64,000 nucleotides of DNA from an uncultured Chthonomonas sp. Its GTDB lineage: Bacteria > Armatimonadota > Chthonomonadetes > Chthonomonadales > CAJBBX01. The position numbers and the translations under genes were made by a program. This document shows positions 1 through 64,000 of the stretch, in pieces (the first letter of the stretch is position 1; each line of letters begins with the position of its first letter). The stretch covers positions 8,490-72,489 of the forward strand of contig CAISJD010000077.1 in assembly GCA_903885605.1 (NCBI GenBank), in the 5' to 3' direction. Under the pieces are notes generated by a model that was not told the origin of the DNA, ran no database searches, and saw only the letters and a program-made list of their open reading frames with translations.

Positions 1-1126
1 CGCCACGGGGGCCGGCAGGGGAGGGTGCATCTTCCTTTCCGCCGGCACCTTCGGCATCACCGCGCCCATCAAGCTACGCGGCTACATGGCCATTGAGGGC
101 GCCATGATCGGTGTGACTTATATCGGCAACAGGCCGACCGCGTCCGGCGACATGATGGTCTTCGATGCCGCCGCCAACGAACAGCAGATCTTCCTGCGCA
201 TTGCCCGCATGCACCTCGCAGGGAACCGCAAGTGGGTGCGCCGGGGCTCCTGCATTCGCATCACGGGGGCGGGCATCTACGATCTGGTGATTGAGGATGT
301 CTGGGTCTACGGCGCGGCAGAGGATGGCGTCTATCTGGAGCAGACCTGGGGCGCCAACTTCTGCAACCTCATCAGCGAGTACAACGGCCGTGACGGGCTA
401 CACGTCGAGCGTAACGCCTTTGACTCGGCCGTTGAGGGCCCCAAGATCGTCCAGTCGAAAATGGTGAAGAACGGACGCCACGGCATCTTCCTGGGCCGCT
501 ACGTGAATGACGCCTTGATTGCCACCAGCGAGATGGCAGGCGGCGCCTACTACGCCGGTTACGGCCTTTATGTTGATCGCAGCACGGGCCACCAGGTCAC
601 GGCCTGCCGGTTCGTGAGCCACGAGACCGGCTGCTCCGGCGGCGTGGCTCTGGACGCAGCCTCGCAATGCACGGTCACGGGTAACGTGTTCCGAAGCCTC
701 GCCACCGCGCGTTGTCCTGTGGCGGTGGACATCCTGTCCAGTTCGTCGCGCAACGTGGTGGCATCGAATACGTTCAACCTGGCTACGGGTGATACGCCGA
801 TCATCGATGCGACCGGCCGGAACGTGCTGGCCTCCAACTCAGGTTGGGCTTCGCGTTCAGCCGGCCTGGTGGTCCGCGCGCACGATGCCGGCGATCGGCG
901 CCGGATCACGATTGCCCACCGGCTTGGCCAGCCCAAGCCGGTCGGGTCCGTCGTGGTCTGTACCGTGCAGCCTGCCGATGCCGCTAGTTCCGAGTTGCGT
1001 TGGTACGTGGACGCGGCCGATGCGACCTCCGTGGTGGTCCGGACAACGTCCGACATGGCCGATGGCGTGGAGTACCGGCTGCAGGTGATCATCGAGTATT
1101 CAAACCGAGAAGCCGCCCCTGCGTGA
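1..1126 (+). CDS. Right-handed parallel beta-helix (pectin-lyase fold) repeat protein; 5' end probably outside the window
   Basis: ORF 86..1126. The same frame stays open back to base 2 (ATGAGRGGCIFLSAGTFGITAPIKLRGY-MAIEG), so the listed Met is likely internal. Successive short turns rich in N/G/H (NGRDGLHVERN, KNGRHGIFLGR, GYGLYVDRS, CSGGVALD) are typical of beta-helix repeats. Confidence 0.6.
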   Translation, partial: ATGAGRGGCIFLSAGTFGITAPIKLRGYMAIEGAMIGVTYIGNRPTASGDMMVFDAAANEQQIFLRIARMHLAGNRKWVRRGSCIRITGAGIYDLVIEDVWVYGAAEDGVYLEQTWGANFCNLISEYNGRDGLHVERNAFDSAVEGPKIVQSKMVKNGRHGIFLGRYVNDALIATSEMAGGAYYAGYGLYVDRSTGHQVTACRFVSHETGCSGGVALDAASQCTVTGNVFRSLATARCPVAVDILSSSSRNVVASNTFNLATGDTPIIDATGRNVLASNSGWASRSAGLVVRAHDAGDRRRITIAHRLGQPKPVGSVVVCTVQPADAASSELRWYVDAADATSVVVRTTSDMADGVEYRLQVIIEYSNREAAPA

Positions 1127-1130
1127 ACGA

Positions 1131-1153
1131 GCGCCGGAGGTTGCCTCCGGTGC
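1131..1153 (+). terminator. Stem-loop just after the beta-helix gene stop (possible intrinsic terminator, no U-tract)
   Basis: GCGCCGGAGG-TTG-CCTCCGGTGC. Core stem is 7 bp (CCGGAGG/CCTCCGG), extendable to about 10 bp with one G-T pair. It starts 5 nt after the stop at 1126. No T-run follows, so function is uncertain. Confidence 0.3.
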
Positions 1154-1154
1154 A

Positions 1155-1184
1155 TTGACAGCACTGAGTCTGATGGTCTATAAC
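1155..1184 (+). promoter_or_regulatory. Sigma-70-like promoter candidate for the acsE-metF-metV-fhs cluster
   Basis: TTGACA at 1155-1160, an 18-nt spacer, then TATAAC at 1179-1184, about 60 nt upstream of the acsE ATG (1244). It is the only consensus-like -35/-10 pair in this intergenic gap. Confidence 0.35.
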
Positions 1185-1243
1185 GACACCCAGCGGTCCG
1201 CCCGCATCGCTTCACCACACATCCCCGGGGAGTAAGCCACGCC

Positions 1244-2068
1244 ATGCTCATCGTCGGCGAGCGCATCAACACCAGTCGCAAGGTCAAGTCGGAGCGCGTG
1301 ATCGAGGCTATGGTCGTCAACCGCGATGCGGAGGCGATCCAGAAGCTGGCCAAGTCGCAGCAGGACGCAGGCTCTGCATACATCGATATCAATGCCGGAA
1401 CCCTGACCTCGGGTGAGCCCGAGGCGCTGGAGTGGCTGACCCAGGTCGTGCAGGAAGCGGTCACCGTTCCGATCTGCTTCGACACGCCCAACCCGCAGGC
1501 CCTGGAGCTTGCCCTGGCAGCCTATGATCGGAGCAAGGGGCAGCCCTTCATCAATTCGATCACGGCCGAGACCGACCGCTACTCGACGATCCTGCCCTTC
1601 GTGCTGGAGCAGAAGAGCAAGGTCATCGCGCTGGCCATGGACGACACGGGCATCCAGCCCGACGCCTCCAAGCGGCTGGATGTGGCCCGGAAGCTCGTCA
1701 GCGACCTGGCGGCCGCCGGCGTGCCGCTGGCTGACATCTACGTCGACCCGCTGACGTTTCCGATCGGCTCCGGTGGCGACGTCGCCATCGCCATGATGTC
1801 GGTGCTCGAGGCGATCAAGTCCGAGTTCCCCGGCGTGCAGACCATCGCCGGCCTCAGCAACGTCTCGCACGGCATGCCCGCCCGCAAGTTCCTCAACTCG
1901 GCCATGACGGTCCTCTGCCTCGGCAAGGGGCTGGACGCCGGTATCATCGATCCCAACGACAAGATGCTCATGGCCCTCATCGCCGCCGCCGAGGCGCTGA
2001 TGGGGCGGGACGAGTACTGCGCAGGCTATATTAAGCTCCACCGCAAGGGCTTCTTCGAGGGGCTATAG
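1244..2068 (+). CDS. acsE: Methyltetrahydrofolate:corrinoid methyltransferase (MeTr/AcsE-like, pterin-binding DHPS-like TIM barrel)
   Basis: 274 aa. MLIVGERIN start, IDINAG, FINSI, IYVDPL and GLSNVSHG motifs are colinear with my recollection of Moorella AcsE (MLIIGERIN...LDLNVG...INST...LYIDPL...GLSNVS). Confidence 0.8.
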   Translation: MLIVGERINTSRKVKSERVIEAMVVNRDAEAIQKLAKSQQDAGSAYIDINAGTLTSGEPEALEWLTQVVQEAVTVPICFDTPNPQALELALAAYDRSKGQPFINSITAETDRYSTILPFVLEQKSKVIALAMDDTGIQPDASKRLDVARKLVSDLAAAGVPLADIYVDPLTFPIGSGGDVAIAMMSVLEAIKSEFPGVQTIAGLSNVSHGMPARKFLNSAMTVLCLGKGLDAGIIDPNDKMLMALIAAAEALMGRDEYCAGYIKLHRKGFFEGL

Positions 2069-2069
2069 C

Positions 2070-3026
2070 ATGGCTCAGCTGGGCAGGCTGGAGAGCGTCC
2101 TCCGAGCGGCCCACTTCGCCGTCTGCGGCGAAATGGGCCCGCCTCAGGGCGCCGACAAGGGCGCGATCCTCAAGAAGTGCGGCAACTTCCGCAACGTGGC
2201 CGATGCCGTCAACCTGACCGATAACCAGACCGCCATCGTGCGCATGAGCTCGGTGATGAGCAGCGTCTTCGCCATCGAGGGCGGCATCGAGCCCATCATG
2301 CAGATGACGTGCCGCGACCGCAACCGGCTGGCGCAGCAGTCCGATATCCTGGGCGCCTATGCGGCCGGGGTGCGGAACGTCCTCTGCCTCTCCGGCGACT
2401 ACATGTCCTTCGGCAACCACCCGGACGCCAAGGGCGTTTTCGACCTGGACTCGGTGCAGCTCATCCACACCGTGGCCGAGATGAATGCCGGAAGGTTCCT
2501 GTCGGGCGACGAGATGAAGACGCCTCCGCGCATGTTCATCGGCGGGGCCGCCAACCCGTTCGCGCCGCCCATGGAGCTCCGGGTGATGCGGCTGGCGAAG
2601 AAGATCGCCGCCGGCGCGCACTTCATCCAGACGCAGCCCGTCTTCGACTTCCCGCGGTTCGAGCGCTGGCTCAGCCTGATTCGCGACCAGGGGCTGGACA
2701 AGAAGGTCTTCATCCTGGCCGGCGTCATGCCCGTCCGCTCGGTCAAGGCGCTTCTGCACATGCGCGACAACGTGCCGGGGATGACGGTTGCCGACGAGTA
2801 TATCAAGCGCATGGAGGGCGCCTCCGATCCCAAGGAGGAGGGCGTCGCCATCTGCGTCGAGATGATGAAGCGCCTGGCCCAGACGCCCGGCACCAGCGGC
2901 GTCCACATCATGCCCGTGATGTGGGAGTCGATCACGCCCCGCCTGGTCGAAGAGGCCGGACTGCTGCCCAGGCCCGAACCGCCCGCCGAGACGTCCGACG
3001 CCGCCACCAAGGAAGCCGCCGCATGA
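2070..3026 (+). CDS. metF: Methylenetetrahydrofolate reductase (MetF)
   Basis: 318 aa. Starts 2 nt after the acsE stop. Motifs read as MTHFR family: NLTDNQTAIVRMSS, MTCRDRNR, NVLCLSGD, AANPF, FIQTQPVFD. Confidence 0.85.
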   Translation: MAQLGRLESVLRAAHFAVCGEMGPPQGADKGAILKKCGNFRNVADAVNLTDNQTAIVRMSSVMSSVFAIEGGIEPIMQMTCRDRNRLAQQSDILGAYAAGVRNVLCLSGDYMSFGNHPDAKGVFDLDSVQLIHTVAEMNAGRFLSGDEMKTPPRMFIGGAANPFAPPMELRVMRLAKKIAAGAHFIQTQPVFDFPRFERWLSLIRDQGLDKKVFILAGVMPVRSVKALLHMRDNVPGMTVADEYIKRMEGASDPKEEGVAICVEMMKRLAQTPGTSGVHIMPVMWESITPRLVEEAGLLPRPEPPAETSDAATKEAAA

Positions 3027-3472
3027 GCGCCTTCACAAAGAAGTTCGCCGCCTTCGTCGAGCGCCACCCGACGTTATACAAGACGGTCCTGCTGCTGGAG
3101 AACGCCGTCAAGAAGCCCGCGCTCAACTGCCAATCCTGCGGGCAGTGCGTCCTCAGCTACAACGCGTTCACGTGCCCCATGCGCTGTCCCAAGCAGCTCC
3201 GGAACGGGCCCTGCGGCGGCACCCGCGAGAACGGGCGCTGCGAGGTCTACCCGGAGAAGGACTGCATCTGGTTCCTCATCAACGAGCGGGCCACGAAGCT
3301 GGGGCGCGAGAAGAAGCTGCTGAAGTTCCATAAGCCCGTAGACCGGCGCCTCCAGGGCACCAGCGCCTGGATCAACATGTGGGCCGGTCGCATCGAAGGC
3401 ATGTCGTGGAGCAAAGACCTTGAGGAAAAGGACGTCCAACCCGGTGGGAGCAAGCGTGACACAAAACCCTGA
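3023..3472 (+). CDS. metV: MetV-like Cys-rich small subunit (MTHFR C-terminal-domain protein)
   Basis: ATG at 3023 overlaps the metF stop (ATGA). Cys cluster CQSCGQCVLSYNAFTCPMRCPKQLRNGPCGG...CEVYPEKDCIW is typical of the zinc-ribbon-like MetV partner of acetogen-type MetF. The upstream part of listed ORF 2309..3472 is an out-of-frame overlap with metF and was discounted. Confidence 0.7.
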   Translation: MSAFTKKFAAFVERHPTLYKTVLLLENAVKKPALNCQSCGQCVLSYNAFTCPMRCPKQLRNGPCGGTRENGRCEVYPEKDCIWFLINERATKLGREKKLLKFHKPVDRRLQGTSAWINMWAGRIEGMSWSKDLEEKDVQPGGSKRDTKP

Positions 3473-5153
3473 GGCCCAGGAGCCTCTGACCGACGTAGAT
3501 ATCGCCCAGCGCGCCACGGCACGGCCCATCGTCGATGTGGCCTCCGAACTGGGCCTGGCCGCCGACGAGATCCTGCCGTTCGGCGCCGACAAGGCCAAGG
3601 TGCGCCTTGAGGTGCTGGATCGCCTCGCCGCGGCGCGCAAGCCCGGCAAGCTCATCCTCGTCACCGCCATCACGCCCACGCCTGCCGGTGAGGGCAAGAC
3701 GACCACGGCGGTTGGGCTTGGCGACGCGCTGCGGAGCCTGGGCGTATCGACCTGCATCGCCATCCGCGAGCCGTCGCTGGGGCCATGCTTCGGCGTGAAG
3801 GGCGGCGCGGCCGGGGGAGGCTACGCCCAGGTCATCCCGATGACCGACATTAACCTCCACTTCACGGGCGACTTCCACGCCGTCACAACGGCGCACAACC
3901 TGCTGGCCGCGCTCCTGAACAACCACATGCACCACGGCAACGAGCTGGGGATCGACGGCCGGACCGTCACCTGGCGGCGCGTCATGGACATGAACGACCG
4001 CTCCCTGCGTGACATCGTGACGGGACTGGGCGGCGGCACCAACGGCATGATCCAGGAGACCGGCTTCGACATCACCGCCGCCTCCGAGATCATGGCTCTC
4101 CTCTGCCTGGCCCGCGACCGCGACGACCTCAGGACGCGCTTGGGCCGCACTGTGGTGGCCCTTAACCGCGCCGGCGAAGCCGTGACCGCAGCCGACCTCC
4201 ATGCCGACGGCGCCATGGCCGTGATCCTGAAGGACGCCATCCTGCCGAACATCGTGCAGACGCTGGAGGGCACTCCCGCCTTCGTGCACGGCGGCCCCTT
4301 CGGCAACATCGCCCACGGCTGCAATTCCGTGATCGCCACGAACATGGCGCTGCACCTGGCCGACTACGTCGTCACCGAGGCCGGCTTCGGCAGCGACCTG
4401 GGCGCCGAGAAGTTCTGCGATATCAAGTGCCGCGTGGCCGACCTGAAGCCCGAGGCCGCGGTGGTCGTGGCTACCGTGCGGGCGCTGAAGATGCACGGCG
4501 GCGTGCCGCTGGCTCAGCTCCGTACCGAGAACGTGGAGGCTGTGCAGCGCGGGCTGGACAACCTGGAGAAGCACTGTGAGAACATGCGCCTCTTCGGGCT
4601 GGAGCCCGTGGTCGCCATCAATGCCTTCCCCACGGACACCAGGGCGGAGCAGCAGACGATCGCCGACTGGTGCGCGGGCCATAATATCAAGTTCGCGCTC
4701 TCCGAGGTCTGGGCCAAGGGCGGCGCGGGAGGCGTGGAGCTGGCCAAGCTGGTGATGGCCGCCTGCCAGGCGCCCTCCAGCTTCCATACCGCGTACCCGT
4801 TGCAGATGCCGATCCGCGAGAAGGCGGAGATCGTGGCGCGCACCGTCTACGGCGCAGACGGCGTGGACTTCTCGCCTGCCGCCGCCAGGCAGGTGCGCGA
4901 GATCGAGCGGCTCGGCTTCCGTGAGCTGCCCATCTGCGTCGCGAAGACGCAGAACTCGCTGTCCGACGATGCCTCCCTGCAGAACCGGCCGCGCAACTTC
5001 CGCATCACGGTGCGGGGCGCCAAGGTTTGCGCCGGCTCGGGCATGGTGGTGCTCTACGCGGGCAACATCATGACCATGCCGGGCCTCTCCAAGGTCCCGT
5101 CGGCCAACAAGATCGGGATGCACCCGAACGGCGAGATCTACGGCCTGTTCTAG
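3456..5153 (+). CDS. fhs: Formate--tetrahydrofolate ligase
   Basis: ORF 3420..5153. LTDVDIAQ near the N-terminus, P-loop PTPAGEGKTTT, FDITAASE, GGPFANIAHG-like GGPFGNIAHGCNS. GTG at 3456 preceded by GGTGGGAG is my preferred start; TTG 3420 is also possible. Confidence 0.9.
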   Translation: MTQNPEAQEPLTDVDIAQRATARPIVDVASELGLAADEILPFGADKAKVRLEVLDRLAAARKPGKLILVTAITPTPAGEGKTTTAVGLGDALRSLGVSTCIAIREPSLGPCFGVKGGAAGGGYAQVIPMTDINLHFTGDFHAVTTAHNLLAALLNNHMHHGNELGIDGRTVTWRRVMDMNDRSLRDIVTGLGGGTNGMIQETGFDITAASEIMALLCLARDRDDLRTRLGRTVVALNRAGEAVTAADLHADGAMAVILKDAILPNIVQTLEGTPAFVHGGPFGNIAHGCNSVIATNMALHLADYVVTEAGFGSDLGAEKFCDIKCRVADLKPEAAVVVATVRALKMHGGVPLAQLRTENVEAVQRGLDNLEKHCENMRLFGLEPVVAINAFPTDTRAEQQTIADWCAGHNIKFALSEVWAKGGAGGVELAKLVMAACQAPSSFHTAYPLQMPIREKAEIVARTVYGADGVDFSPAAARQVREIERLGFRELPICVAKTQNSLSDDASLQNRPRNFRITVRGAKVCAGSGMVVLYAGNIMTMPGLSKVPSANKIGMHPNGEIYGLF

Positions 5154-5185
5154 CCGCCGCGTCCAGCGGCTACCGGAGGTTGCCA

Positions 5186-5917
5186 ATGTCGAGGCTGACG
5201 GGTTCATTCGCGGACAGGCAGGGCGGTCCCGGCGGTCGCCCGGCCGCTCCGGCGTTCAGCGCCTCCACCGGGCCGGTGACGGACTGGACGCGGCCGGCGC
5301 CCATCTACGAGTACAAGCTGGTCGGGACCACCAACGCCCTGCTGCATGTGGAGCGGAAGGTGCCCGACCGGCCGGGCCTCGTCCTGGCCATCGGCGACTG
5401 GCTGGCCGACCACCAACTGGAGCTGGAGGAGTGCGTCTACTCGCCCTGTCCCGGCGGCGTAGCCGACGTCGAGGTAGTGGCAGGAGGACCTCGCTCCGAT
5501 GTCCTCCGTGCGCTGCGGGCGGCATCGGGCCCGGACTCGCTCTTCGACGTGGCCCACACCGATGCCAGCGTGCCGGAGAAGCGCCACACGGCTCGCTGCA
5601 CGCTCTACATGCCCGATGGCATCCTGGCCGGCAACGTGCTGTCGCCCGTGGGCGAGGCTGCGTTCCAGCCCGGCGCCATCGAGTATCCCGGCTTGCCCTA
5701 CGCCAACATCAGCCTCCTCACCGTAGAGCGCGTTCCCTATGCCCTGGGCGTGCCGGGCTATCAGGTGGACGTTTTCCTGACGGCCGATGCGTCCGAGGTG
5801 CTCGCCGCCGTGTTGGCCCGGCTTGAGGCGATCCGCGAGCCCATGGGCCAGGCCGACGCATGGACCTTCCGCGTCTGGCCCTGCGCCTGCCCGAGTTGCG
5901 CCTCCGAGCCCGCGTAG
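5186..5917 (+). CDS. Hypothetical protein (243 aa), co-oriented 32 nt downstream of fhs
   Basis: ATG 5186 preceded by GGAGG (5176-5180). Balanced, protein-like composition (IYEYKLVGTTNALLHVERKV..., YPGLPYANISLLTVERVPY...). I recognise no motif. The competing antisense ORF 5204..6019 is Arg/Gly/Ala-rich and looks non-coding. Confidence 0.5.
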   Translation: MSRLTGSFADRQGGPGGRPAAPAFSASTGPVTDWTRPAPIYEYKLVGTTNALLHVERKVPDRPGLVLAIGDWLADHQLELEECVYSPCPGGVADVEVVAGGPRSDVLRALRAASGPDSLFDVAHTDASVPEKRHTARCTLYMPDGILAGNVLSPVGEAAFQPGAIEYPGLPYANISLLTVERVPYALGVPGYQVDVFLTADASEVLAAVLARLEAIREPMGQADAWTFRVWPCACPSCASEPA

Positions 5918-6003
5918 GGCCCGGCTGAGGCAGGAGTTCGCGCTCTGCGTGGCGAAGCACCATACCATGGGGCGGGCTACCTGCCGCCTTCGGAGGCCGA
6001 GCC

Positions 6004-6474
6004 GTGAAGAGCTTTCCAATCAGTCCGGGGTCGGGCGGCGCCGTGGGGATGATCGCCCTGCTGGTCCTCGTGATGGTGGGCCTCGTGGCGCTTATCGCCT
6101 CTTTCGGGTGGTCCGCCAAGCATGCCCGGTTCGAGGTGACCCGCCAGGGGTTGCGGATCGCCGGCGCGGTCTACGGCCGCACCATCGCCATGCAGGACCT
6201 CGATACCGACGGCGCGCGGGCTGTGGACCTCCGCGAGAACCCCGACCTGGCGCTGGTCGTGCGAACCAATGGCGCCGGCATGCCGGGATACGCCGCAGGC
6301 TGGTTCCGGACGCGGTCGCGGCACAAGGCCCTCGCGTTCGTCACCGACCCGGCGCATGTCGCCTGCATACCCACCCGGCTGGGCTACATCCTGCTGCTCA
6401 GCACGCCGGATCCCGCCCAGCTGATCGACGCCTTGCGCGACGCCTCGCGCGAGGAGAACTGGCCGCCGGCCTGA
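6004..6474 (+). CDS. Membrane-anchored protein with bacterial PH-like domain (tentative)
   Basis: GTG start. One clear TM helix (GMIALLVLVMVGLVALIASFGW) followed by a beta-rich ~120-aa domain (FEVTRQGLRIAG...YAAGWFRTRS...AFVT...). Confidence 0.45.
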   Translation: MKSFPISPGSGGAVGMIALLVLVMVGLVALIASFGWSAKHARFEVTRQGLRIAGAVYGRTIAMQDLDTDGARAVDLRENPDLALVVRTNGAGMPGYAAGWFRTRSRHKALAFVTDPAHVACIPTRLGYILLLSTPDPAQLIDALRDASREENWPPA

Positions 6475-6489
6475 CCCAAGGAGTCGCTC

Positions 6490-7428
6490 TTGCCATCGAA
6501 CCGATCCGACCGCCTGGCACGCCTGATGCGGGCGGCTACCGAGAACGGCACCGCCGTTCCGGCGTTCAACGTGCCCTACCTGCCCCTCGTGCGGCCGATC
6601 TGCGAGGCCCTGGAGCGCCACGGCGCGTTCGGCCTGGCTGAAGTCGCGCGGCTTGAGCTCTATAAGTTCGAGGCAGGCTCCCTGGCGGCTGTGGCCGAGG
6701 AGTACGACCGCTGGGCCAACCGGCGCAACGACGCCTTGCACCTGGACCATGTGCCCGTCATCGATGAGGACAACCTGACCGTCGACTATACGGCGCTGAT
6801 CGCGGAGGGTATCGCGCTGGGCTATGACTCGGTGATGGTCGACGGCTCGCGGCTTTCGTTCGAGGGGAATATCGACGCAGCGGCACGGGTCGTCGCCATG
6901 GCCCATCCCGAGGGCGTCCTGGTCGAGGCGGAGCTCGGCGCCGTGCTGGGGCACGAGTCAGGGCCCATGCCGCCCTACGATGAGCTGTTCGCGACGAAGC
7001 GCGGCTTCACGGAGCCCGACCAGGCGCGCAGCTATGTGGAGCAGTCCGGCGTCGACTGGCTTTCGGTCTCGGTGGGCTCGGTGCATGGGGCTATCGCGCC
7101 GTCGACCAAGGGGCAGACCAAGGTGACCGCGCGGCTGGATGTGGAGCGCGTCTCCGAGCTTCGCGCCGCCACGGGCGTTCCGCTGGTGCTGCACGGCGGC
7201 TCCGGGATCGCGGTCGAGTACCTGCGCGCGGCGATCGGCGCGGGCATGGCGAAGGTGAACGTGGCGACGGACATCCGACAACCCTACGAGCGCGCCCTGG
7301 CTGCCGGGGGTTCCGTGGCCGATGGGCAGGCTGCGGCGGCGCACGCGCTGGACCGGCTCCTGACCGACGTGCTACAGCTCGACGGCTCGCTGGCCATGCT
7401 TCAGAGCCTCATCGGAGAGCGATCGTGA
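6490..7428 (+). CDS. Class II fructose/tagatose-bisphosphate aldolase family protein
   Basis: TTG 6490 with AAGGAG 6 nt upstream. VPAFNV, LHLDHV, SVMVDGS, VEAELG, SVGSVHG and LVLHGGSG motifs match the FBA_II (KbaY/GatY/Fba) family layout. Confidence 0.75.
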   Translation: MPSNRSDRLARLMRAATENGTAVPAFNVPYLPLVRPICEALERHGAFGLAEVARLELYKFEAGSLAAVAEEYDRWANRRNDALHLDHVPVIDEDNLTVDYTALIAEGIALGYDSVMVDGSRLSFEGNIDAAARVVAMAHPEGVLVEAELGAVLGHESGPMPPYDELFATKRGFTEPDQARSYVEQSGVDWLSVSVGSVHGAIAPSTKGQTKVTARLDVERVSELRAATGVPLVLHGGSGIAVEYLRAAIGAGMAKVNVATDIRQPYERALAAGGSVADGQAAAAHALDRLLTDVLQLDGSLAMLQSLIGERS

Positions 7429-8942
7429 GCTTCCTGGGCGTCGACGTCGGCACCACGGGCGTCAAGGCCGTCGCCTTCGGCGCGGACGGCGCCCAGATCG
7501 CCTCGGCCTATGAGGAGTACCCGCTCCTCTTCCCGTTCCGAGGCGCCGCCGAGCTCGACAGCGCCCGGGTCATCGCCGCCGCCCGGCGCGTCATCGCCTC
7601 AGCCTCCGCGCAGGCGGCCTCCGACCCGGTGCGGAGCATCGGCATCGCGTCGCAGGGCGAGGCCTTCACTCCGCTGGCGGCCGACGGCTCCGTGCTGGGC
7701 AACGGCATGGTCTCCTCGGACACGCGCGCCGCCGACCTGGTCCCGGCCTTCTCCGAGGCCTTCGGCGCCGAGCGGCTCTACGGCATCACGGGCCATACGC
7801 CGTACCCCATGTACTCGCTCTACAAGCTGCTCTGGCTCCGCGACCACCAGCCAGACGTATGGCGCACGATGTCGCGCATCCTCTTTATGCAGGACCTCGT
7901 GGCACACGCCCTCACCGGCGAGGCGGCCACCGACCCCAGCATGGCCGCGCGGTCGATGCTCTACGACGTGACGGCGGGGGAGTGGTCGCCGGAGGTGCTG
8001 GACGCGCTGGGGCTGGAGGCCGACCGCCTGCCGCGCATCGTCGCGTCCGGCACGCCCTGTGGCGGCGTCACGCCCGAGGCCGCCTCCGAACTGGGGCTTG
8101 CCGCCGGCATCCCCGTCTCATGCTGCGGGCATGACCAGCCTGTGGGCGCCGTGGGCTGCGGGGCCTCGAGGCCCGGCGTTGCGGCCTTCTCCATCGGCAC
8201 CGTGGAGTGCATCTGCCCGGCGCTGGACCGGCTCATCCTGGACCCCCAGCTGATGCGGAGCAACCTGGCGTCGTATCCGCACGTGGTCGGCGGGCTCTGG
8301 ACCACGGTTCTGTTCAGCATCACCGCCGGCAGCGTGCTCCGCTGGCTGCGCGACCAGGTGGCGGTCTCCGAGGCCGCGCAGGCCGCGGCTGACGGCGTCG
8401 ATGCCTACTCGCGCATCATGGAGGCGGCTTCGCCTGAGCCGTCCCGGCTGGTGGTCCTGCCGCACTTCGGTCCTACGGGGACGCCCCACTTCGACCCCGA
8501 CGGCGCCGGGGCGGTCTTCGGCTTGAAGCTCTCCACCACCCGCGCCGAGCTCTTCCGGGGCTTCCTGGAGGGCATCTCCTACGAGATGAAGTGGAACCTC
8601 GACACGCTGGGCGGCGCGGGGCTCAACGTCACCGAGCTGCGCGCCGTGGGCGGCGGCGCCCGGAGCCCCATCTGGATGCAGATCAAGTCCGACATCCTGG
8701 GCGTGCCGCTCTCCACGATGCGGGTCTCCGAAAGCACCTGCCTCGGCGCGGCACGGCTCGCCGGCGTCGGCGCGGGTCTGCTCGACCTCGAAGCCGCCGA
8801 AGCCTGGGCCGTCGTGGGCCGCACCTTCGAGCCCGATCCCAACCGCACCGCCCTTTACGAGGAGCGGTTCGCCATCTATCGTGACCTCTATCAGTCGATG
8901 GGGGGCGCCCGCAAGGCCCTCCGCACCATGAAAGGAGATTGA
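7425..8942 (+). CDS. FGGY-family carbohydrate kinase (xylulokinase-like)
   Basis: GTG overlaps the aldolase stop (GTGA). N-terminal LGVDVGTTGVKA; C-terminal GGGARSPIWMQIKSDILG, typical of FGGY kinases. Confidence 0.85.
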   Translation: MSFLGVDVGTTGVKAVAFGADGAQIASAYEEYPLLFPFRGAAELDSARVIAAARRVIASASAQAASDPVRSIGIASQGEAFTPLAADGSVLGNGMVSSDTRAADLVPAFSEAFGAERLYGITGHTPYPMYSLYKLLWLRDHQPDVWRTMSRILFMQDLVAHALTGEAATDPSMAARSMLYDVTAGEWSPEVLDALGLEADRLPRIVASGTPCGGVTPEAASELGLAAGIPVSCCGHDQPVGAVGCGASRPGVAAFSIGTVECICPALDRLILDPQLMRSNLASYPHVVGGLWTTVLFSITAGSVLRWLRDQVAVSEAAQAAADGVDAYSRIMEAASPEPSRLVVLPHFGPTGTPHFDPDGAGAVFGLKLSTTRAELFRGFLEGISYEMKWNLDTLGGAGLNVTELRAVGGGARSPIWMQIKSDILGVPLSTMRVSESTCLGAARLAGVGAGLLDLEAAEAWAVVGRTFEPDPNRTALYEERFAIYRDLYQSMGGARKALRTMKGD

Positions 8943-8944
8943 AC

Positions 8945-10366
8945 ATGGGCCTGGGCGCCAAGCCGAGATTCGCCCTCTTTTTCGGCAACCGGGGTTTCTT
9001 CCCGGGATCGCTCATGGCTTCAGCGCGGCAGGAGGTCAAGGCCGCCGTTGAAGCGCAGGGCTACGAGACGCTCATGCTGGATGCCGACGCCACCCGCTTC
9101 GGCGCCGTCGAGACGCCCGCCGAGGGCGCCATCTATGCCCGCTTCCTCAAGGAGAACGAGGGCAAGTTCGACGGCATCATCCTCAGCCTGCCCAACTTCG
9201 GCGATGAGACCGGCGCCGTGGCGGCCCTGCAGCACGCGGGCGTGCCCATCCTGATCCAGGCCTATCCCGACACGATGGACCGCATGGAGCCCGCCCTCCG
9301 GCGCGACTCGTTCTGCGGCAAGTTCTCCATCATGGACGTCTTCTGCCAGACCGGGGTGAAGTTCACCGCGCTCAAGCCCCACACCGCGGCGCCGGACAGC
9401 GCGGCGTTCAAGGCCAATGTGGACCACTTCGCCCGCGTCTGCTCGGTCACGTCGGCCTTCAAGGGCCTCGTGGTCGGGGCCATCGGCGCCCGCACTACGG
9501 CATTCAAGACCGTCCGCATCGACGAGCTGGCCCTGCAGAAGCACGGCATCACCATGGAGACCTATGACCTTTCCGAGGTCTTCTGCCGCGTTCGCGCCCT
9601 GACCGATGCCGACGGCGCCGTGAAGGAGAAGGCCGCCACGCTGAAGGCCTACGCCGACTTCAGCCGCGTGCCCGACGAGAGCTTCTCGACCATCACCCGC
9701 ATGGGCGTCGTGTTTGACCAGATCATCGAAGAGAACAACCTCGACGCGGTGGCGATCCGGTGCTGGGTCGAGATGCAGCGCGAGATGGGCATCTCCCCCT
9801 GCGTGCTGCTCAGCGAGCTGAACAACCGCGGCGTCGTGGCGGCGTGCGAGGTCGACATGGGCAACGCGGTGGCCATGCACGCCCTGGCGGCGGCCTCCGG
9901 CGCACCGGCTACCTGCCTCGACTGGAACAACAACTACGGCGACGATGAGGACAAGTGCATCCTCTTCCACTGCGGGCCCGTGCCGCAGGACCTGATGACC
10001 GGCCGCGGCACCGTGACCAACCACGCCATCCTGGACAATGCACCGGGCATCAACGCGTCGTTCGGCTGCAACGTGGGCCGCATCAAGCCGCAGGACTTCT
10101 CCTTCTCCAGCATGACCACGCAGGAAGGCAAGCTGAAGTTCTACGTGGGCGAGGGCCGCTTCACGCCGGGCCCGATCCCCGCGGTCTTCTTCGGCTGCGC
10201 CGGCGTCGCCCAGATCGGCGGACTGCAGGATGTGCTCCGCTACATCGGCTACAACGGGCACCGGCACCATGTGGGCATCACGCCCGGCAGCGTGGCCGCT
10301 CCCGTCCGCGAGGCCCTGGGCTACTACCTGGGCTACGACGTGGCCTATCCGCAGATCGGCGAGTAG
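8945..10366 (+). CDS. L-fucose/L-arabinose isomerase family protein (short form)
   Basis: ATG 8945 preceded by AAAGGAGA inside the kinase 3' end. N-terminal FFGNRGFFPG...ILSLPNFGDE and C-terminal GHRHHVGITPG resemble the FucI/AraA-like isomerase superfamily. About 473 aa, versus about 590 for E. coli FucI. Confidence 0.65.
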   Translation: MGLGAKPRFALFFGNRGFFPGSLMASARQEVKAAVEAQGYETLMLDADATRFGAVETPAEGAIYARFLKENEGKFDGIILSLPNFGDETGAVAALQHAGVPILIQAYPDTMDRMEPALRRDSFCGKFSIMDVFCQTGVKFTALKPHTAAPDSAAFKANVDHFARVCSVTSAFKGLVVGAIGARTTAFKTVRIDELALQKHGITMETYDLSEVFCRVRALTDADGAVKEKAATLKAYADFSRVPDESFSTITRMGVVFDQIIEENNLDAVAIRCWVEMQREMGISPCVLLSELNNRGVVAACEVDMGNAVAMHALAAASGAPATCLDWNNNYGDDEDKCILFHCGPVPQDLMTGRGTVTNHAILDNAPGINASFGCNVGRIKPQDFSFSSMTTQEGKLKFYVGEGRFTPGPIPAVFFGCAGVAQIGGLQDVLRYIGYNGHRHHVGITPGSVAAPVREALGYYLGYDVAYPQIGE

Positions 10367-10420
10367 ACGCATCCGGCCGGACCGGGAGGCTCCTCGCCCG
10401 GTCCGGCCTTCCACCTTCCA

Positions 10421-11842
10421 ATGATGGCTACCCTCGTCTGGCTCCGGCGCGACCTGCGCCTGGACGACAACCCCGCACTGACCGTTGCCGCCGCGCATGG
10501 CCCCGTGGCGCCGATCTTCGTGTGGGCGCCGGACGAGGAGGAGCCCTGGGCGCCCGGCGCGGCGAGCCGCTGGTGGCTGCACCAGAGCCTGTCCGCGCTC
10601 TCGGCTGAGTTGGAGGCGGCGGACGCGCCGTTGCGCCTCGCCTGCGGCCCCAGCGCGGAGGCCCTCCTGGCCGAGTGCCGCCGCACCGGCGCACGCCGCG
10701 TCGTTTGGAACCGCCTTCCCGAGCCGCACCTGCAAGGCCGCGACGAGGCGGTGGCACACGCGCTGGCTTCGGCGGGCATCGAGACGGCTGCATTCGACGC
10801 CTGCACCCTCTGGCGGCCCGGCTCCATCCGCAACGGCTCCGGCAACGGCTTCCAGGTCTTCACGCCCTTCTGGCGCGCCGCGGCGGCGATCCCCGTTGTG
10901 GAGCCGCTTCCGCGTCCCGCGCGGTTGCGGGGCGTGGAGGGCGATGGGGGCGGTATGCCGCCCGCAGGCCTGGGTCTGCTTCCCGCCGTCGACTGGGCGG
11001 CGGAGATGCGCCGGGCGTGGCAACCCGGTGAGGCAGGGGCGCTGGAGGCGCTGGACGCGTTCGCCGCCGGTCCCGTGGCCCGCTACGCCGCCGACCGTGA
11101 CTTCCCGGCCCTGCCCGGCGTCTCGCGGCTGGCGCCGCACCTCCACTTCGGCGAGGTGAGTGCCCGCCGCGTCTGGCATGCCCTCTGCCAGGGCCCGCCG
11201 CAAGGCGCGCCGTCAGAGCCCTTCCTGCGCCAGCTGGCCTGGCGGGAGTTCGCGCACGACCTGCTCGCTCACCACCCGAAGACCGACACCGAGCCGCTGC
11301 GTTCCGAGTTCGCCCGCTTCCCGTGGCGCTCCGACCCGGAGGCGCTGCGCCGCTGGCAGTGCGGGCGCACGGGCTATCCCATCGTGGACGCCGGCATGCG
11401 GGAGCTCTGGGCCACGGGCTGGATGCACAACCGCGTGCGGATGATCGCCGCCTCATTCCTGGTCAAGGACCTGCTCATCCCCTGGCAGGAGGGCGCGCGC
11501 TGGTTCTGGGACACTCTCGTCGATGCCGACCTCGCCAACAACACCATGGGCTGGCAGTGGGTCGCCGGTTGCGGAGCCGACGCCGCGCCCTACTTCCGCG
11601 TCTTCAACCCCGTGCTCCAGGGCGCCCGGTTCGACCCGACAGGCGCGTACGTCCGCCGCTGGGCGCCCGAACTGGCGGGCCTGCCCGACCGCGCGCTCCA
11701 CGCGCCCTGGGAGGCGCCGGCCGACGTGCTCCGTGCCGCCGGCGTGGAGCTGGGGCGCAGCGTCCCGCGCCCGATGGTGGACCACTCCCAGGCCCGGCAG
11801 GAGGCGCTGGCGGCGTACGCGCAGGTCGCCGCCGGCCGCTGA
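10421..11842 (+). CDS. phrB: Deoxyribodipyrimidine photolyase / cryptochrome family protein
   Basis: LVWLRRDLRLDDNPAL N-terminus. TGYPIVDAGMRELWATGWMHNRVRMIAASFLVKDL and DADLANNTMGWQWVAGCGADAAPYFRVFNP are signature FAD-binding-domain motifs. Confidence 0.9.
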   Translation: MMATLVWLRRDLRLDDNPALTVAAAHGPVAPIFVWAPDEEEPWAPGAASRWWLHQSLSALSAELEAADAPLRLACGPSAEALLAECRRTGARRVVWNRLPEPHLQGRDEAVAHALASAGIETAAFDACTLWRPGSIRNGSGNGFQVFTPFWRAAAAIPVVEPLPRPARLRGVEGDGGGMPPAGLGLLPAVDWAAEMRRAWQPGEAGALEALDAFAAGPVARYAADRDFPALPGVSRLAPHLHFGEVSARRVWHALCQGPPQGAPSEPFLRQLAWREFAHDLLAHHPKTDTEPLRSEFARFPWRSDPEALRRWQCGRTGYPIVDAGMRELWATGWMHNRVRMIAASFLVKDLLIPWQEGARWFWDTLVDADLANNTMGWQWVAGCGADAAPYFRVFNPVLQGARFDPTGAYVRRWAPELAGLPDRALHAPWEAPADVLRAAGVELGRSVPRPMVDHSQARQEALAAYAQVAAGR

Positions 11843-11868
11843 AGCCCGCCGAGTCGTCATCTCCGGCC

Positions 11869-13206
11869 CTACTGCGTCTCCAGCAGCACCACCGTGTCCA
11901 CCGCGTCCGGCGCCGTCGTCGGGCCCACGAGCGTCACGTCGCCGCCCGTGCGGAGCACCTGCAGCGTCGTCCCGTGGCCGGCCAGAAGCGAGGCGCGCTT
12001 GATGAAGGCGGGTAGCCCCTTGACCACGATGCGCCCGTCGGCAGGCCAGTTGAAGACGTGGAGGTAGACCTTCGAGCCCTTCTTCGTGGCGCGTCCCCAG
12101 TCCGGGCGGCCGATGGGGCTGGCGGTGGTTCCGTGGATGCTCTCGGCGTTCTTGCGCATCCAGGCGCCCATGGCCTCGAGCCGCTCCACGCTGGCCTCGG
12201 GGATGAGACCCTCGGCGGTGGGACCCACGTTCAGCAGCAGGTTTCCGCCCTTGGACGCGACGTCGACCAGCATCCGGATCAGGTCCGGCGCCGACTTCCA
12301 GTTGGTGTCGTTCTTCCGGAAACCCCAGGTGTCGTTCATCGTGATGCACGACTCCCAGTCCACGCCGGGTAGCCCCGTGGCGGGCACTTCCTGCTCGGGC
12401 GTGCCGTAGTCGCCGGCGAAGTCGCCCTCCTTGTTCAGGCCCTGCATTCCCTGGCGGCCCTTGTCCACGCGGTTGTTCACGATGATGCTGGGCTGCAGGC
12501 TCCGCACGTAGCTGTAGAGCTCCTTGCCCATGTCGTGCGTCCAGGTGCTCTCCCACTCGCCGTCGAACCACATGATGCCCAGCGGGCCGTACTCCTTGAC
12601 GAGCTGCTTGAGCTGGGCCTTCATGTACTCGATGTACGCCGGGAAGCTGGCCGGATCGGCGGGCCGCTTGTCCCACGGGCGGCGGGGCAGGTAGTCGGGC
12701 TCGTGCCAGTCCATGATGGAGTGGTAGAAGCAGAGCCGCATCCCTTCGGCCTTGCATGCGACCGCCAGCTCCTTCAGGATGTCGCGCTTGAAGGGCGTGG
12801 ACATGACGTCCCAGTCGCTGTTCTTCGCGTCGAAGAGGCAGAAGCCGTCATGGTGCTTGCTGGTGATGATGACGTACTTCATGCCCGCGCGCTTGGCGAG
12901 CTTCACCCACTGCAGGGCGTTGAACTTCACCGGGTTGAACTGGGCCAGCAGCGGCTCGTAGTCCGGCACCGGTATCTGGGCGTTGGTCATGATCCACTCG
13001 CCCGTGCCGCCGGTCTGCTTGCCCTGCCACTCGCCGGCGGGGATGGCGTAGAGGCCCCAGTGGATGAAGAGGCCGAAGCGGGCGTCGCGGAACCAGCCCA
13101 TCCGCTTGTCGCGCTCGGCGGGCGTCTCCGAAGGCGTCTGGGCGAGGGCGGCCGGCATGAGTGAGGCCAGGCAGGCGGCCAATATCGGCAGGCAGAGGCT
13201 TCGCAT
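11869..13206 (-). CDS. Alpha-L-fucosidase (GH29), secreted
   Basis: Signal peptide MRSLCLPILAACLASLMPAALA. FGLFIHWGLYA, KHHDGFCLFD and WFDGEWE motifs of GH29. Confidence 0.9.
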   Translation of the reverse strand: MRSLCLPILAACLASLMPAALAQTPSETPAERDKRMGWFRDARFGLFIHWGLYAIPAGEWQGKQTGGTGEWIMTNAQIPVPDYEPLLAQFNPVKFNALQWVKLAKRAGMKYVIITSKHHDGFCLFDAKNSDWDVMSTPFKRDILKELAVACKAEGMRLCFYHSIMDWHEPDYLPRRPWDKRPADPASFPAYIEYMKAQLKQLVKEYGPLGIMWFDGEWESTWTHDMGKELYSYVRSLQPSIIVNNRVDKGRQGMQGLNKEGDFAGDYGTPEQEVPATGLPGVDWESCITMNDTWGFRKNDTNWKSAPDLIRMLVDVASKGGNLLLNVGPTAEGLIPEASVERLEAMGAWMRKNAESIHGTTASPIGRPDWGRATKKGSKVYLHVFNWPADGRIVVKGLPAFIKRASLLAGHGTTLQVLRTGGDVTLVGPTTAPDAVDTVVLLETQ

Positions 13207-13209
13207 GGG

Positions 13210-14700
13210 CTACTTCCTTTCGATGGTCGCGCGGGCGGATACGAAGCCCAGGGCGGGTACGGTGACGCGGAGGCGGCCGTCCTGGGCGGTGGCCTGCCAG
13301 GGCGTCGGTTGCACGGAGTTCGGGGCCTCCCAGCTGTTGGCGGCCTTGGGATCGCTCCCGTGCAGGGCGTCGGCGCCGGTGGCCGCGGTGACCACGGCGT
13401 CGTTCAGGCGCACGTCCAGCTCCACGGCGTCGGTCCGGCTCCGGTTCACGGCGAAGAGCGCCAGCCGGCCCTCGTCATCCAGGCAGGCCGAGACGTCGAG
13501 CACGGGCGCCTCGCCCCGCGATCCCGCCTTGTAGGTGGGGCAGTCGAGCTGCGTGCGGAGCGAGCGCCCCGCCGTGTGCCGGGCCATGAGCGCGAAGGGG
13601 TGGTAGATGCTCTGGATGAGCAGGCCGTCGGGCCGCGTGAGCATGGGCGCGATGATGTTGACGATCTGGGCGATGCAGGCGACCTTCACCACGTCGGCGC
13701 GGCGGATGAAGGCGTTCAGGTACTGCGCGCAGACCAGCGCGTCCTCAAGGTTGTAGACCTCCTCGATGAGGTGCGGGGCCCTGGTCCAGCGGCCGTCCAT
13801 CTCCATGGCCTTGTACCAGACGTTCCACTCGTCGAAGGAGAGGTGGACCCGCTTGTCGGAGCGTTTCATGCCCCGGACGTAGTCGAAGAGGCCGGCGTAG
13901 TCCGCGATGATCCGGTCGATCTCCACGCCCTCGGCCAGGTACCAGTCCGTGTCGCCGGCATGGTTGGCGCTGTAGCGGTGGGCGGAGACGTAGCTGATGT
14001 GGTCCCAGCAGTACTCCAGCACCTCGCGGTCGTAGGCCAGGTAGGTGCCCATGGAGCGCCCGGATGAGCCGCAGGCCACCAGTTCGATCGTCGGGTCGAG
14101 GCCGCGCATGAGCTTGGCCGCCTGGTCGGCCCGGCGGGCATACTCGGCCGCAGGCACGTGCCCGGCCTGCCAGGGGCCGTCCATCTCGTTGCCGAGGCAC
14201 CAGACCTTGACGCCGTAGGGGTCGGTCCGGCCGTTGGCCACGCGCCGGTCGGCCCAGTAGGTGCCTGCGGGCATGTTGCAGTATTCGACCAGCGCCTGCG
14301 CCTCCATGGCGCCCCGGGTGCCCAGGTTCACGGCCATCATGGGTGAGGTGTCGGCCTTGCGGCACCACTGCATGAACTCATCGGTGCCGAACTGGTTGGT
14401 CTCGACGCTCTTCCAGGCATAGTCGGGCCGGGCCGGCCGCTGGTCCCGCGGGCCGATGCCGTCGGTCCAGTCATAGCTGCTGACGAAGTTGCCGCCGGGG
14501 TAGCGCATGAGCGGCATCCGGAGCCTGCGGATGGCCTCCAGCACGTCGGTGCGGAACCCGTCCTCGTCGGCCAGCGGGCTGCCGGGGTCGTAGACGCCCT
14601 CGTAGACGGCGCGGCCCATATGCTCCAGGAAGCCGCTGAAGATGCGCGGGTCAATAGGCCCGGCGTGGAACTCGGTGTCAAGGGTAAGCGTTGCTGGCAT
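13210..14700 (-). CDS. abfA: Alpha-L-arabinofuranosidase (GH51)
   Basis: Start at the internal Met (ATG at 14700, GAGGAG upstream). RYPGGNFVSSYDW, WCLGNEMDG and FDEWNVWY are GH51 hallmarks. The 86-aa N-terminal extension in listed ORF 13210..14958 reads through repeat DNA and was rejected. Confidence 0.9.
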   Translation of the reverse strand: MPATLTLDTEFHAGPIDPRIFSGFLEHMGRAVYEGVYDPGSPLADEDGFRTDVLEAIRRLRMPLMRYPGGNFVSSYDWTDGIGPRDQRPARPDYAWKSVETNQFGTDEFMQWCRKADTSPMMAVNLGTRGAMEAQALVEYCNMPAGTYWADRRVANGRTDPYGVKVWCLGNEMDGPWQAGHVPAAEYARRADQAAKLMRGLDPTIELVACGSSGRSMGTYLAYDREVLEYCWDHISYVSAHRYSANHAGDTDWYLAEGVEIDRIIADYAGLFDYVRGMKRSDKRVHLSFDEWNVWYKAMEMDGRWTRAPHLIEEVYNLEDALVCAQYLNAFIRRADVVKVACIAQIVNIIAPMLTRPDGLLIQSIYHPFALMARHTAGRSLRTQLDCPTYKAGSRGEAPVLDVSACLDDEGRLALFAVNRSRTDAVELDVRLNDAVVTAATGADALHGSDPKAANSWEAPNSVQPTPWQATAQDGRLRVTVPALGFVSARATIERK

Positions 14701-14941
14701 GTGCGGCGCTCCTCTTCCAGTAGTAAGCGCGCATAGGTTCGCCGCCGGGGCAGTCGTTCCCTGCCGGGTGCGGGCGAGCAGGCATGGTGCAGGCGCTGGA
14801 GGCGGCCCGCCGGTGTTGGTGGCTCCATGCCGGTCTTGGTGGCTCAGTACCAGTTTCGGTGGCTCGGGCCTCCGTGCCTGAGTCTGGAGGGCTTGGGCCG
14901 CCGGCCAAAGCCGACGGCGGTGCGGCGGTGCAGCGGGTTGC

Positions 14942-14993
14942 GGCGTCAAGGTGTTCACTTCCCTGTGGCAGCAAAGTAATCACCTTGACCGCC
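14942..14993. repeat. REP-like hairpin core, copy 1 (degenerate right arm)
   Basis: GGCGTCAAGGTGTTCACTT-(loop)-AAGTAATCACCTTGACCGCC. Same element as 15173..15224 and 16577..16628, with two mismatches in the stem. Confidence 0.8.
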
Positions 14994-15020
14994 TTGGGCC
15001 GCACCGATGCCGCCCGCTGT

Positions 15021-15054
15021 TGACGTCGCCCTGAGTGAAACGAAGGGCCCCGAC
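15021..15054 (+). repeat. Short module TGACGTCGCCCTGAGTGAAACGAAGGGCCCCGAC
   Basis: Identical copy at 16657..16690. A related copy in inverted orientation lies at 15119..15146 (its reverse complement is GTCATCCTGAACGGAGTGAAGGACCCCG). Confidence 0.75.
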
Positions 15055-15118
15055 TTCAGCGCCGCACTGTCGTACCCCTGCGCGAAGCGGCCCAGGCAAG
15101 CCACCGCAGCGGAAGAAT

Positions 15119-15146
15119 CGGGGTCCTTCACTCCGTTCAGGATGAC
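15119..15146 (-). repeat. Inverted, diverged copy of the CCTGA...GAAGG module
   Basis: CGGGGTCCTTCACTCCGTTCAGGATGAC. Its reverse complement matches the pattern GTCRYCCTGA-N-GAAGGRCCCC seen at 15024..15054 and 16660..16690. Confidence 0.6.
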
Positions 15147-15240
15147 GGCGGTGCGGCGGAGCGGCGGGTTGCGGCGTCAAGGTGTTCACTTTCCTAGGTC
15201 GGAAAAGTGAACGCCTTGACCGCCTTGGGCCGCACCGATG
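15147..15240. repeat. Partial third copy (C) of the composite element (hairpin half only)
   Basis: GGCGGTGCGGCGG..GGGTTGCGGCGTCAAGGTGTTCACTT-loop-AAGTGAACGCCTTGACCGCCTTGGGCCGCACCGATG matches the right half of copies A and B. The hairpin core is 15173..15224, about 31 nt beyond the stop of the orphan gene. Confidence 0.8.
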
Positions 15241-15254
15241 ATGTCGGCGCTGGG

Positions 15255-16268
15255 CTACCGTCGTAGGAACCGCCGCAGCCGGTCGGCCAGGGAGGGGCTG
15301 TAGCTTGCGGTCGGCTCATCATCGTCCTCGGCGTCTCCAGCGGCCCAACTCATCCTCATCAGGCTGTGCATCACGATGTAGGTGTGTATTCCGGGCCGGA
15401 ACGTGAGGTCGGAGAAGAAGGCGACGTGCGTGAGCCCAATCTGGCCCTTGCACCATGAGCCGAACGACCAGGCGTTCGGTACTTCGGCGTACTCACGCTC
15501 GTTCATCCGTAGCGCCTCGGCCACCGTGTTGGGATGGTCCCTGGTCGGGAGGCTGAGCAGGCACAGGAGGCCCTTGCCGAGGTTCGGGTGCCGGGCCCCG
15601 GCGTTCAGCACCAGGGATGCGCCGGGTCCGCCACAGGCCAGGCGGAGCGAGAGCATCGTGTCGCTGCTCTGGATGTCTCGCACCATGGGGTGCCTGCGCA
15701 CGGCCCCGGCCGCTTGGCCTAATGCGCCGCCGGCGTACATCGCCGGCGCGGAACGGCTCTTGGCGTAGTCTGACAGGTTCAGCATGTCGTCACGTTGCGT
15801 GCGCTTGCCGCTAGTGGGGTGGGGGCTCATAGCAGGGGCGCCGCCGCAGCCCCCGGCCATGATCGGCGCCATCAGCTCGGCCTCGCGGGCCTGGAAGGCG
15901 GCGGCGACCCCCAGTAGCGGGGTCAGCCAGCCGATGTTGTCCTCATTAGCGTAGGCGCTGCACGCCAGTCGCCACTTCGATGCATCCTTGCGGTCGTGGA
16001 TCGGCCCGCTGAGCGACATGCCCTGGAGCATGGCAGCGATGCTACCGTCCCGGTCCGACGCCATGTCGCCCCCGTGGATGAGGTCAGTCTCGATGTGAAC
16101 GCGCGATAGGTCGATCCCGTCGTCGCACATGCAGGGATCAGCCCATATCCGCTGGGCATAGGCCCCGCCCCACCACGTGAACCCCCTGGCCTCGTTGCGG
16201 CTCCACTTCGCGTCGACCTGCAACTGCTTGCGTAACTGCGTGACAGCTTTCAGCCCGATGTCATCCAT
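15255..16268 (-). CDS. Hypothetical protein (337 aa), orphan gene inside the repeat-bounded cassette
   Basis: ATG 16268 with GGGAG 7 nt upstream. Clean ORF, visibly less GC-rich than its neighbours. Protein-like composition with acidic tail (AGDAEDDDEP) and two similar Trp-rich segments (ARGFTWWGGAYAQRIWA / PNAWSFGSWCKGQIGLTHVA). I recognise no family. Confidence 0.6.
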   Translation of the reverse strand: MDDIGLKAVTQLRKQLQVDAKWSRNEARGFTWWGGAYAQRIWADPCMCDDGIDLSRVHIETDLIHGGDMASDRDGSIAAMLQGMSLSGPIHDRKDASKWRLACSAYANEDNIGWLTPLLGVAAAFQAREAELMAPIMAGGCGGAPAMSPHPTSGKRTQRDDMLNLSDYAKSRSAPAMYAGGALGQAAGAVRRHPMVRDIQSSDTMLSLRLACGGPGASLVLNAGARHPNLGKGLLCLLSLPTRDHPNTVAEALRMNEREYAEVPNAWSFGSWCKGQIGLTHVAFFSDLTFRPGIHTYIVMHSLMRMSWAAGDAEDDDEPTASYSPSLADRLRRFLRR

Positions 16269-16436
16269 GTCTCATCTCCCAGTATCAGCTGATTAGCCGA
16301 CATAGCATCCGGACTGCCTGATGACTCGGTCACCCGTCCTGCAGGCCGTCTGCATAGGTGAACACGCCTAACTGCGAACCTTATAGCACAAGCAATGAGC
16401 CATCGTCCATGATGCTGATGGTTTTCCCCCTCCGCA

Positions 16437-16690
16437 CCGGCGGTGGTGGCTCGGGGCAGGTGTTGGTGGCTCAGTACCAGTTTCGGTGGCTCGGGCCTCC
16501 GTGCCCGAGTCTGGAGGGCTTGGGCCGCCGGCTAATGCCGACGGCGGCGGCGGTGCGGCGGGTTGCGGCGGGTTGCGGCGTCAAGGTGTTCACTTTCCTG
16601 TGGCAGAGAAGTGAACACCTTGACCGCCTTGGCGCCGCACCGATGCCGCCCGCCGTTGACGTCGCCCTGAGTGAAACGAAGGGCCCCGAC
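16437..16690. repeat. Direct repeat copy B (~254 bp) of the composite intergenic element
   Basis: See copy A. GGTGGCTC at 16445/16465/16485. Hairpin CTCGGGC-CTCCGT-GCCCGAG at 16490..16509. Tandem GGTTGCGGCG x2 at 16561..16580. Long hairpin 16577..16628. Terminal module ends at 16690. Confidence 0.85.
16577..16628. repeat. REP-like hairpin core, copy 3 (best preserved)
   Basis: GGCG-TCAAGGTGTTCACTT-TCCTGTGGCAGAG-AAGTGAACACCTTGA-CCGCC. Perfect 15-bp stem, 13-nt loop, plus 4 more pairs after a 1-nt bulge. Confidence 0.85.
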
Positions 16691-16834
16691 GCCCAGCTGG
16701 CGATCCCGACGCCCGACCACTACCTGCCCCTGCTGCCGCTGCTGGGCGCCGGGCGGGCCGGCGAACCGGTCACCTTCCCGGTGGAGGGCTTCGACGGCGG
16801 CTCCATGTCTATGCTCGCGGTCAAGTTCGGGTAG
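16688..16834 (+). pseudogene. 3' remnant of an extradiol ring-cleavage dioxygenase (4,5-DOPA dioxygenase / YgiD-LigB family)
   Basis: Only the last ~48 codons are recognisable (DAQLAIPTPDHYLPLLPLLGAGRAGEPVTFPVEGFDGGSMSMLAVKFG*), matching the conserved C-terminus PTP(D/E)HYLPLL..LG....GS.SM of this family. Similarity begins exactly where repeat copy B ends (16690). The upstream part of listed ORF 16358..16834 is a translation of repeat DNA. Confidence 0.55.
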
Positions 16835-16888
16835 GGGAGCGGGGCTGGGGTATCCTCGTCTCTGATCAAGCCGCAAGGAGGTGGACCT

Positions 16889-17152
16889 ATGGCCGTAACC
16901 GCTACGACCCGCTTGACCCAGCGTGGCCAGGTAGTCATTCCGCGCGCAGTCCGTGAGCAAATGGGGCTCACCAAGGGCGCAGGTTTCGCCGTCGTCGCCA
17001 CGGATGATACCATCGTGCTCCGGAGGCTGGATGAGCCCGTGGCGGCCGAGTTTGACGCGGTGATTGGCGCGCTTCGGAAGCAGGCGAGGGCCGCAGGCAT
17101 CAAGCCGGCCGATGTGGAGGAGGCCGTCAAGCAGGCCAGGGCCATAGTGTGA
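16889..17152 (+). CDS. AbrB/MazE/SpoVT-family antitoxin
   Basis: 87 aa, AAGGAGGTG RBS. N-terminal swapped-hairpin motif TRLTQRGQVVIPRAVREQMGLTKG. Overlaps the downstream PIN gene by 4 nt. Confidence 0.75.
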   Translation: MAVTATTRLTQRGQVVIPRAVREQMGLTKGAGFAVVATDDTIVLRRLDEPVAAEFDAVIGALRKQARAAGIKPADVEEAVKQARAIV

Positions 17153-17553
17153 GGGTTGTACTCGACACCAATGTGATCCTGTCGGCGGCGCTTGTCGGCG
17201 GCCTGTCAGGCCGGATTCTGGATGCATGGCGCAATGGCGCGCTCGTGCTGGTCGTGTGCCCCGAGATCATGCAGGAGTACGAGAGGGCGGGCCTGGCGCT
17301 GGAGCGGCGCTACCCCGCGGTGCGCGTGATGCCGTTCGTCCGGCTGGTGCAGCAGTTGTCGGAGGTAGCCGCTCCTGTCGCTCCGTTCCCATCGGTCTGC
17401 CGTGACCCGGATGACGACAAGTTCCTGGCGTGTGCCGAGGCAGGCGGCGCGGCGGTCATCGTGTCGGGCGACAAGGACCTGCTGGCCGTTGGTGAATACG
17501 CCGGGGTCGGCGTTCTAACGCCTCGCGCCTTCGTGGAGGCCCACCTGTCCTAG
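17149..17553 (+). CDS. PIN-domain toxin (PIN_3-like ribonuclease)
   Basis: GTG overlapping the antitoxin stop (GTGA). VVLDTNVILSA N-terminal acidic motif, DPDDDKFLACA, and C-terminal IVSGDKDLL typical of the PIN_3 / TIGR00305-type family. Confidence 0.8.
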   Translation: MRVVLDTNVILSAALVGGLSGRILDAWRNGALVLVVCPEIMQEYERAGLALERRYPAVRVMPFVRLVQQLSEVAAPVAPFPSVCRDPDDDKFLACAEAGGAAVIVSGDKDLLAVGEYAGVGVLTPRAFVEAHLS

Positions 17554-17560
17554 CCCCGTC

Positions 17561-20287
17561 CTACCGCCGCCTCGCCCCGAATTCCCCGAGCGCTTCCTTC
17601 GTGAAGGCCGTCGTCACCACCCACTCGCCTCGGCCGTCGACCACCCGGCTTGGGTCCGTCTGCGCCTGCTTTCGCACGTCCGCCGGGCAGAGGCGTTTGG
17701 CGGCGTAGCAGGTCGCGCCCTCGCGCACGCATCGCCGGATCGCCTCCAGCGTCTCCGGGCTCACCTCCACGCCGCACAGGATGATCGTCTTAACGCCCGC
17801 CAGCATCGCGTATCCGACCCGGTGGTCGTAGATCGCCGTTCGCGGCGCGGGGACGTCGAACCGCCAGGCGTACCGGTCGTAGACGCCGCTGTTGGTGTTC
17901 ACCGCGCCGGGGTGCGTGGCGCCGCCGGTGAGCCAGTGCCATGCTTGCAGCCACTCGCGCGTCTCCGGCGTCGATTGCAGGTTCTCCGCGCCGTAGAGCG
18001 TGTTCCAGTAGCTGCCCGTGGCCTGGCCCCAGTCGCTGTCCGGGAAGCGGACCATGGCCACCTCGGGCGCGAAGTCGCGGCAGGGCTTTGTGCTGGGCGT
18101 GGTCGCCTGCTGCGCGATGTGGCGGCGCAGGACGGCGCCGTACTCCGACAGGTCGTACTGCGTGGCGCCATAGGGCGCGAGGCAGGTGGTGAACTCGGTG
18201 TAGACGTGGTCGACGCCCGCCGATCGCGCCAACTCCAGCGCCTGCCGGTACTCCGTGGCGGAGTGGCCGGGAAACTGGTCGATGTGCCAGAGGTCGGGGC
18301 TGAACCATAGCTCCGCGCCGTACTGCCTGGCCGCGCCCAGGGCCTGGGCCAGCACCACCGGGTGGATGTCCTCCTTGAGCAGCTTGGGGCAGAGGGTGAA
18401 GCCGGCGCGGGCCAACGGATGCCATAGCACTGGAAAGACGCTCTCCACCAGCGTCCGCGCGCCGTGGCTCCGGTTGGCGGCCGCCACGCGCCCCGCGGCC
18501 GTCACGAGCGCCTCGTAGGCCTGCGGCAGCGCCATGCCGGTGGTCTCCACGAGGTAGGGCTTGCGATGCACCGGGTCCGTCAGGCCCGAGTAGGCGTTCC
18601 GCGACATCTGCATGTGCTCGCCCTCGTCGTAGACCACTCCCTCGAAGAGGCCGGTGGCCGACGCGGCGTCCAACGCCTCCGGCTCAATGTCCCACCGGTG
18701 GCATCCGCCCTCGGCTGCGAAGCGGTTGCGGCCCTCCTTGTCGAGCGCCTCGGGCGCCCAGTTGGAGGTCTCGTTGTTCAGCGCGAAGCGCGTGCGCGTG
18801 GCCCTGCAAAAGGCGAGCAGCTCGCGGAACTCGCCGTTGTCGAGCTGCGCCGGGTCCAGGTGGAACTGGAGGAAGTTGACGCCCAGGTCGCGCAGGGAGA
18901 GGAGCAGCGCCGGGCTGTCGACGTAGCCCAGGTCCACGCCCTGCAGCCCTCGACGCACCGTGCTGAAGGGGCCCACGGTGTCGAACAGCTCGCTCACGCG
19001 CTTCTGGCCGGGACCGAGCAGCGCCAGCGCGGTGGTGTGGGCCTGCACGTTGCGCGAACCGGGCAGGGCGGCCTCCAGGCTGTAGAGGCCCCGTGGCAGG
19101 GGCTTCAGCCGCGCCGTGGCCCTGTCGCCGGTCAGGGCGAGGAGAAGCCGCTGGACCTCGCGCCGCCGCCAGTCCCGCACGGTGACGACGCACTTGCGGG
19201 CGAAGCCGGGCGCCGTATCCCAGACGCGCACCTCGATGGGCAACGCCCGGCCGGCCGCGGCCCGGTCGGCGCCGTCGGCCACGCGCACGCTCGTGGTGGC
19301 CGTCACGGGCCGCGCGCCGGCGTCGGCGGTGTGGCGGATGTCGATGGGCCAGTAGGCGATGTGGAGCCAGTCGGGGCATGGCGGGCGGACGGTCTGCAGG
19401 GGCTTCGCGCCGTCGACGCTCCAGTGCGGGCCGCTGACGAGCCGACCGATCTCGCGGGCTCCGGCGAGGGCGCGCAGGTCCAGGGCCAGCCTCTGTGCCG
19501 GGGCGGGCGAGAAGTCATACGCCGCGCGGAAGCCCGTCGCCGCGGCGTCGATGCGGCACCGCAGGGCGTCTCCGTGGCCGTCGGAGATGCGCCAGCCGGC
19601 GGCGGGGCTCAGGTCGCGGAGACCTCCGGGGCCGTCAAGCGTTACGCGGTCGAAGGTGACCGAGCCGCCTGGGTCGCGCCCGGTGCGCTTTTGGTCGATG
19701 CGGATGCGTACCCGCGCCACGCGCTCCAGGTCGCACCCCGCCGCGCCGATGGGCATCCGGCCCGCGGACCGCAGGTCGATGGTGTGTACGGCCGGTGCGC
19801 CCGTCTCGCCCAGCTGCAGCGTTGGGTCGGTTCGCTCCGCGCAGAAGTAGCCCGTCGAACGGCCCTCGGCGTCGAGGCACTCAAGGTAGAGCCACTCAAA
19901 CCGCCGGGCGTCCGAGGTGGCGATCGTCAGCGTGCGGGCCGCCATGGGTGGGTCCACGGCGCGCTCGACCACCATCCAGCAGTTCTCGGGCTGGCGGACG
20001 ACCTCGGACGCCACCTCGACGCGTACGCTGTTCCGACCCGCCCGCAGGCCGCTCGTCAGGCGGCGTACATCGGCCCAGGGTCGGTCGCCCACGTCCACGG
20101 CGACGCCGTTGATCCAGACGCGGTAGCGGTCCTGAGCCGTGGTCCGCAGCAGGGCGTGCGTGGGGCGGGAGGGTAGCTCCAGCGTCGCCTCGAAGCGGGC
20201 CGTGGCGCGCATGGCGTCGGGCGGCGGCGCGATCCAGACGGGCAGCGGCCCGACGGCAACCAGCAGCAGGGAGTTCACAGCGTTCAT
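17561..20287 (-). CDS. Large secreted hypothetical protein (908 aa), glycoside-hydrolase-like architecture
   Basis: N-terminal hydrophobic leader. Jelly-roll-like segment (DRYRVWINGVAVDVG...GRNSVRVEV). Central region with TIM-barrel-like alternation. C-terminal KTIILCGVEVSPETLEAIRRCVREGATCY resembles the GATase1-like middle domain of GH42 enzymes. Codon usage is consistent with neighbours. Confidence 0.65.
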   Translation of the reverse strand: MNAVNSLLLVAVGPLPVWIAPPPDAMRATARFEATLELPSRPTHALLRTTAQDRYRVWINGVAVDVGDRPWADVRRLTSGLRAGRNSVRVEVASEVVRQPENCWMVVERAVDPPMAARTLTIATSDARRFEWLYLECLDAEGRSTGYFCAERTDPTLQLGETGAPAVHTIDLRSAGRMPIGAAGCDLERVARVRIRIDQKRTGRDPGGSVTFDRVTLDGPGGLRDLSPAAGWRISDGHGDALRCRIDAAATGFRAAYDFSPAPAQRLALDLRALAGAREIGRLVSGPHWSVDGAKPLQTVRPPCPDWLHIAYWPIDIRHTADAGARPVTATTSVRVADGADRAAAGRALPIEVRVWDTAPGFARKCVVTVRDWRRREVQRLLLALTGDRATARLKPLPRGLYSLEAALPGSRNVQAHTTALALLGPGQKRVSELFDTVGPFSTVRRGLQGVDLGYVDSPALLLSLRDLGVNFLQFHLDPAQLDNGEFRELLAFCRATRTRFALNNETSNWAPEALDKEGRNRFAAEGGCHRWDIEPEALDAASATGLFEGVVYDEGEHMQMSRNAYSGLTDPVHRKPYLVETTGMALPQAYEALVTAAGRVAAANRSHGARTLVESVFPVLWHPLARAGFTLCPKLLKEDIHPVVLAQALGAARQYGAELWFSPDLWHIDQFPGHSATEYRQALELARSAGVDHVYTEFTTCLAPYGATQYDLSEYGAVLRRHIAQQATTPSTKPCRDFAPEVAMVRFPDSDWGQATGSYWNTLYGAENLQSTPETREWLQAWHWLTGGATHPGAVNTNSGVYDRYAWRFDVPAPRTAIYDHRVGYAMLAGVKTIILCGVEVSPETLEAIRRCVREGATCYAAKRLCPADVRKQAQTDPSRVVDGRGEWVVTTAFTKEALGEFGARRR

Positions 20288-20901
20288 GGCATGCCTCCGT
20301 TCCGCGTCGTCGCCTCAGCCATCACGATCCGCAGGGACCCGCCCAGGTCGCCGTCGCCGCGCACGGTGAGGTCGGCGTGGCGGGCCGAGGGCAGGACGTA
20401 GCGGCGGGCCATGGGCTCCACCTGCTCGGCGAACTGGCGTCGCACGTCGGCCTCGGTTCGCTCACGCTCGCGGGTGTCCCGGTCGATGCGGCGCCGCAGG
20501 CACAGCTCCAGCGGGCAGTCGACGAAGACGCGCAGGTCCGCGACGGCCCGCATCTCGGGCCAGTGGAGCGCCAGGATGCCCTCGGCCACCACCACCGGCG
20601 CGGGCTCCACGTGCGTCACCTCGCCGGTGCGGGTATGCGTGGCGAACGAGTAGACCGGCGTGTCGATCCCGCTCCCCGCCGCCAGGCCCCGCAGGTGGAG
20701 CGTGGCCATCTCGTGGTCGATGGCCGCCGGGTCGTCGAAGTTGGTCAGCGCCCGCTCGGCCATGGGCAGGTGCGCGAGGTCTCGGTAGTAGTTATCGACG
20801 CACAGGGGCGCGCATCGCCCGAGCCATGCCTCTGCCAGCCCCGCAGCCAGCGCGCTCTTGCCCGACCCGCTGACCCCCGCGATGAGCACGACGAACGCCA
20901 T
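20284..20901 (-). CDS. udk: Uridine kinase
   Basis: Start at the internal Met (ATG 20901). P-loop IAGVSGSGKS, NFDDPAAID, VVVAEGILAL, RRIDRD. The stop overlaps the ATG of the 908-aa gene (ATGA). The upstream 137 codons of the listed ORF were rejected. Confidence 0.85.
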   Translation of the reverse strand: MAFVVLIAGVSGSGKSALAAGLAEAWLGRCAPLCVDNYYRDLAHLPMAERALTNFDDPAAIDHEMATLHLRGLAAGSGIDTPVYSFATHTRTGEVTHVEPAPVVVAEGILALHWPEMRAVADLRVFVDCPLELCLRRRIDRDTRERERTEADVRRQFAEQVEPMARRYVLPSARHADLTVRGDGDLGGSLRIVMAEATTRNGGMP

Positions 20902-21058
20902 CCCCCTTGCCACTCCTCCGCGTAGTGGGCCTGAGTGTAGCAGGTGTGGGCCGGCCGTCGGGGCCGCGGCGGCCCGGGCTTGCATGGCTCCGGTACACTG
21001 ATAGGGTGTTACGTAGCCGCCTATCGGCGCGCGTGCGTGGCCGGAGAAGGAGAGGACC

Positions 21059-23479
21059 TTGGTACTGACCTTGCTGTTGCTCGCCGCTGCGGGGCTTTGC
21101 GCCGCCGCAATCTCCGCCACGGAGCGAAACCAGCCGCTGAACGACGACTGGCGGTTCCACCGGGGCGATGAGCCCGACGCCTGGCAGCCCTCGTTTGACG
21201 ACCGCGCGTGGCGCCTGGTGGACGTGCCGCACGACTGGTCCATCGAGGACCTGCCCGAGGCGCCCGGCGTCTCGGGCCCCTTCGACCCGCAGAGCCCCGG
21301 CGCCCGCGACACGGGCTACACCGTGGGCGGCGTGGGCTGGTACCGCAAGACCTTCAAGCTCCCGTCGGCCGCCCGAGGCAAGCGCGTGGGCCTGATGTTC
21401 GACGGCGCGTACATGGACGCCACGGTCTGGCTGAACGGCGTCCAGATCGCCCGGCATCCCTACGGCTACACTGCCTTCCACATGGACCTGACGCCGCACG
21501 CGCTCTACGGCCCCAAGCCCAACGTGCTGGCCGTGCGGCTCGACACGTCCGGCCGGACCAGCCGCTGGTACAGCGGGTCGGGCATCACGCGCTGCGTGGA
21601 GGTCTGTGTCACGCACCCGGTCCACGCGCAGCCCTGGGGCATCGCCATCACCTCGATCCGTTCCGGCGCCCATGACGCCGATGTGACGGTGAAGACCGTG
21701 GTGGTGAACGACGGCCAGAGCGAGCGCAGCGTGACGGTGGCCTCGCGCATCGTCGACCCGCGCGGCGACACGGTGGCCTCGATCTCCTCCTCGCTTCGGC
21801 TCGCCGCCGGGGCCGAGGAGGAGTTCGTCCAGAACATGCTGGTAGCCAAGCCGCTGCTCTGGTCGCTGGAGAAGCCGCACCAGCACCACCTGGTCACCAC
21901 GGTGGTGGCGAACGGCCACATCGCCGACGTGCTGGCCACGGAGTTCGGCATCCGCTTCATCGATGTCTGCCCCGAGACGGGCCTCCGCCTCAACGGCGCG
22001 CCCATCAAGCTCCGGGGCGGCTGCGTCCACCATGACAACGGCTGCCTGGGAGCCCGGGCCCTTCCCCGCGCCGAGGAGCGCCGTGTGGCCCTGCTCAAGG
22101 CCAGCGGCTTCAACGCCGTCCGCACGGCCCACAACCCGCCTTCCACAGCCTTCCTGGACGCCTGCGACCGGTTGGGCATGCTGGTGCTGGACGAGGCCTT
22201 CGACTGCTGGTCCGAGGGCAAGAACGCCGACGACTACGGCCGCTTCTTCAATGAGCACTGGCGCGAGGACATCGACGCCATGGTGCTCCGCGACCGGAAC
22301 CATCCCTGCGTCTTCGCCTGGTCGGTGGGCAATGAGATTCCCAACCAGCACCTGCAGGCCACTGCCGCCGCCGCCGCCATGCTGGTCCACCGCGTCCGAG
22401 GCATCGACCCCAGCCGGCCCGTGGCCGTGGCCGCGCTGCCGGACGCCGAGAACTGGGAGAAGCTGGACGGCCTCTTCACGCAGGTCGACCTCGCGGGTTA
22501 CAACTACCGCCGGCAGCAGTACGATGCCGACCACAAGCGCGTCCCCGGCCGCCTCATCTTCGGCTCAGAATCCTTCTCGCACGCGTCGGAGGCCTTCGAG
22601 AGCTGGATGGGCGTCTTCGACCGCTCGTGGGTGCTGGGCGACTTCGTCTGGACCGCCATGGACCACCTCGGCGAGGCCTGCCTCGGCTCCGTCTTCATCG
22701 AGGGCGACCCCGGCCCCGAAGGCTGGCCCTGGACCGTCTCGAACTGCGGCGACCTCGACCTCATCGGCATGAAACGACCGCAATCCTACTACCGCGACGC
22801 GCTCTGGGGCGTGGGCACGGCGGTCTCGTGCTTCGTGGAGCCTCCCGCGCGCATCTTCGGCGGGCGTCAGCTCGCGAAGGGCTGGGGCTGGCGTGATGAG
22901 CGGGCCTGCTGGACCTGGCCCGGCGCCGAGGGCGACGATGTCACGGTGCGCGTCTACTCCTCGCGCTCGCAGGTGCGGCTCTACCTGAACGGCCGCGACC
23001 TGGGCGCACAGCCGGTGGATCGCGACACCCGCTTCGAGGCCATCTACACGGTGCCCTACGAGCCGGGCGAGCTTTGCGCCGTGGCCTATGCGGGGAACGG
23101 CAAGGAGGCCGGCCGCTGGGTCCTCCGCACCGCCGGTCCCGCCGCCGGGTTGCGCCTCCGTGCTGACCGATCCGCCATGCTCTGCGACGGGCAGGACCTC
23201 GCCTTCGTCACCGTGGAGGTGGTCGATGCCGCCGGCGTCCTGGCGCCCGGCCCGGATGTGGAGGTCTCCTTCAGCGTTACAGGCCCGGCCCGCATCTCCG
23301 CTGTCGGCAACGCCGATCCCACCTCGGTGGCGAGCTTCACGCAGCCCCGCAGGCGCACGTTCCGCGGGAGATGCCTGGCGGTGGTGCAGGCCGGACGCAA
23401 GCCCGGAGCCGTGACCCTGACCGCCGAGGCTGACGGCCTGGCGCCGTCGCAGGTGACGCTGAACACAGATTACGACTAG
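21059..23479 (+). CDS. Glycoside hydrolase family 2 (beta-galactosidase/beta-glucuronidase-like), secreted
   Basis: TTG start after GGAGAAGGAGAGG. Leader LLLLAAAGLCAAA. WRFHRGD, GVGWYRKTF, VWLNG, FNAVRTAHNPPS and WSVGNE motifs of GH2. Confidence 0.85.
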   Translation: MVLTLLLLAAAGLCAAAISATERNQPLNDDWRFHRGDEPDAWQPSFDDRAWRLVDVPHDWSIEDLPEAPGVSGPFDPQSPGARDTGYTVGGVGWYRKTFKLPSAARGKRVGLMFDGAYMDATVWLNGVQIARHPYGYTAFHMDLTPHALYGPKPNVLAVRLDTSGRTSRWYSGSGITRCVEVCVTHPVHAQPWGIAITSIRSGAHDADVTVKTVVVNDGQSERSVTVASRIVDPRGDTVASISSSLRLAAGAEEEFVQNMLVAKPLLWSLEKPHQHHLVTTVVANGHIADVLATEFGIRFIDVCPETGLRLNGAPIKLRGGCVHHDNGCLGARALPRAEERRVALLKASGFNAVRTAHNPPSTAFLDACDRLGMLVLDEAFDCWSEGKNADDYGRFFNEHWREDIDAMVLRDRNHPCVFAWSVGNEIPNQHLQATAAAAAMLVHRVRGIDPSRPVAVAALPDAENWEKLDGLFTQVDLAGYNYRRQQYDADHKRVPGRLIFGSESFSHASEAFESWMGVFDRSWVLGDFVWTAMDHLGEACLGSVFIEGDPGPEGWPWTVSNCGDLDLIGMKRPQSYYRDALWGVGTAVSCFVEPPARIFGGRQLAKGWGWRDERACWTWPGAEGDDVTVRVYSSRSQVRLYLNGRDLGAQPVDRDTRFEAIYTVPYEPGELCAVAYAGNGKEAGRWVLRTAGPAAGLRLRADRSAMLCDGQDLAFVTVEVVDAAGVLAPGPDVEVSFSVTGPARISAVGNADPTSVASFTQPRRRTFRGRCLAVVQAGRKPGAVTLTAEADGLAPSQVTLNTDYD

Positions 23480-23520
23480 AACCGGCGCCCGAGGGGGTTG
23501 CCGCTGCAAGGAGCGCAAAC

Positions 23521-24585
23521 GTGGTTCGACTGGGCATCATCGGTGCGGGCGGCATGGCCAACGCGCACATGGACCGTTACCGTGAGATCGAGGGCTGTAC
23601 CGTGGCGGCCTGCTGCGACGTCGTCCCCGGCAAGGCGGCGAAGTTCGCGCAGGACCGAGGGGTGCCCAACAGCTACGAAGACTACCGCGCCATGCTCGAC
23701 CACGAGGCGCTGGACGCCGTGGCCGTGGTCACCACCGACGCCACCCACGCCGAGTGCTCGCTGGAGGCGCTGGGCCGGGGCCTGCACGTGCTCTGCGAGA
23801 AGCCGCTGGCCACGTCGCTCGAGGATGCCCTCCGCATGACCGAGGCCGCCCGTGCGTCGGGCCGCATCAACATGGTCAACTTCTCCTATCGCAACTCCGC
23901 CGCCGTGCAGGGAGCCGCCGCGGCGATCAGGGCGGGGGCCATCGGCCGGGTGCTGCACGTCGAGGCGAGCTACCTGCAGAGCTGGCTCGTGAGCCGCGAG
24001 TGGGGCGACTGGCGCACGGGCAACCACCTCACCTGGCGGCTCTCCACTCGCCACGGAAGCGCCGGCGTGCTGGGCGACATCGGCTGCCACATCTACGACA
24101 TGGTCAGCTACCTTTGCGGCGACATCACCGAGATCCAGTGCCGCCTCCGGACCTTCAGCAAGGGCGAGCCCAACGAGATGGTGGGCGAATACGCGCTGGA
24201 CGCGAACGACAGCTTCGTCAGCGCCGTCTCCTTCAGCAACGGGGCTATGGGCGCCGTGCATTCGACGCGCTGGGCGTCCGGTCAGGTGAACAGCCTGCGG
24301 GCCAGGATCTACGGCGACGGCGGGGCCATCGACGTGGAGCTGGATCGCTCGTGGGACGAGTACCGCACCTGCACCGGCCAGGAGGCCATCGACCGTCACG
24401 ATTGGCGCACCGAGGTCTGCCCGCCGTCGCCCAATAACTACAAGAGGTTCATCACCGCCATCAACACGGGCTGCCCCGATCCCTGCGACTTCGCCGTCGG
24501 CGCGCGCGTGCAGGCCTACCTGCACTACAGCCAGGAGTCGGATCGCCTCGGAGCCGCTTGCCCCATCCGGATGACGGCCGGCTAA
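23521..24585 (+). CDS. Gfo/Idh/MocA-family NAD(P)-dependent oxidoreductase
   Basis: VRLGIIGAGGMA Rossmann start and the CEKPLA motif. Typical ~350-aa length. Confidence 0.85.
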   Translation: MVRLGIIGAGGMANAHMDRYREIEGCTVAACCDVVPGKAAKFAQDRGVPNSYEDYRAMLDHEALDAVAVVTTDATHAECSLEALGRGLHVLCEKPLATSLEDALRMTEAARASGRINMVNFSYRNSAAVQGAAAAIRAGAIGRVLHVEASYLQSWLVSREWGDWRTGNHLTWRLSTRHGSAGVLGDIGCHIYDMVSYLCGDITEIQCRLRTFSKGEPNEMVGEYALDANDSFVSAVSFSNGAMGAVHSTRWASGQVNSLRARIYGDGGAIDVELDRSWDEYRTCTGQEAIDRHDWRTEVCPPSPNNYKRFITAINTGCPDPCDFAVGARVQAYLHYSQESDRLGAACPIRMTAG

Positions 24586-24604
24586 CTCGCAGGAGGTGCG
24601 CTCC

Positions 24605-25612
24605 ATGTTGCGTAACGCTCTTCTCGCCGTCCTACTGGCGGTCGTCGCCGTCTCCGCCACGGCGTCTCCGATCACCTGGTCGCCCGACGGCAAGCAGGTG
24701 GCAGTGGCGTTCAAGGACGGCGTGGCCGTCGCCTCCGTGGACGGCAGCGGCGGCTGGGCCCTGGCCGGGCCCGGCGGCAAGTGCCCGGTCTGGTCGCCCG
24801 ACGGCGGCTCCATCGTCTACAGCCTGCCGGAGAACGGCGTCGCCGCTGCATGGGTCTACGACGTGAAGAAGGCTCGCACCCGCAAGGTGGCCGCCGAAGT
24901 GGGCCCGCCCTACGCCTGGCGCGAGGACGGCCAGCGCTTCGTCGGTTTCTGCCGCCTGCCGGAGGGCGCCGTGGAGGCCGTCTGGTTCAACCTCACCGAC
25001 CGAGGCGTGACCCAGCGCCGGGCGCTCCCGTGCCGCACGGTGCAGGAGGAGTCCGACGACGTGGTCTGGCTGCCGGAGACGGATGACATCGCCTTCGTGG
25101 GCCGCGACGGCGCCCAGGCCGATGTCTACATCGTCGAGTCAGGCGATGTCACCCGCGTCACCCGCACCGGCGACATCGTCGGCTTCGCCCTCTCCAGGGA
25201 TCGCAAGGAGCTGGTCTGGGGCCGCACAGGGCCGAACCCGAAGTACATCCTGGTCACGCTCTACGCGCTCAACCTGGAGAGCCGCGGGTCCCGCCGCCTG
25301 CCCCTGCCTGACCGCATCCCCGCGCTCAACCCGAACCCGCGCCAGGCGCCCACGGGCGTCGGCCGTGCCTATCCGGCCGCCGGGCTCGATGCGCTGGCCC
25401 TCACCGTGACGCTGGCCCCGGCTCCGGCGCCTTCATCGGCTTGCTGGCTGGGCAAGCTGGACGGCACGGGCTCCGTGGTCCGCAAGTGGGCGGGTGCGCC
25501 CGGCGGGCTGGCCGTGGCGTGGTCGCCCGACGGCCGTAGCGTGGTCCTCTTCGACGGCACGGTCACGCTGGTCGGGTTGAACGGCTCTCAGGCCAGGCTC
25601 CCTGCGCGGTAG
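24605..25612 (+). CDS. Secreted PD40/TolB-like beta-propeller repeat protein
   Basis: ATG 24605, 8 nt after AGGAGG. Signal peptide. Repeated WSPDG-type blades (ITWSPDGKQVAV, PVWSPDGGSIVY, VAWSPDGRSVVL). Confidence 0.65.
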   Translation: MLRNALLAVLLAVVAVSATASPITWSPDGKQVAVAFKDGVAVASVDGSGGWALAGPGGKCPVWSPDGGSIVYSLPENGVAAAWVYDVKKARTRKVAAEVGPPYAWREDGQRFVGFCRLPEGAVEAVWFNLTDRGVTQRRALPCRTVQEESDDVVWLPETDDIAFVGRDGAQADVYIVESGDVTRVTRTGDIVGFALSRDRKELVWGRTGPNPKYILVTLYALNLESRGSRRLPLPDRIPALNPNPRQAPTGVGRAYPAAGLDALALTVTLAPAPAPSSACWLGKLDGTGSVVRKWAGAPGGLAVAWSPDGRSVVLFDGTVTLVGLNGSQARLPAR

Positions 25613-25621
25613 GCATCCGGC

Positions 25622-26812
25622 TCACGCACGGGGCCTCGGCTCGGTGGCGAGGGCGTCTTTCAGCGCCTTGATCAGGCCGGCGCGGATGCCCTCGATGCCG
25701 GCGCCCTCGCCGCCCTTGGTCGTCGGGCTGGGCATGACGCGGTTCGTCAGGAAGATCACGTATGCCCCCGTGGCGTGGTCCATCCAGATCGACGTGCCCG
25801 TGTACCCCGTGTGGCCGATGGAGGCGTGCGTCGGGTCGCCGTCGGCTCCGTCGGCGTAGGGCGGCTTTGTGTAGACCGCCCAGCCAACGCTCCTCGGGCT
25901 CGAAATGGCCGTCGGCGTGGAGACCGTGAAGGCAAGCCGCGCGGTCTCCGGCCGCAGGATCACCCTCCGCCCGTCCATTCCGTCCGCCAGCATCATCCGC
26001 ACGAAGCGCTCCAGGTCCGGGCCGGTGGAGAAGAGCCCTGCGTTGCCGGGGCAGGTGCGCTCCGCCGTGTGGTACCGCGCCAGCGGGTCGTGGATCACGC
26101 CTCGGACCGGCTTCCCGTCGGCCGTGTCCGCCGTCGGCGCGGCTCGCCGGACCTGCGACGGCGTGGGGCGGTAGGTCGTGTCGCGCATCCCCAGCGGACC
26201 CCAGAGGCGCCGCCGCAGCAGGCTCTCGGTATCCTCGTCGGCCACGCGCTGCAGCAGCCCCGCCAGCGTCTGCATGTTGAGGCAGCTGTAGACCATCTTG
26301 GTGCCGGTGGGGTAGGAGAGCGGCAGGTCTGCGTAGCGGCGGAGCAGGGCCGCGTCCGTGGTCTCATCGGGCCGTCGCCCCTTCTCAACCACGGAGAAGC
26401 TCTCGTAGGCCTTGAGGCCCGAGACGTGCGTGGCCAGGTGCCGGAGGGTGACGCCCTCCTTGCCACGAGCCGCGAACTCCGGCAGGTAGCGCGCCACAGG
26501 CTGGTCCAGGTCCAGCGTGCCGTCCTGCACGAGGAGCATGGCGGCAGGCGTCGTGGCCACGACCTTGGTCAGCGAGGCCATATCGAAGGGCGTATTAACC
26601 CGCATGCGTGGCGCCCGAGGCTCGTAGGTCTGCGTCCCGTAGCTCCGGCGGAGCAGCGTCCGTTTGCCCCGGCCCATCACAACCACCGCGCCGGGGTACC
26701 TCTGCTCCCGGATACCCGCCGTCACCATCGCGTCTACCTGCCGCGTCAGTGAGGCCCGCGCCGCGGCCGGGAGTGCCGGAAGGGCGATGGCGATCAGTGC
26801 TGCCAGAAGCAT
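25622..26812 (-). CDS. Serine hydrolase, beta-lactamase/transpeptidase-like (class C-related), secreted
   Basis: Signal peptide MLLAALIAIALPALPAAARA. S-x-x-K nucleophile motif SLTKVV. Later YS.LN-like and HTGYTG motifs. Confidence 0.8.
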   Translation of the reverse strand: MLLAALIAIALPALPAAARASLTRQVDAMVTAGIREQRYPGAVVVMGRGKRTLLRRSYGTQTYEPRAPRMRVNTPFDMASLTKVVATTPAAMLLVQDGTLDLDQPVARYLPEFAARGKEGVTLRHLATHVSGLKAYESFSVVEKGRRPDETTDAALLRRYADLPLSYPTGTKMVYSCLNMQTLAGLLQRVADEDTESLLRRRLWGPLGMRDTTYRPTPSQVRRAAPTADTADGKPVRGVIHDPLARYHTAERTCPGNAGLFSTGPDLERFVRMMLADGMDGRRVILRPETARLAFTVSTPTAISSPRSVGWAVYTKPPYADGADGDPTHASIGHTGYTGTSIWMDHATGAYVIFLTNRVMPSPTTKGGEGAGIEGIRAGLIKALKDALATEPRPRA

Positions 26813-26895
26813 GGGATCTCTCCTCGGTCCATTTGGCGGCGGGCAGGGCGGCCCCGCTCAGGCATGTGGTACCACAATGGCAGGGGGATGCCACC

Positions 26896-28005
26896 ATGCG
26901 ATCCGCGGATGCGGCCGTCTTTGTCGGGTGCGATAGGGGATTGGAGGTGCGGTCGCTGCCGGTGCTGCCTCCGGCGGAGGGGCGCGCCGTGGTGGACCTC
27001 GTGGCCTCCGGCGTCTGTGGGACCGACGTCCACATCCTGGAAGGGGCCATCGGCATACCCGCGCCGTTCATCCCCGGCCATGAGTTCCTCGGCCGTGTGG
27101 CGGAGCTGGGAGACGGCCCGCACGTCGACTGCCTGGGCAGGCCGGTGAAGCCCGGCGACCTCGTGGCCGTGAACGTCATCGAGCCCTGCGGCTCCTGCCT
27201 GCTCTGCGCCACGGGCGGTGCGGCCTCTTGCATCAACCTTATGGCGTCGCTCAGTTATATCGCCGACCCGGATGTGGCCCCGCACCTGCACGGCGGCTAT
27301 GCCGAGGCGACCAACTGCCCCACGCGCTACCTGCAGCTCCTGCCGCCCGGCCTCGAACCCATGGCGGCCTCCGCCTTCCTTTGCGCCGGGCCCACCGTGG
27401 TGCGCGCCATGGCCTACGCGGGCGGCGTGCGGCCGGGCGAGCATGTGGTGGTGATCGGCTCCGGTCCCGTGGGCCTCTTCGGCGTGCTCTGGGCCGCCCG
27501 GCACGGCGCCGCCTCCGTCACGATGATCGGCTCCTCGTCCAACCCGCTTCGCGTTGAGCTCGCCCGTGCGCTGGGCGCCACCACCACGCTGGACATCCGC
27601 GCCTCTTCGGCGGCAGAGCGCCTCGACGCCGTCCGCACCGCGACAGGCGGCGTGGGCGCGGACCTGGTGATCGAGGGCGCAGGTGCGCCTGACGCCTTCG
27701 TCGAGGGTCTCTCGCTGCTCCGTCCGCGCGGCCGGCTGGCGCTGGCCGGGCAGTACTCCGACCGCGGAACGGCCGCGATCGCGCCGCAGCTGCTGACGTG
27801 CAACGCGCTGCAGCTCTTCGGCTCGGCCCAGTTCACCGCCGAGGACCGTGAAGCCTGCTTCCAGTTCCTTCTCTCGGTCCGGGACGCATGGCCCACCATC
27901 CTGCGTTTGGTGACGCATCGGGCGCCTGTGCGCGAGGCCGCGTCGCTGATGGAGGCCGCGCGCTCCGGCGAGGCGGTCAAGGCCCTGCTGGTGGCGGAGG
28001 GTTAG
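26896..28005 (+). CDS. Zinc-dependent medium-chain alcohol dehydrogenase family protein
   Basis: Start at internal ATG 26896. GVCGTDVH and GHEFLG zinc motifs, structural-Zn Cys cluster (CGSCLLC), Rossmann VIGSGPVG. The upstream 96 codons of listed ORF 26608.. overlap the divergent hydrolase and were rejected. Confidence 0.8.
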   Translation: MRSADAAVFVGCDRGLEVRSLPVLPPAEGRAVVDLVASGVCGTDVHILEGAIGIPAPFIPGHEFLGRVAELGDGPHVDCLGRPVKPGDLVAVNVIEPCGSCLLCATGGAASCINLMASLSYIADPDVAPHLHGGYAEATNCPTRYLQLLPPGLEPMAASAFLCAGPTVVRAMAYAGGVRPGEHVVVIGSGPVGLFGVLWAARHGAASVTMIGSSSNPLRVELARALGATTTLDIRASSAAERLDAVRTATGGVGADLVIEGAGAPDAFVEGLSLLRPRGRLALAGQYSDRGTAAIAPQLLTCNALQLFGSAQFTAEDREACFQFLLSVRDAWPTILRLVTHRAPVREAASLMEAARSGEAVKALLVAEG

Positions 28006-28009
28006 GCCG

Positions 28010-28345
28010 ATGACCACCGAACCGCCGGATGGGCCGTGGGTGCAGGTGCTGCTGCAGGGCCGATACGTGGGCGACCCGTCTACCACGATCGGCATCCTGG
28101 AGGACGAGGACCCCGCGTTCGTCTACCTGCGCCTGTCGGACGGCGAGACCATGGTGCTGCCCAAGCAGAATATCGCCCGGATCGTCGCCCTGCCGCCAAG
28201 GGATGATCGACCAGCCGACCGGCTGGTGCGGCCGGCCGAGGCGCCGGATGACACGGATCGGCTGGTCCGGCCGGTCGGCTTCGCGCCTGACGATGAGGCG
28301 CAACTGGCCCGCCCCGCCGCCGTACCGGAGGAGAAGCGACGATGA
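28010..28345 (+). CDS. Small hypothetical protein (111 aa): beta-rich N-domain plus repeat-bearing tail
   Basis: ATG 8 nt after GGAGGG, only 4 nt after the ADH stop. Its stop overlaps the GRE ATG (ATGA). The N-terminal ~55 aa (VQVLLQGRYVGD..IGILEDEDPAFVYLRLSDGETMVLPKQNIARIV) has an Sm/SH3-like alternation. The tail carries DRLVRP twice. Confidence 0.5.
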   Translation: MTTEPPDGPWVQVLLQGRYVGDPSTTIGILEDEDPAFVYLRLSDGETMVLPKQNIARIVALPPRDDRPADRLVRPAEAPDDTDRLVRPVGFAPDDEAQLARPAAVPEEKRR

Positions 28346-30492
28346 GCCTGCCGCAGCACCTTCCCGCCGAACAGCTGGCCGCTGCCACGCTGGCCCTGCA
28401 GGATGCCCGCCCGCACTATGTCGCATCGCTCTGGAGGGCCGCCTCGTTCGCCGAGACGGAGGGGCAGCCCATGCCGCTGCGGCGCGCCCACGCTCTCAAC
28501 GCTGTCCTGTGCCAGTGCGAGTTGCCCCAGACGCGCGGCGAGCTACTGGTCGGCTCGGGCCTGGGCCGCCTGGCCGAGAGCGCCGACGGCCCGGCGCTTG
28601 CCGCCGCCTCCGAGGCGCTGAGGCCCTTCGCCGGACGCCACTTCGGCACGCACTCCGACCACGTCGCGCCGGACTACGCCTCGTTGCTGCGCGACGGCCT
28701 CGGCGGGCTCATGGTCCGCACTCGCGCCGCCGCAGCCGCGCTGCCCCGGGAGCCCTTCACCGCGTCGGAGAGGCACACCTTCCTCGCGGCGGTTATGGTG
28801 GCGCTCCAGGGAGCGCAGGCGTTCGTCGTCCGCTGGGCCGATGCCGTCTCAGCCGCGGACCATGGCCCCTTCGCCGACCTCGCCGCCAGGCAGGAGGCCA
28901 TGCTGCGCCGACTGGCCGTAGAGCCGCCGCGGACCTTCCATGAGGCCTTGCAACTCACCCTCCTCCTGCATCACATGATGCAGCTCGACGACCGCTACGC
29001 CATGGCCCTGGGCCGCGCCGACCAGTTCCTCTGGCCCTTCCTGCGCGATGATCTTGCAACCGGTCGGCTGGACGAGGGCGAAGCCCAGGCCCTCACGGAT
29101 GCCTTCGTCGCCAAGCTCGTGCATCGGGGCGACATCCAGAACGTCTGCGTGGGTGGCCTGACGCCGTCGGGTAAGGACGCCGTGAACCCGCTGAGCCTTA
29201 TGCTCGTCCGCTCCGTGGGCAAGATCAGGCGTCCCGGTCCCAACCTCACCGCCCGCATCGCCTCTTTCTCGCCGGATGCCTTCGTGCGGGCCTGCGCCGA
29301 GTGCGTGCGGACGGGCATCGGCTTCCCTGCCGTCTACAACGACGACGTGCAGGTGCCGGCCCTCGCTGATCAGGGCTACGCGCTGGAAGACGCCCGCGAC
29401 TACTGCTTCGTCGGCTGCATCGAGGCTCACATCCAGGGCAAGCAGGCGCCCTGGGCCGACAGCCGGTTCAACCTGCTGCGCTGCGCCGACCTCGCGCTCC
29501 GCGGCGGCATCGACGGCCTGACGGGCGAGCGCGCCGGCCCTGACACCGGCGAACCGGCCGACTGGGACGCCTTCTATGCCGCGTTCGTTCGCCAGATGGA
29601 CCACGGTCTCGACGCCCACTGCGGTTGGATCTGCGACATGGAGCGGGAGGCGGACGCCCGCGCATTCGACCTGGCCTCGCCCCTCCTCAGCGCCCTGACG
29701 GCCGACTGCATCGAGCGCGGGCTGGACATCAACGACGGCGGCGCCCGGTATGAGGCGAACCATGGCGTGGCGGGCATGGGCATCGGCTCCGTGGCCGATA
29801 CGCTGGCCGCCGTGCGCCGCTTCGTCTACCGGCAATCGCGCTGGACGCTGCCGGAACTGCGCGAGATGCTCGACGCCGACTTCGTGGGTTTCGAGGCCGA
29901 GCGGGCCGTGATGCTGCGCGAGGCGCCCAAGTACGGCAACGACGACGAGGAGGTGGACGGCCTTGCCGTGCAGGTGGCCGCCGACTTCGGCGCCTCGCTC
30001 CTTCGCCGCCGCCTGCCGCGCGGGGGCCGCTTCTGGGGCCTCATGGCCGCGAACGTGCAGAACGTGGCTGCAGGGCTGGAGGTGGGCGCCACGCCCGACG
30101 GCCGCAAGTCGCGCGAGCCCCTCAGTGACGCCGCGTCGCCCTCCTTCGGCCGCGACCGGAACGGACCCACCGCCGTGGCGCGCTCGGTGGCCAAGCTCGA
30201 CTACAGGCTGGCTCCCGGCGGCAACGTGGTCAACATGAAGTTCCACCCCTCGGCGCTGGCCGGTGACGAGGGCGTGGCGGCGCTTGCGGCCCTGATCCGC
30301 ACTTGCTTCGGGCTGGGCGGCGTGCAGCTGCAATTCAACACGGCGGGGGTGGAGATGCTGCGGGCGGCGATGGAGAAGCCACAGGACTACGCCGACCTGG
30401 TAGTCCGCGTGAGCGGCTTCTCGGCCTACTTCACGCGCCTGGACCGCGCCGTGCAGGAGGACGTGCTGGCCCGAACCGAGCATGTTTTCTGA
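28342..30492 (+). CDS. Glycyl radical enzyme (PFL2/dehydratase-eliminase type), short 716-aa form
   Basis: C-terminal glycyl radical fingerprint VVRVSGFSAYFTRL (Gly codon 30415-30417). Cys-loop FVGCIE (Cys 29416-29418, Glu at +2), as in diol-dehydratase/choline-lyase-type GREs. The Cys-to-Gly spacing of ~333 aa matches the family as I recall it. Confidence 0.8.
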   Translation: MSLPQHLPAEQLAAATLALQDARPHYVASLWRAASFAETEGQPMPLRRAHALNAVLCQCELPQTRGELLVGSGLGRLAESADGPALAAASEALRPFAGRHFGTHSDHVAPDYASLLRDGLGGLMVRTRAAAAALPREPFTASERHTFLAAVMVALQGAQAFVVRWADAVSAADHGPFADLAARQEAMLRRLAVEPPRTFHEALQLTLLLHHMMQLDDRYAMALGRADQFLWPFLRDDLATGRLDEGEAQALTDAFVAKLVHRGDIQNVCVGGLTPSGKDAVNPLSLMLVRSVGKIRRPGPNLTARIASFSPDAFVRACAECVRTGIGFPAVYNDDVQVPALADQGYALEDARDYCFVGCIEAHIQGKQAPWADSRFNLLRCADLALRGGIDGLTGERAGPDTGEPADWDAFYAAFVRQMDHGLDAHCGWICDMEREADARAFDLASPLLSALTADCIERGLDINDGGARYEANHGVAGMGIGSVADTLAAVRRFVYRQSRWTLPELREMLDADFVGFEAERAVMLREAPKYGNDDEEVDGLAVQVAADFGASLLRRRLPRGGRFWGLMAANVQNVAAGLEVGATPDGRKSREPLSDAASPSFGRDRNGPTAVARSVAKLDYRLAPGGNVVNMKFHPSALAGDEGVAALAALIRTCFGLGGVQLQFNTAGVEMLRAAMEKPQDYADLVVRVSGFSAYFTRLDRAVQEDVLARTEHVF

Positions 30493-30534
30493 GTCGAAAG
30501 TCGAAAGTCGAAAGTCGAAAGTAGAAAGTGGGAA
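30493..30534. repeat. Heptanucleotide tandem repeat (GTCGAAA)x4 followed by two degenerate units (GTAGAAA, GTGGGAA)
   Basis: Read directly. Starts at the base after the GRE stop codon (TGA 30490-30492), in the convergent gap before the SDR gene. Confidence 0.9.
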
Positions 30535-30558
30535 GGGACGGCCAGGGCCGCCGTGACG

Positions 30559-31371
30559 CTATGCCTTCGGTCCGGACAGGCGCACCTTCAGGTATTGCCG
30601 GGCGATGGTTCGGAAGATGATGGGGAAGGCCTCGGCCAGCACCAGCGTCGCGGCTCCGCCCGGCGCGAAGACGAGCCGCTCTCGGGGCCGTCGAGCGCAG
30701 CGGACCATGGCCCGGGCGACGACCCCGGCGGGCATGGCGCGGACGAGGTGCGTTCCCGTGGGGCCCACCTTGTCGACCATCGCCGCGAAGAAGCCCGTGT
30801 CCGTGAGGCCCGGCATCACCGTGGTGACACCGATGCCTGAGCCCTCTAACTCCGCACCCAGCGACTGCCCCAGCGCGTTCAGCGCGTGCTTGGTGGCCGC
30901 GTAGCCGGCGTTCAGGGGCAGGGCATAGCGGCCGGCCAGCGACGAGACGTTCATGATGTGCCCGCCGCCTTGCCGTCGCATGGGCTCCAGCGCCGCCTGG
31001 CACCCATGGAACGAGCCCACGACGTTGGTCTGCCAGATGGCGTCCAGGTCGTCCTCGTGCATCTCCTCGAAACGCGCCACCATGCCGTAGCCCGCGTTGT
31101 TCACCCAGATGTCGAGCTTGCCCGTAAGGCCCAGCGCCGCGTCGCGGAGTGCCACGACCTGCTCGCGGCAGCGCACATCGGTCGGCACGGCGAGGCACCG
31201 GACGCCTGCGGCCTCCAGCTCGGCGAGGGTCTGTTCCAGCGCCTCGGGTCGCCGTCCTGCGATGACCACGAGGCAACCCGCGGCGCTGAACTCCAGCGCA
31301 CAGGCCCGGCCGATGCCGGACGAGCCGCCCGTGATGACGACGGTGCGGCCCCGCAGGTCACGGTTCGGCAT
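30559..31371 (-). CDS. Short-chain dehydrogenase/reductase (SDR)
   Basis: TGGSSGIGRA cofactor motif, NNAG, catalytic Y-x-x-x-K (YAATK). Confidence 0.85.
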   Translation of the reverse strand: MPNRDLRGRTVVITGGSSGIGRACALEFSAAGCLVVIAGRRPEALEQTLAELEAAGVRCLAVPTDVRCREQVVALRDAALGLTGKLDIWVNNAGYGMVARFEEMHEDDLDAIWQTNVVGSFHGCQAALEPMRRQGGGHIMNVSSLAGRYALPLNAGYAATKHALNALGQSLGAELEGSGIGVTTVMPGLTDTGFFAAMVDKVGPTGTHLVRAMPAGVVARAMVRCARRPRERLVFAPGGAATLVLAEAFPIIFRTIARQYLKVRLSGPKA

Positions 31372-31381
31372 AGGCCTTGCG

Positions 31382-32908
31382 CTACGGCCGAGAGGCGCGG
31401 GTGGTGAGCGACTTCAGCTTCTTGGCCGCCTCGGTCATCTGCCGCTGGGCCTCCATGCGCAGGATGGTGGCCTCCTTGTCGTCGCTGTCTTCCTGCGTCT
31501 CGAGATAGGTGAGCATGGCCTCGCAGGCCTGCGCGCTCAGGGCCGCCGCCTGGGCGTAGAGCGCCTGCGCCGGGATGTAGCCCTGCGGTGGAGGCACGGC
31601 GTTCACGTAGTCGCCGACGGCCGTCAGCGCCGCTTTCTGCGCGCCGACCTCCTTGAAGGCCGTTTCACGGTTCAGGGTGCCCTGCGCGAACTCCTTCCGC
31701 ACCTGCTGTACCCGCGTCAGGGCGTCCGTCATGAAGCCCTCGCAAAGGGTCAGCAGGGAGGCGTAGTCCTGCTCCAGCGCGTCGCCATCGCCGTCGCCGG
31801 TGCGCTCCGCCGCCGCCTTCATGGCTGCGGCGGACTCGGCAAAGGCCCTGCGATGGGCATGGACACGGGCCATGCGGCGGTACGGCAACGCACCCGCTCC
31901 GGAAATCGCCGTCGCCGCCGTGTAGGCCTCCAGGCTCTGCGCCGGCTTCCCGGAGTTCCAGTAGGCGTCACCGATGGCGACCTGTGCCGCCGCATCTTTG
32001 GGGTTGGCCTTCACAGCCTCGGTGTAGGCGGCGATTGCACCGTCCAGGTCGCCGGCGTCCATTAGTGCGTCGGCAAGGAGCCGCCGCAGGTCGCCGTCGC
32101 CCGGAGCCATGGCGACGCCTCGGGTCGCCTCGGCCTGGGCGAGTTGCGCATCGCCGCGCTCCCGCAGGGCGATCACCAGGTCTCGACGCAGGCGTCCGTC
32201 ACGCGGGGAGGCGTCGATGGCGCGGCGCAGGGCCACTACGAGGTTGGCCAGGTCGCCTTGGCGGCGGTATTTGCCCACCAGCACCTCGAACGGGCTCGTC
32301 GCGGGCTCGTGCGCCGGTGCGCCGGGGCCGGTGGGCTTGGGCGTCGTCGGCGCCACGGTCTCGGCGGGCTCAGCCTGTTGGGTGCGCGGCGGTGCTCCGG
32401 TGATCCGTGTGACGATCGAGGTGACGTGGGCGTTGATGCCCTCCAGCAGCGCACCCTTGCGGTTCTTGGAGCGATAGGGCTGCAGGCCGATGCTGAAGGT
32501 GGAACTCCAGCGGCCTTGCGACACGCGCGTCTCCAGGTCGGCCTGGCCTGCCACTCCGTCACGCGTACTCCAGCCGCTCACCATGAGCAGCGCGGCCGCG
32601 CCCAGCGTGTCGGCGGCGTTCCGGGCGGCGTCCTGCGTCACCGGCGGCGCGATGCGCGCGGCGGCGATCTTGTTGGCGTCGATGGCGGCCTTGACGGCGG
32701 GGTCCGTCGGCTTGAGCATGACGATCTGGTACTTGCCCGCCTCCTGGAGGGCGCGCTGCAGGTAGTAGGTCATGTCGACCGCCTCGGCCTTGGCCGGCCG
32801 TACCGCGTCGGTGGCGCAGAGAACCAGGATAGGCTTCGGCTGGGCGGACTGGCCGTGGGCCGGCAGGGCCGTCAGGCATAGGATCAGCGCCGCAAGCGCT
32901 CTTGGCAT
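31382..32908 (-). CDS. Secreted TPR-repeat protein
   Basis: Signal peptide MPRALAALILCLTALPAHG. C-terminal half shows TPR-like A/L/Y periodicity (AIAAYTEAVKANPKDAAAQVAIGDAYWNSGK...). Confidence 0.65.
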   Translation of the reverse strand: MPRALAALILCLTALPAHGQSAQPKPILVLCATDAVRPAKAEAVDMTYYLQRALQEAGKYQIVMLKPTDPAVKAAIDANKIAAARIAPPVTQDAARNAADTLGAAALLMVSGWSTRDGVAGQADLETRVSQGRWSSTFSIGLQPYRSKNRKGALLEGINAHVTSIVTRITGAPPRTQQAEPAETVAPTTPKPTGPGAPAHEPATSPFEVLVGKYRRQGDLANLVVALRRAIDASPRDGRLRRDLVIALRERGDAQLAQAEATRGVAMAPGDGDLRRLLADALMDAGDLDGAIAAYTEAVKANPKDAAAQVAIGDAYWNSGKPAQSLEAYTAATAISGAGALPYRRMARVHAHRRAFAESAAAMKAAAERTGDGDGDALEQDYASLLTLCEGFMTDALTRVQQVRKEFAQGTLNRETAFKEVGAQKAALTAVGDYVNAVPPPQGYIPAQALYAQAAALSAQACEAMLTYLETQEDSDDKEATILRMEAQRQMTEAAKKLKSLTTRASRP

Positions 32909-32928
32909 GTTTGGGTCTCCCGGGTCCG

Positions 32929-34293
32929 CTATCGAATGGCCCGAATGCCGGCCTCGCAGGCCCGAATGCCCTGCTGCGCGGCTTCGGGGCTCTTGCCCGA
33001 AGCAAGCTGCTCCTGAAACGCCTTGATCGCCTCGTTGTAGTGCGATACGGCCTTCTCAGCGTCGGGGATGCGCTGGTAGCAGAGGGCGATTTTCTGGTGG
33101 ATCACCGCTGTGTCGTCGCCGGCGCCGTCGAGGGCGCGAGTGTACTCGCGGGCGGCCTTGGCGAACTGGCCCTGCATCTGCAGGTCCTGCGCGATGGCGC
33201 GCCGGGTCTTCGAGTCCATCGCCGCTGTGGAGCCCGCGCCGACCGGTGGGCGGTTCGGGTTGGCGGGCGCAGAGCCACCGGCAGGGGCCACTTCGATGAT
33301 GATCCTGCCCGGTCCCAGCGGCGCCTGGTTAGAGCCCGCCCTGGCGCCGCCCGGATCGGCAGGTGCGGCACCGTTCTGGCCGGAGTTGCCTGTCTCAGGC
33401 GTGAAGAAGGTTTCGCCGCTCCCGTTACGTCCCGTGGGCTGGGTCCTTCCCGAGCCGCCGAGCGGCGGGGGCTGCACACTTGCGGGCGGTACGGCTCGGG
33501 TGGAGAAGTCCGCCGGGTCGATGGGCGGGGCCGTGCGCGAGTAGGTGGGTTGCAGTCCGGCGGTCGCCGGGCTCTGCGGCGGCAGGGCGGGGCCCGGCGA
33601 GGCCTGCACCGGGGTAGGCGTCGGCGTGGCGGAGGTCTGCACGGGTGCGGCGGGCGGCGTCATGTTCACCCCTGCCGGAGCCGACGCCATCTTGATGGGC
33701 TCCCGAACGCGATTCTCGCGCTGCGACGCCTGCCACCAGACCGTGCCGCTCACCACCATCAGCACCAGGAGGCAGGCCGCCACAGCCCAGACCACGGGGC
33801 TCATGGGGCCCTCATAGAGCGTCGTGGTGGACGGCTCGCGAGTGGGTACGATGGTTCTTGGGGTTATCTGCGCCACCCCGGCGCGGAGCATCTCCAGCTT
33901 CTCCTTATCGTCGAGGCTGTCGGGCTTCAGCCGCAGCACGGCCTCGCGCTCGGCGATGGCCTCGGCGATCTCGCCGCGTTTCTCATGGATGGCGCTGCGC
34001 AAGGCGTGGGCATCGACGCTGTCGGGCGTCAGTTCAAGCGACTCCGTGCAGGCCGCGGCCGCCGCCTCATACTCATGGTGCTCGAAGAGGCGCAAGGCGC
34101 TCCGATGGAGGGCGTCCGCACGCTCCTTCTTCTGCTCGGGGCTCAGTTCCGGTGGCGGCGCACTAGGCGTCGCCTGCGCGGGTTCGGCCGGCGGGGGCGC
34201 GGTCGAGGGCTCCGGCGGCTCCATCGTCCGGCCGCACTGCTTGCAGTAGCGCGCGCTCTCCGGGTTCTTGGTTCCGCAGTCCACGCAGAACAT
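32929..34293 (-). CDS. Zinc-ribbon plus TPR membrane protein
   Basis: N-terminal double CxxC ribbon (MFCVDCGTKNPESARYCKQCG), TPR repeats, one TM helix (VVWAVAACLLVLMVVSGTVWW), a Pro/Ala-rich linker and C-terminal TPRs. Confidence 0.7.
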   Translation of the reverse strand: MFCVDCGTKNPESARYCKQCGRTMEPPEPSTAPPPAEPAQATPSAPPPELSPEQKKERADALHRSALRLFEHHEYEAAAAACTESLELTPDSVDAHALRSAIHEKRGEIAEAIAEREAVLRLKPDSLDDKEKLEMLRAGVAQITPRTIVPTREPSTTTLYEGPMSPVVWAVAACLLVLMVVSGTVWWQASQRENRVREPIKMASAPAGVNMTPPAAPVQTSATPTPTPVQASPGPALPPQSPATAGLQPTYSRTAPPIDPADFSTRAVPPASVQPPPLGGSGRTQPTGRNGSGETFFTPETGNSGQNGAAPADPGGARAGSNQAPLGPGRIIIEVAPAGGSAPANPNRPPVGAGSTAAMDSKTRRAIAQDLQMQGQFAKAAREYTRALDGAGDDTAVIHQKIALCYQRIPDAEKAVSHYNEAIKAFQEQLASGKSPEAAQQGIRACEAGIRAIR

Positions 34294-34358
34294 ATCGCCT
34301 CACTCCTTGGTTCGTGGTCCGTCCAATACTATACTACGTCATTCGTCTCGGACCCGTC

Positions 34359-36731
34359 TTACGGAGCCGCAACCGGAATTGCCGGCGCCTCGTCGATGAC
34401 CCAGTCACGCCACACCGGCCCCAGCCCGGCGGCCGCCAGGCGGATCACCCTCGCCGCCTCGGCGGTCGTCACGGGTCGATCCGGCTCGAAGAGCAGTGCT
34501 CCTGAGCGGTCGCGCGGGGCCAGCGCATCGAAGAGCAGGGGATCGATGGACCAGTGCCGGAGCGCCCTCGCCGCTTCGGCGAGCGCCGACCCCGGCTGCA
34601 GGTCCGGGTAGGCGAGCGTCCCCTCCGGCGCCTGCCAGCCCGTGAACGCCGCCAGCATCTCGGCAAGGCGGCCTCGCGTCAGGGTGTCTGACGGCGCGGC
34701 GGACGCGGAACCTCGCAGGGCGCAGCCGGCCCATCGGCGCACGGAATCGGGCGCGTCCGGCTCTCGCAGTAGCCGTCCGCGTAGCCAGTCCAGCAGGCGG
34801 ACGGCCTCGCCGGCAGTGGCGATCCCCCGCGGCTTCAGGGCGGCTGCCTCCAGCCCGCTCTTCGGCGTGGCCTTGGCCGGGGCAGGGCAGGGCCATGCGC
34901 CCCGTGCGGCCATCCACATGACAGGCGCATACCAGAGCGCGCCGCGGTCGAGGTCGGTGAACATATAGGTCAGGCAGGGCTCGCGGAGGCCGCCCGGCGA
35001 TCCGGCGCCGAGTCGCGCCGGTAGTCGGGGCTCTGGTCCGCGCCGCTTGAGCAGTTCCGCCTGGATCAGCCCCCTGGGCGCCGTGTGCGTGGTGACGCCG
35101 TGGCGGATGCAGACCGCCGCCGCCACGCCCGCCGCCGCGCCGAAGTGCATGCGGACCGGCTCCATGCGGTAGGTGCCGTACGCCACATGCGTCGCCGAGA
35201 TCGCCGTGGGCGTCAGGAGGTTGTCGATGCCGACGGGCGTCATGATGCGAAATGGGATCTGGTGCCACGGCGTGAGCTGCGGCAGGTAGAACTCGCCCTC
35301 GCCCATGTCGTCGTCGTCCCAGTTGGTCTTGGGGCGTACGGCGTGGCTGTCCATGGCGTAGTCGCCGATGCCGATGGCGTCGGGCCGCACCAGCTTGCGC
35401 GCGTTCAGGATGTCGGTCTCGTCCATCCGCACCGAGGCCTGGAAGCGCCTCGCCTCCCGCACGTAGAGCCCCTGGGTCCAGCCTTCGGTGTCGCGGTAGT
35501 CGTCCTCGGATAGCCCGATGTTGCGCTTCCCCTCGGCGGTTTGGATGAAGTAGAGATAGCCGAGGGCGTGCGCCCGGAAACCGGCTTCGATGCGTCGGCG
35601 TTCGGCGTACCCGGCGTCGGGGTAGGAGTAGTTCGTGCCCTGCAGGTCGCTGCCGTGGGGGTGCTGGTTGATCTCGTACTTGCGGTTCGGCAGTGTCCCG
35701 CTACTGGTGGCCCAGCTGACCTGCCACTTGGGCGCGTGGTCGTACTTAGTAGGGTCGTAGCCGTCGGGCCGTGGGATGGTCCTGTCGGCGCCGGGTCCGA
35801 AGTCCTTCACGGTCATCAGGTACGAGTAGGCCTGCAACCGCCGGTCGCCTGCGCCCGTGCTGCCGGGTAGCCGCGAGGCCGAACCCCTGTCGTAGTAGAT
35901 TACGCCGGCGTGCGGCTCCCGGACCGAACGCGGCTCGCGGCCTACCCGGTATCGAGCGCCGGCCCAGGCCGCCACATCGCCGCACTCCGTGGCGTCCACG
36001 ACGATCTTCGGCTCGAAGACGCACCGTCTGCCTGTGGCCACGGCCTCGGCGGCGACGCTGGTGATGACGCCGTTCCGCACACTCACTGCCACGGGCCGCA
36101 CCTCGCGATGGACCTCCAGCCGCGGTTCGGCCCAGATCAGCTCCTTCATGGCCTGGTGCGCCACTCGGGGCTCGTACTTCAGGCCCGTGGACGTTCTGTC
36201 GCCGTAGATCTCCTGCACGCGGTGGCGAAACTCCTCGAAGAAGCCCGAGGAGTGGTCCACCGATCGGATATCGCTGGCGCCCAGTCCGTTCACCGACATG
36301 CCGCCCAGCCTGCGGGTCTCCTCGACGAGCGCCACGTCGAGGCCGTACCGTGCCGCGACGACGGCCGCTGAGACGCCCGCGGTCGTGGCCCCGACGACCA
36401 GCACATCGCATCGCCGCCGCGTGGGCAACGGCGCATGGGTGCGCTCGATGTATGGGCGGCTTGTCGCTGCCGTGGAGCCTACCGGGCGCACCTCGTACCG
36501 GTAGGTCGTAGCGGGCGCGGCCCCGGCGTCGAGGAACCGCCCGGCGGCCTCGCTAACGGTGGCGATGACGACGCCGTCGCGCAGAACCTCGACCACGCCG
36601 GTGGCGCCCGGCGTCCAGAAGATGCGTACCTCGGCGCCGCTCTGTGCCGCGGCTTCCACAGCCGACGGCGCCGCTCCGGCGCCTGGGGGCCAGGCAAGGG
36701 CCGCGATGGCGATGAGATAGGCTCGGATCAA
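34359..36731 (-). CDS. FAD-dependent oxidoreductase, exported, with SLH-like C-terminal repeats
   Basis: Dinucleotide-binding CDVLVVGATTAGVSAAVVAARYGLDVALVEE. My preferred start is TTG 36731, 5 nt after GGGAGGTG, giving leader LIRAYLIAIAALAWPPGAGA; the listed GTG 36791 is also possible. The last ~200 aa contain segments resembling S-layer-homology repeats (FTDLDRGALWYAPVMWMAARG; TRGRLAEMLAAF; FEPDRPVTTAEAARVI). Confidence 0.7.
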   Translation of the reverse strand: MIRAYLIAIAALAWPPGAGAAPSAVEAAAQSGAEVRIFWTPGATGVVEVLRDGVVIATVSEAAGRFLDAGAAPATTYRYEVRPVGSTAATSRPYIERTHAPLPTRRRCDVLVVGATTAGVSAAVVAARYGLDVALVEETRRLGGMSVNGLGASDIRSVDHSSGFFEEFRHRVQEIYGDRTSTGLKYEPRVAHQAMKELIWAEPRLEVHREVRPVAVSVRNGVITSVAAEAVATGRRCVFEPKIVVDATECGDVAAWAGARYRVGREPRSVREPHAGVIYYDRGSASRLPGSTGAGDRRLQAYSYLMTVKDFGPGADRTIPRPDGYDPTKYDHAPKWQVSWATSSGTLPNRKYEINQHPHGSDLQGTNYSYPDAGYAERRRIEAGFRAHALGYLYFIQTAEGKRNIGLSEDDYRDTEGWTQGLYVREARRFQASVRMDETDILNARKLVRPDAIGIGDYAMDSHAVRPKTNWDDDDMGEGEFYLPQLTPWHQIPFRIMTPVGIDNLLTPTAISATHVAYGTYRMEPVRMHFGAAAGVAAAVCIRHGVTTHTAPRGLIQAELLKRRGPEPRLPARLGAGSPGGLREPCLTYMFTDLDRGALWYAPVMWMAARGAWPCPAPAKATPKSGLEAAALKPRGIATAGEAVRLLDWLRGRLLREPDAPDSVRRWAGCALRGSASAAPSDTLTRGRLAEMLAAFTGWQAPEGTLAYPDLQPGSALAEAARALRHWSIDPLLFDALAPRDRSGALLFEPDRPVTTAEAARVIRLAAAGLGPVWRDWVIDEAPAIPVAAP

Positions 36732-36794
36732 CTTGACACCTCCCGCCCGAGATGCGTAGAATCGGTATGCGCCCTGGAGGCGACGCGGCACGCC

Positions 36795-37280
36795 ATGGAT
36801 TTGTCACACTCCTGCATAGCTATCATACAGACCTCGCCACCCGCAGAGGCGCGGCCGGCCCCGTTCGCGCCTATCGCGGACAATACAGTCCTCTGCTGCT
36901 TCTTCAGCAGTGACACGGACCGGGACGCCTTCCTGCGCATATTGCGTGACGCCGCCGGCCAGGGCGCCCGGCTCGCCGACACGCTCGCCCATACGCATGA
37001 AGAGGCAGCGGCTGAGTGCGCCGCCCTCTTCGGCTCCGGCGACGAGGTCGAGGCCGTGACCGCCGCCGTCGCCTGGCGCGCGCAGGCCCTGAACCTCGGA
37101 TATCATACCTACCGCTTCAAGCAGGGGTACGGGCCCTACCGCAGCGCATGCATGATCGCCTTCAAAGAACTGACACCCGCGATCGCCCGTGAGAACCGCG
37201 ACGCGGCGCTGGCCGTGCTGGGACGCCGCCGTGATCGGTTGGCCGACCAGTTCGGACTGACCGGCGGCGGGACACTATAG
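36795..37280 (+). CDS. Hypothetical protein (161 aa)
   Basis: ATG 36795, divergent from the FAD oxidoreductase gene. Plausible composition (FFSSDTDRDAFLRILRDAAG..., YHTYRFKQGYGPYRSACMIAFKEL). No recognisable motif. The upstream part of listed ORF 36435.. was rejected. Confidence 0.4.
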   Translation: MDLSHSCIAIIQTSPPAEARPAPFAPIADNTVLCCFFSSDTDRDAFLRILRDAAGQGARLADTLAHTHEEAAAECAALFGSGDEVEAVTAAVAWRAQALNLGYHTYRFKQGYGPYRSACMIAFKELTPAIARENRDAALAVLGRRRDRLADQFGLTGGGTL

Positions 37281-37374
37281 GAACAGGCCGTAGCGCGCGT
37301 CTCCGTCCAGCGCGCGGCTCCCGGTCGGCGGACGGAGCCGGTGCGTACCGGGCCGTGCGCGGAAGGCGGGCGCC

Positions 37375-40300
37375 TTGAGACCCACAAGCAGCACTGGACT
37401 CTGCGCCCTGGTGGCCTTGCTGGGCGCCGCCGGGACCATGGGAGGCATCGGCCTGCCTCCGGCGCCTCCGGCAGATGTGCGTGCTGCGCTCCCTTCTGCG
37501 CCCATCGCACCCGATGCAGCGCGCTGGTGCGTGCCTCCCGCCGGGTCGCGTGCCGGCTCCAGCTGGCGGCTACGTCGCAGCTTCCGCCTGGTGGCCCAAC
37601 CGCGGCGGGCCCACCTAAAGCTGGAGGCGGCCCGCTCCGTTGAGGTACGCCTCAACGGCTCGCTGGCCTGCCGCGGCTCGGGCCTTACCGAGGTCGAGCT
37701 GCCGCCGGCGCTCCTCAGGACGGGAGCCAACGTGCTCACGGCCGAGCTCCGGGCCGGCGGGCCAGTCGCTTTCAGGCTCACCGTTGGGACCGCATCCGGC
37801 CGCACAGGCGAGATCGCGTCCGGTCGGAACGAGCGCTCCTCGCTGGAGGCGCCGCCCGGCTGGACGGCCCCCGACTACGATGATAGCGTTTGGCCCTCAA
37901 CGCGGCTAGGCGGCGTCTGGGATCGTCCGAAGCCCGTCGTTGCTGTTGCTCCTGTCTCCAGGCCGCCGGCGTCCGCGCTACGGCCCCGTGCGGCCGAGGA
38001 GGCTACCGACCTGCCGTCGGCGGATATGGATAGCGGCAGGATTATCCGCGCCTGGGAAGCCGGATCCCCGCCTGACCCATCGGGGCGCAAGGGCGAGGCC
38101 GGGACCAGGATGTGGCAGGTCACAGGCATACCGAGCCCTCTGGACCTGCGCGTGGTGGCGTCGGCCGGCTTCACGACGCTGCAGTCCGACAGTGACAGCC
38201 TCTCGACTGAAGAGAAGCGCCCGGCTGAGTGGGACTACTCGGCCGCCGAGGGGCAGGCCGCGGTGGCAGGCCGTTTTGGCTTCGATTGGAGCTACTACCC
38301 GCACTTCGCCTTTCCGCCCCTCTGGTATGATCGCGCCGCCTACACGCCCATCGAGTGCCGTGAGCACAACGAGATCGTCAGGGCCTTCTCACCGTGGGAC
38401 AGGCGGTTCGGCACATTCGTGAGCCGCGGCTACACGGCTCTGAGCGGCCGATTTCCGGCGTCACGGCTGCAAGCCCTCTGCGTCGGCATCCATGGTGACG
38501 GGGGCGAGGCCGGCCTGCCGACGGGTGCGCGCCTTGCCGAGCCAGGACAGCGTGACGACTGGCGCACCCGGTTCGGCAACCTGCATAGCCACGCGGGCTG
38601 GTGGTGCGCCGACCCGCAGGCTCGCGCAGCATTCCGGGAGGCGATGCTTCGGAAGTACGGTTCCTTGGCAGCTCTTCGGACCGCCTGGCGCCTGCCCCGC
38701 CTGACTGAGGACGAGATCGCATTTCCGGCTTCGCCGGCCGCAACGCGGAGCGGATGGCTCGACTTCGTGGAGTGGTACCTGGGCGGCGTCAGTTCGATGG
38801 CGGACTCGGTGCTACGCGTGGCGCGCCGCGCCTATCCCGCCACCGCGCTCATGCTGCCCGCCGGCTCGGGAGGCGATGACCCTCGTGACGGCAGCGACCT
38901 GAGTATGTTGGCCAGGGTGGCCGCCAGGCACGGGGCGGCCGTGCGCTCGGCCCATGGCGGGCTCTATCCCTTCGCCCGCAACCAGGCCACGATGCTGGGT
39001 CGCCTGGCATCGGCCTGCCGGTTCTACGGCGTCCCGCTGGTCGTTGAGCCCGCCGGCGATGTCACCGCCGACCGGCAGGTGACGCGCGTCTACGAGGCTG
39101 TGGCCCAGGGCGCCCAGGGGTTCGTCGACACGCCCTCGTCCATTGCGGCCGGCAGGGAGGTCTACTACCGCTACGGCAAGCACCTGCGAACCGAGAAGCG
39201 AGTCGTCGACGTGGCGATGCTCTGGCCTACCACGTCGCGCCTGCTGAAGCCCGATCAGCCCGCAACGCAGGTCTTTGAGCGGGGCTGTGCCATGATCCGG
39301 GACATCCTGGACTTCGATACCGTCGATGAGCGGCTGGTGGTCGATGGCGCCCTGAGCCGGTACCGTATGCTCGTCATGTGGGAAGGCCCGGTGTTCAGTG
39401 CCGGTACGTTGGCTGCGATTCGCAAGTGGGTGAACGACGGCGGCGTGCTGCTGGCCTACGACTTCGGCAAGGTGGAGACGCCCGAAGGTGACCAGTCCTG
39501 GCACCGGGAGATGCTCGGGCACGGCGGGCGCCTGGCCTCCGCGCGGCTGCGTCCGGTGTTCGATCTTCCCGCCGGCCGCGATATGCCCGCGTCGTACCGC
39601 ATCCCGGTCGGCGATCCGGCATGCTCCAGCTTCCTGGATGGCGACTGGTACCCCGCTGAGCAGGTCGGCCGAGCCGTGCGCCGGTGGACCGGGGCGCAGG
39701 CGTCCGTGCATCTGCCGCTCGACGCTCGAAAGCGCTGCCGGATCAGCCTGCGGGCTTCGGTACCGGCAGAGGCCCTTAGCAAGCGTCACAGGGTTCTCGT
39801 GAACGGGGTTGAGGTCGGCGCTCTCGACCTCGTGGGCGATCATCTCTACACCTTCATCACGCCTGCCGAAGCTGTCACGGGCCGTACGGTCTCCACCTTG
39901 ACCATTGAGTCGGAGACCCTCGAACCCTCGGCCGGCGATCTGCGAGCGCTCGGCGTCTGGGTCACGTACATCCAGGTCGACCCTGCGGTCGGTCCGTTGG
40001 CCCCCGAACCATCGTCCCTGATGGGACGGATGGAGACCGAGATCGACACTGATCGCCTGAAGGCCGATTGGGCCAAGCCTATGGGGAAGGGCTGGTCGAT
40101 CTACTTCCCGGGGCGTCGTGCCCAGTTGGCGGGCTACCTCGAGGCCGTGCGCTACCTCTGCTACCACCTCTCCGACCTTGCGCCCGGCACACGCGACGCG
40201 ATCCCTGTGGACGATGCCTGGGACGGCGTCTACGCCACGCTGATGACCGACAAGGTGCTCTACCTCAACGAGGGCCCGCGTGATGTGCCGCGCACGGTGA

Positions 40301-40845
40301 TCCTCTCGCCGGCCTCGATGGCCGCATGGCCCAACGTTCAGGCGCCGACGGAGAATACGCACCAGCTGACGGTCACAGCCAACAGCATCGTTGGCCTGAA
40401 CCTGGCGCCGCCCCAGCCTGAGATGCTGCTGGAGTGCGAGGGCTTCCTCGGCTTAGGCGCCCTGAAGCCTTCCGAGGGCGCCGCCTTCAGTCCCGGGCAG
40501 GGCGCCACCCACGTCCTGGTGCCGCGCGGCGGATCGGCCTCGACACGCTTCCGGTGCGACGCCGAGGGATCCTACAGGGTACACGTCAGGGCTGTGCGGC
40601 GTGGATTGCCGGCGGAAGCAGTGGTGCTCCTCGACGGGCGTCCACTGACGCCGGTAGCCCGCTCTCCGAGGCCGGGGATGCTTACTCGGTGCGCCGGGGC
40701 CGTAGAACTGAAGAAGGGCGTCCACAGCCTCACCATCAAGCCGCTGAAGGGCGAGGATGTCCGGGTCGACTACGTCGTGCTCAGCGCCGATCGCACCGTG
40801 TCGGGCTACGCCTTCGCCGTGCGGGAGCCGTCGGCACGGCGCTGA
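37375..40845 (+). CDS. Very large secreted hypothetical protein (1156 aa), GH42-like architecture
   Basis: TTG start and hydrophobic leader (GLCALVALLGAAG). Jelly-roll-like N-domain (RSVEVRLNGSLA...GANVLTAEL). Central FGFDWSYYPHFAFPPLWYD... region. YRMLVMWEGPVFSAGTLAAIRKWVNDGGVLLAYDFG resembles the GH42 middle (GATase1-like) domain. C-terminal beta-sandwich-like segments. Confidence 0.65.
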   Translation: MRPTSSTGLCALVALLGAAGTMGGIGLPPAPPADVRAALPSAPIAPDAARWCVPPAGSRAGSSWRLRRSFRLVAQPRRAHLKLEAARSVEVRLNGSLACRGSGLTEVELPPALLRTGANVLTAELRAGGPVAFRLTVGTASGRTGEIASGRNERSSLEAPPGWTAPDYDDSVWPSTRLGGVWDRPKPVVAVAPVSRPPASALRPRAAEEATDLPSADMDSGRIIRAWEAGSPPDPSGRKGEAGTRMWQVTGIPSPLDLRVVASAGFTTLQSDSDSLSTEEKRPAEWDYSAAEGQAAVAGRFGFDWSYYPHFAFPPLWYDRAAYTPIECREHNEIVRAFSPWDRRFGTFVSRGYTALSGRFPASRLQALCVGIHGDGGEAGLPTGARLAEPGQRDDWRTRFGNLHSHAGWWCADPQARAAFREAMLRKYGSLAALRTAWRLPRLTEDEIAFPASPAATRSGWLDFVEWYLGGVSSMADSVLRVARRAYPATALMLPAGSGGDDPRDGSDLSMLARVAARHGAAVRSAHGGLYPFARNQATMLGRLASACRFYGVPLVVEPAGDVTADRQVTRVYEAVAQGAQGFVDTPSSIAAGREVYYRYGKHLRTEKRVVDVAMLWPTTSRLLKPDQPATQVFERGCAMIRDILDFDTVDERLVVDGALSRYRMLVMWEGPVFSAGTLAAIRKWVNDGGVLLAYDFGKVETPEGDQSWHREMLGHGGRLASARLRPVFDLPAGRDMPASYRIPVGDPACSSFLDGDWYPAEQVGRAVRRWTGAQASVHLPLDARKRCRISLRASVPAEALSKRHRVLVNGVEVGALDLVGDHLYTFITPAEAVTGRTVSTLTIESETLEPSAGDLRALGVWVTYIQVDPAVGPLAPEPSSLMGRMETEIDTDRLKADWAKPMGKGWSIYFPGRRAQLAGYLEAVRYLCYHLSDLAPGTRDAIPVDDAWDGVYATLMTDKVLYLNEGPRDVPRTVILSPASMAAWPNVQAPTENTHQLTVTANSIVGLNLAPPQPEMLLECEGFLGLGALKPSEGAAFSPGQGATHVLVPRGGSASTRFRCDAEGSYRVHVRAVRRGLPAEAVVLLDGRPLTPVARSPRPGMLTRCAGAVELKKGVHSLTIKPLKGEDVRVDYVVLSADRTVSGYAFAVREPSARR

Positions 40846-40867
40846 CGAGCCCCGGGGCGCTTCGCTC

Positions 40868-41737
40868 GTGCGCCTGACACGCGATGCGGCGGCTGCCCTG
40901 CACCTGCAGATGGCCGAGCGGCTCTGGCGCGAGGACCGCTTGGAGCAGGCCGCGGCCGCCATGTCCGCCGCCTTCAGCTCGGGCCTGCCAGCCTCCCACC
41001 AGTTCGACCTGCAGCGGATGATCGACGCCGAGCTCGCCACCCGCCGACGCTGTGTCCGCGTGCGCCTATCTGAGGAGCTGGAACTGGAGGCCGCGTCGTT
41101 GCAGCCTGCATGGCGGACGGCCGTGGGCGCGGTGGCCTGTCAGGCGATCCGCGACGTGACGCGGGCGCTCGATGTGCGGTGGCCCATGCCCGTCTTGCTC
41201 ACGCTGGTGCCCGACAGCAGCTGGGTGACCTTCGTGCATGCCCGCTACGGCTACTTCGCGACCCGGTCAGACCGGCTCAAGGTGGTCCTGCCGCCCTCGT
41301 CAGCGCAGTTGGGCGGCGTCCTGCGGTCCGCCTGCCTGCATGAGATCGCGCACGCCGGCGTGGCTGTTATGGCCCAGGGACGGGCGCCTCGCTGGCTCGA
41401 CGAGGGGATCGCCGTCTGGGTCGAGAGCGACAGCCGACCTGCGGGCGACATCGTCGGCGCGTGGCCCCGGTTCGCCTCGGCCGATGCCTTGAGCGGCGCG
41501 CTGGAGGGACATGCCATGAGCCTTGACGGGCGCGACGCTGCCATCTGTTACGCGCTTGCCGGCCGCATGGTCCAGACGGAGGCGCTCCGAGGCGGCGTCG
41601 CAGCGCTGCAGGGCTGGCTGCTGCGTATCGGCGCCGGGGAGCCGTGGCGCCGGGCCTACGGGCGCGCCTTTCGACGCCCGTTCTGGCGCACGGAGAGGGA
41701 GTGGCGCCGCACGCTCCGCGAGGCCCGACGGCGCTGA
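40868..41737 (+). CDS. Putative zinc metallopeptidase-like protein (HEXXH; peptidase_MA-like)
   Basis: GTG 40868, after the preceding gene ends. ACLHEIAHAG (HEXXH) followed by RWLDEGIAVWVE, a layout seen in MA-clan peptidase-like proteins. Confidence 0.5.
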   Translation: MRLTRDAAAALHLQMAERLWREDRLEQAAAAMSAAFSSGLPASHQFDLQRMIDAELATRRRCVRVRLSEELELEAASLQPAWRTAVGAVACQAIRDVTRALDVRWPMPVLLTLVPDSSWVTFVHARYGYFATRSDRLKVVLPPSSAQLGGVLRSACLHEIAHAGVAVMAQGRAPRWLDEGIAVWVESDSRPAGDIVGAWPRFASADALSGALEGHAMSLDGRDAAICYALAGRMVQTEALRGGVAALQGWLLRIGAGEPWRRAYGRAFRRPFWRTEREWRRTLREARRR

Positions 41738-42387
41738 ACGGTGCGGGCGCTTCCCGGTATAGGCGACGGAGTAGGGGCAGGTTGTGCCGACCCGGTGGTC
41801 GCGGCTGATGTGCAGGCGCTGGCGCACCAGGCTGACCGCGCCGGCCGAGATCATCCCCGGTACCTGTAGGCCCATCAGCAGGGCGGCGATGGCGGCCTGG
41901 CCACCGCTCAACTGCGGCCGCTTGCCCTGATGGAAGTAGCGTCGAACCGCGGGCACGTTCAAGAGAGCCGGCGCCGTGCACCAGACTCCGACTTCCGCGA
42001 TGCCGAACCACGGTGAGCCGGTGTGAATGGACAGAATGGCCACCAGCGGCGGGTCACCGCCCAGCGCGGCCCGCATCGCCCCCGGACCTCCCGCGGCGGC
42101 CAATACATACGCCGTCACGAGGTCGCCGAGAGCCCAGGATGCCACCAGGATGATGCTGTACCGCGACCACCGGGTTCCGCTCACGAGCGCCCAGCAGGCT
42201 AGGCAGATGCATGCGGCATTGGCAAGAAGCACCGGTTGGGCCCGCGTGTTGTCCACGGCCAACCAGAGCAGATGATAGGTCGCGGCCAGCATCCATGCGA
42301 AGGCCAGCGCCACGACGGCGTTGGCGCCGCCGCGTGCGCTGTCGGCCCCAATGGCACGGGCCTTGGCGGTCGCGTAGATATCGGGCA

Positions 42388-42388
<1 letters not shown>
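41300..42388 (-). CDS. Integral membrane protein (about 5-6 TM); 3' end uncertain
   Basis: ATG 42388 shares its A with the ligA stop (TGATG). The first ~190 aa are clearly hydrophobic helices (AVVALAFAWMLAATYHLLWLAV, VLLANAACICLACWALV, IILVASWALGDLVTAYVLAAA...). The remaining ~170 aa are R/P/A-rich and run antisense through the 40868..41737 gene until the first stop at 41300. Confidence 0.45.
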
Positions 42389-45281
<2,893 letters not shown>

Positions 45282-45294
45282 TGCCGGCAGGGCT

Positions 45295-46053
45295 TCAGGC
45301 CCCCTTGCCCTTGTCGTCGGGCTCAGGCTTGAGCAGCGTCATCTTCATCTGAACCGTGACCGGGCCGTAGGAGGTGGGCAGGTCCTTGATGGAGCCCTCG
45401 GCCTTGGCGATCACGCCGTCGGCGGGGCGCAGCCAGAATGTGAACTCGAAGACCGCCTTGCCGCCCTGATCGTCGGTGTCGGCGCTGGCCAGCTGCTTGA
45501 CCTTCCAGAGCGTGACGGTCTCCACCGTCTCGGCCGCGACGAAGGTCAGCTTCGGCGTGATCTTCTTGCCCTTGACCGCCGGGTTCACGATCTCAACGGT
45601 CCAGGTGTCGCCCGGCTTGACGGCCTTGTCGCTGAGCCTCGGCTCGTTGAGGATCGCCATCAGGTGCTCGATCTCGGGGGCCATCAGGCCCGCTTCGGCG
45701 GCGCCGCGCTCGTACTTGATGATCTTGCCGGTCTTGTCGAGGGTCAGGATCGCGTCGGTCTGCGGCGGGATATCCTGCTCCTGGCCGCCGACCACCACCT
45801 TGCCGCCCTGGTCGGCGGAGAGGACGATGATGTCGCCGTTGGTCTTCTTGATCTCCTTGACGGAGGTCTTGATGGTTCGGACGGCGGTCACATCGTTGCC
45901 CATCATGTTCGCCGCGATCTCGACGCGGTGGCGGACAACATCGCCTTCCTTGTACAGGCGGGCCAGGGTCAACGGGGTGTCATCGGCGCCGGCGGCCCCG
46001 AGGCTGAGGATCGCGATGGCGGCCCCGGCAAGGATGGTGCGCTGAAGCATCAT
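45295..46053 (-). CDS. Hypothetical secreted protein (252 aa), Lys-rich
   Basis: Start at internal MM (46053). Signal peptide MMLQRTILAGAAIAILSLGAAGA. Alternating beta pattern. KPGDTWTVEI motif. Lys-rich tail (PEPDDKGKGA). Confidence 0.6.
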   Translation of the reverse strand: MMLQRTILAGAAIAILSLGAAGADDTPLTLARLYKEGDVVRHRVEIAANMMGNDVTAVRTIKTSVKEIKKTNGDIIVLSADQGGKVVVGGQEQDIPPQTDAILTLDKTGKIIKYERGAAEAGLMAPEIEHLMAILNEPRLSDKAVKPGDTWTVEIVNPAVKGKKITPKLTFVAAETVETVTLWKVKQLASADTDDQGGKAVFEFTFWLRPADGVIAKAEGSIKDLPTSYGPVTVQMKMTLLKPEPDDKGKGA

Positions 46054-46078
46054 GGCTCTCGAACTCCTTGGTTTGCGG

Positions 46079-47092
46079 CTACTTGCGCCGCTTGGGTGTG
46101 GGCTTCGCCTTGGTCTTGGCCGTCGTATCGGCCTTGGCGCTGGGCGGCAGGAGGTTGACATAGATGGCCGCCTGCACGGCGCTCTTCATCTCGGCGGGGG
46201 TATCCGGCGTGGCCGGTTCGCCCACCGTCTTTTCGGTGATGTCCGCACTGAGGATCAGGAGGCCCGACGTTACAAGGCCTCGTGCCTTGTCGAAGGTGTA
46301 TCCTCCGTCGCCCTTGATGACGCCGGTTCGGGTCTTCTTCACAGCCGCGGGGTCGGTGGTCGGCTTCTTCTTCGCGTCGAGCGACTGCTTCACGTCCATG
46401 CTGAAGATGGACTTCAGGAAGACAGGCGTCTTCGCGGTGATCTCGGTCGGCAGGGAGAGCCGCTTCGGAAGCTCGGCCTTCAGCTCGTCGGATGCCGGGT
46501 ACGAGACGACCGGGCGGTACTTGACGGCGACCATCTCGCCGCTGAAGCTCGCCTGGCTTCCCTGGCCGCCCAGGAGTTCACTTGTGTAGGGCCACTGGTC
46601 GCCGGGGGCCACCGCATGCTCAGGGAAGACCACCGGGAAGAGGAGGCAGTAGAGCCGCTTGGGATCGACGCCGGGGATCGACACGGCGAAGGGCAGCGGC
46701 AGGCCTGGCTTCACGCTGACGACGGCGCCTGACTTGGCGAACCGGACCACCTGATCGAGGACCTTGTGCGCGTCCTCCTCAGGTACGGGGAGGGGGATGC
46801 CCGCCATCTCGGCCTCGGCAGTCTCTACTCGCAGCGTCATCTCGGCCGACCCATCGGGCCGTACCGCGGTGGGCGTCGCCTTGTACACGATAGTGAGAAC
46901 CCCGTCGATCTGCACGGGCTCCGGGTTGTCGAAGAGCGGAATGGCGCCGGTCAGGTGCGCCACCAGGCTGTAGCGCAGTGGCTGTGCGGCCGTCCATCGG
47001 TACGCCAATGGGCGCAGCTGGGCCTGCGGCGCGGTCGGACGCGGCAAAGCCCCCAGTGCGAGCAGGTGCATGCAGAGCAGAAGAGCGGGCAA
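46079..47092 (-). CDS. Hypothetical secreted protein (337 aa), Lys-rich tail
   Basis: Leader MPALLLCMHLLALGALP. APGDQWPYTS motif similar to the KPGDTW of the next gene. C-terminal KADTTAKTKAKPTPKRRK. Confidence 0.6.
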   Translation of the reverse strand: MPALLLCMHLLALGALPRPTAPQAQLRPLAYRWTAAQPLRYSLVAHLTGAIPLFDNPEPVQIDGVLTIVYKATPTAVRPDGSAEMTLRVETAEAEMAGIPLPVPEEDAHKVLDQVVRFAKSGAVVSVKPGLPLPFAVSIPGVDPKRLYCLLFPVVFPEHAVAPGDQWPYTSELLGGQGSQASFSGEMVAVKYRPVVSYPASDELKAELPKRLSLPTEITAKTPVFLKSIFSMDVKQSLDAKKKPTTDPAAVKKTRTGVIKGDGGYTFDKARGLVTSGLLILSADITEKTVGEPATPDTPAEMKSAVQAAIYVNLLPPSAKADTTAKTKAKPTPKRRK

Positions 47093-47123
47093 GTGTTCCT
47101 CCCGATAGGGAATGACGTCGGCG

Positions 47124-48257
47124 CTAGGCCAGAGGCTCCAGTTCGCGCAGCAAAGCGGTCATAAAGAGCGTGTTATCCAGGCAGACGTAGCTCAGGGCTC
47201 CGCCCATCCGGTAGAAGGTCTTGCAGAACCTCAGGTAGTACGCCGGATGGTCCATGGGTGGTTCTCCGGCCGACCAGTCCCAGTCGCCGCCCTCCTGGAT
47301 GTCCACCACAACTAGCGAGTGGTCATGGACGATGGCCCCGCCCTGGGCGATCGCCAGGTTGTTCGCCATGGAGAGCGCCTTTTCAAAGATCATCGGCGCC
47401 ATGACAGAGCTTCCCACGGCCAGGTGGACGCCGCCGGTGAGGCCGCTGACGCTATGCGCGTAGCTCAGGAAGTCGCGCACCGCCCCGCGGCCGATGGCTC
47501 CGCCGGTATTCGCCGGGTGCGTGTAGATGATGTCGTAGCCGATACCCGGATGCACGGTGAAGGGGATGTCCAGTTCCCACGCGGCGCACTGGACGCTCGT
47601 CTCCTTGCGCCTGTGGCTGATCCTCTGGGCGCCGCCGTCGATGCCCAACTCATGGCAGAGCGTCAGCAGGTCAGCGGCAGCGCCGGCCTTCTCTGCCTCC
47701 GAGCGCGATGCCGAGGATGCGGCGGTCGCCGATAGGTCGCGCCGCGACGGGATCACCGCTCCATCCTCGGCGATGAACCGGCCCACGGAGGCGCCGTAGC
47801 CCAGTCCGTCGAGGCCGCCGGCAGCCACGGCCATGTTGATGTAGCGTCCGGTCTCGTCCCACGTGCCGAAACAGCCCGCCGCCGTGTTGGCGCGCACGTC
47901 CTCCGTGCTCAGGCCGCCCAGCGCGAACTCCCAGTCGTGGATCGATCCCGCGCCGTTGGTGGCGACGTGGGTCAGCCAGCCGCCCTTCATGAGCGCGATG
48001 ACCACGGGCGAGAGGCCGTTCTTGATCAGGTGCGCGCCGTAGGTGAGCATGACCGGCCTGCCGGCTGCCCGGGCAGCCCGAACCCGATCGGCGCAGGCGG
48101 CCACCTGGCGCCCGATCGCGGGCTCGAGCTCCGGCATCGGCGCCGAGGGGCTCACCGAGATGGCGTCGATCTGCAGCTTGTGCTCGCGCGAAGCCAGCGG
48201 CAGCATCCGCAGCTGCGATCGGTCCATTCGGGCCATGATGTTGGGCTTACTCTGCAT
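47124..48257 (-). CDS. Deoxyhypusine-synthase-like (DHS-like NAD-binding fold) protein
   Basis: YGAHLIKNGLSPVVIALMKGGWLTHVATNGAGSIHD parallels the DHS segment ...SNLISSGIRE.IRYLV....VDVLVTTAGGVEED as I recall it. Later IPFTVHPGIGYDIIY and GGVHLAVGSSVMAP also parallel DHS. Start is uncertain: ATG 48257 overlaps the GH38 stop by 11 nt, and ATG 48236 is the alternative. Confidence 0.5.
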   Translation of the reverse strand: MQSKPNIMARMDRSQLRMLPLASREHKLQIDAISVSPSAPMPELEPAIGRQVAACADRVRAARAAGRPVMLTYGAHLIKNGLSPVVIALMKGGWLTHVATNGAGSIHDWEFALGGLSTEDVRANTAAGCFGTWDETGRYINMAVAAGGLDGLGYGASVGRFIAEDGAVIPSRRDLSATAASSASRSEAEKAGAAADLLTLCHELGIDGGAQRISHRRKETSVQCAAWELDIPFTVHPGIGYDIIYTHPANTGGAIGRGAVRDFLSYAHSVSGLTGGVHLAVGSSVMAPMIFEKALSMANNLAIAQGGAIVHDHSLVVVDIQEGGDWDWSAGEPPMDHPAYYLRFCKTFYRMGGALSYVCLDNTLFMTALLRELEPLA

Positions 48258-51200
48258 GGATTTGTACCTTGAACGTGCGGATCTCCCAGGGCTTGATCGT
48301 GAAGTGGAGGTCGCACCCTTCGTGGGCGACTGGCGCATCGTTTTGCTCGGTCAGGTCGCACTCTGAGGCGGCGGAGATCGGGCGCCGGAACCGGAGCGCG
48401 GCCGGGCCTCGGCTACCGTGGGCCTCGTAGACGCGGATGATCACCTCGTCGCTATCCTCGGCCATCTTCACGCTCTCGACGACGACGTTCTCGTTGGACA
48501 CCGTGAGTAGCGAGCGCGGCGACGGGAGCCGGCCGGCCTTCGCTGTGGTCGGCGTGGCCAGCAGTGGCACGTTGAGTTCCATGCCCGCCCGCACGACGCC
48601 CGAGCGCCAGTCGCCGGCGTGGGGGAAGAGCGAGTAGGTGAACTCGTGGGCGCCCAGGTCGGCCTTGGGGTCGGGCCACTCCGGCGATCGAAGCAGCGTG
48701 AGGCGGAGGGTGTCGCCCTCCACGTCCCATCCGTACTTGCAGTCGTTCAGCACGGCAACGCCGTACCCGGCTTCGCTCAAGTCTGCCCAGCGCTGGCCGG
48801 CCACTTCGAACCGGGCCTCATCCCAGCTGGTGTTGCGGTGCGTAGCTCGCTCGATGGCGCCGAAGGCGATCTCGAACGTGGCGCGGTGCGCGTGCACGTC
48901 CACAGGGAAAGCCACCTTCAGCATGGTCTTACGCTCAGCCCACTGGACCGTGGTGGCGAAGTCGATCCGCGGTGTATGGCCGTAGAAGATCGTCCGCTGG
49001 ACCAGCGATGAGCCGCGGTACCCCAGCGTTCGCCGAAGCACGAGCCGCACGGGGCCCTGCTCCTCGACCTCGGCGGGCCCGTGCTGCTCGAAGCGCCACA
49101 TGCGCTCGCGGTACGAGAGGTCCACGTCCCAGGCCTCGTCGCGAACCGGCTTGTCCTCGAAGATCTGCAGGTCGTTGGCGACCCGCCCCTCGGGCACGAT
49201 CTCCCGGGCGCAAGCGAGGTCGTATAGCCTGGTCAGTGAGCCGTCCTGCGCGATCTCGGCGCGGTAGAAGGGCGTCATCACCGTGCCGCCCGCGACCGTG
49301 AACGGGCACTCGGCAGGTGAGGAGGAGTCCAGGCCGTAGACGCCATAGCCGCACGACGGTACGCCGCCCGCCACGAAGGTGATACCTTCAGGCCCTGTCT
49401 GCGCAGGCCGCTCCTCCCCCTCGGCGTTGACCACTCTGATGCCCGGAGCGGACGCCAGGGCGGCCAGAGCGCCCGTGGCGGGCAGCGTCACCACGTCCGT
49501 CCTATCCCAGGATAGCGTGTTGAAGACCACGACGGGAGCGCCGTCCACCTGGGTGTGCACCAGGTTCGCGATGTGCTGCAGCCCGTGCGCCCGGGCTTCC
49601 TCGCCCAGCTCGGCGATGCGCTCGTAGTCACGAGCGGAGTCGACGTAAACCTCGTTGATGGAGGACCCGGGGATGATGTCGTGGAACTGGTTCAGCAGGA
49701 TCAGCTCCCAGCCCTCGCGCATCGCCTCCCTCGGGTACTCAGCGCCGAGGAAGGCGCAGAGCACCGAGAGCATCTCCGCGTCACGGTAAAGAAGCTCGCA
49801 CTTGCGGTTCCATCGCTTGTTGGCGGCCTGGGTCGTCAGCGTTCCGCGATGGCGCTCGAAGTACATCTCGCCGGCCCAGACGGGCAGGTCGGACGTCGTG
49901 GCGGCCACCCGGTCGAAGAAGTCATGGACACGCCCTGTGCGCGCCGCCGGCAGCCCCGGCATGGCGGCGAGGCGCGGCAGCATCTCCAGCATCTCTCGGG
50001 TCGGGCCGCCGCCGCCGTCGCCATGGCCGAACGGACAGAGTACTTCGGGGCATGCCACCTTGGAGTTGTAGTCGTGCCACTGGTGCATGATCTCGCGCGG
50101 CTGCACCTGGGCGTTGTACATGTTCATCCTGTTGTGCACGAGTTGGGTCAGCAGGCGCGAACCGTCGAGCCCTTCCCACCAGAACGTGTTGTAGGGCAGG
50201 CGGTTGGTTTCGTTCCAGGCCACCTTGGAGGTCATGAAGGAGTCGATGCCGCTCCGCTTGTAGACCTGCGGCAGGCTCCATGTGTATCCGAAGACATCCG
50301 GTAGCCAGCCCACGCGGACCTCGGCGCCCAGTTCGTTGCGGAAGAAGCGCTGGCCGTAGAGGCACTGCCGCACCAGTGACTCGCCGGAGACCACGTTGGT
50401 GTCGTTCTCGACCCAGGTTCCGCCGATGGGCTCGAAGCGGCCTTCGGCAACCCGCTCGCGGACGCGCTCGTAGACGGCTGGGAAGTACCGCTTGAGGTAG
50501 ATAAAGAGCGGCGCCTGGCTGCAGACGAAGTGGTAATCGGGGTACTGGTCCATCAGGGCCATCACGGTGGCGTAGGTGCGGCCCACCTTGCGCATGGTCT
50601 CGCGGAGGGGCCAAAGCCAGGCGACGTCGATGTGCGAGTGGCCGGCGAAGAGCATGGAGCCGGGCACCTTGCCGAAGTCGATGGCGTCCAGCCGGCCGCG
50701 CAAGCCGGCGCATGCCGCCTCCAGAGACCGGGCGAAGCCGTCCGCCGTGCTGTCGCGGAAGTCCACGCCCTTCAGGCTGTCGCGCATGGCGGTCAGCACG
50801 GCTTGCTGCAGGAGGGGATCTGGCAGGACCTCCGCCGCATCGACCAGCGCCTTGCAGTCGAAGTAGGCCGCCTCTATCCGGTCATCGACGGCCACGAGCC
50901 GCGCCTCGGCCAGGATGAACGGCTTGCTCCGGTCCTCCGAGACGTAGGAGAGGTAGCCGCCGGTCTTCATCTCGATCTCGAGGGAGTACCGCTCTCCGCC
51001 CTCCGCGCATCGAGCCAGGTTAATCTGTCCGCGGTTGTCGTCGATTCCGTGGTATGGCACGCCGTCGATGAGCAGGAGGCCCTCGCCGCCGGTTCGCATC
51101 TCCAGGGCCACCCGGCGTCCGCGCCATGCAGCAGGGATCGTGACCTCGCGCCGAAGGAACGCGGTCTGGCCCTCTTTGGCCCAGGCATCGCCGACGTTCA

Positions 51201-51375
51201 GCGGCGACCAGTCGTCCAGGTCGTCGTACCTCTCCGGACCGAGGTGCAGCGCGTGGCGGACCTGCCAGCCGTCGAGCCGAGACGCGCCGACGACGGCCGC
51301 TCGGCCGATCTCCGCGGCGCGATGCCGCATGGTCTCATACAACGTAGCCAATAGCGAACCCTCCCCGGCGGCCAT
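48247..51375 (-). CDS. Alpha-mannosidase (GH38)
   Basis: GHSHIDVAWLWPLRET metal-binding motif, GGTWVENDTN, then GH38 central and C-terminal beta-sandwich-length regions. 1042 aa, with no signal peptide evident. Confidence 0.9.
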   Translation of the reverse strand: MAAGEGSLLATLYETMRHRAAEIGRAAVVGASRLDGWQVRHALHLGPERYDDLDDWSPLNVGDAWAKEGQTAFLRREVTIPAAWRGRRVALEMRTGGEGLLLIDGVPYHGIDDNRGQINLARCAEGGERYSLEIEMKTGGYLSYVSEDRSKPFILAEARLVAVDDRIEAAYFDCKALVDAAEVLPDPLLQQAVLTAMRDSLKGVDFRDSTADGFARSLEAACAGLRGRLDAIDFGKVPGSMLFAGHSHIDVAWLWPLRETMRKVGRTYATVMALMDQYPDYHFVCSQAPLFIYLKRYFPAVYERVRERVAEGRFEPIGGTWVENDTNVVSGESLVRQCLYGQRFFRNELGAEVRVGWLPDVFGYTWSLPQVYKRSGIDSFMTSKVAWNETNRLPYNTFWWEGLDGSRLLTQLVHNRMNMYNAQVQPREIMHQWHDYNSKVACPEVLCPFGHGDGGGGPTREMLEMLPRLAAMPGLPAARTGRVHDFFDRVAATTSDLPVWAGEMYFERHRGTLTTQAANKRWNRKCELLYRDAEMLSVLCAFLGAEYPREAMREGWELILLNQFHDIIPGSSINEVYVDSARDYERIAELGEEARAHGLQHIANLVHTQVDGAPVVVFNTLSWDRTDVVTLPATGALAALASAPGIRVVNAEGEERPAQTGPEGITFVAGGVPSCGYGVYGLDSSSPAECPFTVAGGTVMTPFYRAEIAQDGSLTRLYDLACAREIVPEGRVANDLQIFEDKPVRDEAWDVDLSYRERMWRFEQHGPAEVEEQGPVRLVLRRTLGYRGSSLVQRTIFYGHTPRIDFATTVQWAERKTMLKVAFPVDVHAHRATFEIAFGAIERATHRNTSWDEARFEVAGQRWADLSEAGYGVAVLNDCKYGWDVEGDTLRLTLLRSPEWPDPKADLGAHEFTYSLFPHAGDWRSGVVRAGMELNVPLLATPTTAKAGRLPSPRSLLTVSNENVVVESVKMAEDSDEVIIRVYEAHGSRGPAALRFRRPISAASECDLTEQNDAPVAHEGCDLHFTIKPWEIRTFKVQIHAE

Positions 51376-51467
51376 CCCACGCCCGTCGTGCCGGACGAGC
51401 CGACGTCCTCACAATATGGTGGCACAAAGGCATGGGTGGGCGGCCACCCGCCGATGCGGCGGCGAGG

Positions 51468-52310
51468 CTACACGGCCCCGGCGTCCTCGCCGGCGCGGTA
51501 CTCCTTGAGGAGACGGACCTGCTCCCTGCCCTGCGCCTCAAGCTTCGCCATCCATCCCGCGCGGTAGGGCTCCAGCTCATCCACCAGGGCGCTGACGACG
51601 GCGAGGTCGCGGAACCACTTGTGGTCGGACGCGACGATGCGCCACCGCGCGTGCTCGTGCGAGCAGTGGCCCATGGCTTGCTCGTAGGCCTTCTCGTACT
51701 TCGGCCAGAGCTTCCTCTCCTCCCAGTCGCCCACGGTGAGCTTCCATGACTTGGTGACGTCGGCCTCCCGCTCCAGCAGGCGCTCCTTCTGCTCTTCGTC
51801 GCTGATGTGCAGCATGAACTTCAGGATGATGGCGCCGTTACGGTGCAGCATGCTCTCGAATGCGTTGATTTCGCGGTACCTCTCGCTGCACTCGTCGGCG
51901 TCCACCAGGCCGTGGACCCGCACTACCAGCACGTCCTCGTAGTGCGACCGGTTGAAGAGGACGATGCTTCCCCGAGCCGGAGCCTGGGCATGGACGCGCC
52001 ACAGGTAGTCATGCGCCAACTCCTCCGCGGTAGGCTGCTTGAACGGGGCCACACGGCAACTCTGCGCGTTGATGTGGGTGAGGAGGCGCCGGATGAGGCC
52101 GTCCTTGCCCGAGGTGTCGCGGCCCTGAAGCACAATCAGCAGCGAGTGCATTCCCGCGGCGAAGAGCAGGTCCGTCAGCTCGGCGAGCTTGGGACCCAGC
52201 GCCTCGAGCCGTTCGGCCGCCTGCTCTTTGCCCAGGCCCGCGTGGAAGCCCGGATCGATCTCAGCGAGCTGCACCGGCTCTCCGTGCCGCACAAGCGTAG
52301 TGAGTTCCAT
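51468..52310 (-). CDS. ppk2: Polyphosphate kinase 2 family protein (polyphosphate:nucleotide phosphotransferase)
   Basis: Start at internal ATG 52310 with GGAGGAAGGAG upstream. LQGRDTSGKDG Walker-A-like motif, YLWR, FNRSHYEDVL. The upstream 85 codons of the listed ORF were rejected. Confidence 0.85.
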   Translation of the reverse strand: MELTTLVRHGEPVQLAEIDPGFHAGLGKEQAAERLEALGPKLAELTDLLFAAGMHSLLIVLQGRDTSGKDGLIRRLLTHINAQSCRVAPFKQPTAEELAHDYLWRVHAQAPARGSIVLFNRSHYEDVLVVRVHGLVDADECSERYREINAFESMLHRNGAIILKFMLHISDEEQKERLLEREADVTKSWKLTVGDWEERKLWPKYEKAYEQAMGHCSHEHARWRIVASDHKWFRDLAVVSALVDELEPYRAGWMAKLEAQGREQVRLLKEYRAGEDAGAV

Positions 52311-52378
52311 GGCGTTGCTCCTTCCTCCCGAAGCGTACCCTGTGAGCTCGCAGACGCGATCGGCGTGGGTCTGACCGC

Positions 52379-53101
52379 TCAGAGCCGGACCGGGATAGCG
52401 CGATCCAGCCGGGCGTCGGTCGGGGTGAGGGTGGCGGTCCAGGCCCAGCACTCCACCCCTGCCGCAGCCGCTGCCCGGACGGCTGCGGCGAAGCGCGGGT
52501 CGCGCGCTTCGTTGGGCTCGAGGGCCATCGCGTCCGGCCGCTGTACCACCCAGCAGACGGCGCATCGGAGCCCCTCGGCGGCAAGCTCGGCCAGATGGGC
52601 CATATGCCGCGCGCCTCTCTCGGTGACGGCGTCAGGCCATCGTGCGATGCCGTCCTCGACGAGCGTGGCCGACTTCACCTCCACCCAGCAGGGCGCCCCA
52701 CCGGGTAGCTCCAACCGGAAGTCGAACCGGGTCCGTGGGCCGCCTGCAGCGCCGGGCGGGGGAGTGGCCTCGCGCCGCCAGGCCAGGGCGTCAGCGAAGG
52801 GGGCCAGCCGGCGTTCCGCCAACGCCTCCTCGAACAACGCATTGGCCAGCGTGGAGCGCAGTCCCACGAGCGTCCGCTCTGGACCGTGCTCGACCCGCTC
52901 GAGGGCATATTGCGTCGAGCCGCCGGTCGGACGCGGCGAGAGGAGCAGGAGCGCACCCGGCAGGAGGAGTTCGCGGAGCCGTCCTGGGTCGGCGCAGTGC
53001 ACGCGCACCACATCGCCTCCCTCCTCCAGACGCGCCAGAACGAGGAACCGGTTAGGCCTCTCTACAAGCCGCGCCGCCACAGTGATCTCGCTGGTCTTCA
53101 T
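52379..53101 (-). CDS. sfsA: Sugar fermentation stimulation protein SfsA (nuclease-fold DNA-binding protein)
   Basis: Start at internal ATG 53101. RPNRFLV, HCADPGRL, FDF...VEVKS and TERGARHM motifs characteristic of SfsA. Confidence 0.85.
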   Translation of the reverse strand: MKTSEITVAARLVERPNRFLVLARLEEGGDVVRVHCADPGRLRELLLPGALLLLSPRPTGGSTQYALERVEHGPERTLVGLRSTLANALFEEALAERRLAPFADALAWRREATPPPGAAGGPRTRFDFRLELPGGAPCWVEVKSATLVEDGIARWPDAVTERGARHMAHLAELAAEGLRCAVCWVVQRPDAMALEPNEARDPRFAAAVRAAAAAGVECWAWTATLTPTDARLDRAIPVRL

Positions 53102-53197
53102 GGACCCATCCTTCCTGCACGCCACCAGAAGCGCCCCCTGTGGCGGTACCCTTGTACCCGGCAAGCAGGCATTCCTCGGCATGGCGGGAGGTGCATC

Positions 53198-54265
53198 TTG
53201 GCGAGTTCCACTTCGACGTCAGCAGGACATTGCCCGGCGCATTGGGTCGTCTGGGCCCTGGTGGGCTATTGGACATTGCAGGCTGTGGTCGCACTCCAGT
53301 CGGTGCTCATGGCCTTTGCTGCCGCCTGCTTCTTCGCGGCCATCCTCGAGGCGCCTGTTCGAGCCCTGGGACGTCGAGGCCTGCCCAGAACCTCCGCAGT
53401 GGCTCTTCTGGCCACGGCATTCGTGTGCAGTGCCATCGCCCTGACATGGGCGTTCGCCAAGCCGATCGCCGATCAGGTGATGGTGGTGGCGCACGATGCT
53501 CCACGGTACGGCGCCGCGCTCGAAGCGAAGGCGCAGCAGGTCTCAGATGCCGTCCCGTGGTTGCGCGCGCAAGTCGAGGGCATCGAGATCGGCAAGGCCG
53601 TCTCTGCCGTGGGCCGACAGGCCCTGCCCTCGGTGGGCAGGGCTTCGGCCTCCTTCCTATCGTCACTTGTCCTGCTCTTCCTGACCGCCGTGGTAACCCT
53701 CTACATCGCCGCCGCGCCGCGTCAGCTTGTGCGGGGGATGGTGATGCTGGCCGCCCCGAGCCGCCGCAGGCTGGTGCTGCGCATCGTTTTCGGCGTGGTG
53801 CGGCAGATCGAGACCTGGGCCCGCGCGACCCTCTGGCTGATGGTGCTGATCGGTGTGGTGTGCGGACTGGGCCTCTGGGCCATGGGTGTCCGGTCGCCGC
53901 TGTTGTTCGGCATCCTGGCGGGCATCGGTGAGGGCATCCCAACCGTCGGGCCGATCTTCTCAGCCATTCCGCCGATCCTGGTTACGCTGGTTGATGACCC
54001 GGGCAAGGCGCTCTGGGTCGGTGTGCTCTACCTTGTGGTCCAGCAGGTCGAGCAGCAGGTCTTCGTTCCGCGCATCATGTCGTCGGCGCTGAAGCTCCAT
54101 CCGGCGTCGGTGCTCTTCTTCGTGGCGATCATGGGCGCGCTGATGGGCCCTGTCGGCCTGCTCTTCGCCACGCCGCTCTGCGCTTCGGTGAAGGTGGTGT
54201 ACGACGAGGTCCGCCTGGACGCCGCCCGGCGCCGCATGGCAGAGACTACAGGCTCCAGGGCGTGA
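53198..54265 (+). CDS. AI-2E family transporter (PerM/YhhT-like permease)
   Basis: TTG 53198, 6 nt after GGCGGGAGG. Multiple TM helices. Conserved C-terminal GEGIPTVGPIFSAIP...VEQQVFVPRIM...LHP motif region. Confidence 0.8.
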   Translation: MASSTSTSAGHCPAHWVVWALVGYWTLQAVVALQSVLMAFAAACFFAAILEAPVRALGRRGLPRTSAVALLATAFVCSAIALTWAFAKPIADQVMVVAHDAPRYGAALEAKAQQVSDAVPWLRAQVEGIEIGKAVSAVGRQALPSVGRASASFLSSLVLLFLTAVVTLYIAAAPRQLVRGMVMLAAPSRRRLVLRIVFGVVRQIETWARATLWLMVLIGVVCGLGLWAMGVRSPLLFGILAGIGEGIPTVGPIFSAIPPILVTLVDDPGKALWVGVLYLVVQQVEQQVFVPRIMSSALKLHPASVLFFVAIMGALMGPVGLLFATPLCASVKVVYDEVRLDAARRRMAETTGSRA

Positions 54266-55464
54266 GCGGTGGCAGTGTTGACTTCGCCATTCTGGGCGCA
54301 GGCGTTGTGGGGCTGACGACGGCACTGGAGCTTCGGCGCAGGCATCCGGGCTGCAGCGTCCGCGTGCTGGAGAAGGAGCCCGCCGCGGGCCTCCATGCCA
54401 GCGGGCGCAACAGCGGGGTGCTCCACGCGGGCTTCTACTACACCGCCGATAGCCTGAAGGCGCGCTTCTGCGTCGAGGGGTCGCGCCGGATGCGAGAGTA
54501 CTGCGCAGACCGCGGCCTGCGGGTGGGGAAGCACGGCAAGCTCGTGGTCGCACGCACCGAGGCCGACCACGCGGGCCTGGACGAACTGCTCCGGCGCGGC
54601 GCGGCCAACGGCGTGCGGCTGCGGGCCATCTCCGAGGCGGAGGCTCGTGAGATCGAGCCGAGGGTGCGGACGGCGGGGCGCGCCATATGGTCGCCGGACA
54701 CGGCGACGGTGGACCCGGCCGAGGTCATGGCCGCGCTGGCCGCTGACTGTACGCGCCAGGGCGTCGAGCTCCGCACGTCAGAGCCTGTCCTCGCGGCCGG
54801 GCCGGGCTGGGTCCGGACGCCGGCCGGGCGCATCGACGTCGGCCACATCGTCAACGCGGCGGGCCTCTATGCCGACAGGATTGCCCGGGGTTTCGGCTTC
54901 GCCGAGGGCCTGGAGATCATTCCATTCAAGGGGCTCTACCTCTACAGCGACGAGCCGCCGAGCGCGCTTCGTACCAGCATCTATCCGGTGCCGGACCTCC
55001 GCAACCCATTCCTGGGCGTTCACTTCACGGTGAACGTGGACGGCCATGCCAAGATCGGCCCCACCGCGATCCCCTGCTTTTGGCGCGAGCAGTACGGTTG
55101 GCACGAGCGCTTCCGTGCCGGCGAGCTTGCTGCGGTGGGCGCGGCGGTGGCGCGGCTCTGGCTGGCCGACAGCTTCGGCTTCCGGCGGCTGGCCGCGCAG
55201 GAGATGCGCAAGTACAGCCGCAGCGTGCTGGTCGGCCAGGCGGCCGAACTGGCCACGGGTGTCCAGGTGGGCCAGTATCGCCGCTTCGGCCGTCCCGGCA
55301 TCCGTGCCCAGCTACTCGACCGGAAGCGCGCCCAGCTGATCATGGACTTCCGCGTGGAGGGCGACGAGCGCTCCACGCATGTGCTGAACGCCGTCTCGCC
55401 GGCCTTCACCTGCTCCCTGGCCTTCGCCGACCACGTCTGCGACATCGTGGACCGCAGCGCATAG
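54262..55464 (+). CDS. lhgO: FAD-dependent L-2-hydroxyglutarate oxidase/dehydrogenase-like protein
   Basis: GTG overlapping the upstream stop (GTGA). DFAILGAGVVGLTTA dinucleotide fold, SGRNSGVLHAGFYY, C-terminal HVLNAVSPAFT typical of the LhgO/DAO family. Confidence 0.7.
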   Translation: MSGGSVDFAILGAGVVGLTTALELRRRHPGCSVRVLEKEPAAGLHASGRNSGVLHAGFYYTADSLKARFCVEGSRRMREYCADRGLRVGKHGKLVVARTEADHAGLDELLRRGAANGVRLRAISEAEAREIEPRVRTAGRAIWSPDTATVDPAEVMAALAADCTRQGVELRTSEPVLAAGPGWVRTPAGRIDVGHIVNAAGLYADRIARGFGFAEGLEIIPFKGLYLYSDEPPSALRTSIYPVPDLRNPFLGVHFTVNVDGHAKIGPTAIPCFWREQYGWHERFRAGELAAVGAAVARLWLADSFGFRRLAAQEMRKYSRSVLVGQAAELATGVQVGQYRRFGRPGIRAQLLDRKRAQLIMDFRVEGDERSTHVLNAVSPAFTCSLAFADHVCDIVDRSA

Positions 55465-55475
55465 CCCGGCGGAGC

Positions 55476-56360
55476 TCAGGCGCGGATCATGGTCCCGATG
55501 CCCGTGTCCGTGAAGACCTCGATCAGGATGGCGTGGGGCATCCGGCCGTCGATCAGGTGCGCGCGTTCCACGCCGGCCTCCAGCGCCTCGATGCAGGCCT
55601 CCAGCTTCGGGATCATCCCCTTGTCGGCGGCGCCCGAAGCCAGCATGGCCCGCGCTTCGGCGGTGTCCATCTCGCTGATGAGGCTGGTCTTGTCGGCGTA
55701 GTCGCGGTAGAGGCCATCGACGTCGGTCAGCATGATGAGCTTTCCGGCGCCCACCGCGGCGGCGATCGACCCGGCCGCATGGTCCGCGTTGACGTTGTAG
55801 GTGTGCCCGTCCTCGCCGATGGCTACCGATGAGAGCACGGGGATGTAGCCGTTATCGGCCAGCAGGTGGATCAGGTCGGCGTTCACCTTGGTGACTTCGC
55901 CGACGAAGCCCAGGTCGCCATGCGGCGATGTCTTTTTGCGCGCCACGAGCAGGTTCGCGTCCTTGCCGCTCAGGCCGACGCCGCGGGCGCCCTGTTGGTT
56001 CAGCAGCGCCACGATGCTCTTGTTAGTCTTGCCGGTCAGCGCCATTTCGACGATGTCCATGGTCGTCGCGTCGGTGACCCGCAGTCCGCCCACGAAGGCC
56101 GGTTCGTGGCCCATCCGCTTCATGAGCCCGCTGATCTCCGGCCCGCCGCCATGCACCAGCACCGGGCGTATGCCCACGTAGTGGAGCAGTGCGATATCCT
56201 GCATGACCTGCGACTTGAGCGTCTCGTCGGTCATCGCATTGCCGCCGTACTTGATGACGACGGTCTTGCCGGCGAAGAGGCGCAGGTAGGGGAGCGCCTC
56301 GGTCAGTACGGCAGCTCGTACGGACGCGGGGGTGTCGGTCATGGTTGGTATGGTGCTCAT
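55476..56360 (-). CDS. argB: Acetylglutamate kinase
   Basis: VVIKYGGNAM, VLVHGGGPEI, GLRVTD and LTDVDGL motifs. ATG 56360 overlaps the S9 peptidase stop (ATGA); the listed GTG 56369 is an alternative. Confidence 0.9.
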   Translation of the reverse strand: MSTIPTMTDTPASVRAAVLTEALPYLRLFAGKTVVIKYGGNAMTDETLKSQVMQDIALLHYVGIRPVLVHGGGPEISGLMKRMGHEPAFVGGLRVTDATTMDIVEMALTGKTNKSIVALLNQQGARGVGLSGKDANLLVARKKTSPHGDLGFVGEVTKVNADLIHLLADNGYIPVLSSVAIGEDGHTYNVNADHAAGSIAAAVGAGKLIMLTDVDGLYRDYADKTSLISEMDTAEARAMLASGAADKGMIPKLEACIEALEAGVERAHLIDGRMPHAILIEVFTDTGIGTMIRA

Positions 56361-58735
56361 TGGCCCCACCTCCTGAGGACGAACGCCTCGTAGATCGCGA
56401 AGCGGTCGCGGGTCTTGATGTCGCCGCCCAGTCCGTGGTCGCCCGTGGGGTCCACCACCAGTTCGACCAACGGGCCCTTGCGCGCCTTGAGCAGCTCGCG
56501 GTAGACCTTCACCGTATCCTGGTAGAGGACATTGGTATCCTCCATGCCGTGCAGCAGCATGAGCGGGCCCTTCAGGTTCTTGGCCAGGTGGGTGAGCGAG
56601 AAGCGGTCCAGCTCATCCGGCTTGCCGACCTTGGCCGGGCCGATGACGCCGCCCGCGTACCAGTTGTTGTAGTTCTGCCATTCGGTCGGCCCCGCGCCCG
56701 CGATGCCCAGTGTGAAGACGTCGCCGGCGGTGTACATGCACATCTGGGTCTGGAAGCCGCCAAACGACCAACCGTGGACGCCCACGCGCTTGGGATCGAC
56801 GCCGTACTGCTCCGTCAGGTACTTCACCGCGTCTTTCAGGTCCTCGACCTGCGCCTTGCCGGGCTGTTCCCAGTTGGCCGAGCCGAATGCGGCGCCGTAG
56901 CCCGAGGAGCCGCGCGGGTCGATCGTTGCGCAGAGGTAGCCATGCTTCCAGGCCATCCACATGGGCCAGAGGTAGCCGTCCGGCCCGGTGGAGCCGTCCT
57001 CCACCATCTTGCCCTCGCCGAGAGGCCCGCCGTAGACGTAGACCAGCAACCGGTGCTGGTCGGTCTTCTTCCAGTTCTGCGGCTTGAAGACGAACCCGGA
57101 GACGCTCTGGCCGAGGCGGTTCTTGAAGGAGATGAGCTCGGGCGTCAGCTTGCTGACCTGCTGCCAGCCGCCGCCGTGCGAGGAGGTGACCACATCCTCG
57201 CGCTTGACGCTCAGGTCCGCCAGGACGCACATCTCACGCGGGCTCGTCCAGGAGACGTGTGTGGCCGCGATCTTGTCGAGCTTGTGCGAGACGGTGATGG
57301 ATCCGTAGGTACCGTCCCGGCTCGTCAGGCGCGTCATGGCGCCGTCGGCCACGCTCACGCTGTACGCATCCATACGTGCCGGCTGCTCGCGGTTCGAGCG
57401 TACGATGAGGGTCTTGCCGTCCTCGGACAGCTTGACCGGGTAGACCTCGAAGTCGCCCTTGGTGAGCTGCGTGGCGACGCCGCCCTGGGGATCGACGATC
57501 CAGACGTGCCGGTGGCCGGTCTGCTCCAGCAGGCAGACGAGGCGCCCATCGGGCAGGAACTGCGGGTCCGTGAGGCCCGGCGTCGTATGCTCGCCGTTGT
57601 GGATCGACTTGTAGACCGCCGCGACCTGCTTCTTCGCGATGTCTGCGGTGCTGATCTCTAACTCGCGCTTTGTCCGCTTCCAGGTGGCGAACGCGACGCG
57701 CTTGGAGTCGGTGGACCAGGGCTTCTCGTGCAGCACCGCCTGGCCCATCTCGTCGCCTGCGGGCCACTTCCATATCTCCCACGGCTTGCCGTCGTTGAAG
57801 GGAGTGGCCTTCGGATCATCGACCAGATCCACTATGTAGAGCCGCTGCTCCGAGTTGAACGGGTCGTCGGCTACGTTCCGCCCGGTGGTCTTGGCCTCGG
57901 CAAAGCGGTTGCGGTAGGAAATGTAGGTCACCTCGCGGTCCCGGCCCGAGCCCTTGGAGCAGAGCATGAGCGCCTTGGTCTCGTCCGGCGAGATCCACAT
58001 AGCGTTCATCTTCATGCCGTCGGGCAACTCGGGGTTCAGTTGCACCACGTCGGCGGAGGCGAAGGCCATGCGGTAGAGCCCGCCGCCGCGGTTGAAGGTG
58101 AAGCCCTTGTCGTCCTTGGTGTACTCGATGCCGGACTCGCCGTCCTGCGTCCTGGTCACCCGCACCATCCCGGGCTTGCCGATCTCGATGCGGAGGATGT
58201 CGCCCTTGTAGGTGAGCAGCATGGTGTCAGAGTGATGCGCCCAGGTGAATTCGCCCACGCCCGTGTAAGTCTTCAGCGGCTCTTTGCGATCCTTCTCCTT
58301 CTTCTCGTCCTCCTCCTCAAGCTTGGTGCGCTCGTCGCGGCTCAGGCTTCTGCGGCGGATGTCTTCCGCCTTGTCCTTCTTCAGCTGCTCAATGACCTCC
58401 TTGAGCGTCCGGTCGAAGGGGAGGAACTGCTCGGCCGAGGTGAGGCGTGTCGCCTTACGGTCGCGGGTATCGTAGACCCACAGGTCGTAGCCTTTGTCGT
58501 CGTAGGCGTTCCACCGATAGGCCACATACCGGTCGTCGTGGGACCAGGCGATGGACTGGGCCGCCTTGCCGAAGAACCACTTCTTCGGGAAGAGGTCATC
58601 CAGGCGCATCTCGTCCTGCGCGGCGGTCACCGAGGCGCCCTTGGCGGCCTCCTGGGCACAGGCGGGGGCGGCCGTGACGAGAGTGGCGATGGCCGCCGGT
58701 GCGGCGAGGAGCGACAACAGGCGGGTCACATGCAT
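56357..58735 (-). CDS. S9-family serine peptidase (prolyl oligopeptidase / DPP-like), secreted
   Basis: Start at internal ATG 58735. Signal peptide MHVTRLLSLLAAPAAIATLVTAAPACA. Beta-propeller N-half. Catalytic GWSFGG nucleophile elbow and C-terminal D...H region. Confidence 0.85.
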   Translation of the reverse strand: MHVTRLLSLLAAPAAIATLVTAAPACAQEAAKGASVTAAQDEMRLDDLFPKKWFFGKAAQSIAWSHDDRYVAYRWNAYDDKGYDLWVYDTRDRKATRLTSAEQFLPFDRTLKEVIEQLKKDKAEDIRRRSLSRDERTKLEEEDEKKEKDRKEPLKTYTGVGEFTWAHHSDTMLLTYKGDILRIEIGKPGMVRVTRTQDGESGIEYTKDDKGFTFNRGGGLYRMAFASADVVQLNPELPDGMKMNAMWISPDETKALMLCSKGSGRDREVTYISYRNRFAEAKTTGRNVADDPFNSEQRLYIVDLVDDPKATPFNDGKPWEIWKWPAGDEMGQAVLHEKPWSTDSKRVAFATWKRTKRELEISTADIAKKQVAAVYKSIHNGEHTTPGLTDPQFLPDGRLVCLLEQTGHRHVWIVDPQGGVATQLTKGDFEVYPVKLSEDGKTLIVRSNREQPARMDAYSVSVADGAMTRLTSRDGTYGSITVSHKLDKIAATHVSWTSPREMCVLADLSVKREDVVTSSHGGGWQQVSKLTPELISFKNRLGQSVSGFVFKPQNWKKTDQHRLLVYVYGGPLGEGKMVEDGSTGPDGYLWPMWMAWKHGYLCATIDPRGSSGYGAAFGSANWEQPGKAQVEDLKDAVKYLTEQYGVDPKRVGVHGWSFGGFQTQMCMYTAGDVFTLGIAGAGPTEWQNYNNWYAGGVIGPAKVGKPDELDRFSLTHLAKNLKGPLMLLHGMEDTNVLYQDTVKVYRELLKARKGPLVELVVDPTGDHGLGGDIKTRDRFAIYEAFVLRRWGQ

Positions 58736-58755
58736 GGTCGGGTGCGTCTCCTGGG

Positions 58756-59610
58756 TCAGCCTTTGATGCCGGTTACGGCGATGCCCTGAATGAACTGCTT
58801 CTGGGTAAAGAAGAAGAGCACGATGATCGGAGCCACGACGATGGTGGAGGCCGCCATCAGCAGGTTCCACTCTGTGCCCCCGTGCTGGCTCTGGTAGAAC
58901 TGCAGTCCCAGGGAGAGGGTGAATGTCTTCTGGTCCATCAGGTAGACCAGCGGGCCGAGGAAGTCGCGCCAGGTGAACATGAAGTGGAACAGCGCCACGA
59001 CGGCCAGAGCGGACTTCGCCAGCGGGAGCACCACCTGGCGAAAGATGCCCCACTCGGAGCAGCCATCGATGCGGGCCGCCTCCGAGAGTTCGTTGGGGAT
59101 CGTCCGGAAAAACTGCCGCAGCAGGAAGATGTTGAAGGCGCTACCGAACCACGCCGGAGCCCAGAGCGGCCGGAATGTGCCGAGCCAACCCAGGCTCTTG
59201 AAGAGCCCGTAGAGCGGCACCATGAGGACGGGGAAGGGGACCATCATCGTGGCCAGCGTCACGGCGAATGCTATGTCGCGCCCGGGCCACCGGAGCCTTG
59301 CGAAGGCGTAGGCCACCAGTGAGTTGGAGACGACCGTGCCGGTGACGCCCAGCAGGCAGAGTAGGAGTGTGTTCCGGGCGTAGAGGACAAACGGCACGTA
59401 GCCCAGCGTGTCGGAGCCGTAGGCAAGCGCCTTGCCGAAGTTGCCCCACTGCGGGTGCGAGGGTACCCACGTCGGTGGGATGCGCATCGTCTCCTGGAGC
59501 GGCTTCAGCGCGGTCGTGAACATCCAGGCCAGCGGGAACAGGAACATCAGGGATAGCAGTACCAGTGTCAGATGGACGGGCCAGGCGGCCCAACGCTTCG
59601 AATGGGTCAT
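58756..59610 (-). CDS. Carbohydrate ABC transporter permease (MalG/CUT1-type)
   Basis: Six TM segments. EAA loop ELSEAARIDGCSEWGIFRQVVLPL. Typical ~280-aa length. Confidence 0.85.
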   Translation of the reverse strand: MTHSKRWAAWPVHLTLVLLSLMFLFPLAWMFTTALKPLQETMRIPPTWVPSHPQWGNFGKALAYGSDTLGYVPFVLYARNTLLLCLLGVTGTVVSNSLVAYAFARLRWPGRDIAFAVTLATMMVPFPVLMVPLYGLFKSLGWLGTFRPLWAPAWFGSAFNIFLLRQFFRTIPNELSEAARIDGCSEWGIFRQVVLPLAKSALAVVALFHFMFTWRDFLGPLVYLMDQKTFTLSLGLQFYQSQHGGTEWNLLMAASTIVVAPIIVLFFFTQKQFIQGIAVTGIKG

Positions 59611-59800
59611 AGCCGTTCCTGCGTGGTGGTCTGCCGGCGAACCGCACCATGGCGGACCGGCGCATCTGCTGCCACCATGACTCTACACTCCATCGGCTCA
59701 GATTGCTGCCGGTCGGGCGGGACTTCCTTGCCCTGTAGGCCCAAACTGCTCCGCACCGGCTTCCGCCGTCCGCCCGATACCTTGCCCGGGAGGTCCGTCC

Positions 59801-61906
59801 ATGCTCGTCCGACTGCTCCTCTGCGTTGCCGCGATGGCCTGCCATGCGGGATCATCGGCGCTCGGCCAGGCGACCCCATGGTCGCCTCAGGCCCTGCAAC
59901 GGCCCGCAGCTTGGACCGAGCGGATGAACGATCCCATCGTCTCCGCCGACCCGTCGGGCTTGCGCGTGACCATCGCGCCGGGGCGCACGTGGGCCATCGC
60001 CGCCGCCGGGGGGGTGGTATTGCCTGCACGGTCAGCAGGCGCGGTGGTCCGTGTATCTGAGTTGCACGGCGCCAGGTGGCTCATTCGGCTCTACGGCCGC
60101 CTGCGCGGCGCCGACAAGCCTGTCACTGTGGGCCTCTGCGAGGGGCGCGACGATAGCGGCGAGGTGCGGATCGACCTGGACCCGCGCATGGTCGGTGAGC
60201 CGCCGGCCGAGGGCGTGATGCTCCAGTTCGGTGTCGAGGGAGAGCCGGGCGGCTCGGCCCTCCTGTCGCACCTCAGCTTCCTGCCCGCGGCCAGGGCGCC
60301 AAAGACCGTCGCCGTGCCGGGTCAGCGGCCGATCCACGCCGTGGACCTCATGCCCAACCTGCCCCGGCCCTACAAGATGCTCGACTGGGCAGCCGTCGCC
60401 CGTAAGTACGACCGCCTCGTCTTCAACACGGAGGCGCGCGGGGAGCATCTGCCCCTCTGCTGGATCGAGCCATCCGGGACCAACACCGGCAAGCCCTCCT
60501 TCGGCCTATCAAGCTATGTCGGTGACGGGCGGGCCGGGAGTAACAGCCACGAAGGCGTCACCTGCATCGGTGCGCTCATGGGCGCCGTGACGGTCGGCAT
60601 CGACAAGCGCAAAGGGCCGCATGACTTCGTCGCAATGTGCCAGGACCACTTCAACTCGGCCAACGGGGTGAACCTCGTGCTAAACGGCGTCAGCCAGGGA
60701 ACCGGCGGCTCCTTCTGGTACGAGATGTGGCCGCACATCGCCTTCTACGCGCTCGCCGACCGGTACGCCGCCGACCCTGAGCTGGAGCGCATCCTGCGCA
60801 CCACAGCCGACCGCTGGGAGGGCGTGGCGCAAGCCCTCTCGCCCGGAGGCAAGCCGAACTTCGACCACACCTCCTACGATGTCATGGCCCGCCGGCCCGT
60901 GGACAACGGCCAGTGGCGCGAGCCGGACGCCGCCGCGGGTATGGCCTGGATCCAGTACGCCGCCTACCGACGGCTTCGCGACCCGCGCTACCTGGAGGCC
61001 GCCGACCTCTCCATGCGCTTCCTTGCCGAGCGGCGCGACAATCCGTTCTACGAGGTGTTGCTTCCGTGGGGCGCCCTCACGGCGGCGCGGATGAACGCCG
61101 AGTTGGGGCGCAGGTACCCCGTGGACAAGCTGATCCAGTGGTCTTTCGGCGTCAGCGAGTGCCGAGGCGGCTGGGGCGTCATCGTCGGCAACTGGTCCGG
61201 CTACGACTGCTCTGGGCTCGTGGGTAGCGTGGACAATCGGGGCGGCTACGCGTTCGCCATGAACACCTTCGCACAGGTCGGCGCCCTGGCGCCCATCGCG
61301 CGGTACGACACGCGCTACGCCCGCGCCATCGGCAAGTGGGTCCTCAACGCGGCCAACGCCGCACGCCTCTTCTACCCGAGGCAACTGCCGCCGGGGCACG
61401 AATCGTCGGCCGGCTGGAAGGGCGACCCGGAAGGCGTCATCGCCTACGAGGGCCTTCGCTACGAGTGGGAGGGGAAGCGGCCTTACGCCACCGGCGACCC
61501 GCAGGCCATGAAGTGGGGGCCGAAGACCGACTTGGGCCTCTACGGCTCGTCCTACGTCGGCCTTCTGGGCGGCATCGTCGGTCGGACCAGCGATCCAGCG
61601 ATCCTGAAGCTCGACCTTCTGGCCACCGACTACTTCCACGCCCCGGCGCACCCGACGTACTTGCTTTACAACCCGAGGCCGCGCGCTACATCCGTGAGCT
61701 TCGACCTGCCGACGGGCCGACGAGACGTGTATGATGCGGTCAGCCGGAGGTTCGTGGCTCGGTACGTGGCCGGCAAGGTGCGGGTCACGCTGCCCGCCGA
61801 CCGGGCGATGGTCCTGGTGTCCTGCCCGGCCGGGGCGAAGATCACGCGCTCGCATGGGAAGGCGCTGGCGGGCGGCGTGGTCATCGACTATGGTCCGCAG
61901 CCCTGA
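59801..61906 (+). CDS. Secreted hypothetical protein (701 aa), possible (alpha/alpha)6-barrel glycan-active enzyme
   Basis: ATG after GGGAGG. Signal peptide MLVRLLLCVAAMACHA. N-terminal beta domain, then a long helix-rich region with aromatic-rich motifs (SFWYEMWPHIAFYAL, MAWIQYAAYRRL). The family assignment is a guess. Confidence 0.55.
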   Translation: MLVRLLLCVAAMACHAGSSALGQATPWSPQALQRPAAWTERMNDPIVSADPSGLRVTIAPGRTWAIAAAGGVVLPARSAGAVVRVSELHGARWLIRLYGRLRGADKPVTVGLCEGRDDSGEVRIDLDPRMVGEPPAEGVMLQFGVEGEPGGSALLSHLSFLPAARAPKTVAVPGQRPIHAVDLMPNLPRPYKMLDWAAVARKYDRLVFNTEARGEHLPLCWIEPSGTNTGKPSFGLSSYVGDGRAGSNSHEGVTCIGALMGAVTVGIDKRKGPHDFVAMCQDHFNSANGVNLVLNGVSQGTGGSFWYEMWPHIAFYALADRYAADPELERILRTTADRWEGVAQALSPGGKPNFDHTSYDVMARRPVDNGQWREPDAAAGMAWIQYAAYRRLRDPRYLEAADLSMRFLAERRDNPFYEVLLPWGALTAARMNAELGRRYPVDKLIQWSFGVSECRGGWGVIVGNWSGYDCSGLVGSVDNRGGYAFAMNTFAQVGALAPIARYDTRYARAIGKWVLNAANAARLFYPRQLPPGHESSAGWKGDPEGVIAYEGLRYEWEGKRPYATGDPQAMKWGPKTDLGLYGSSYVGLLGGIVGRTSDPAILKLDLLATDYFHAPAHPTYLLYNPRPRATSVSFDLPTGRRDVYDAVSRRFVARYVAGKVRVTLPADRAMVLVSCPAGAKITRSHGKALAGGVVIDYGPQP

Positions 61907-61986
61907 GGCCGGTTCCGCCTCGACCACCCCGCGTGCGGGCCTGTGTTACAATGGTCACCACTCCAACGGGACACAGGGTGAGAGCC

Positions 61987-62847
61987 ATGGCCGATTCAGC
62001 CGTCAAGCGGGTTGCGATCCTGTCGCCGGGGCTCATCGGCGGCTCCATCGGGCTCGGGTTGGCGGCGCGGACGCCTGGCCTTAGACTGACCTGTTGGGCA
62101 AGGCGTGCCGAGTCGTCCGCCGCCGCTGTTGCCCTGGGCGCCGCGCATCAGGTCGCGTCTACTCCGGAGCAGGCGGTGCAGGGGGCCGACGCCGTCTATG
62201 TCTGCTGCCCTGTCGGGGCCGTCGGCGACCTGCTGGACCGGATCGCCCCGCACGTGGGTCCGGAGTGCGTCGTGCTCGACGTGGCGGGCGTTAAGGCTCC
62301 CGTCCCGGACTGGAGCCGCCGACTGGTCCAGGGCGCCTTCGTCGGGAGCCACCCCATGGCCGGATCCGAGCGCTCCGGCATCGAGTTCGCCCGCGCGGAC
62401 CTGTACCAGGGCGCTACCTGGGTCTTCACCCCGCTGGAGGGTGACGCGCCGTGGGCGGTCTCCAGGGCTGTCGGCTTGGCCGAGGCGCTGGGGGCGCGTC
62501 CACTCATCTGTACCGTTGAGGAGCATGACCGGTGGGCTGCGGCCCTGAGCCACCTGCCGCACCTGCTGGCCTATGCCCTGGCGCAGGTTGCGCAGGATCG
62601 CGTGCCGTCGGCCGGGGCGCACATGGCCGGCGGTAGCTACCGCGACGGCTCCCGCGTTGCCGCTTCGTCTCCCGCGGCGTGGACAGAGATCCTCATGGCC
62701 AACCGCCGTGAGGCTGCCGATGCCTGTACCGCCGCATCTGTGTGGCTCGCTGAGGCCGCAGCAGCCCTCACGCAGGGCGATGGGGCCGCGCTTGCCGCGC
62801 TCCTGGATGCGGCGCATACTGGCCGGCTGGAGGTGGGTCCATGCTAG
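61987..62847 (+). CDS. tyrA: Prephenate dehydrogenase
   Basis: ATG 61987. VAILSPGLIGGSIG Rossmann motif, GSHPMAGSE catalytic motif, SHLPHLLA. Confidence 0.8.
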   Translation: MADSAVKRVAILSPGLIGGSIGLGLAARTPGLRLTCWARRAESSAAAVALGAAHQVASTPEQAVQGADAVYVCCPVGAVGDLLDRIAPHVGPECVVLDVAGVKAPVPDWSRRLVQGAFVGSHPMAGSERSGIEFARADLYQGATWVFTPLEGDAPWAVSRAVGLAEALGARPLICTVEEHDRWAAALSHLPHLLAYALAQVAQDRVPSAGAHMAGGSYRDGSRVAASSPAAWTEILMANRREAADACTAASVWLAEAAAALTQGDGAALAALLDAAHTGRLEVGPC

Positions 62848-64000
62848 ACATGGTGCGCATCCATCCGTTGCTTCGGCCGTTTGACGCCGACGTGGAGTTG
62901 CCCGGCAGCAAGAGCATCACCAATCGCGCGCTTCTCTTGGCCGCCCTCTCCGATGGACGGTGCCGCATCGACCGAGCGCTGGACTCCGACGACGCCCGAC
63001 GGATGGTGGAGGGGCTGACGTGCCTCGGCTTCGACGTTGAGGCCGATTGGCCCGCCGCTCGGATCATCGTGCAGGGGCGTAGCGGCGAAGTTCCTGCGTC
63101 GTCGGCCGAGCTGTTTGTGGGCAACGCGGGCACGGCTGCCCGGTTCCTCGCCGCCGCCTCCGCACTCGCGACCGGCGAGATCCGCCTGGACGGAGTGCCG
63201 CGCATGCGGGAGCGGCCCATGGGCGACCTCTTTGAGGCGCTTCGCTCCATGGGCGCCGACGTGCTACCTGAGCAGGGCAGGGATGCGTTGCCGGCCCTGG
63301 TGCGCTCCTCCGGAGTGCGCGGCGGCGAGGTCCACATCCGTGCCGGCAGCAGCAGCCAGTTCGTCTCGGCCCTGCTCCTGATCGGTCCCTGCTGCCCGGA
63401 GGGGCTCCGCGTTCGGATCGAGGGCCCGCTGGTTTCGGAGCCCTACGTGGCCATGACCCTTGAGATGATACGCCGGTGGGGCGGCTGCGTGGAGGTCGGC
63501 GTCTCCGGCGACTATGAAGTTGGGGGCACGTCGGGCTACCGGTCGCGTGAGTGGCTGGTGGAGCCGGATGCGTCGGGCGCCACCTACTTCATGGCTGCCG
63601 CGGCGGTGACGGGCGGGCGTGCGCTCATCCGGGGGCTGGGCCGCGACTCGCTACAGGGCGATGTGGCCTTCGCCGACGTCCTGGGGCGGATGGGCTGCAC
63701 CGTGGAGTGGCTGCCCGAGGGTGTTCAGGTCCGCGGTCCGGAGCGCCTCGGCGGCGTTGAGGTGGACATGAACGGTATTTCGGATACCGTTATGTCGCTG
63801 GCCGCCATCGCGCCCTTCGCGTCGGGCCCAGTGAGCATTCGGAACGTGGCGCATATCCGCGGCAAGGAGACCGACCGTATCTCCGCGGTCGTCGCCGAAC
63901 TGAACCGGCTGGGGGTCGCCGTGGACGAGCTTCCCGACGGGCTCACAATACAGCCGGTCCACGAGCTTCGGCCCGCGCTGGTCCAGACCTACGACGACCA
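62841..64000 (+). CDS. aroA: 3-phosphoshikimate 1-carboxyvinyltransferase (EPSP synthase); 3' end outside the window
   Basis: Not in the ORF track because there is no stop in the window. ATG 62841 overlaps the tyrA stop (ATGCTAG). Translation reads MLDMVRIHPLLRPFDADVELPGSKSITNRALLLAAL...GNAGTAARFL...RMRERPMGDL, which are classic AroA motifs. The frame is open to base 64000. Confidence 0.9.
   Translation, partial: MLDMVRIHPLLRPFDADVELPGSKSITNRALLLAALSDGRCRIDRALDSDDARRMVEGLTCLGFDVEADWPAARIIVQGRSGEVPASSAELFVGNAGTAARFLAAASALATGEIRLDGVPRMRERPMGDLFEALRSMGADVLPEQGRDALPALVRSSGVRGGEVHIRAGSSSQFVSALLLIGPCCPEGLRVRIEGPLVSEPYVAMTLEMIRRWGGCVEVGVSGDYEVGGTSGYRSREWLVEPDASGATYFMAAAAVTGGRALIRGLGRDSLQGDVAFADVLGRMGCTVEWLPEGVQVRGPERLGGVEVDMNGISDTVMSLAAIAPFASGPVSIRNVAHIRGKETDRISAVVAELNRLGVAVDELPDGLTIQPVHELRPALVQTYDD

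What the first reader, a model, noticed from the sequence alone, without database searches (positions are those of the whole stretch)
14811..16690. One orphan gene bracketed by ~250-bp direct repeats: a repeat-bounded cassette with no recombinase in sight
- Two ~250-bp segments (14811-15054 and 16437-16690) are in direct orientation and nearly identical by hand alignment.
- Between them lie only a partial third copy (15147-15240), a 337-aa orphan gene on the minus strand (15255-16268) and a noticeably AT-richer 168-bp leader (16269-16436).
- The gene itself looks less GC-rich than its surroundings.
- The right repeat ends exactly where a truncated dioxygenase remnant begins, and an AbrB/PIN TA pair follows.
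- No transposase, integrase or other recombinase ORF is present anywhere in the 64-kb window.
- The element is therefore either non-autonomous (MITE/REP-like, mobilised in trans) or a recombination scar. I do not recognise this architecture as a named element.
Basis: seen in the sequence. Interest (0 to 1): 0.72.

Follow-up and report, generated by a model that had tools for sequence, protein, structure and literature searches.

The report
Strain-variable palindrome repeat array, recombination scar
The two ~250-bp direct repeats are real, but they are two copies of a repeat array found only at this one locus, which recombination has placed on both sides of a resident, non-orphan gene in an Armatimonadota genome; this is ordinary strain-level genome shuffling, not a new mobile cassette.

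Summary
Observation confirmed. Repeats at 14810-15054 and 16437-16690 are direct, 93% identical with 3 indels, plus a partial copy at 15144-15240. At least 7 independent assemblies carry the same arrangement.

The cassette or mobile-element reading is not supported:
- No further copy was found in the 64-kb window. A 24-nt repeat pattern hit 185,579 species-representative genomes only once, at the syntenic locus of a Lac Pavin Armatimonadota MAG.
- Relatives carry the "cargo" gene at the same place, next to GH51, with no repeat between them (L004, L027).
- Other close strains carry the repeat array between GH51 and the dioxygenase remnant with no cargo gene (L031+L009; a contiguous 8.8-kb contig).
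- The left repeat plus partial copy is a tandem array (period 231 bp) of a 45-bp palindrome-bearing unit. Its copy number varies between strains.
- The right junction is a 9-nt microhomology deletion into an already decayed LigB dioxygenase gene.
- The two window copies each resemble a different strain's allele more than each other.

The gene is not an orphan. It has 1,257 HMMER homologues and a confident two-lobed, weakly YbjN-like model.

Best reading: a recombination scar at a hypervariable interval between GH51 and the 908-aa gene. Low novelty.

The parts
14701..14809 (.). Conserved GH51 upstream region (left border, 'LB') of the variable interval, plus about 20-40 nt of junction sequence before the array.
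   Evidence: Homology with L025 ends at 14768. Homology with L004/L027 ends at about 14787-14790, within about 3 nt of the position of the gene's stop codon in L027. The same LB|array junction is seen in L029, L031 and L032.
14810..15054 (+). Left repeat copy (L). Its segments are: A, 3 x 20-bp tandem 'GGTGGCTC' units (14810-14869); B, a small hairpin (14870-12); C, GCGG-rich (14913-14944); H, the 45-bp palindrome (14945-14989); T, the tail ending GCCCTGAGTGAAACGAAGGGCCCCGAC (14990-15054).
   Evidence: It is 94.8% identical to the first array unit of orphan-less strain S1 (L031) and 93.1% identical to R.
15055..15143 (+). Segment X, the spacer of the 231-bp tandem unit. Its last 30 nt are an imperfect inverted copy of the T end (21/30).
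   Evidence: The same segment lies between palindromes in L009, L031 and L032. Inverted similarity.
15144..15240 (+). Second, truncated tandem unit (C'-H'-T' partial). Palindrome H' is at 15176-15220. The unit is cut 14 nt before the stop codon of the 337-aa gene.
   Evidence: H-to-H spacing is 231 nt, as in L032.
15255..16268 (-). 337-aa gene, a resident of the locus. It belongs to a large uncharacterised family with a two-lobed alpha/beta fold weakly resembling YbjN/T3SS chaperones. The window carries a deeply diverged allele.
   Evidence: Homologue at the same position in L004 and L027. dN/dS is 0.24, with dS 1.18 against 0.24-0.47 in flanking genes. The HMMER search gave 1,257 hits. AF2 model: pLDDT 91.6. 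Weak fold hits.
16269..16436 (-). AT-richer leader/promoter region of the 337-aa gene (GC 54.8%).
   Evidence: It is 73.6% identical over 121 nt to the equivalent region of L027. No sigma-70 consensus match.
16437..16690 (+). Right repeat copy (R). Its segments are: A 16437-16496, B 16497-16539, C 16540-16579, H palindrome 16580-16624, T 16625-16690. Its last 9-10 nt are also the first nucleotides of the LigB remnant (microhomology junction).
   Evidence: It is 95.7% identical to the first array unit of L032.
16681..16834 (+). C-terminal remnant (about 50 codons) of a LigB-family 4,5-DOPA extradiol dioxygenase gene. Gene callers fuse it to the repeat as a spurious 141-aa ORF (16409-16834).
   Evidence: The gene is intact (258 aa) in L027 and is a 96-aa internally deleted form in L005-L014.
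16889..17553 (+). MazE/AbrB-type antitoxin (16889-17152) and PIN_3 toxin (17149-17553). They are part of the variable interval and are absent from the L025-type haplotype.
17561..20287 (-). 908-aa conserved gene with no Pfam domain. It forms the right border of the variable interval.
13210..14700 (-). GH51 alpha-L-arabinofuranosidase, the conserved left neighbour.

Best explanation
**What it is.** The interval between the GH51 gene and the 908-aa gene is a strain-variable hotspot in a group of freshwater Armatimonadota. It holds an intergenic repeat array found only at this locus. A lead-in (A-B-C) is followed by head-to-tail units of about 231 bp. Each unit carries a near-perfect 45-bp palindrome (H) and a tail (T).

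- The 'left repeat + partial copy' is this array, at 1.4 units.
- The 'right repeat' is a second copy of the array's first about 250 bp.

**How it arose (inferred).** The two copies came to flank the resident 337-aa gene by host recombination, not transposition.
- One route is recombination between an orphan-less haplotype (GH51-array-dLigB) and a gene-bearing haplotype (GH51-gene-leader-array-LigB), with one illegitimate joint at 15240/15241.
- The other route is an older local duplication of the array.
- Afterwards, a 440-bp deletion across a 9-nt microhomology (CCCGACGCC) fused the T end of the right copy to the already decayed LigB gene.

**Consequences.**
- The palindromes and tandem units plausibly promote such events through slippage, cruciform or hairpin breakage, and unequal crossing-over. 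This is inferred.
- The direct repeats now make the gene deletable by RecA-type crossover, but the arrangement is stable across several sampled populations.

**Shown:**
- the anatomy of the array and its segments;
- confinement to this locus wherever sequence could be searched;
- synteny of the gene without flanking repeats;
- the array without the gene;
- copy-number polymorphism;
- the microhomology junction.

**Inferred:**
- the order of events;
- the recombination pathway.
For: 1. **Not dispersed.** There is no other copy in the 64-kb window. A 24-nt H/T pattern hit only one place in 185,579 species-representative genomes, the syntenic locus of MAG LacPavin_0920_WC57_MAG_69_10.
2. **The gene is resident, not cargo.**
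   - In L004 the homologue is 90 bp from GH51 with no repeat between them.
   - In L027 the order is LB-gene-leader-single palindrome-intact LigB (258 aa)-MazE-PIN.
3. **The array exists without the gene.**
   - L031 and L009, from one sample, overlap by 126 identical nt. Joined, they read GH51-LB-A-B-C-H-T-X-C-H-T'-LigB upstream-dLigB96.
   - A contiguous 8,844-bp contig has dLigB96, then 886 gene-free bp, then GH51. That is the 655 bp of the join plus exactly 231.
4. **Tandem array with copy-number polymorphism.** L032 has at least 2.5 units of period 231, and its successive units are 91% identical.
5. **Allele-like relationships.** L-R identity is 93.1%, L-S1 is 94.8% and R-L032 is 95.7%. 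At columns where L and R differ, S1 = L and L032 = R in 9 columns (about 4 events), and the reverse pattern never occurs.
6. **Right junction.** The window sequence equals the S1 T end joined to the S1 LigB 'GPD' site across the shared CCCGACGCC, a 440-bp deletion.
7. **Decay series of LigB.** It is 258 aa in L027, 96 aa in S1 and about 50 codons in the window.
8. **The interval is hypervariable.** L025 has entirely different genes there plus a half-palindrome remnant next to LB. L027 has an extra 1.43-kb insertion.
9. **No recombinase domain** among about 40 window genes.
Against: - Complete genomes were not available, so 'locus-specific' rests on three things: 64 kb of this genome, about 15-kb stretches of two relatives, and one incomplete MAG in the representative set.
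- The two metagenome-collection scans returned nothing, even for a pattern known to exist in a JGI contig. That collection therefore evidently does not hold these contigs, and those scans are uninformative.
- In L025 a half-palindrome sits exactly at the border between conserved DNA and unrelated island DNA. A site-specific mechanism acting at the palindrome would also predict this.
- The left illegitimate joint (15240/15241) shows no clear microhomology.
- The order of events (import versus old duplication) is not resolved.
- No function of the array itself has been demonstrated.
Confidence: 0.7

Rival explanations
1. Non-autonomous mobile element. Either the about 250-bp unit is a MITE/REP/PATE-like element mobilised in trans, or two copies form a composite that carries the gene as cargo.
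For: - The unit has long hairpins and is strongly structured (z = -6.7 on both strands).
- The T end has an imperfect inverted copy at the end of X (21-22/30).
- Contigs of relatives break inside it.
- A half-palindrome marks an island border in L025.
Against: - There are no terminal inverted repeats bounding the 245-254-bp unit and no target-site duplication.
- There is no second locus in the 64-kb window. Only the syntenic locus was hit among 185,579 representative genomes.
- The copies are arranged head-to-tail at one locus.
- The gene is syntenic in relatives that lack the left copy.
- There is no transposase in the window.
- Contig breaks are equally expected for a tandem array.
Confidence: 0.07
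2. Site-specific cassette exchange. On this reading the palindrome (H with its flanks) is an attC-like or hairpin recombination site. A recombinase encoded elsewhere would use it to swap gene modules (337-aa gene, LigB, the toxin-antitoxin (TA) pair, pilin-like genes) in and out of the GH51/908-aa interval.
For: - At least four different gene contents occupy the interval in related strains.
- A palindrome or its remnant lies at module borders: after the 337-aa gene, before LigB, and at the L025 island border.
- A TA pair is typical of sedentary cassette arrays.
Against: - There is no GTTRRRY/RYYYAAC core, and the stem is a near-perfect 19-21-bp duplex without extrahelical bases.
- There is no integrase in the 64-kb window.
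- The breakpoints are heterogeneous:
  - the T end joined to the LigB coding sequence by microhomology;
  - a joint within T';
  - a break in the H loop in L025.
  One fixed crossover point would be expected instead.
- The gene lacks a downstream palindrome in L004 and L027.
- The modules have mixed orientations and their own promoters.
Confidence: 0.06
3. Functional cis element duplicated together with regulatory DNA. On this reading the palindrome is an operator or insulator for a dimeric DNA-binding protein, or a transcript-stabilising or terminating hairpin. Both minus-strand genes (GH51 and the 337-aa gene) would have acquired it upstream. This is compatible with the best explanation for how the copies arose.
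For: - In L027 a single palindrome lies in the 436-bp divergent intergenic region between the 337-aa gene and LigB.
- The palindrome sequence is conserved (12 of 18 pairs invariant) across 8 copies, while the flanks diverge.
- Both full window copies lie 110-170 bp upstream of minus-strand genes.
Against: - There are no compensatory changes. All arm substitutions break pairing apart from three G-U cells, which gives no support for an RNA structure.
- There are no Rfam matches at or near threshold.
- There is no terminator-like T-run and no sigma-70 consensus.
- GH51 does without it in L004, L025 and L027.
- Copy number varies freely between strains.
Confidence: 0.12
4. Assembly artefact: a collapsed or duplicated repeat.
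For: Short-read metagenome assemblies of relatives do break at this repeat.
Against: - The identical arrangement is present in at least 7 independent assemblies, including 104-232-kb contigs produced by different assemblers.
- The copies differ by 17 substitutions and 3 indels.
Confidence: 0.01

Closest known systems
Bacterial intergenic minisatellites / VNTR loci (e.g. mycobacterial MIRU-type tandem repeats)
   Same: Head-to-tail units lie in an intergenic region at one fixed locus. Copy number differs between closely related strains: 1.4, 2, at least 2.5, and an inferred 3 units. Units diverge by about 9% within an array.
   Different: The unit is long (about 231 bp) and carries a 45-bp near-perfect palindrome. 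The array has a distinct lead-in (20-bp sub-repeats). Part of it has been duplicated 1.6 kb away across a gene.
REP/BIME palindromic elements and RAYT (TnpA-REP) systems
   Same: Both are GC-rich imperfect palindromes in intergenic DNA. They occur in clusters and are associated with rearrangement breakpoints.
   Different: REPs occur tens to hundreds of times per genome, dispersed, and usually with a RAYT gene. Here only one locus was found, and no HUH transposase is seen in the 64-kb window.
MITEs
   Same: Small, non-coding and strongly self-folding. They cause breaks in short-read assemblies.
   Different: There are no terminal inverted repeats bounding the unit, no target-site duplication and no dispersed copies. 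The organisation is tandem.
Integron gene cassettes / CALIN arrays (attC sites)
   Same: Genes are separated by imperfect palindromes. The interval has variable gene content and a toxin-antitoxin pair. No integrase lies nearby, as in CALINs.
   Different: There are no R/L core boxes and no extrahelical bases. Gene orientations are mixed and the genes have their own promoters. Breakpoints are heterogeneous and based on microhomology.
Homology-facilitated illegitimate recombination and microhomology-mediated deletion at chromosomal HGT hotspots
   Same: Conserved flanks (GH51 operon, 908-aa gene) bracket variable content. One junction has a 9-nt microhomology. A deeply diverged allele is embedded between much less diverged flanks.
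   Different: The process was not observed directly here. The mode of DNA transfer in Armatimonadota is unknown.

Membership tests
MITE | Terminal inverted repeats bounding the element | tested here: not met
   The ends of the 245/254-bp unit (CCGGYG... and ...GGGCCCCGAC) are not inverted copies of each other. The inverted similarity is internal (H arms; T end against X end, 21/30).
MITE | Target-site duplication flanking each copy | tested here: not met
   The flanks of L (…GGCGGCCCG | … | TTCAGCG) and of R (…CCTCCGCA | … | GCCCAGC) share no duplication.
MITE | Multiple dispersed copies in the genome | tested here: not met
   No copy elsewhere in the 64-kb window. One hit among 185,579 representative genomes, at the syntenic locus. 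No complete genome was available.
REP/BIME + RAYT | Tens to hundreds of short palindromes dispersed in intergenic regions | tested here: not met
REP/BIME + RAYT | Cognate RAYT (IS200/IS605-like Y1 HUH) gene in the genome | not testable with these tools
   None among about 40 genes of the window. The rest of the genome could not be accessed.
Integron cassette array / CALIN | attC sites with R''/L''/L'/R' boxes (RYYYAAC ... GTTRRRY) and extrahelical bases | tested here: not met
   Read directly from the sequence: no GTTRRRY core at the unit ends. The stem is a near-perfect duplex.
Integron cassette array / CALIN | Mostly co-oriented, promoterless ORFs, each followed by one attC | tested here: not met
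   LigB/TA and the 337-aa gene are divergent. The 337-aa gene has its own conserved AT-rich leader. Its homologues in L004 and L027 lack a downstream palindrome.
Integron cassette array / CALIN | IntI tyrosine recombinase (absent in CALINs) | tested here: not met
   No Phage_integrase or other recombinase domain in the window.
Intergenic minisatellite / VNTR | Head-to-tail repetition of a unit at one locus | tested here: met
   H-to-H spacing is 231 nt in the window and L032, and 220 nt in S1. Successive L032 units are 91% identical. TRF itself did not call the 231-bp period.
Intergenic minisatellite / VNTR | Copy-number polymorphism between related strains | tested here: met
   1.4 units (window, left), 2 (S1 join), at least 2.5 (L032), and 886 against 655 bp, i.e. 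+231 (the 8.8-kb contig).
Structured RNA family (Rfam or novel) | Match to a covariance model, or compensatory base changes | tested here: not met
   No hits at gathering thresholds. Only sub-threshold miRNA-hairpin noise in E-value mode. 0 of 18 pairs show double changes, and 8 cells have broken pairing.
LigB / 4,5-DOPA extradiol dioxygenase (remnant at 16681-16834) | Sequence homology to the PF02900 family over the full domain | tested here: not met
   Only the last about 50 residues are present, 87% identical to P0004. Full-length relatives are 243-258 aa. It is therefore a pseudogene remnant.
YbjN / T3SS-chaperone-like (TY-Chap) fold, for the 337-aa protein | Significant profile or structural match to YbjN or CesT-type chaperones | tested here: inconclusive
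   No Pfam, NCBIfam or PADLOC hit. Foldseek hits to YbjN, DR_1245, AmyR, SycE and ExsC reach only E = 0.09-0.4, with TM (target-normalised) 0.32-0.51 over one lobe. One fused homologue has a sub-threshold TY-Chap1 hit.

The most novel reading that the evidence does not exclude
The 45-bp palindrome with its T tail could be the recognition site of an unrecognised recombinase or nuclease that targets hairpins and is encoded elsewhere in the genome. That would make the interval between GH51 and the 908-aa gene a dedicated cassette-exchange site in Armatimonadota. The window would then show one freshly captured module (337-aa gene + leader + site).
Probability: 0.06. Interest if true: 0.7.

Novelty: new member of a known kind. 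Interest (0 to 1): 0.2.

Why it matters
This matters mainly as a caution and as an annotation fix.

- **Caution.** A gene bracketed by direct repeats looks like a mobile cassette. Here, comparison with five other haplotypes shows a repeat array found only at this locus and ordinary recombination at a strain-variable interval.
- **A documented case in a little-studied phylum.** It records palindrome-bearing tandem repeats that coincide with deletion and duplication breakpoints and with stepwise pseudogenisation (LigB: 258 aa, then 96 aa, then about 50 codons).
- **Annotation fixes.** The 141-aa 'gene' called across the right repeat is spurious. The '337-aa orphan' is the founding handle for a large family (over 1,200 representative clusters) with no Pfam or NCBIfam model and a confident predicted fold.

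Tried and rejected
- **Exact palindrome scan of genome contigs:** 0 hits. The window's own genome is therefore not in that collection.
- **Two metagenome-contig scans:** 0 hits. The pattern is present in JGI contig L009, so the collection evidently does not hold these short contigs. The scans are uninformative rather than negative.
- **Viral-contig scan with the 16-mer:** 10 single, one-strand hits. These were treated as chance, because a palindrome would hit both strands.
- **Known RNA features:** Rfam at gathering and E-value thresholds, a tRNA/tmRNA scan, and sigma-70 and terminator scans found nothing relevant.
- **Protein search with the 141-aa ORF that reads through the right repeat**:
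  - The aim was to find other repeat copies translated elsewhere.
  - It returned only LigB dioxygenases, matched through the C-terminal remnant.
  - BLAST extensions into the repeat part are weak, and I rejected them as evidence that the repeat derives from LigB coding sequence.
- **Homology beyond the 5' edge of the repeat:** I tested whether L/R homology extends into the leader. It does not: 437 of 2,000 shuffles score as well.
- **TRF:** it does not call the 231-bp period. The period was established from palindrome spacing and pairwise alignment instead.
- **AF2 with a 2-sequence alignment:** useless (pLDDT 44). It was repeated with 62 sequences.
- **Sequence search of PDB chains with the family profile:** nothing significant.
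- **PADLOC and NCBIfam:** no hits for the 337-aa or 908-aa proteins.
- **Order of events (import versus old duplication):** considered, but it could not be resolved.
Full report
**1. The observation**

The repeats exist as described.
- The repeat finder and MAFFT show direct copies L (14810-15054, 245 nt) and R (16437-16690, 254 nt). A partial copy M lies at 15144-15240.
- A global alignment of L and R gives 228 matches, 17 mismatches and 9 gap columns, i.e. 93.1% identity.
- Every copy contains a 45-bp palindrome, GTCAAGGTGTTCACTT...AAGTGAACACCTTGAC. Its 16-nt arm occurs six times at this locus and once more, with three mismatches, at 46568. The chance expectation is 0.15.
- The 337-aa ORF, the AT-richer leader (GC 54.8% against 69.2% for the window) and the MazE/PIN pair are as stated.
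- The gene's own GC content (66.8%) is only slightly below average.
- About 40 candidate genes of the window show no transposase or integrase domain.
- The arrangement is not an assembly artefact. It recurs in the independent assemblies behind L001-L003 and on three further contigs of 9, 104 and 105 kb. The copies also differ from each other.

**2. Anatomy**

I split the unit into segments.

| Segment | Description |
|---|---|
| A | Three 20-bp tandem sub-repeats containing GGTGGCTC (four in relatives) |
| B | A small hairpin |
| C | GCGG-rich |
| H | The 45-bp palindrome |
| T | A tail ending GCCCTGAGTGAAACGAAGGGCCCCGAC |

- After L comes an 89-bp segment X (15055-15143). Its last 30 nt are an imperfect inverted copy of the T end (21/30). 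Then come C'-H'-T' (copy M).
- The spacing from H to H' is 231 nt.
- Both strands fold far better than shuffles (z about -6.7).
- Across eight copies from four haplotypes, no helix pair shows a compensatory change, and eight cells simply break pairing.
- Rfam finds nothing, and there is no terminator or sigma-70 consensus.
- The palindrome is therefore conserved as sequence. There is no positive evidence for a selected RNA structure.

**3. Organism and comparative loci**

Cluster look-ups name the source lineage as Armatimonadota MAGs. Fetching contigs that encode the neighbouring proteins gave five other haplotypes of the same interval.

| Haplotype | Source | Arrangement |
|---|---|---|
| L004 | Logan | The gene's homologue (63% aa) ends 90 bp before GH51, with no repeat between them. 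GH51-side DNA is 90% identical to the window up to 14787. |
| L027 | GCA_026392115.1, Lac Pavin | 908-aa gene, PIN, MazE, intact LigB dioxygenase (258 aa), a 436-bp divergent intergenic region with one degenerate palindrome, 335-aa homologue, native GH51 upstream region, GH51 |
| L005-L014 | Logan and JGI | A 96-aa internally deleted LigB remnant followed by MazE-PIN-908/943-aa. The right flank is 97.7% identical to the window. Every contig ends inside the palindrome. |
| L031, L032, L029 | JGI and Logan | GH51, the same left-border junction as the window, then A(x4)-B-C-H-T-X-C-H-T... L032 shows at least 2.5 units of period 231. |
| L025/L026 | ENA (BUCK21 samples) | The interval holds unrelated genes (a prepilin-like 230-aa protein, a 244-aa protein and a 32-aa ORF). 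Next to the left border lies only a half-palindrome remnant. |

- L031 and L009 come from the same JGI sample and overlap by 126 identical nt. The join (called S1) reads GH51-array-LigB upstream-dLigB96, with no 337-aa gene.
- A contiguous 8,844-bp contig from another sample confirms this. It has dLigB96, then 886 gene-free bp, then GH51. That is 655 bp plus exactly one more 231-bp unit.

**4. What this means for the 'cassette'**

- The gene occurs at this position without flanking repeats, in L004 and L027.
- The repeat array occurs at this position without the gene, in S1, L032 and the 8.8-kb contig.
- The 'left repeat + partial copy' is therefore the local tandem array.
- The 'right repeat' is a second copy of the array's first about 250 bp.
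- No other copy exists in the 64-kb window.
- A 24-nt H/T pattern, degenerate enough to match five of the seven full copies seen, hit only the L027 locus among 185,579 species-representative genomes.
- There are no bounding inverted repeats and no target-site duplications.
- Each defining feature of MITEs, REP/RAYT systems and integron attC arrays that could be tested was not met (see the membership table).

**5. Junctions and history**

*Right junction*
- S1 has ...GAAGGGCCCCGACGCC|ATCG at the T end and ...CTGGGTCCCGACGCC|CATCTGGCG in LigB.
- The window has ...GAAGGGCCCCGACGCC|CAGCTGGCG.
- This is a 440-bp deletion across a 9-nt identity.
- It explains why 'the repeat ends exactly where the dioxygenase remnant begins'. 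It also explains why LigB homology starts at 16681, inside the repeat.
- LigB thus shows a decay series: 258 aa, then 96 aa, then about 50 codons.

*Left edge*
- The 5' edge of the repeat is sharp. Sequence upstream of A in L and in R is no more similar than shuffled sequence.
- The sequence left of L still aligns with the GH51-gene intergenic region of L027, to within about 3 nt of that gene's stop codon.
- This suggests that orphan-less haplotypes arose by deletion of the gene plus its leader.

*Relationship of the two copies*
- The window shares the orphan-less LB|A junction, yet has the gene further right.
- L and R are no closer to each other (93.1%) than to alleles of other strains (L-S1 94.8%, R-L032 95.7%).
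- At columns where L and R differ, S1 sides with L and L032 sides with R in nine columns (about four events). The reverse pattern never occurs.

*The gene's allele*
- The gene is under purifying selection (dN/dS 0.24).
- Its dS against L027 is 1.18, compared with 0.24-0.28 for GH51 and the fucosidase and 0.38-0.47 for the toxin-antitoxin (TA) genes.
- It is therefore a deeply diverged allele lying between much younger flanks.

*Most economical reading*
- One possibility is recombination between an orphan-less and a gene-bearing haplotype. This needs one homologous exchange on the right and one illegitimate joint at 15240/15241.
- The other possibility is an older duplication of the array in a common ancestor.
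- In both cases the microhomology deletion came afterwards. I cannot decide between the two routes.

**6. Mechanism**

- *Shown:* a tandem, palindrome-bearing array confined to this locus wherever sequence could be searched; copy-number variation; a microhomology junction; and heterogeneous breakpoints (within T', at the T end, and in the H loop in L025).
- *Inferred:*
  - The array promotes rearrangement by slippage, unequal crossing-over and palindrome-induced breakage. This is established behaviour of long palindromes and tandem repeats in bacteria.
  - Homologous flanks (the GH51 operon and the 908-aa gene) allow exchange of the interval between strains.
- The direct repeats make the gene deletable, but window-type contigs with three different 908-aa variants keep the same arrangement. 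It is therefore not conspicuously unstable.
- A cis-regulatory role of the palindrome, for example as an operator in the divergent gene/LigB promoter region seen in L027, remains possible. It is not exclusive of the scar reading.

**7. The 'orphan'**

- The word-indexed search found only one homologue.
- A full HMMER profile search found 1,257 representative clusters at E <= 1e-3 and 148 at E <= 1e-30. Most are 320-360 aa. Some are fused to trypsin-like peptidase, Sel1 or CpXC domains.
- There is no Pfam, NCBIfam or PADLOC model.
- With a 62-sequence alignment, AF2 gives pLDDT 91.6 and pTM 0.89. The model has two similar alpha-beta-alpha lobes.
- Foldseek has no significant PDB match. The best partial hits (target-normalised TM 0.32-0.51) include YbjN-family proteins and T3SS chaperones.
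- Its function remains unknown. A chaperone or binding role is only a lead.

**8. Verdict**

- The mobile-cassette interpretation is not supported. The 'recombination scar' alternative is.
- The feature is a new example of a known kind: an intergenic VNTR-like array at a strain-variable hotspot.
- Interest is low (0.2).
- The residual novel reading is a palindrome-directed cassette-exchange site. I give it about 6%.

Noticed in passing
window 15255-16268 (-): The '337-aa orphan' belongs to a large family with no Pfam or NCBIfam model: 1,257 representative clusters, 148 of them at E <= 1e-30. The AF2 model is confident (pLDDT 91.6) and shows two tandem alpha-beta-alpha lobes that weakly resemble YbjN/T3SS chaperones. 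Some homologues are fused to trypsin-like peptidase, Sel1 or CpXC domains.
   Followed up: partly
window 15270-16390 vs L027 4325-5454: The gene and its leader are about 70% identical in nucleotides to the L027/L004 allele (dS 1.18). The adjacent GH51 and fucosidase genes have dS 0.24-0.28, and MazE/PIN 0.38-0.47. A deeply diverged allele therefore sits between young flanks. This points to allelic replacement or long-term balanced polymorphism.
   Followed up: partly
L027 5537-7010: A 1.43-kb insertion lies after codon 4 of GH51. It carries an Rce1-like/CPBP protease gene (6135-6899), with further sequence upstream of it. It is flanked by a 24-bp direct duplication, tggcaagcatgNgcggcgctcct, which regenerates the GH51 RBS and start codon. 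The mechanism is unknown.
   Followed up: no
L025 4144-6905 (also a 121-kb contig): An alternative content of the same interval: a 230-aa protein with a prepilin-type N-terminal methylation motif, a 244-aa protein without domains, a 32-aa ORF and about 950 bp of AT-richer DNA. A half-palindrome remnant (6873-6905) lies at the border with conserved GH51 upstream DNA.
   Followed up: partly
window 16409-16834 (+): Gene callers annotate a 141-aa protein here. It is a chimera: repeat DNA read through in frame, joined to the last about 50 codons of a LigB dioxygenase pseudogene. It is almost certainly not a real gene.
   Followed up: yes
L005 1072-3903; window 17561-20287: The conserved 908-aa neighbour has no Pfam, NCBIfam or PADLOC domain. 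It is called as 890-, 908-, 912- and 943-aa variants in related strains. The 943-aa call overlaps the PIN gene by about 100 nt, which probably reflects a start- or stop-calling difference.
   Followed up: no
window 14870-14892 vs 16497-16519: The small hairpin in segment B differs between copies by C/T (GCCTGAG vs GCCCGAG). This keeps a G-U pair on the plus strand only. It is a single observation and too little to argue for a plus-strand RNA.
   Followed up: no

Follow-up and report, generated by a model that had tools for sequence, protein, structure and literature searches.

The locus described here is reasonably likely to encode a functional, trans-activated glycyl radical enzyme (GRE) of the 1,2-eliminase (dehydratase-like) type, which belongs to a widespread clade of short, uncharacterised enzymes and is coupled to a dedicated zinc-dependent alcohol dehydrogenase (ADH). 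In the window, i.e., the whole 64-kb stretch of DNA that was analysed, ORF mapping placed the genes on a single strand in the order ADH, small ORF, GRE (Table 1). The tight coupling of the three genes claimed in a preliminary description can be read at both junctions: the ADH and the small ORF are separated by a 4-nt gap (TAG-gccg-ATG), and the small ORF and the GRE gene share an ATGA overlap. These two genes are each preceded by GGAGG, a Shine-Dalgarno-like motif, at a distance of about 8 nt from the start codon. Low-depth metatranscriptome contigs span the ADH/small-ORF junction and also the GRE gene. No sigma-70 consensus was found in the presumed promoter region, although this consensus is uninformative for the phylum.

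Table 1. Features of the ADH/GRE locus (window coordinates)
Feature	Coordinates	Strand	Basis or remark
Presumed operon promoter region, 83 nt, divergent intergenic	26813..26895	.	between minus-strand beta-lactamase-family gene and ADH
Zn-dependent medium-chain dehydrogenase (ADH), 369 aa	26896..28005	+	Pfam ADH_N and ADH_zinc_N
Small ORF, 111 aa, lineage-restricted	28010..28345	+	nothing matched in Pfam, NCBIfam or PDB
Short PFL2-type glycyl radical enzyme (GRE), 716 aa	28342..30492	+	Pfam, NCBIfam, alignment, AF2, Foldseek
His107	28660..28662	+	aligns with glycerol dehydratase His164
Eight-residue loop, residues 258-265	29113..29136	+	replaces 21-25-residue segment before QN strand in GD, PD and CutC
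Cys loop G-C359-I-E361: predicted thiyl-radical Cys and CXE Glu	29413..29424	+	alignment, conservation
Asp373	29458..29460	+	aligns with glycerol dehydratase Asp447; PW[AS]D motif kept family-wide
Gly loop R-V-S-G692-F-S-A-Y-F, predicted glycyl radical site	30406..30432	+	Pfam, conservation

The small protein was described earlier as part of the operon, but it is not a conserved member and occurs in this genus-level lineage alone. It was absent from all other GRE loci compared, and its only two database homologues (99% and 88% identity) are both from Armatimonadota. The N-terminal ~63 residues are conserved and the tail is of low complexity, rich in Pro, Asp and Arg. Its 66-aa counterpart at locus L005 is 75% identical over residues 1-63, with a dN/dS of 0.28. 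As judged from these comparisons, the small ORF is confined to the lineage and is not core to the GRE/ADH system.

A Pfam search assigned residues 105-564 of the GRE to the PFL-like domain and residues 595-698 to the Gly_radical domain (PF01228, 102 bits). The AF2 model (pLDDT 90, pTM 0.92) has the ten-stranded beta/alpha barrel fold, with TM scores of 0.82-0.89 to about 50 GRE chains. The best match in both sequence (397 bits) and fold (Foldseek, TM 0.89 to 1r8w, 30% identity) was DhaB1, the B12-independent glycerol dehydratase (GD) of Clostridium butyricum (1R8W/1R9D). The Roseburia inulinivorans propanediol dehydratase (PD; 5I2G, also 9RCO) gave a TM score of 0.88 and 29-30% identity, so that even the closest solved relatives are only about 30% identical. 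The GRE passed no NCBIfam cut-off. TIGR01774, the PFL2/glycerol dehydratase subfamily model, scored 449.5 bits against a cut-off of 678.2 and matched at model positions 156-785 only. Each equivalog score was far under its threshold, the best being E. coli PflD (365 bits, cut-off 1109), HypD (359), HpfG (340), CutC (325) and PFL (135); with equivalog cut-offs of about 1000-1150 bits, the GRE is not assigned to the HypD, CutC, HpfG/HpsG, PflD, IAD, HPAD or PFL equivalogs. These scores and the ~30% identity of the best solved relatives argue against the earlier caveat that the protein might cluster inside a characterised clade. It belongs to a large uncharacterised clade with a median length of 716 aa, spread over Armatimonadota, Planctomycetota, Lentisphaerota, Chloroflexota and gut or rumen Clostridia. 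The dN/dS of the GRE was 0.10 against its 92% identical L005 orthologue. Together, the sequence comparisons support a genuine, selectively maintained PFL2-type enzyme.

GRE homologues are automatically annotated as 'formate C-acetyltransferase', and an FTHFS gene lies 23 kb from the GRE gene, both of which would suit a formate-lyase type of enzyme (a pyruvate or 2-ketoacid formate-lyase) whose formate feeds the nearby FTHFS. However, the Cys loop VGCIE contains, in place of the two neighbouring Cys residues of PFL, a single Cys followed by the CXE Glu, the PFL score given above was obtained against a cut-off of 994 bits (TIGR01255), and PFL structures rank far under the eliminases. The probability of a formate-lyase is therefore next to negligible.

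The catalytic residues point to an eliminase. The RVSGFSAYF and GCIE motifs reported earlier are present at Gly692 and at Cys359 and Glu361, respectively, and His107, Cys359-Ile-Glu361, Asp373 and R689-A695 (RVSGFSA) were invariant in a 27-member alignment of close relatives (A1). The same motifs recur across 80 loci, with identities as low as 38%; nearly all of the loci keep the DH pair, and members of the same clade almost without exception have GC[IV]E. DhaB1 has the same Gly loop and CXE Cys loop and the corresponding His and Asp, and PD has the CXE motif and the His in common with the GRE. The CXE motif is the signature of GRE eliminases, and a 2026 review describes catalytic roles for GD Glu435 and for GD His164, the proposed acid protonating the leaving hydroxyl (PMC13450708). 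The eliminase signature proposed from the CXE Glu is thus extended by a His and an Asp shared with GD at aligned positions. Elimination would be the chemistry expected of such a site, and the GRE is probably a dehydratase. In the proposed mechanism, a PFL-AE-type radical-SAM activating enzyme (AE) encoded elsewhere in the genome would put a radical on Gly692, from which it would move to Cys359. The substrate, a vicinal diol or a related alcohol bearing a leaving group at the beta position, would lose a hydrogen from its carbinol carbon to the Cys359 thiyl radical. Glu361 would deprotonate the hydroxyl, and His107, with Asp373, would help the leaving group depart. The partner ADH would reduce the carbonyl product and serve as a NAD(P)H sink; alternatively, it may make the diol from a hydroxy-carbonyl compound.

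The GRE is 71 residues shorter than DhaB1 and about 100-130 residues shorter than PD. The stop-to-stop frame caps its length at 731 aa, which means that the protein is genuinely short and not misannotated. The Cys-Gly spacing is near normal (333 residues versus 330 in GD, alignment numbering), indicating that the lost residues sit N-terminal to the Cys loop, as had been claimed. The loss is not a single N-terminal truncation, however, but consists of two deletions relative to DhaB1, one of ~54 aa in an N-terminal helical region (residues 72-98) and one of ~15 aa further on (residues 258-265). The latter gap was repeated in five independent pairwise alignments, and the AF2 model shows coil at this position. 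Across the family, the N-terminal loss of ~54 aa is accompanied by a deletion of 9-15 aa in the apparent cap-helix segment, where 6-14 residues are left. The cap helix is structurally conserved in GREs and lies between beta2 and beta3 (PMC13450708). The segment shortened at residues 258-265 appears to be the one that carries this helix, which would then be lost from the GRE.

Comparison of the model with GD, PD, CutC and HypD, a check suggested in the preliminary description, showed agreement in fold (TM 0.87-0.89). By alignment, His281, Ser282, Tyr339 and Tyr640 of DhaB1 are replaced by Tyr219, Ala220, Ile265 and Ala569, and the residue at the Tyr339 position is also apolar in PD (Phe344). 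PD retains the His-Ser pair (GHSISPGRFDQ), whereas the GRE family has RYAMALGRxDQ instead. We take Ser282, Tyr339 and Tyr640 of GD to be the ligands of the third (C3) hydroxyl of glycerol. With Ala220, Ile265 and Ala569 at these places, glycerol is probably not the substrate of the GRE. Only the ADH, the activase and an AraC regulator are conserved around the GRE gene, and we therefore favour a small, common and diffusible substrate, such as 1,2-propanediol, ethylene glycol or 2,3-butanediol from deoxy-sugar or glycan fermentation. A link to fucose-derived propanediol had been proposed because the window also encodes a fucosidase and a fucose-isomerase-like operon; these genes are indeed present, but their connection with the GRE substrate is circumstantial. 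PD genes belong to microcompartment loci, in which an activase gene is their neighbour. The window, in contrast, showed neither shell-protein nor activase homologues: tblastn with a PduA sequence gave a best E value of 0.14 in the window, and no shell domains were found among the annotated ORFs.

The absence of a radical-SAM activase from the window, as stated in the preliminary description, was borne out. No coding-like ORF of the window contained CxxxCxxC, and tblastn with a genuine GRE activase gave nothing at E<1 in the window, in the 8.8 kb to its left or in the 5.6 kb to its right; in all, no GRE activase was found within about 37 kb on either side of the GRE (~78 kb in total). The absence is, however, not an oddity of this locus, as had been supposed. 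In Clostridia, the gene order is AraC / GRE-AE-ADH, and in about 30 loci the gene that directly follows the GRE encodes a canonical activase (GPGIRTTVF.GC.L.C.WCHNPE). Loci from the non-Clostridial phyla have ADH-GRE and no AE; L022 alone departs from this, with an activase 1.3 kb upstream of the GRE (TIGR02494, 324 bits versus a cut-off of 174). Hardly any member from Armatimonadota, Planctomycetota, Lentisphaerota or Chloroflexota has an AE within 10 kb, and yet the Gly loop is identical, with no difference between orthologues that have an activase as neighbour and those that do not. The missing adjacent activase is a lineage habit and probably not a defect.

Activation in trans would be the ordinary explanation for the GRE of this organism. 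In E. coli, TdcE is a functional GRE activated by PflA, which is encoded elsewhere, and thus provides a precedent for cross-activation, although TdcE, unlike the GRE here, is a close paralogue of PFL whose substrate is known. The genomes of L001 and L002 each hold several short-GRE paralogues, which fits one shared activase, and L087 holds an orphan (stand-alone) activase gene. If the lineage had instead lost its activase, the GRE would be a non-functional or non-radical relic, never activated or acting independently of a radical. The lack of an activase in the ~78 kb would fit such a loss, as would the absence of any Armatimonadota (or Lentisphaerota) name among the named hits in the best 120 homologues of the nearest activase, and cultured Chthonomonas is an aerobe. 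Nevertheless, the low dN/dS, the Gly and Cys loops kept invariant across phyla without an adjacent activase, the retained translational coupling with its strong Shine-Dalgarno site and the transcript fragments all argue against a relic. The ADH-GRE arrangement is also found again in four phyla, a recurrence that would not have survived a loss of function. We consider a relic very unlikely.

The proposed pairing of the GRE with a Zn-ADH is real and kept across phyla: the two genes adjoin in about 45 of 82 loci, from Armatimonadota, Planctomycetota, Phycisphaerae, Victivallis and Clostridia. The ADH itself is under purifying selection (dN/dS 0.12 versus the L005 orthologue). Its best PDB match was 1vj0, and all its NCBIfam matches were far below cut-off, the best being IolM (127 bits versus 450). 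Reading the sequence against textbook MDR motifs, we assigned Cys41, His62, Glu63 and the Glu of the GGYAE motif as candidate catalytic-zinc ligands, in addition to a four-Cys structural-zinc site. With this ligand set, the ADH resembles dehydrogenases of the threonine/sorbitol/butanediol type and not a classical Cys-His-Cys ADH. Such a polyol or secondary-alcohol dehydrogenase, unlike a classical aldehyde reductase, is better matched to a ketone or hydroxy-ketone than to a plain aldehyde, which counts against the proposed dehydratase reading. DhaB1 is likewise coupled to an alcohol dehydrogenase for its carbonyl product, a role we propose for the ADH here; its partner DhaT is of the Fe type, whereas that of the GRE is a Zn-MDR enzyme, and in the GRE lineage the activase is not adjacent.

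The character of the ADH, nearer to polyol, threonine or inosose dehydrogenases than to aldehyde reductases, also suits a different chemistry, in which the GRE isomerises or, as a lyase, ring-opens a cyclic or polyhydroxylated compound derived from glycans, and the ADH oxidises or reduces the keto-sugar product or precursor. YbiW and PflD, the C-O lyases of 1,5-anhydroglucitol-6-P and anhydromannitol-6-P, are PFL2-type GREs of carbohydrate catabolism and the shortest characterised members (PflD, 765 aa). They are about as close to the GRE as the dehydratases are (27-28% identity, TM 0.86-0.89), and YbiW, PflD and HplG are equally distant relatives (26-28% identity), which keeps ring-opening chemistry in consideration. 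Family members often have glycoside hydrolases (GH2, GH30, GH38, GH78, GH123) and sugar transporters as neighbours, and a shorter cap segment may make room in the active site for a bulkier substrate. However, the glycoside hydrolase neighbours vary by locus in these saccharolytic genomes, and no kinase, phosphatase, PTS, aldolase or transporter is conserved beside the GRE across the compared loci; the conserved context is an ADH for the GRE and sugar-phosphate-handling genes for YbiW and PflD. The apolar residues at the GD polar-ligand positions would be odd for a sugar, and GD and PD are the best sequence matches. An isomerase or ring-opening lyase is thus an unlikely alternative to the dehydratase, though not a far-fetched one.

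The window also encodes a photolyase and an FAD oxidoreductase, which had been contrasted with an O2-sensitive GRE. Both genes are present, but the contrast carries little weight: a MetF/MetV-like, FTHFS and MeTr-like cluster of anaerobe style is encoded there as well. By their record names, the source scaffold and the closest MAG may belong with an oxygen-stratified-lake dataset. This presumed origin and the cluster suggest that the host is capable of anoxic life.

A further, tentative possibility goes beyond the dehydratase reading: the GRE may be a structurally distinct type, with a short N-terminal helical region, no cap helix and a more open active site, which catalyses a reaction new to the GRE list on an alcohol from glycan fermentation, with an obligate polyol-type Zn-ADH and an unlinked, shared activase in four non-Firmicute phyla. 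It is exceedingly unlikely that closed Armatimonadota genomes would prove to have no PFL-AE-type activase at all, with the radical installed by another enzyme. The GRE falls in no characterised clade, and the locus provides this Chthonomonas-like member of the Armatimonadota, presumably a lake bacterium, with an intact, unusually short, uncharacterised radical enzyme that is predicted to be oxygen-sensitive.

The 716-aa protein is a PFL2-type glycyl radical enzyme (GRE) that lies outside every named family. On the NCBIfam PFL2/glycerol-dehydratase subfamily model (cut-off 678) it reached 449.5 bits, matching model positions 156-785 only; all of the equivalog models (PflD, HypD, HpfG, CutC, HpsG, IAD, HPAD and PFL; cut-offs about 1000-1150) gave scores of 135-365 bits. 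A search against solved structures revealed as top matches the B12-independent glycerol dehydratase GD (1R8W, 397 bits), the GRE propanediol dehydratases (PDs) 9RCO and 5I2A, PflD and CutC. The AlphaFold2 model, built on 27 relatives (pLDDT 90, pTM 0.92), gave TM scores of 0.88-0.89 against GD and PD at 29-30% identity, and of 0.82-0.89 against all other GRE eliminases and isomerases. The protein is most like GD and PD mechanistically but fails the membership tests for both, as it does for every equivalog.

[quoted passage not shown] The catalytic positions, the Glu two residues after the Cys and the normal spacing first read from the sequence are thereby confirmed. His107 and Asp373 are the counterparts of His164 and Asp447 in GD. 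In the 27 relatives, H107, C359-I-E361, D373 and R689-V-S-G-F-S-A695 are invariant, and the motifs DH, RYAMAxGRxDQ, VGCIE, PW[AS]D and VVRVSGFSAY[FY] persist over all 80 related loci compared. A 2026 review of the superfamily describes the roles of Glu435 and His164 in GD and reports that all known C-O, C-N and C-S eliminases retain the CXE motif (PMC13450708). Judged from the aligned residues, the catalytic apparatus for diol dehydration is kept. The dN/dS against the 92%-identical orthologue was 0.10 (0.12 for the dehydrogenase), a value that indicates strong purifying selection on the GRE and no relic. The automatic label "formate C-acetyltransferase" on genes of this group is almost certainly wrong.

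The three ORFs of the operon lie where the preliminary description placed them. In the raw sequence, the junction between the zinc-dependent dehydrogenase (ADH) and the small ORF reads TAG, 4 bases, ATG, and that between the small ORF and the GRE reads ATGA. Each of the two downstream starts is preceded, at about 8 nt, by a GGAGG-type ribosome-binding site, and third-position GC is high in all three frames, as in real genes of a 70% GC genome. The shortness of the GRE is genuine because the stop-to-stop frame permits 731 aa at most. The window contained no match to an Rfam family, and neither a promoter consensus nor a convincing one for a terminator was seen. Metatranscriptome contigs of low depth, 90-99% identical, span the junction between ADH and small ORF as well as parts of the GRE, which suggests that the operon is transcribed; carry-over of DNA would be an alternative source of these contigs. 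Straight after the GRE stop, a tandem repeat occupies the convergent intergenic gap; it is merely degenerate in L005, the locus of the 92%-identical Chthonomonas relative, and has a duplicated copy in one metatranscriptome contig.

Coordinates of features in the window, in its left (L089) and right (L090) extensions, and in other loci
Position	Strand	Feature	Content
1244-5153 (= L089 10001-13910)		C1/folate genes	MeTr-like Pterin_bind/CdhD; MetF-type MTHFR; small Cys-rich DUF5981/MetV-like; formate-THF ligase (FTHFS)
6475-10363		Sugar operon, then photolyase	class II aldolase, FGGY sugar kinase, L-fucose-isomerase-like
17564-20314		Large coding-like ORF, 917 aa	no Pfam domain
26896-28005	+	Zn-ADH	Pfam ADH_N + ADH_zinc_N
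28010-28345	+	Small ORF, 111 aa	no Pfam match
28342-30492	+	GRE, 716 aa	Pfam PFL-like + Gly_radical
30492-30529		Heptamer tandem repeat	AGTCGAA x5.4, near-perfect
34362-36803		814-aa protein	FAD_oxidored (PF12831)
37294-40842		Large coding-like ORF, 1183 aa	no Pfam domain
45298-48350		Large coding-like ORFs, about 300-400 aa	no Pfam domain
59801-61906		Large coding-like ORF, 701 aa	no Pfam domain
L089 1-3166		Second Zn-ADH, about 10 kb left of window start	same Pfam architecture; adjoins PmbA/TldD pair
L090 1-2490 (about 67.1-69.6 kb in window coordinates)		Radical-SAM cassette	SPASM radical-SAM, 170-aa ORF, NTP_transf_5
L001 1-1218 and 10001-12067		Short GREs	tandem or nearby paralogues, other Armatimonadota
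L002 10001-14319		Short GREs	tandem or nearby paralogues, other Armatimonadota
L088 10001-13516 (3.25-Mb chromosome)		Activase, then distant short GRE	GRE called as two genes, of 569 and 149 aa

The missing residues had been attributed to the N terminus. The N-terminal helical region has indeed lost about 54 residues, because residues 32-72 of the GRE pair with GD 35-75 in the alignment, which continues from residue 98 at GD 155; the protein is not simply truncated, however, since an internal gap of about 15 residues is present too. The N-terminal helices form a conserved dimer interface in GREs (PMC13450708). The internal gap lies between the helix end at Lys258 and the QNV strand at 266 in five independent pairwise alignments (GD, two PDs and two CutCs), and the AlphaFold2 model has only coil there. 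Across the short clade, the segment ahead of the QNV strand is 6-14 residues long, compared with 21-25 in GD, PD and CutC. In HypD, the substrate-contacting Ser334 is located on a short α-helix linking β2 and β3, directly ahead of Asp339 and Phe340. From the alignment gap, the modelled coil, the clade-wide short segment and the position of the HypD helix, we infer that the short clade has lost part of its cap-helix segment.

Around the substrate, GD His281, Ser282, Tyr339 and Tyr640 are replaced by Tyr219, Ala220, Ile265 and Ala569 in the alignment; PD has Phe344 at the Tyr339 position. Ser282, Tyr339 and Tyr640 are the residues that we take to hold the third hydroxyl of glycerol in GD. The specificity pocket of the GRE is thus predicted to be apolar and is probably larger, which argues against glycerol as the substrate and would be compatible with a diol bearing an apolar substituent.

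A search of 5.8 billion proteins revealed more than 120 clusters (90% identity) of the short clade, 47-98% identical. Nearly all of them are 660-740 aa long, and the few named ones belong to Chthonomonadales, Armatimonadota and Lentisphaeria. When species-representative genomes were scanned, 568 matches were confirmed. The best 80 among them all fall in the short clade (median length from the first Met, 716 aa) and come from Armatimonadota, Planctomycetota/Phycisphaerae, Lentisphaerota/Victivallales, Chloroflexota/Anaerolineae and Abditibacteriota, one bin labelled Gemmatimonadetes, and, at 38-43% identity, many Clostridia of the gut and rumen. Two closed Armatimonadota chromosomes, OY970325.1 and OY781964.1, bear ADH-GRE pairs. 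The closest among the 80 best is a lake MAG labelled Chthonomonas sp. (92% identity), which assigns the window to the same lineage. By these sequence matches, the clade occurs in at least 80 species and probably in hundreds. The window sequence itself is present in lake and freshwater metagenomes; in one lake metagenome assembly (ENA ERZ18645250) it is part of BUCK21-1_SAMEA6872882 scaffold_24, which is 146.9 kb long.

Short-GRE paralogues number two or more in some genomes (loci L001 and L002). In L002, the second copy diverges at both loops, with SCVE at the Cys and RVAGYSAYF at the Gly; the second short GRE of L001 adjoins a GH2 gene and a sugar ABC transporter. The two-part GRE of L088 may reflect a frameshift, or its barrel and glycyl radical domain may truly be encoded apart. 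L088 was rejected as a relative, its GRE being of a different family (26% identity), and so was L087, whose pterin-binding protein is only 37% identical to that of the window.

Clustering of all ORFs from 82 non-redundant loci revealed four recurrent gene families: the GRE used as query (80 loci), the Zn-ADH (40 loci by clustering, about 45 by tblastn), a canonical GRE activase, i.e., the radical-SAM activating enzyme (30 loci; motif GPGIRTTVF.GC.L.C.WCHNPE), and an AraC-family regulator divergent from the GRE (19 loci). The Clostridial order is a divergent AraC gene followed by GRE-activase-ADH; L037, L044 and L068 are examples of Clostridial loci with the activase next to the GRE. The other order, ADH-GRE, is that of Armatimonadota, Planctomycetota, Lentisphaerota and most Chloroflexota; the stop and start codons frequently overlap there, and no activase was found within 10 kb of the GRE. 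The sole exception is L022, with an activase 1.3 kb upstream that is a PFLE_PFLC member (324 bits, cut-off 174). The Gly loop is identical with or without an adjoining activase.

All candidate pathway-defining neighbours beyond the ADH, activase and AraC genes proved sporadic in the 82 loci: GH2, GH30, GH38, GH78, GH123, sugar transporters, solute-binding lipoproteins, HI0933-like flavoproteins, GFO/IDH/MocA oxidoreductases and glycogen genes, and, in a few cases, genes for a class II aldolase, an FGGY kinase or a FucI-like protein. An HI0933-like flavoprotein gene lies immediately 3' of the GRE in four Armatimonadota-type loci (L008, L010, L013 and L022) and is absent from the window. Because the module looks self-contained, a small, common, freely diffusing substrate sensed by an AraC-type regulator is favoured. 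In the window, the fucosidase, the operon of FucI-like, FGGY kinase and class II aldolase genes, the photolyase and the FAD-dependent oxidoreductase reported earlier are all present. GH29 fucosidase, GH51-like arabinofuranosidase, GH2 and GH38 genes are scattered near the sugar operon, and a GH106 gene lies just left of the window. By annotation, these genes look like deoxy-sugar or glycan catabolism, with lactaldehyde or propanediol as a possible product.

As already observed, the coding-like frames of the 64-kb window are all free of CxxxCxxC motifs. The left extension (8.8 kb) contains GH106, a beta-helix protein, an ABC ATPase, the PmbA/TldD pair and the second Zn-ADH. The right extension (5.6 kb) ends in a radical-SAM gene, which was rejected as the GRE activase; it encodes a SPASM-domain maturase adjoining NTP_transf_5, and the cassette looks like one for peptide maturation. 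A tblastn search using the L022 activase gave no match at E<1 in the window or either extension, leaving no activase within about 37 kb upstream and about 39 kb downstream of the GRE. Among the best 120 homologues of the L022 activase, most of which are unnamed, the hits that have names belong to Phycisphaerae, Planctomycetes and Chloroflexi, with none in Armatimonadota. A stand-alone activase gene is found on a similar metagenomic contig (L087), and E. coli PflA, which activates TdcE, is a precedent for activation in trans. We consider an unlinked activase in this genome by far the most likely arrangement.

The ADH sequence has the catalytic-zinc pattern Cys41/His62/Glu63, a further Glu within a GGYAE motif, and a structural site of four Cys, a set that we take to be of the threonine/sorbitol/2,3-butanediol-dehydrogenase type. 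Its top NCBIfam matches (IolM, "HpnZ-proposed", Tdh and AdhP) are all far under cut-off, and its top structure match is the uncharacterised Thermotoga protein 1VJ0. The ADH could reduce the carbonyl product of the GRE, make the diol from a hydroxy-carbonyl compound, or both.

The small ORF matched no family, structure or domain and has only two database relatives (99% and 88% identical), both from Armatimonadota MAGs. Its L005 counterpart is 66 aa long, with the first 63 residues 75% identical (dN/dS 0.28) and the low-complexity tail absent. At all other ADH-GRE junctions it is missing. A role as a GRE small subunit was rejected as a general trait: the HPAD and BSS small subunits are Fe-S proteins, whereas the small ORF has no cysteine or Fe-S motif, is lineage-restricted and is absent from other loci. 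The ORF is probably a genuine gene that arose recently in this lineage, and is outside the core of the system.

The photolyase and "FAD oxidase" had been pointed out as notable neighbours of an oxygen-sensitive GRE. The contrast is not compelling, as anaerobe-style C1 genes are in the same window. The "oxidase" is the 814-aa protein, and the name of PF12831, FAD-dependent oxidoreductase, carries no evidence of O2 use. The C1/folate set, in an Armatimonadota genome, is of a kind that we associate with anaerobic C1 metabolism. The source scaffold and the closest MAG have record names like those of what we take to be an oxygen-stratified-lake dataset.

The characterised GREs comprise six C-O eliminases, CutC, three C-S lyases, three isomerases, decarboxylases, X-succinate synthases, PFL/TdcE, RNR and aminoacyl radical enzymes, and whole clades remain without validation (PMC13450708). 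None of the characterised GREs in that review matches the short clade, and our literature search revealed neither a characterisation of it nor a GRE + Zn-ADH module. We class the GRE as a short variant within the GRE 1,2-eliminases, with a reduced N-terminal region and cap segment and an obligatory Zn-MDR partner, in a clade unlinked from its activase outside Firmicutes. GREs carry out chemically hard anaerobic reactions, and with every clade that was newly assigned a further pathway came to light (choline to TMA, hydroxyproline, isethionate and anhydro-sugars). The short clade is an experimentally tractable target for enzyme discovery and no anomaly that overturns anything. Activity could be followed through a coupled NAD(P)H read-out with the conserved ADH, and heterologous activation could draw on a cognate activase from the Clostridial loci. 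Should both the N-terminal helical region and the cap-helix segment prove to be reduced, the clade would also be a test of which structural elements of GREs are dispensable.
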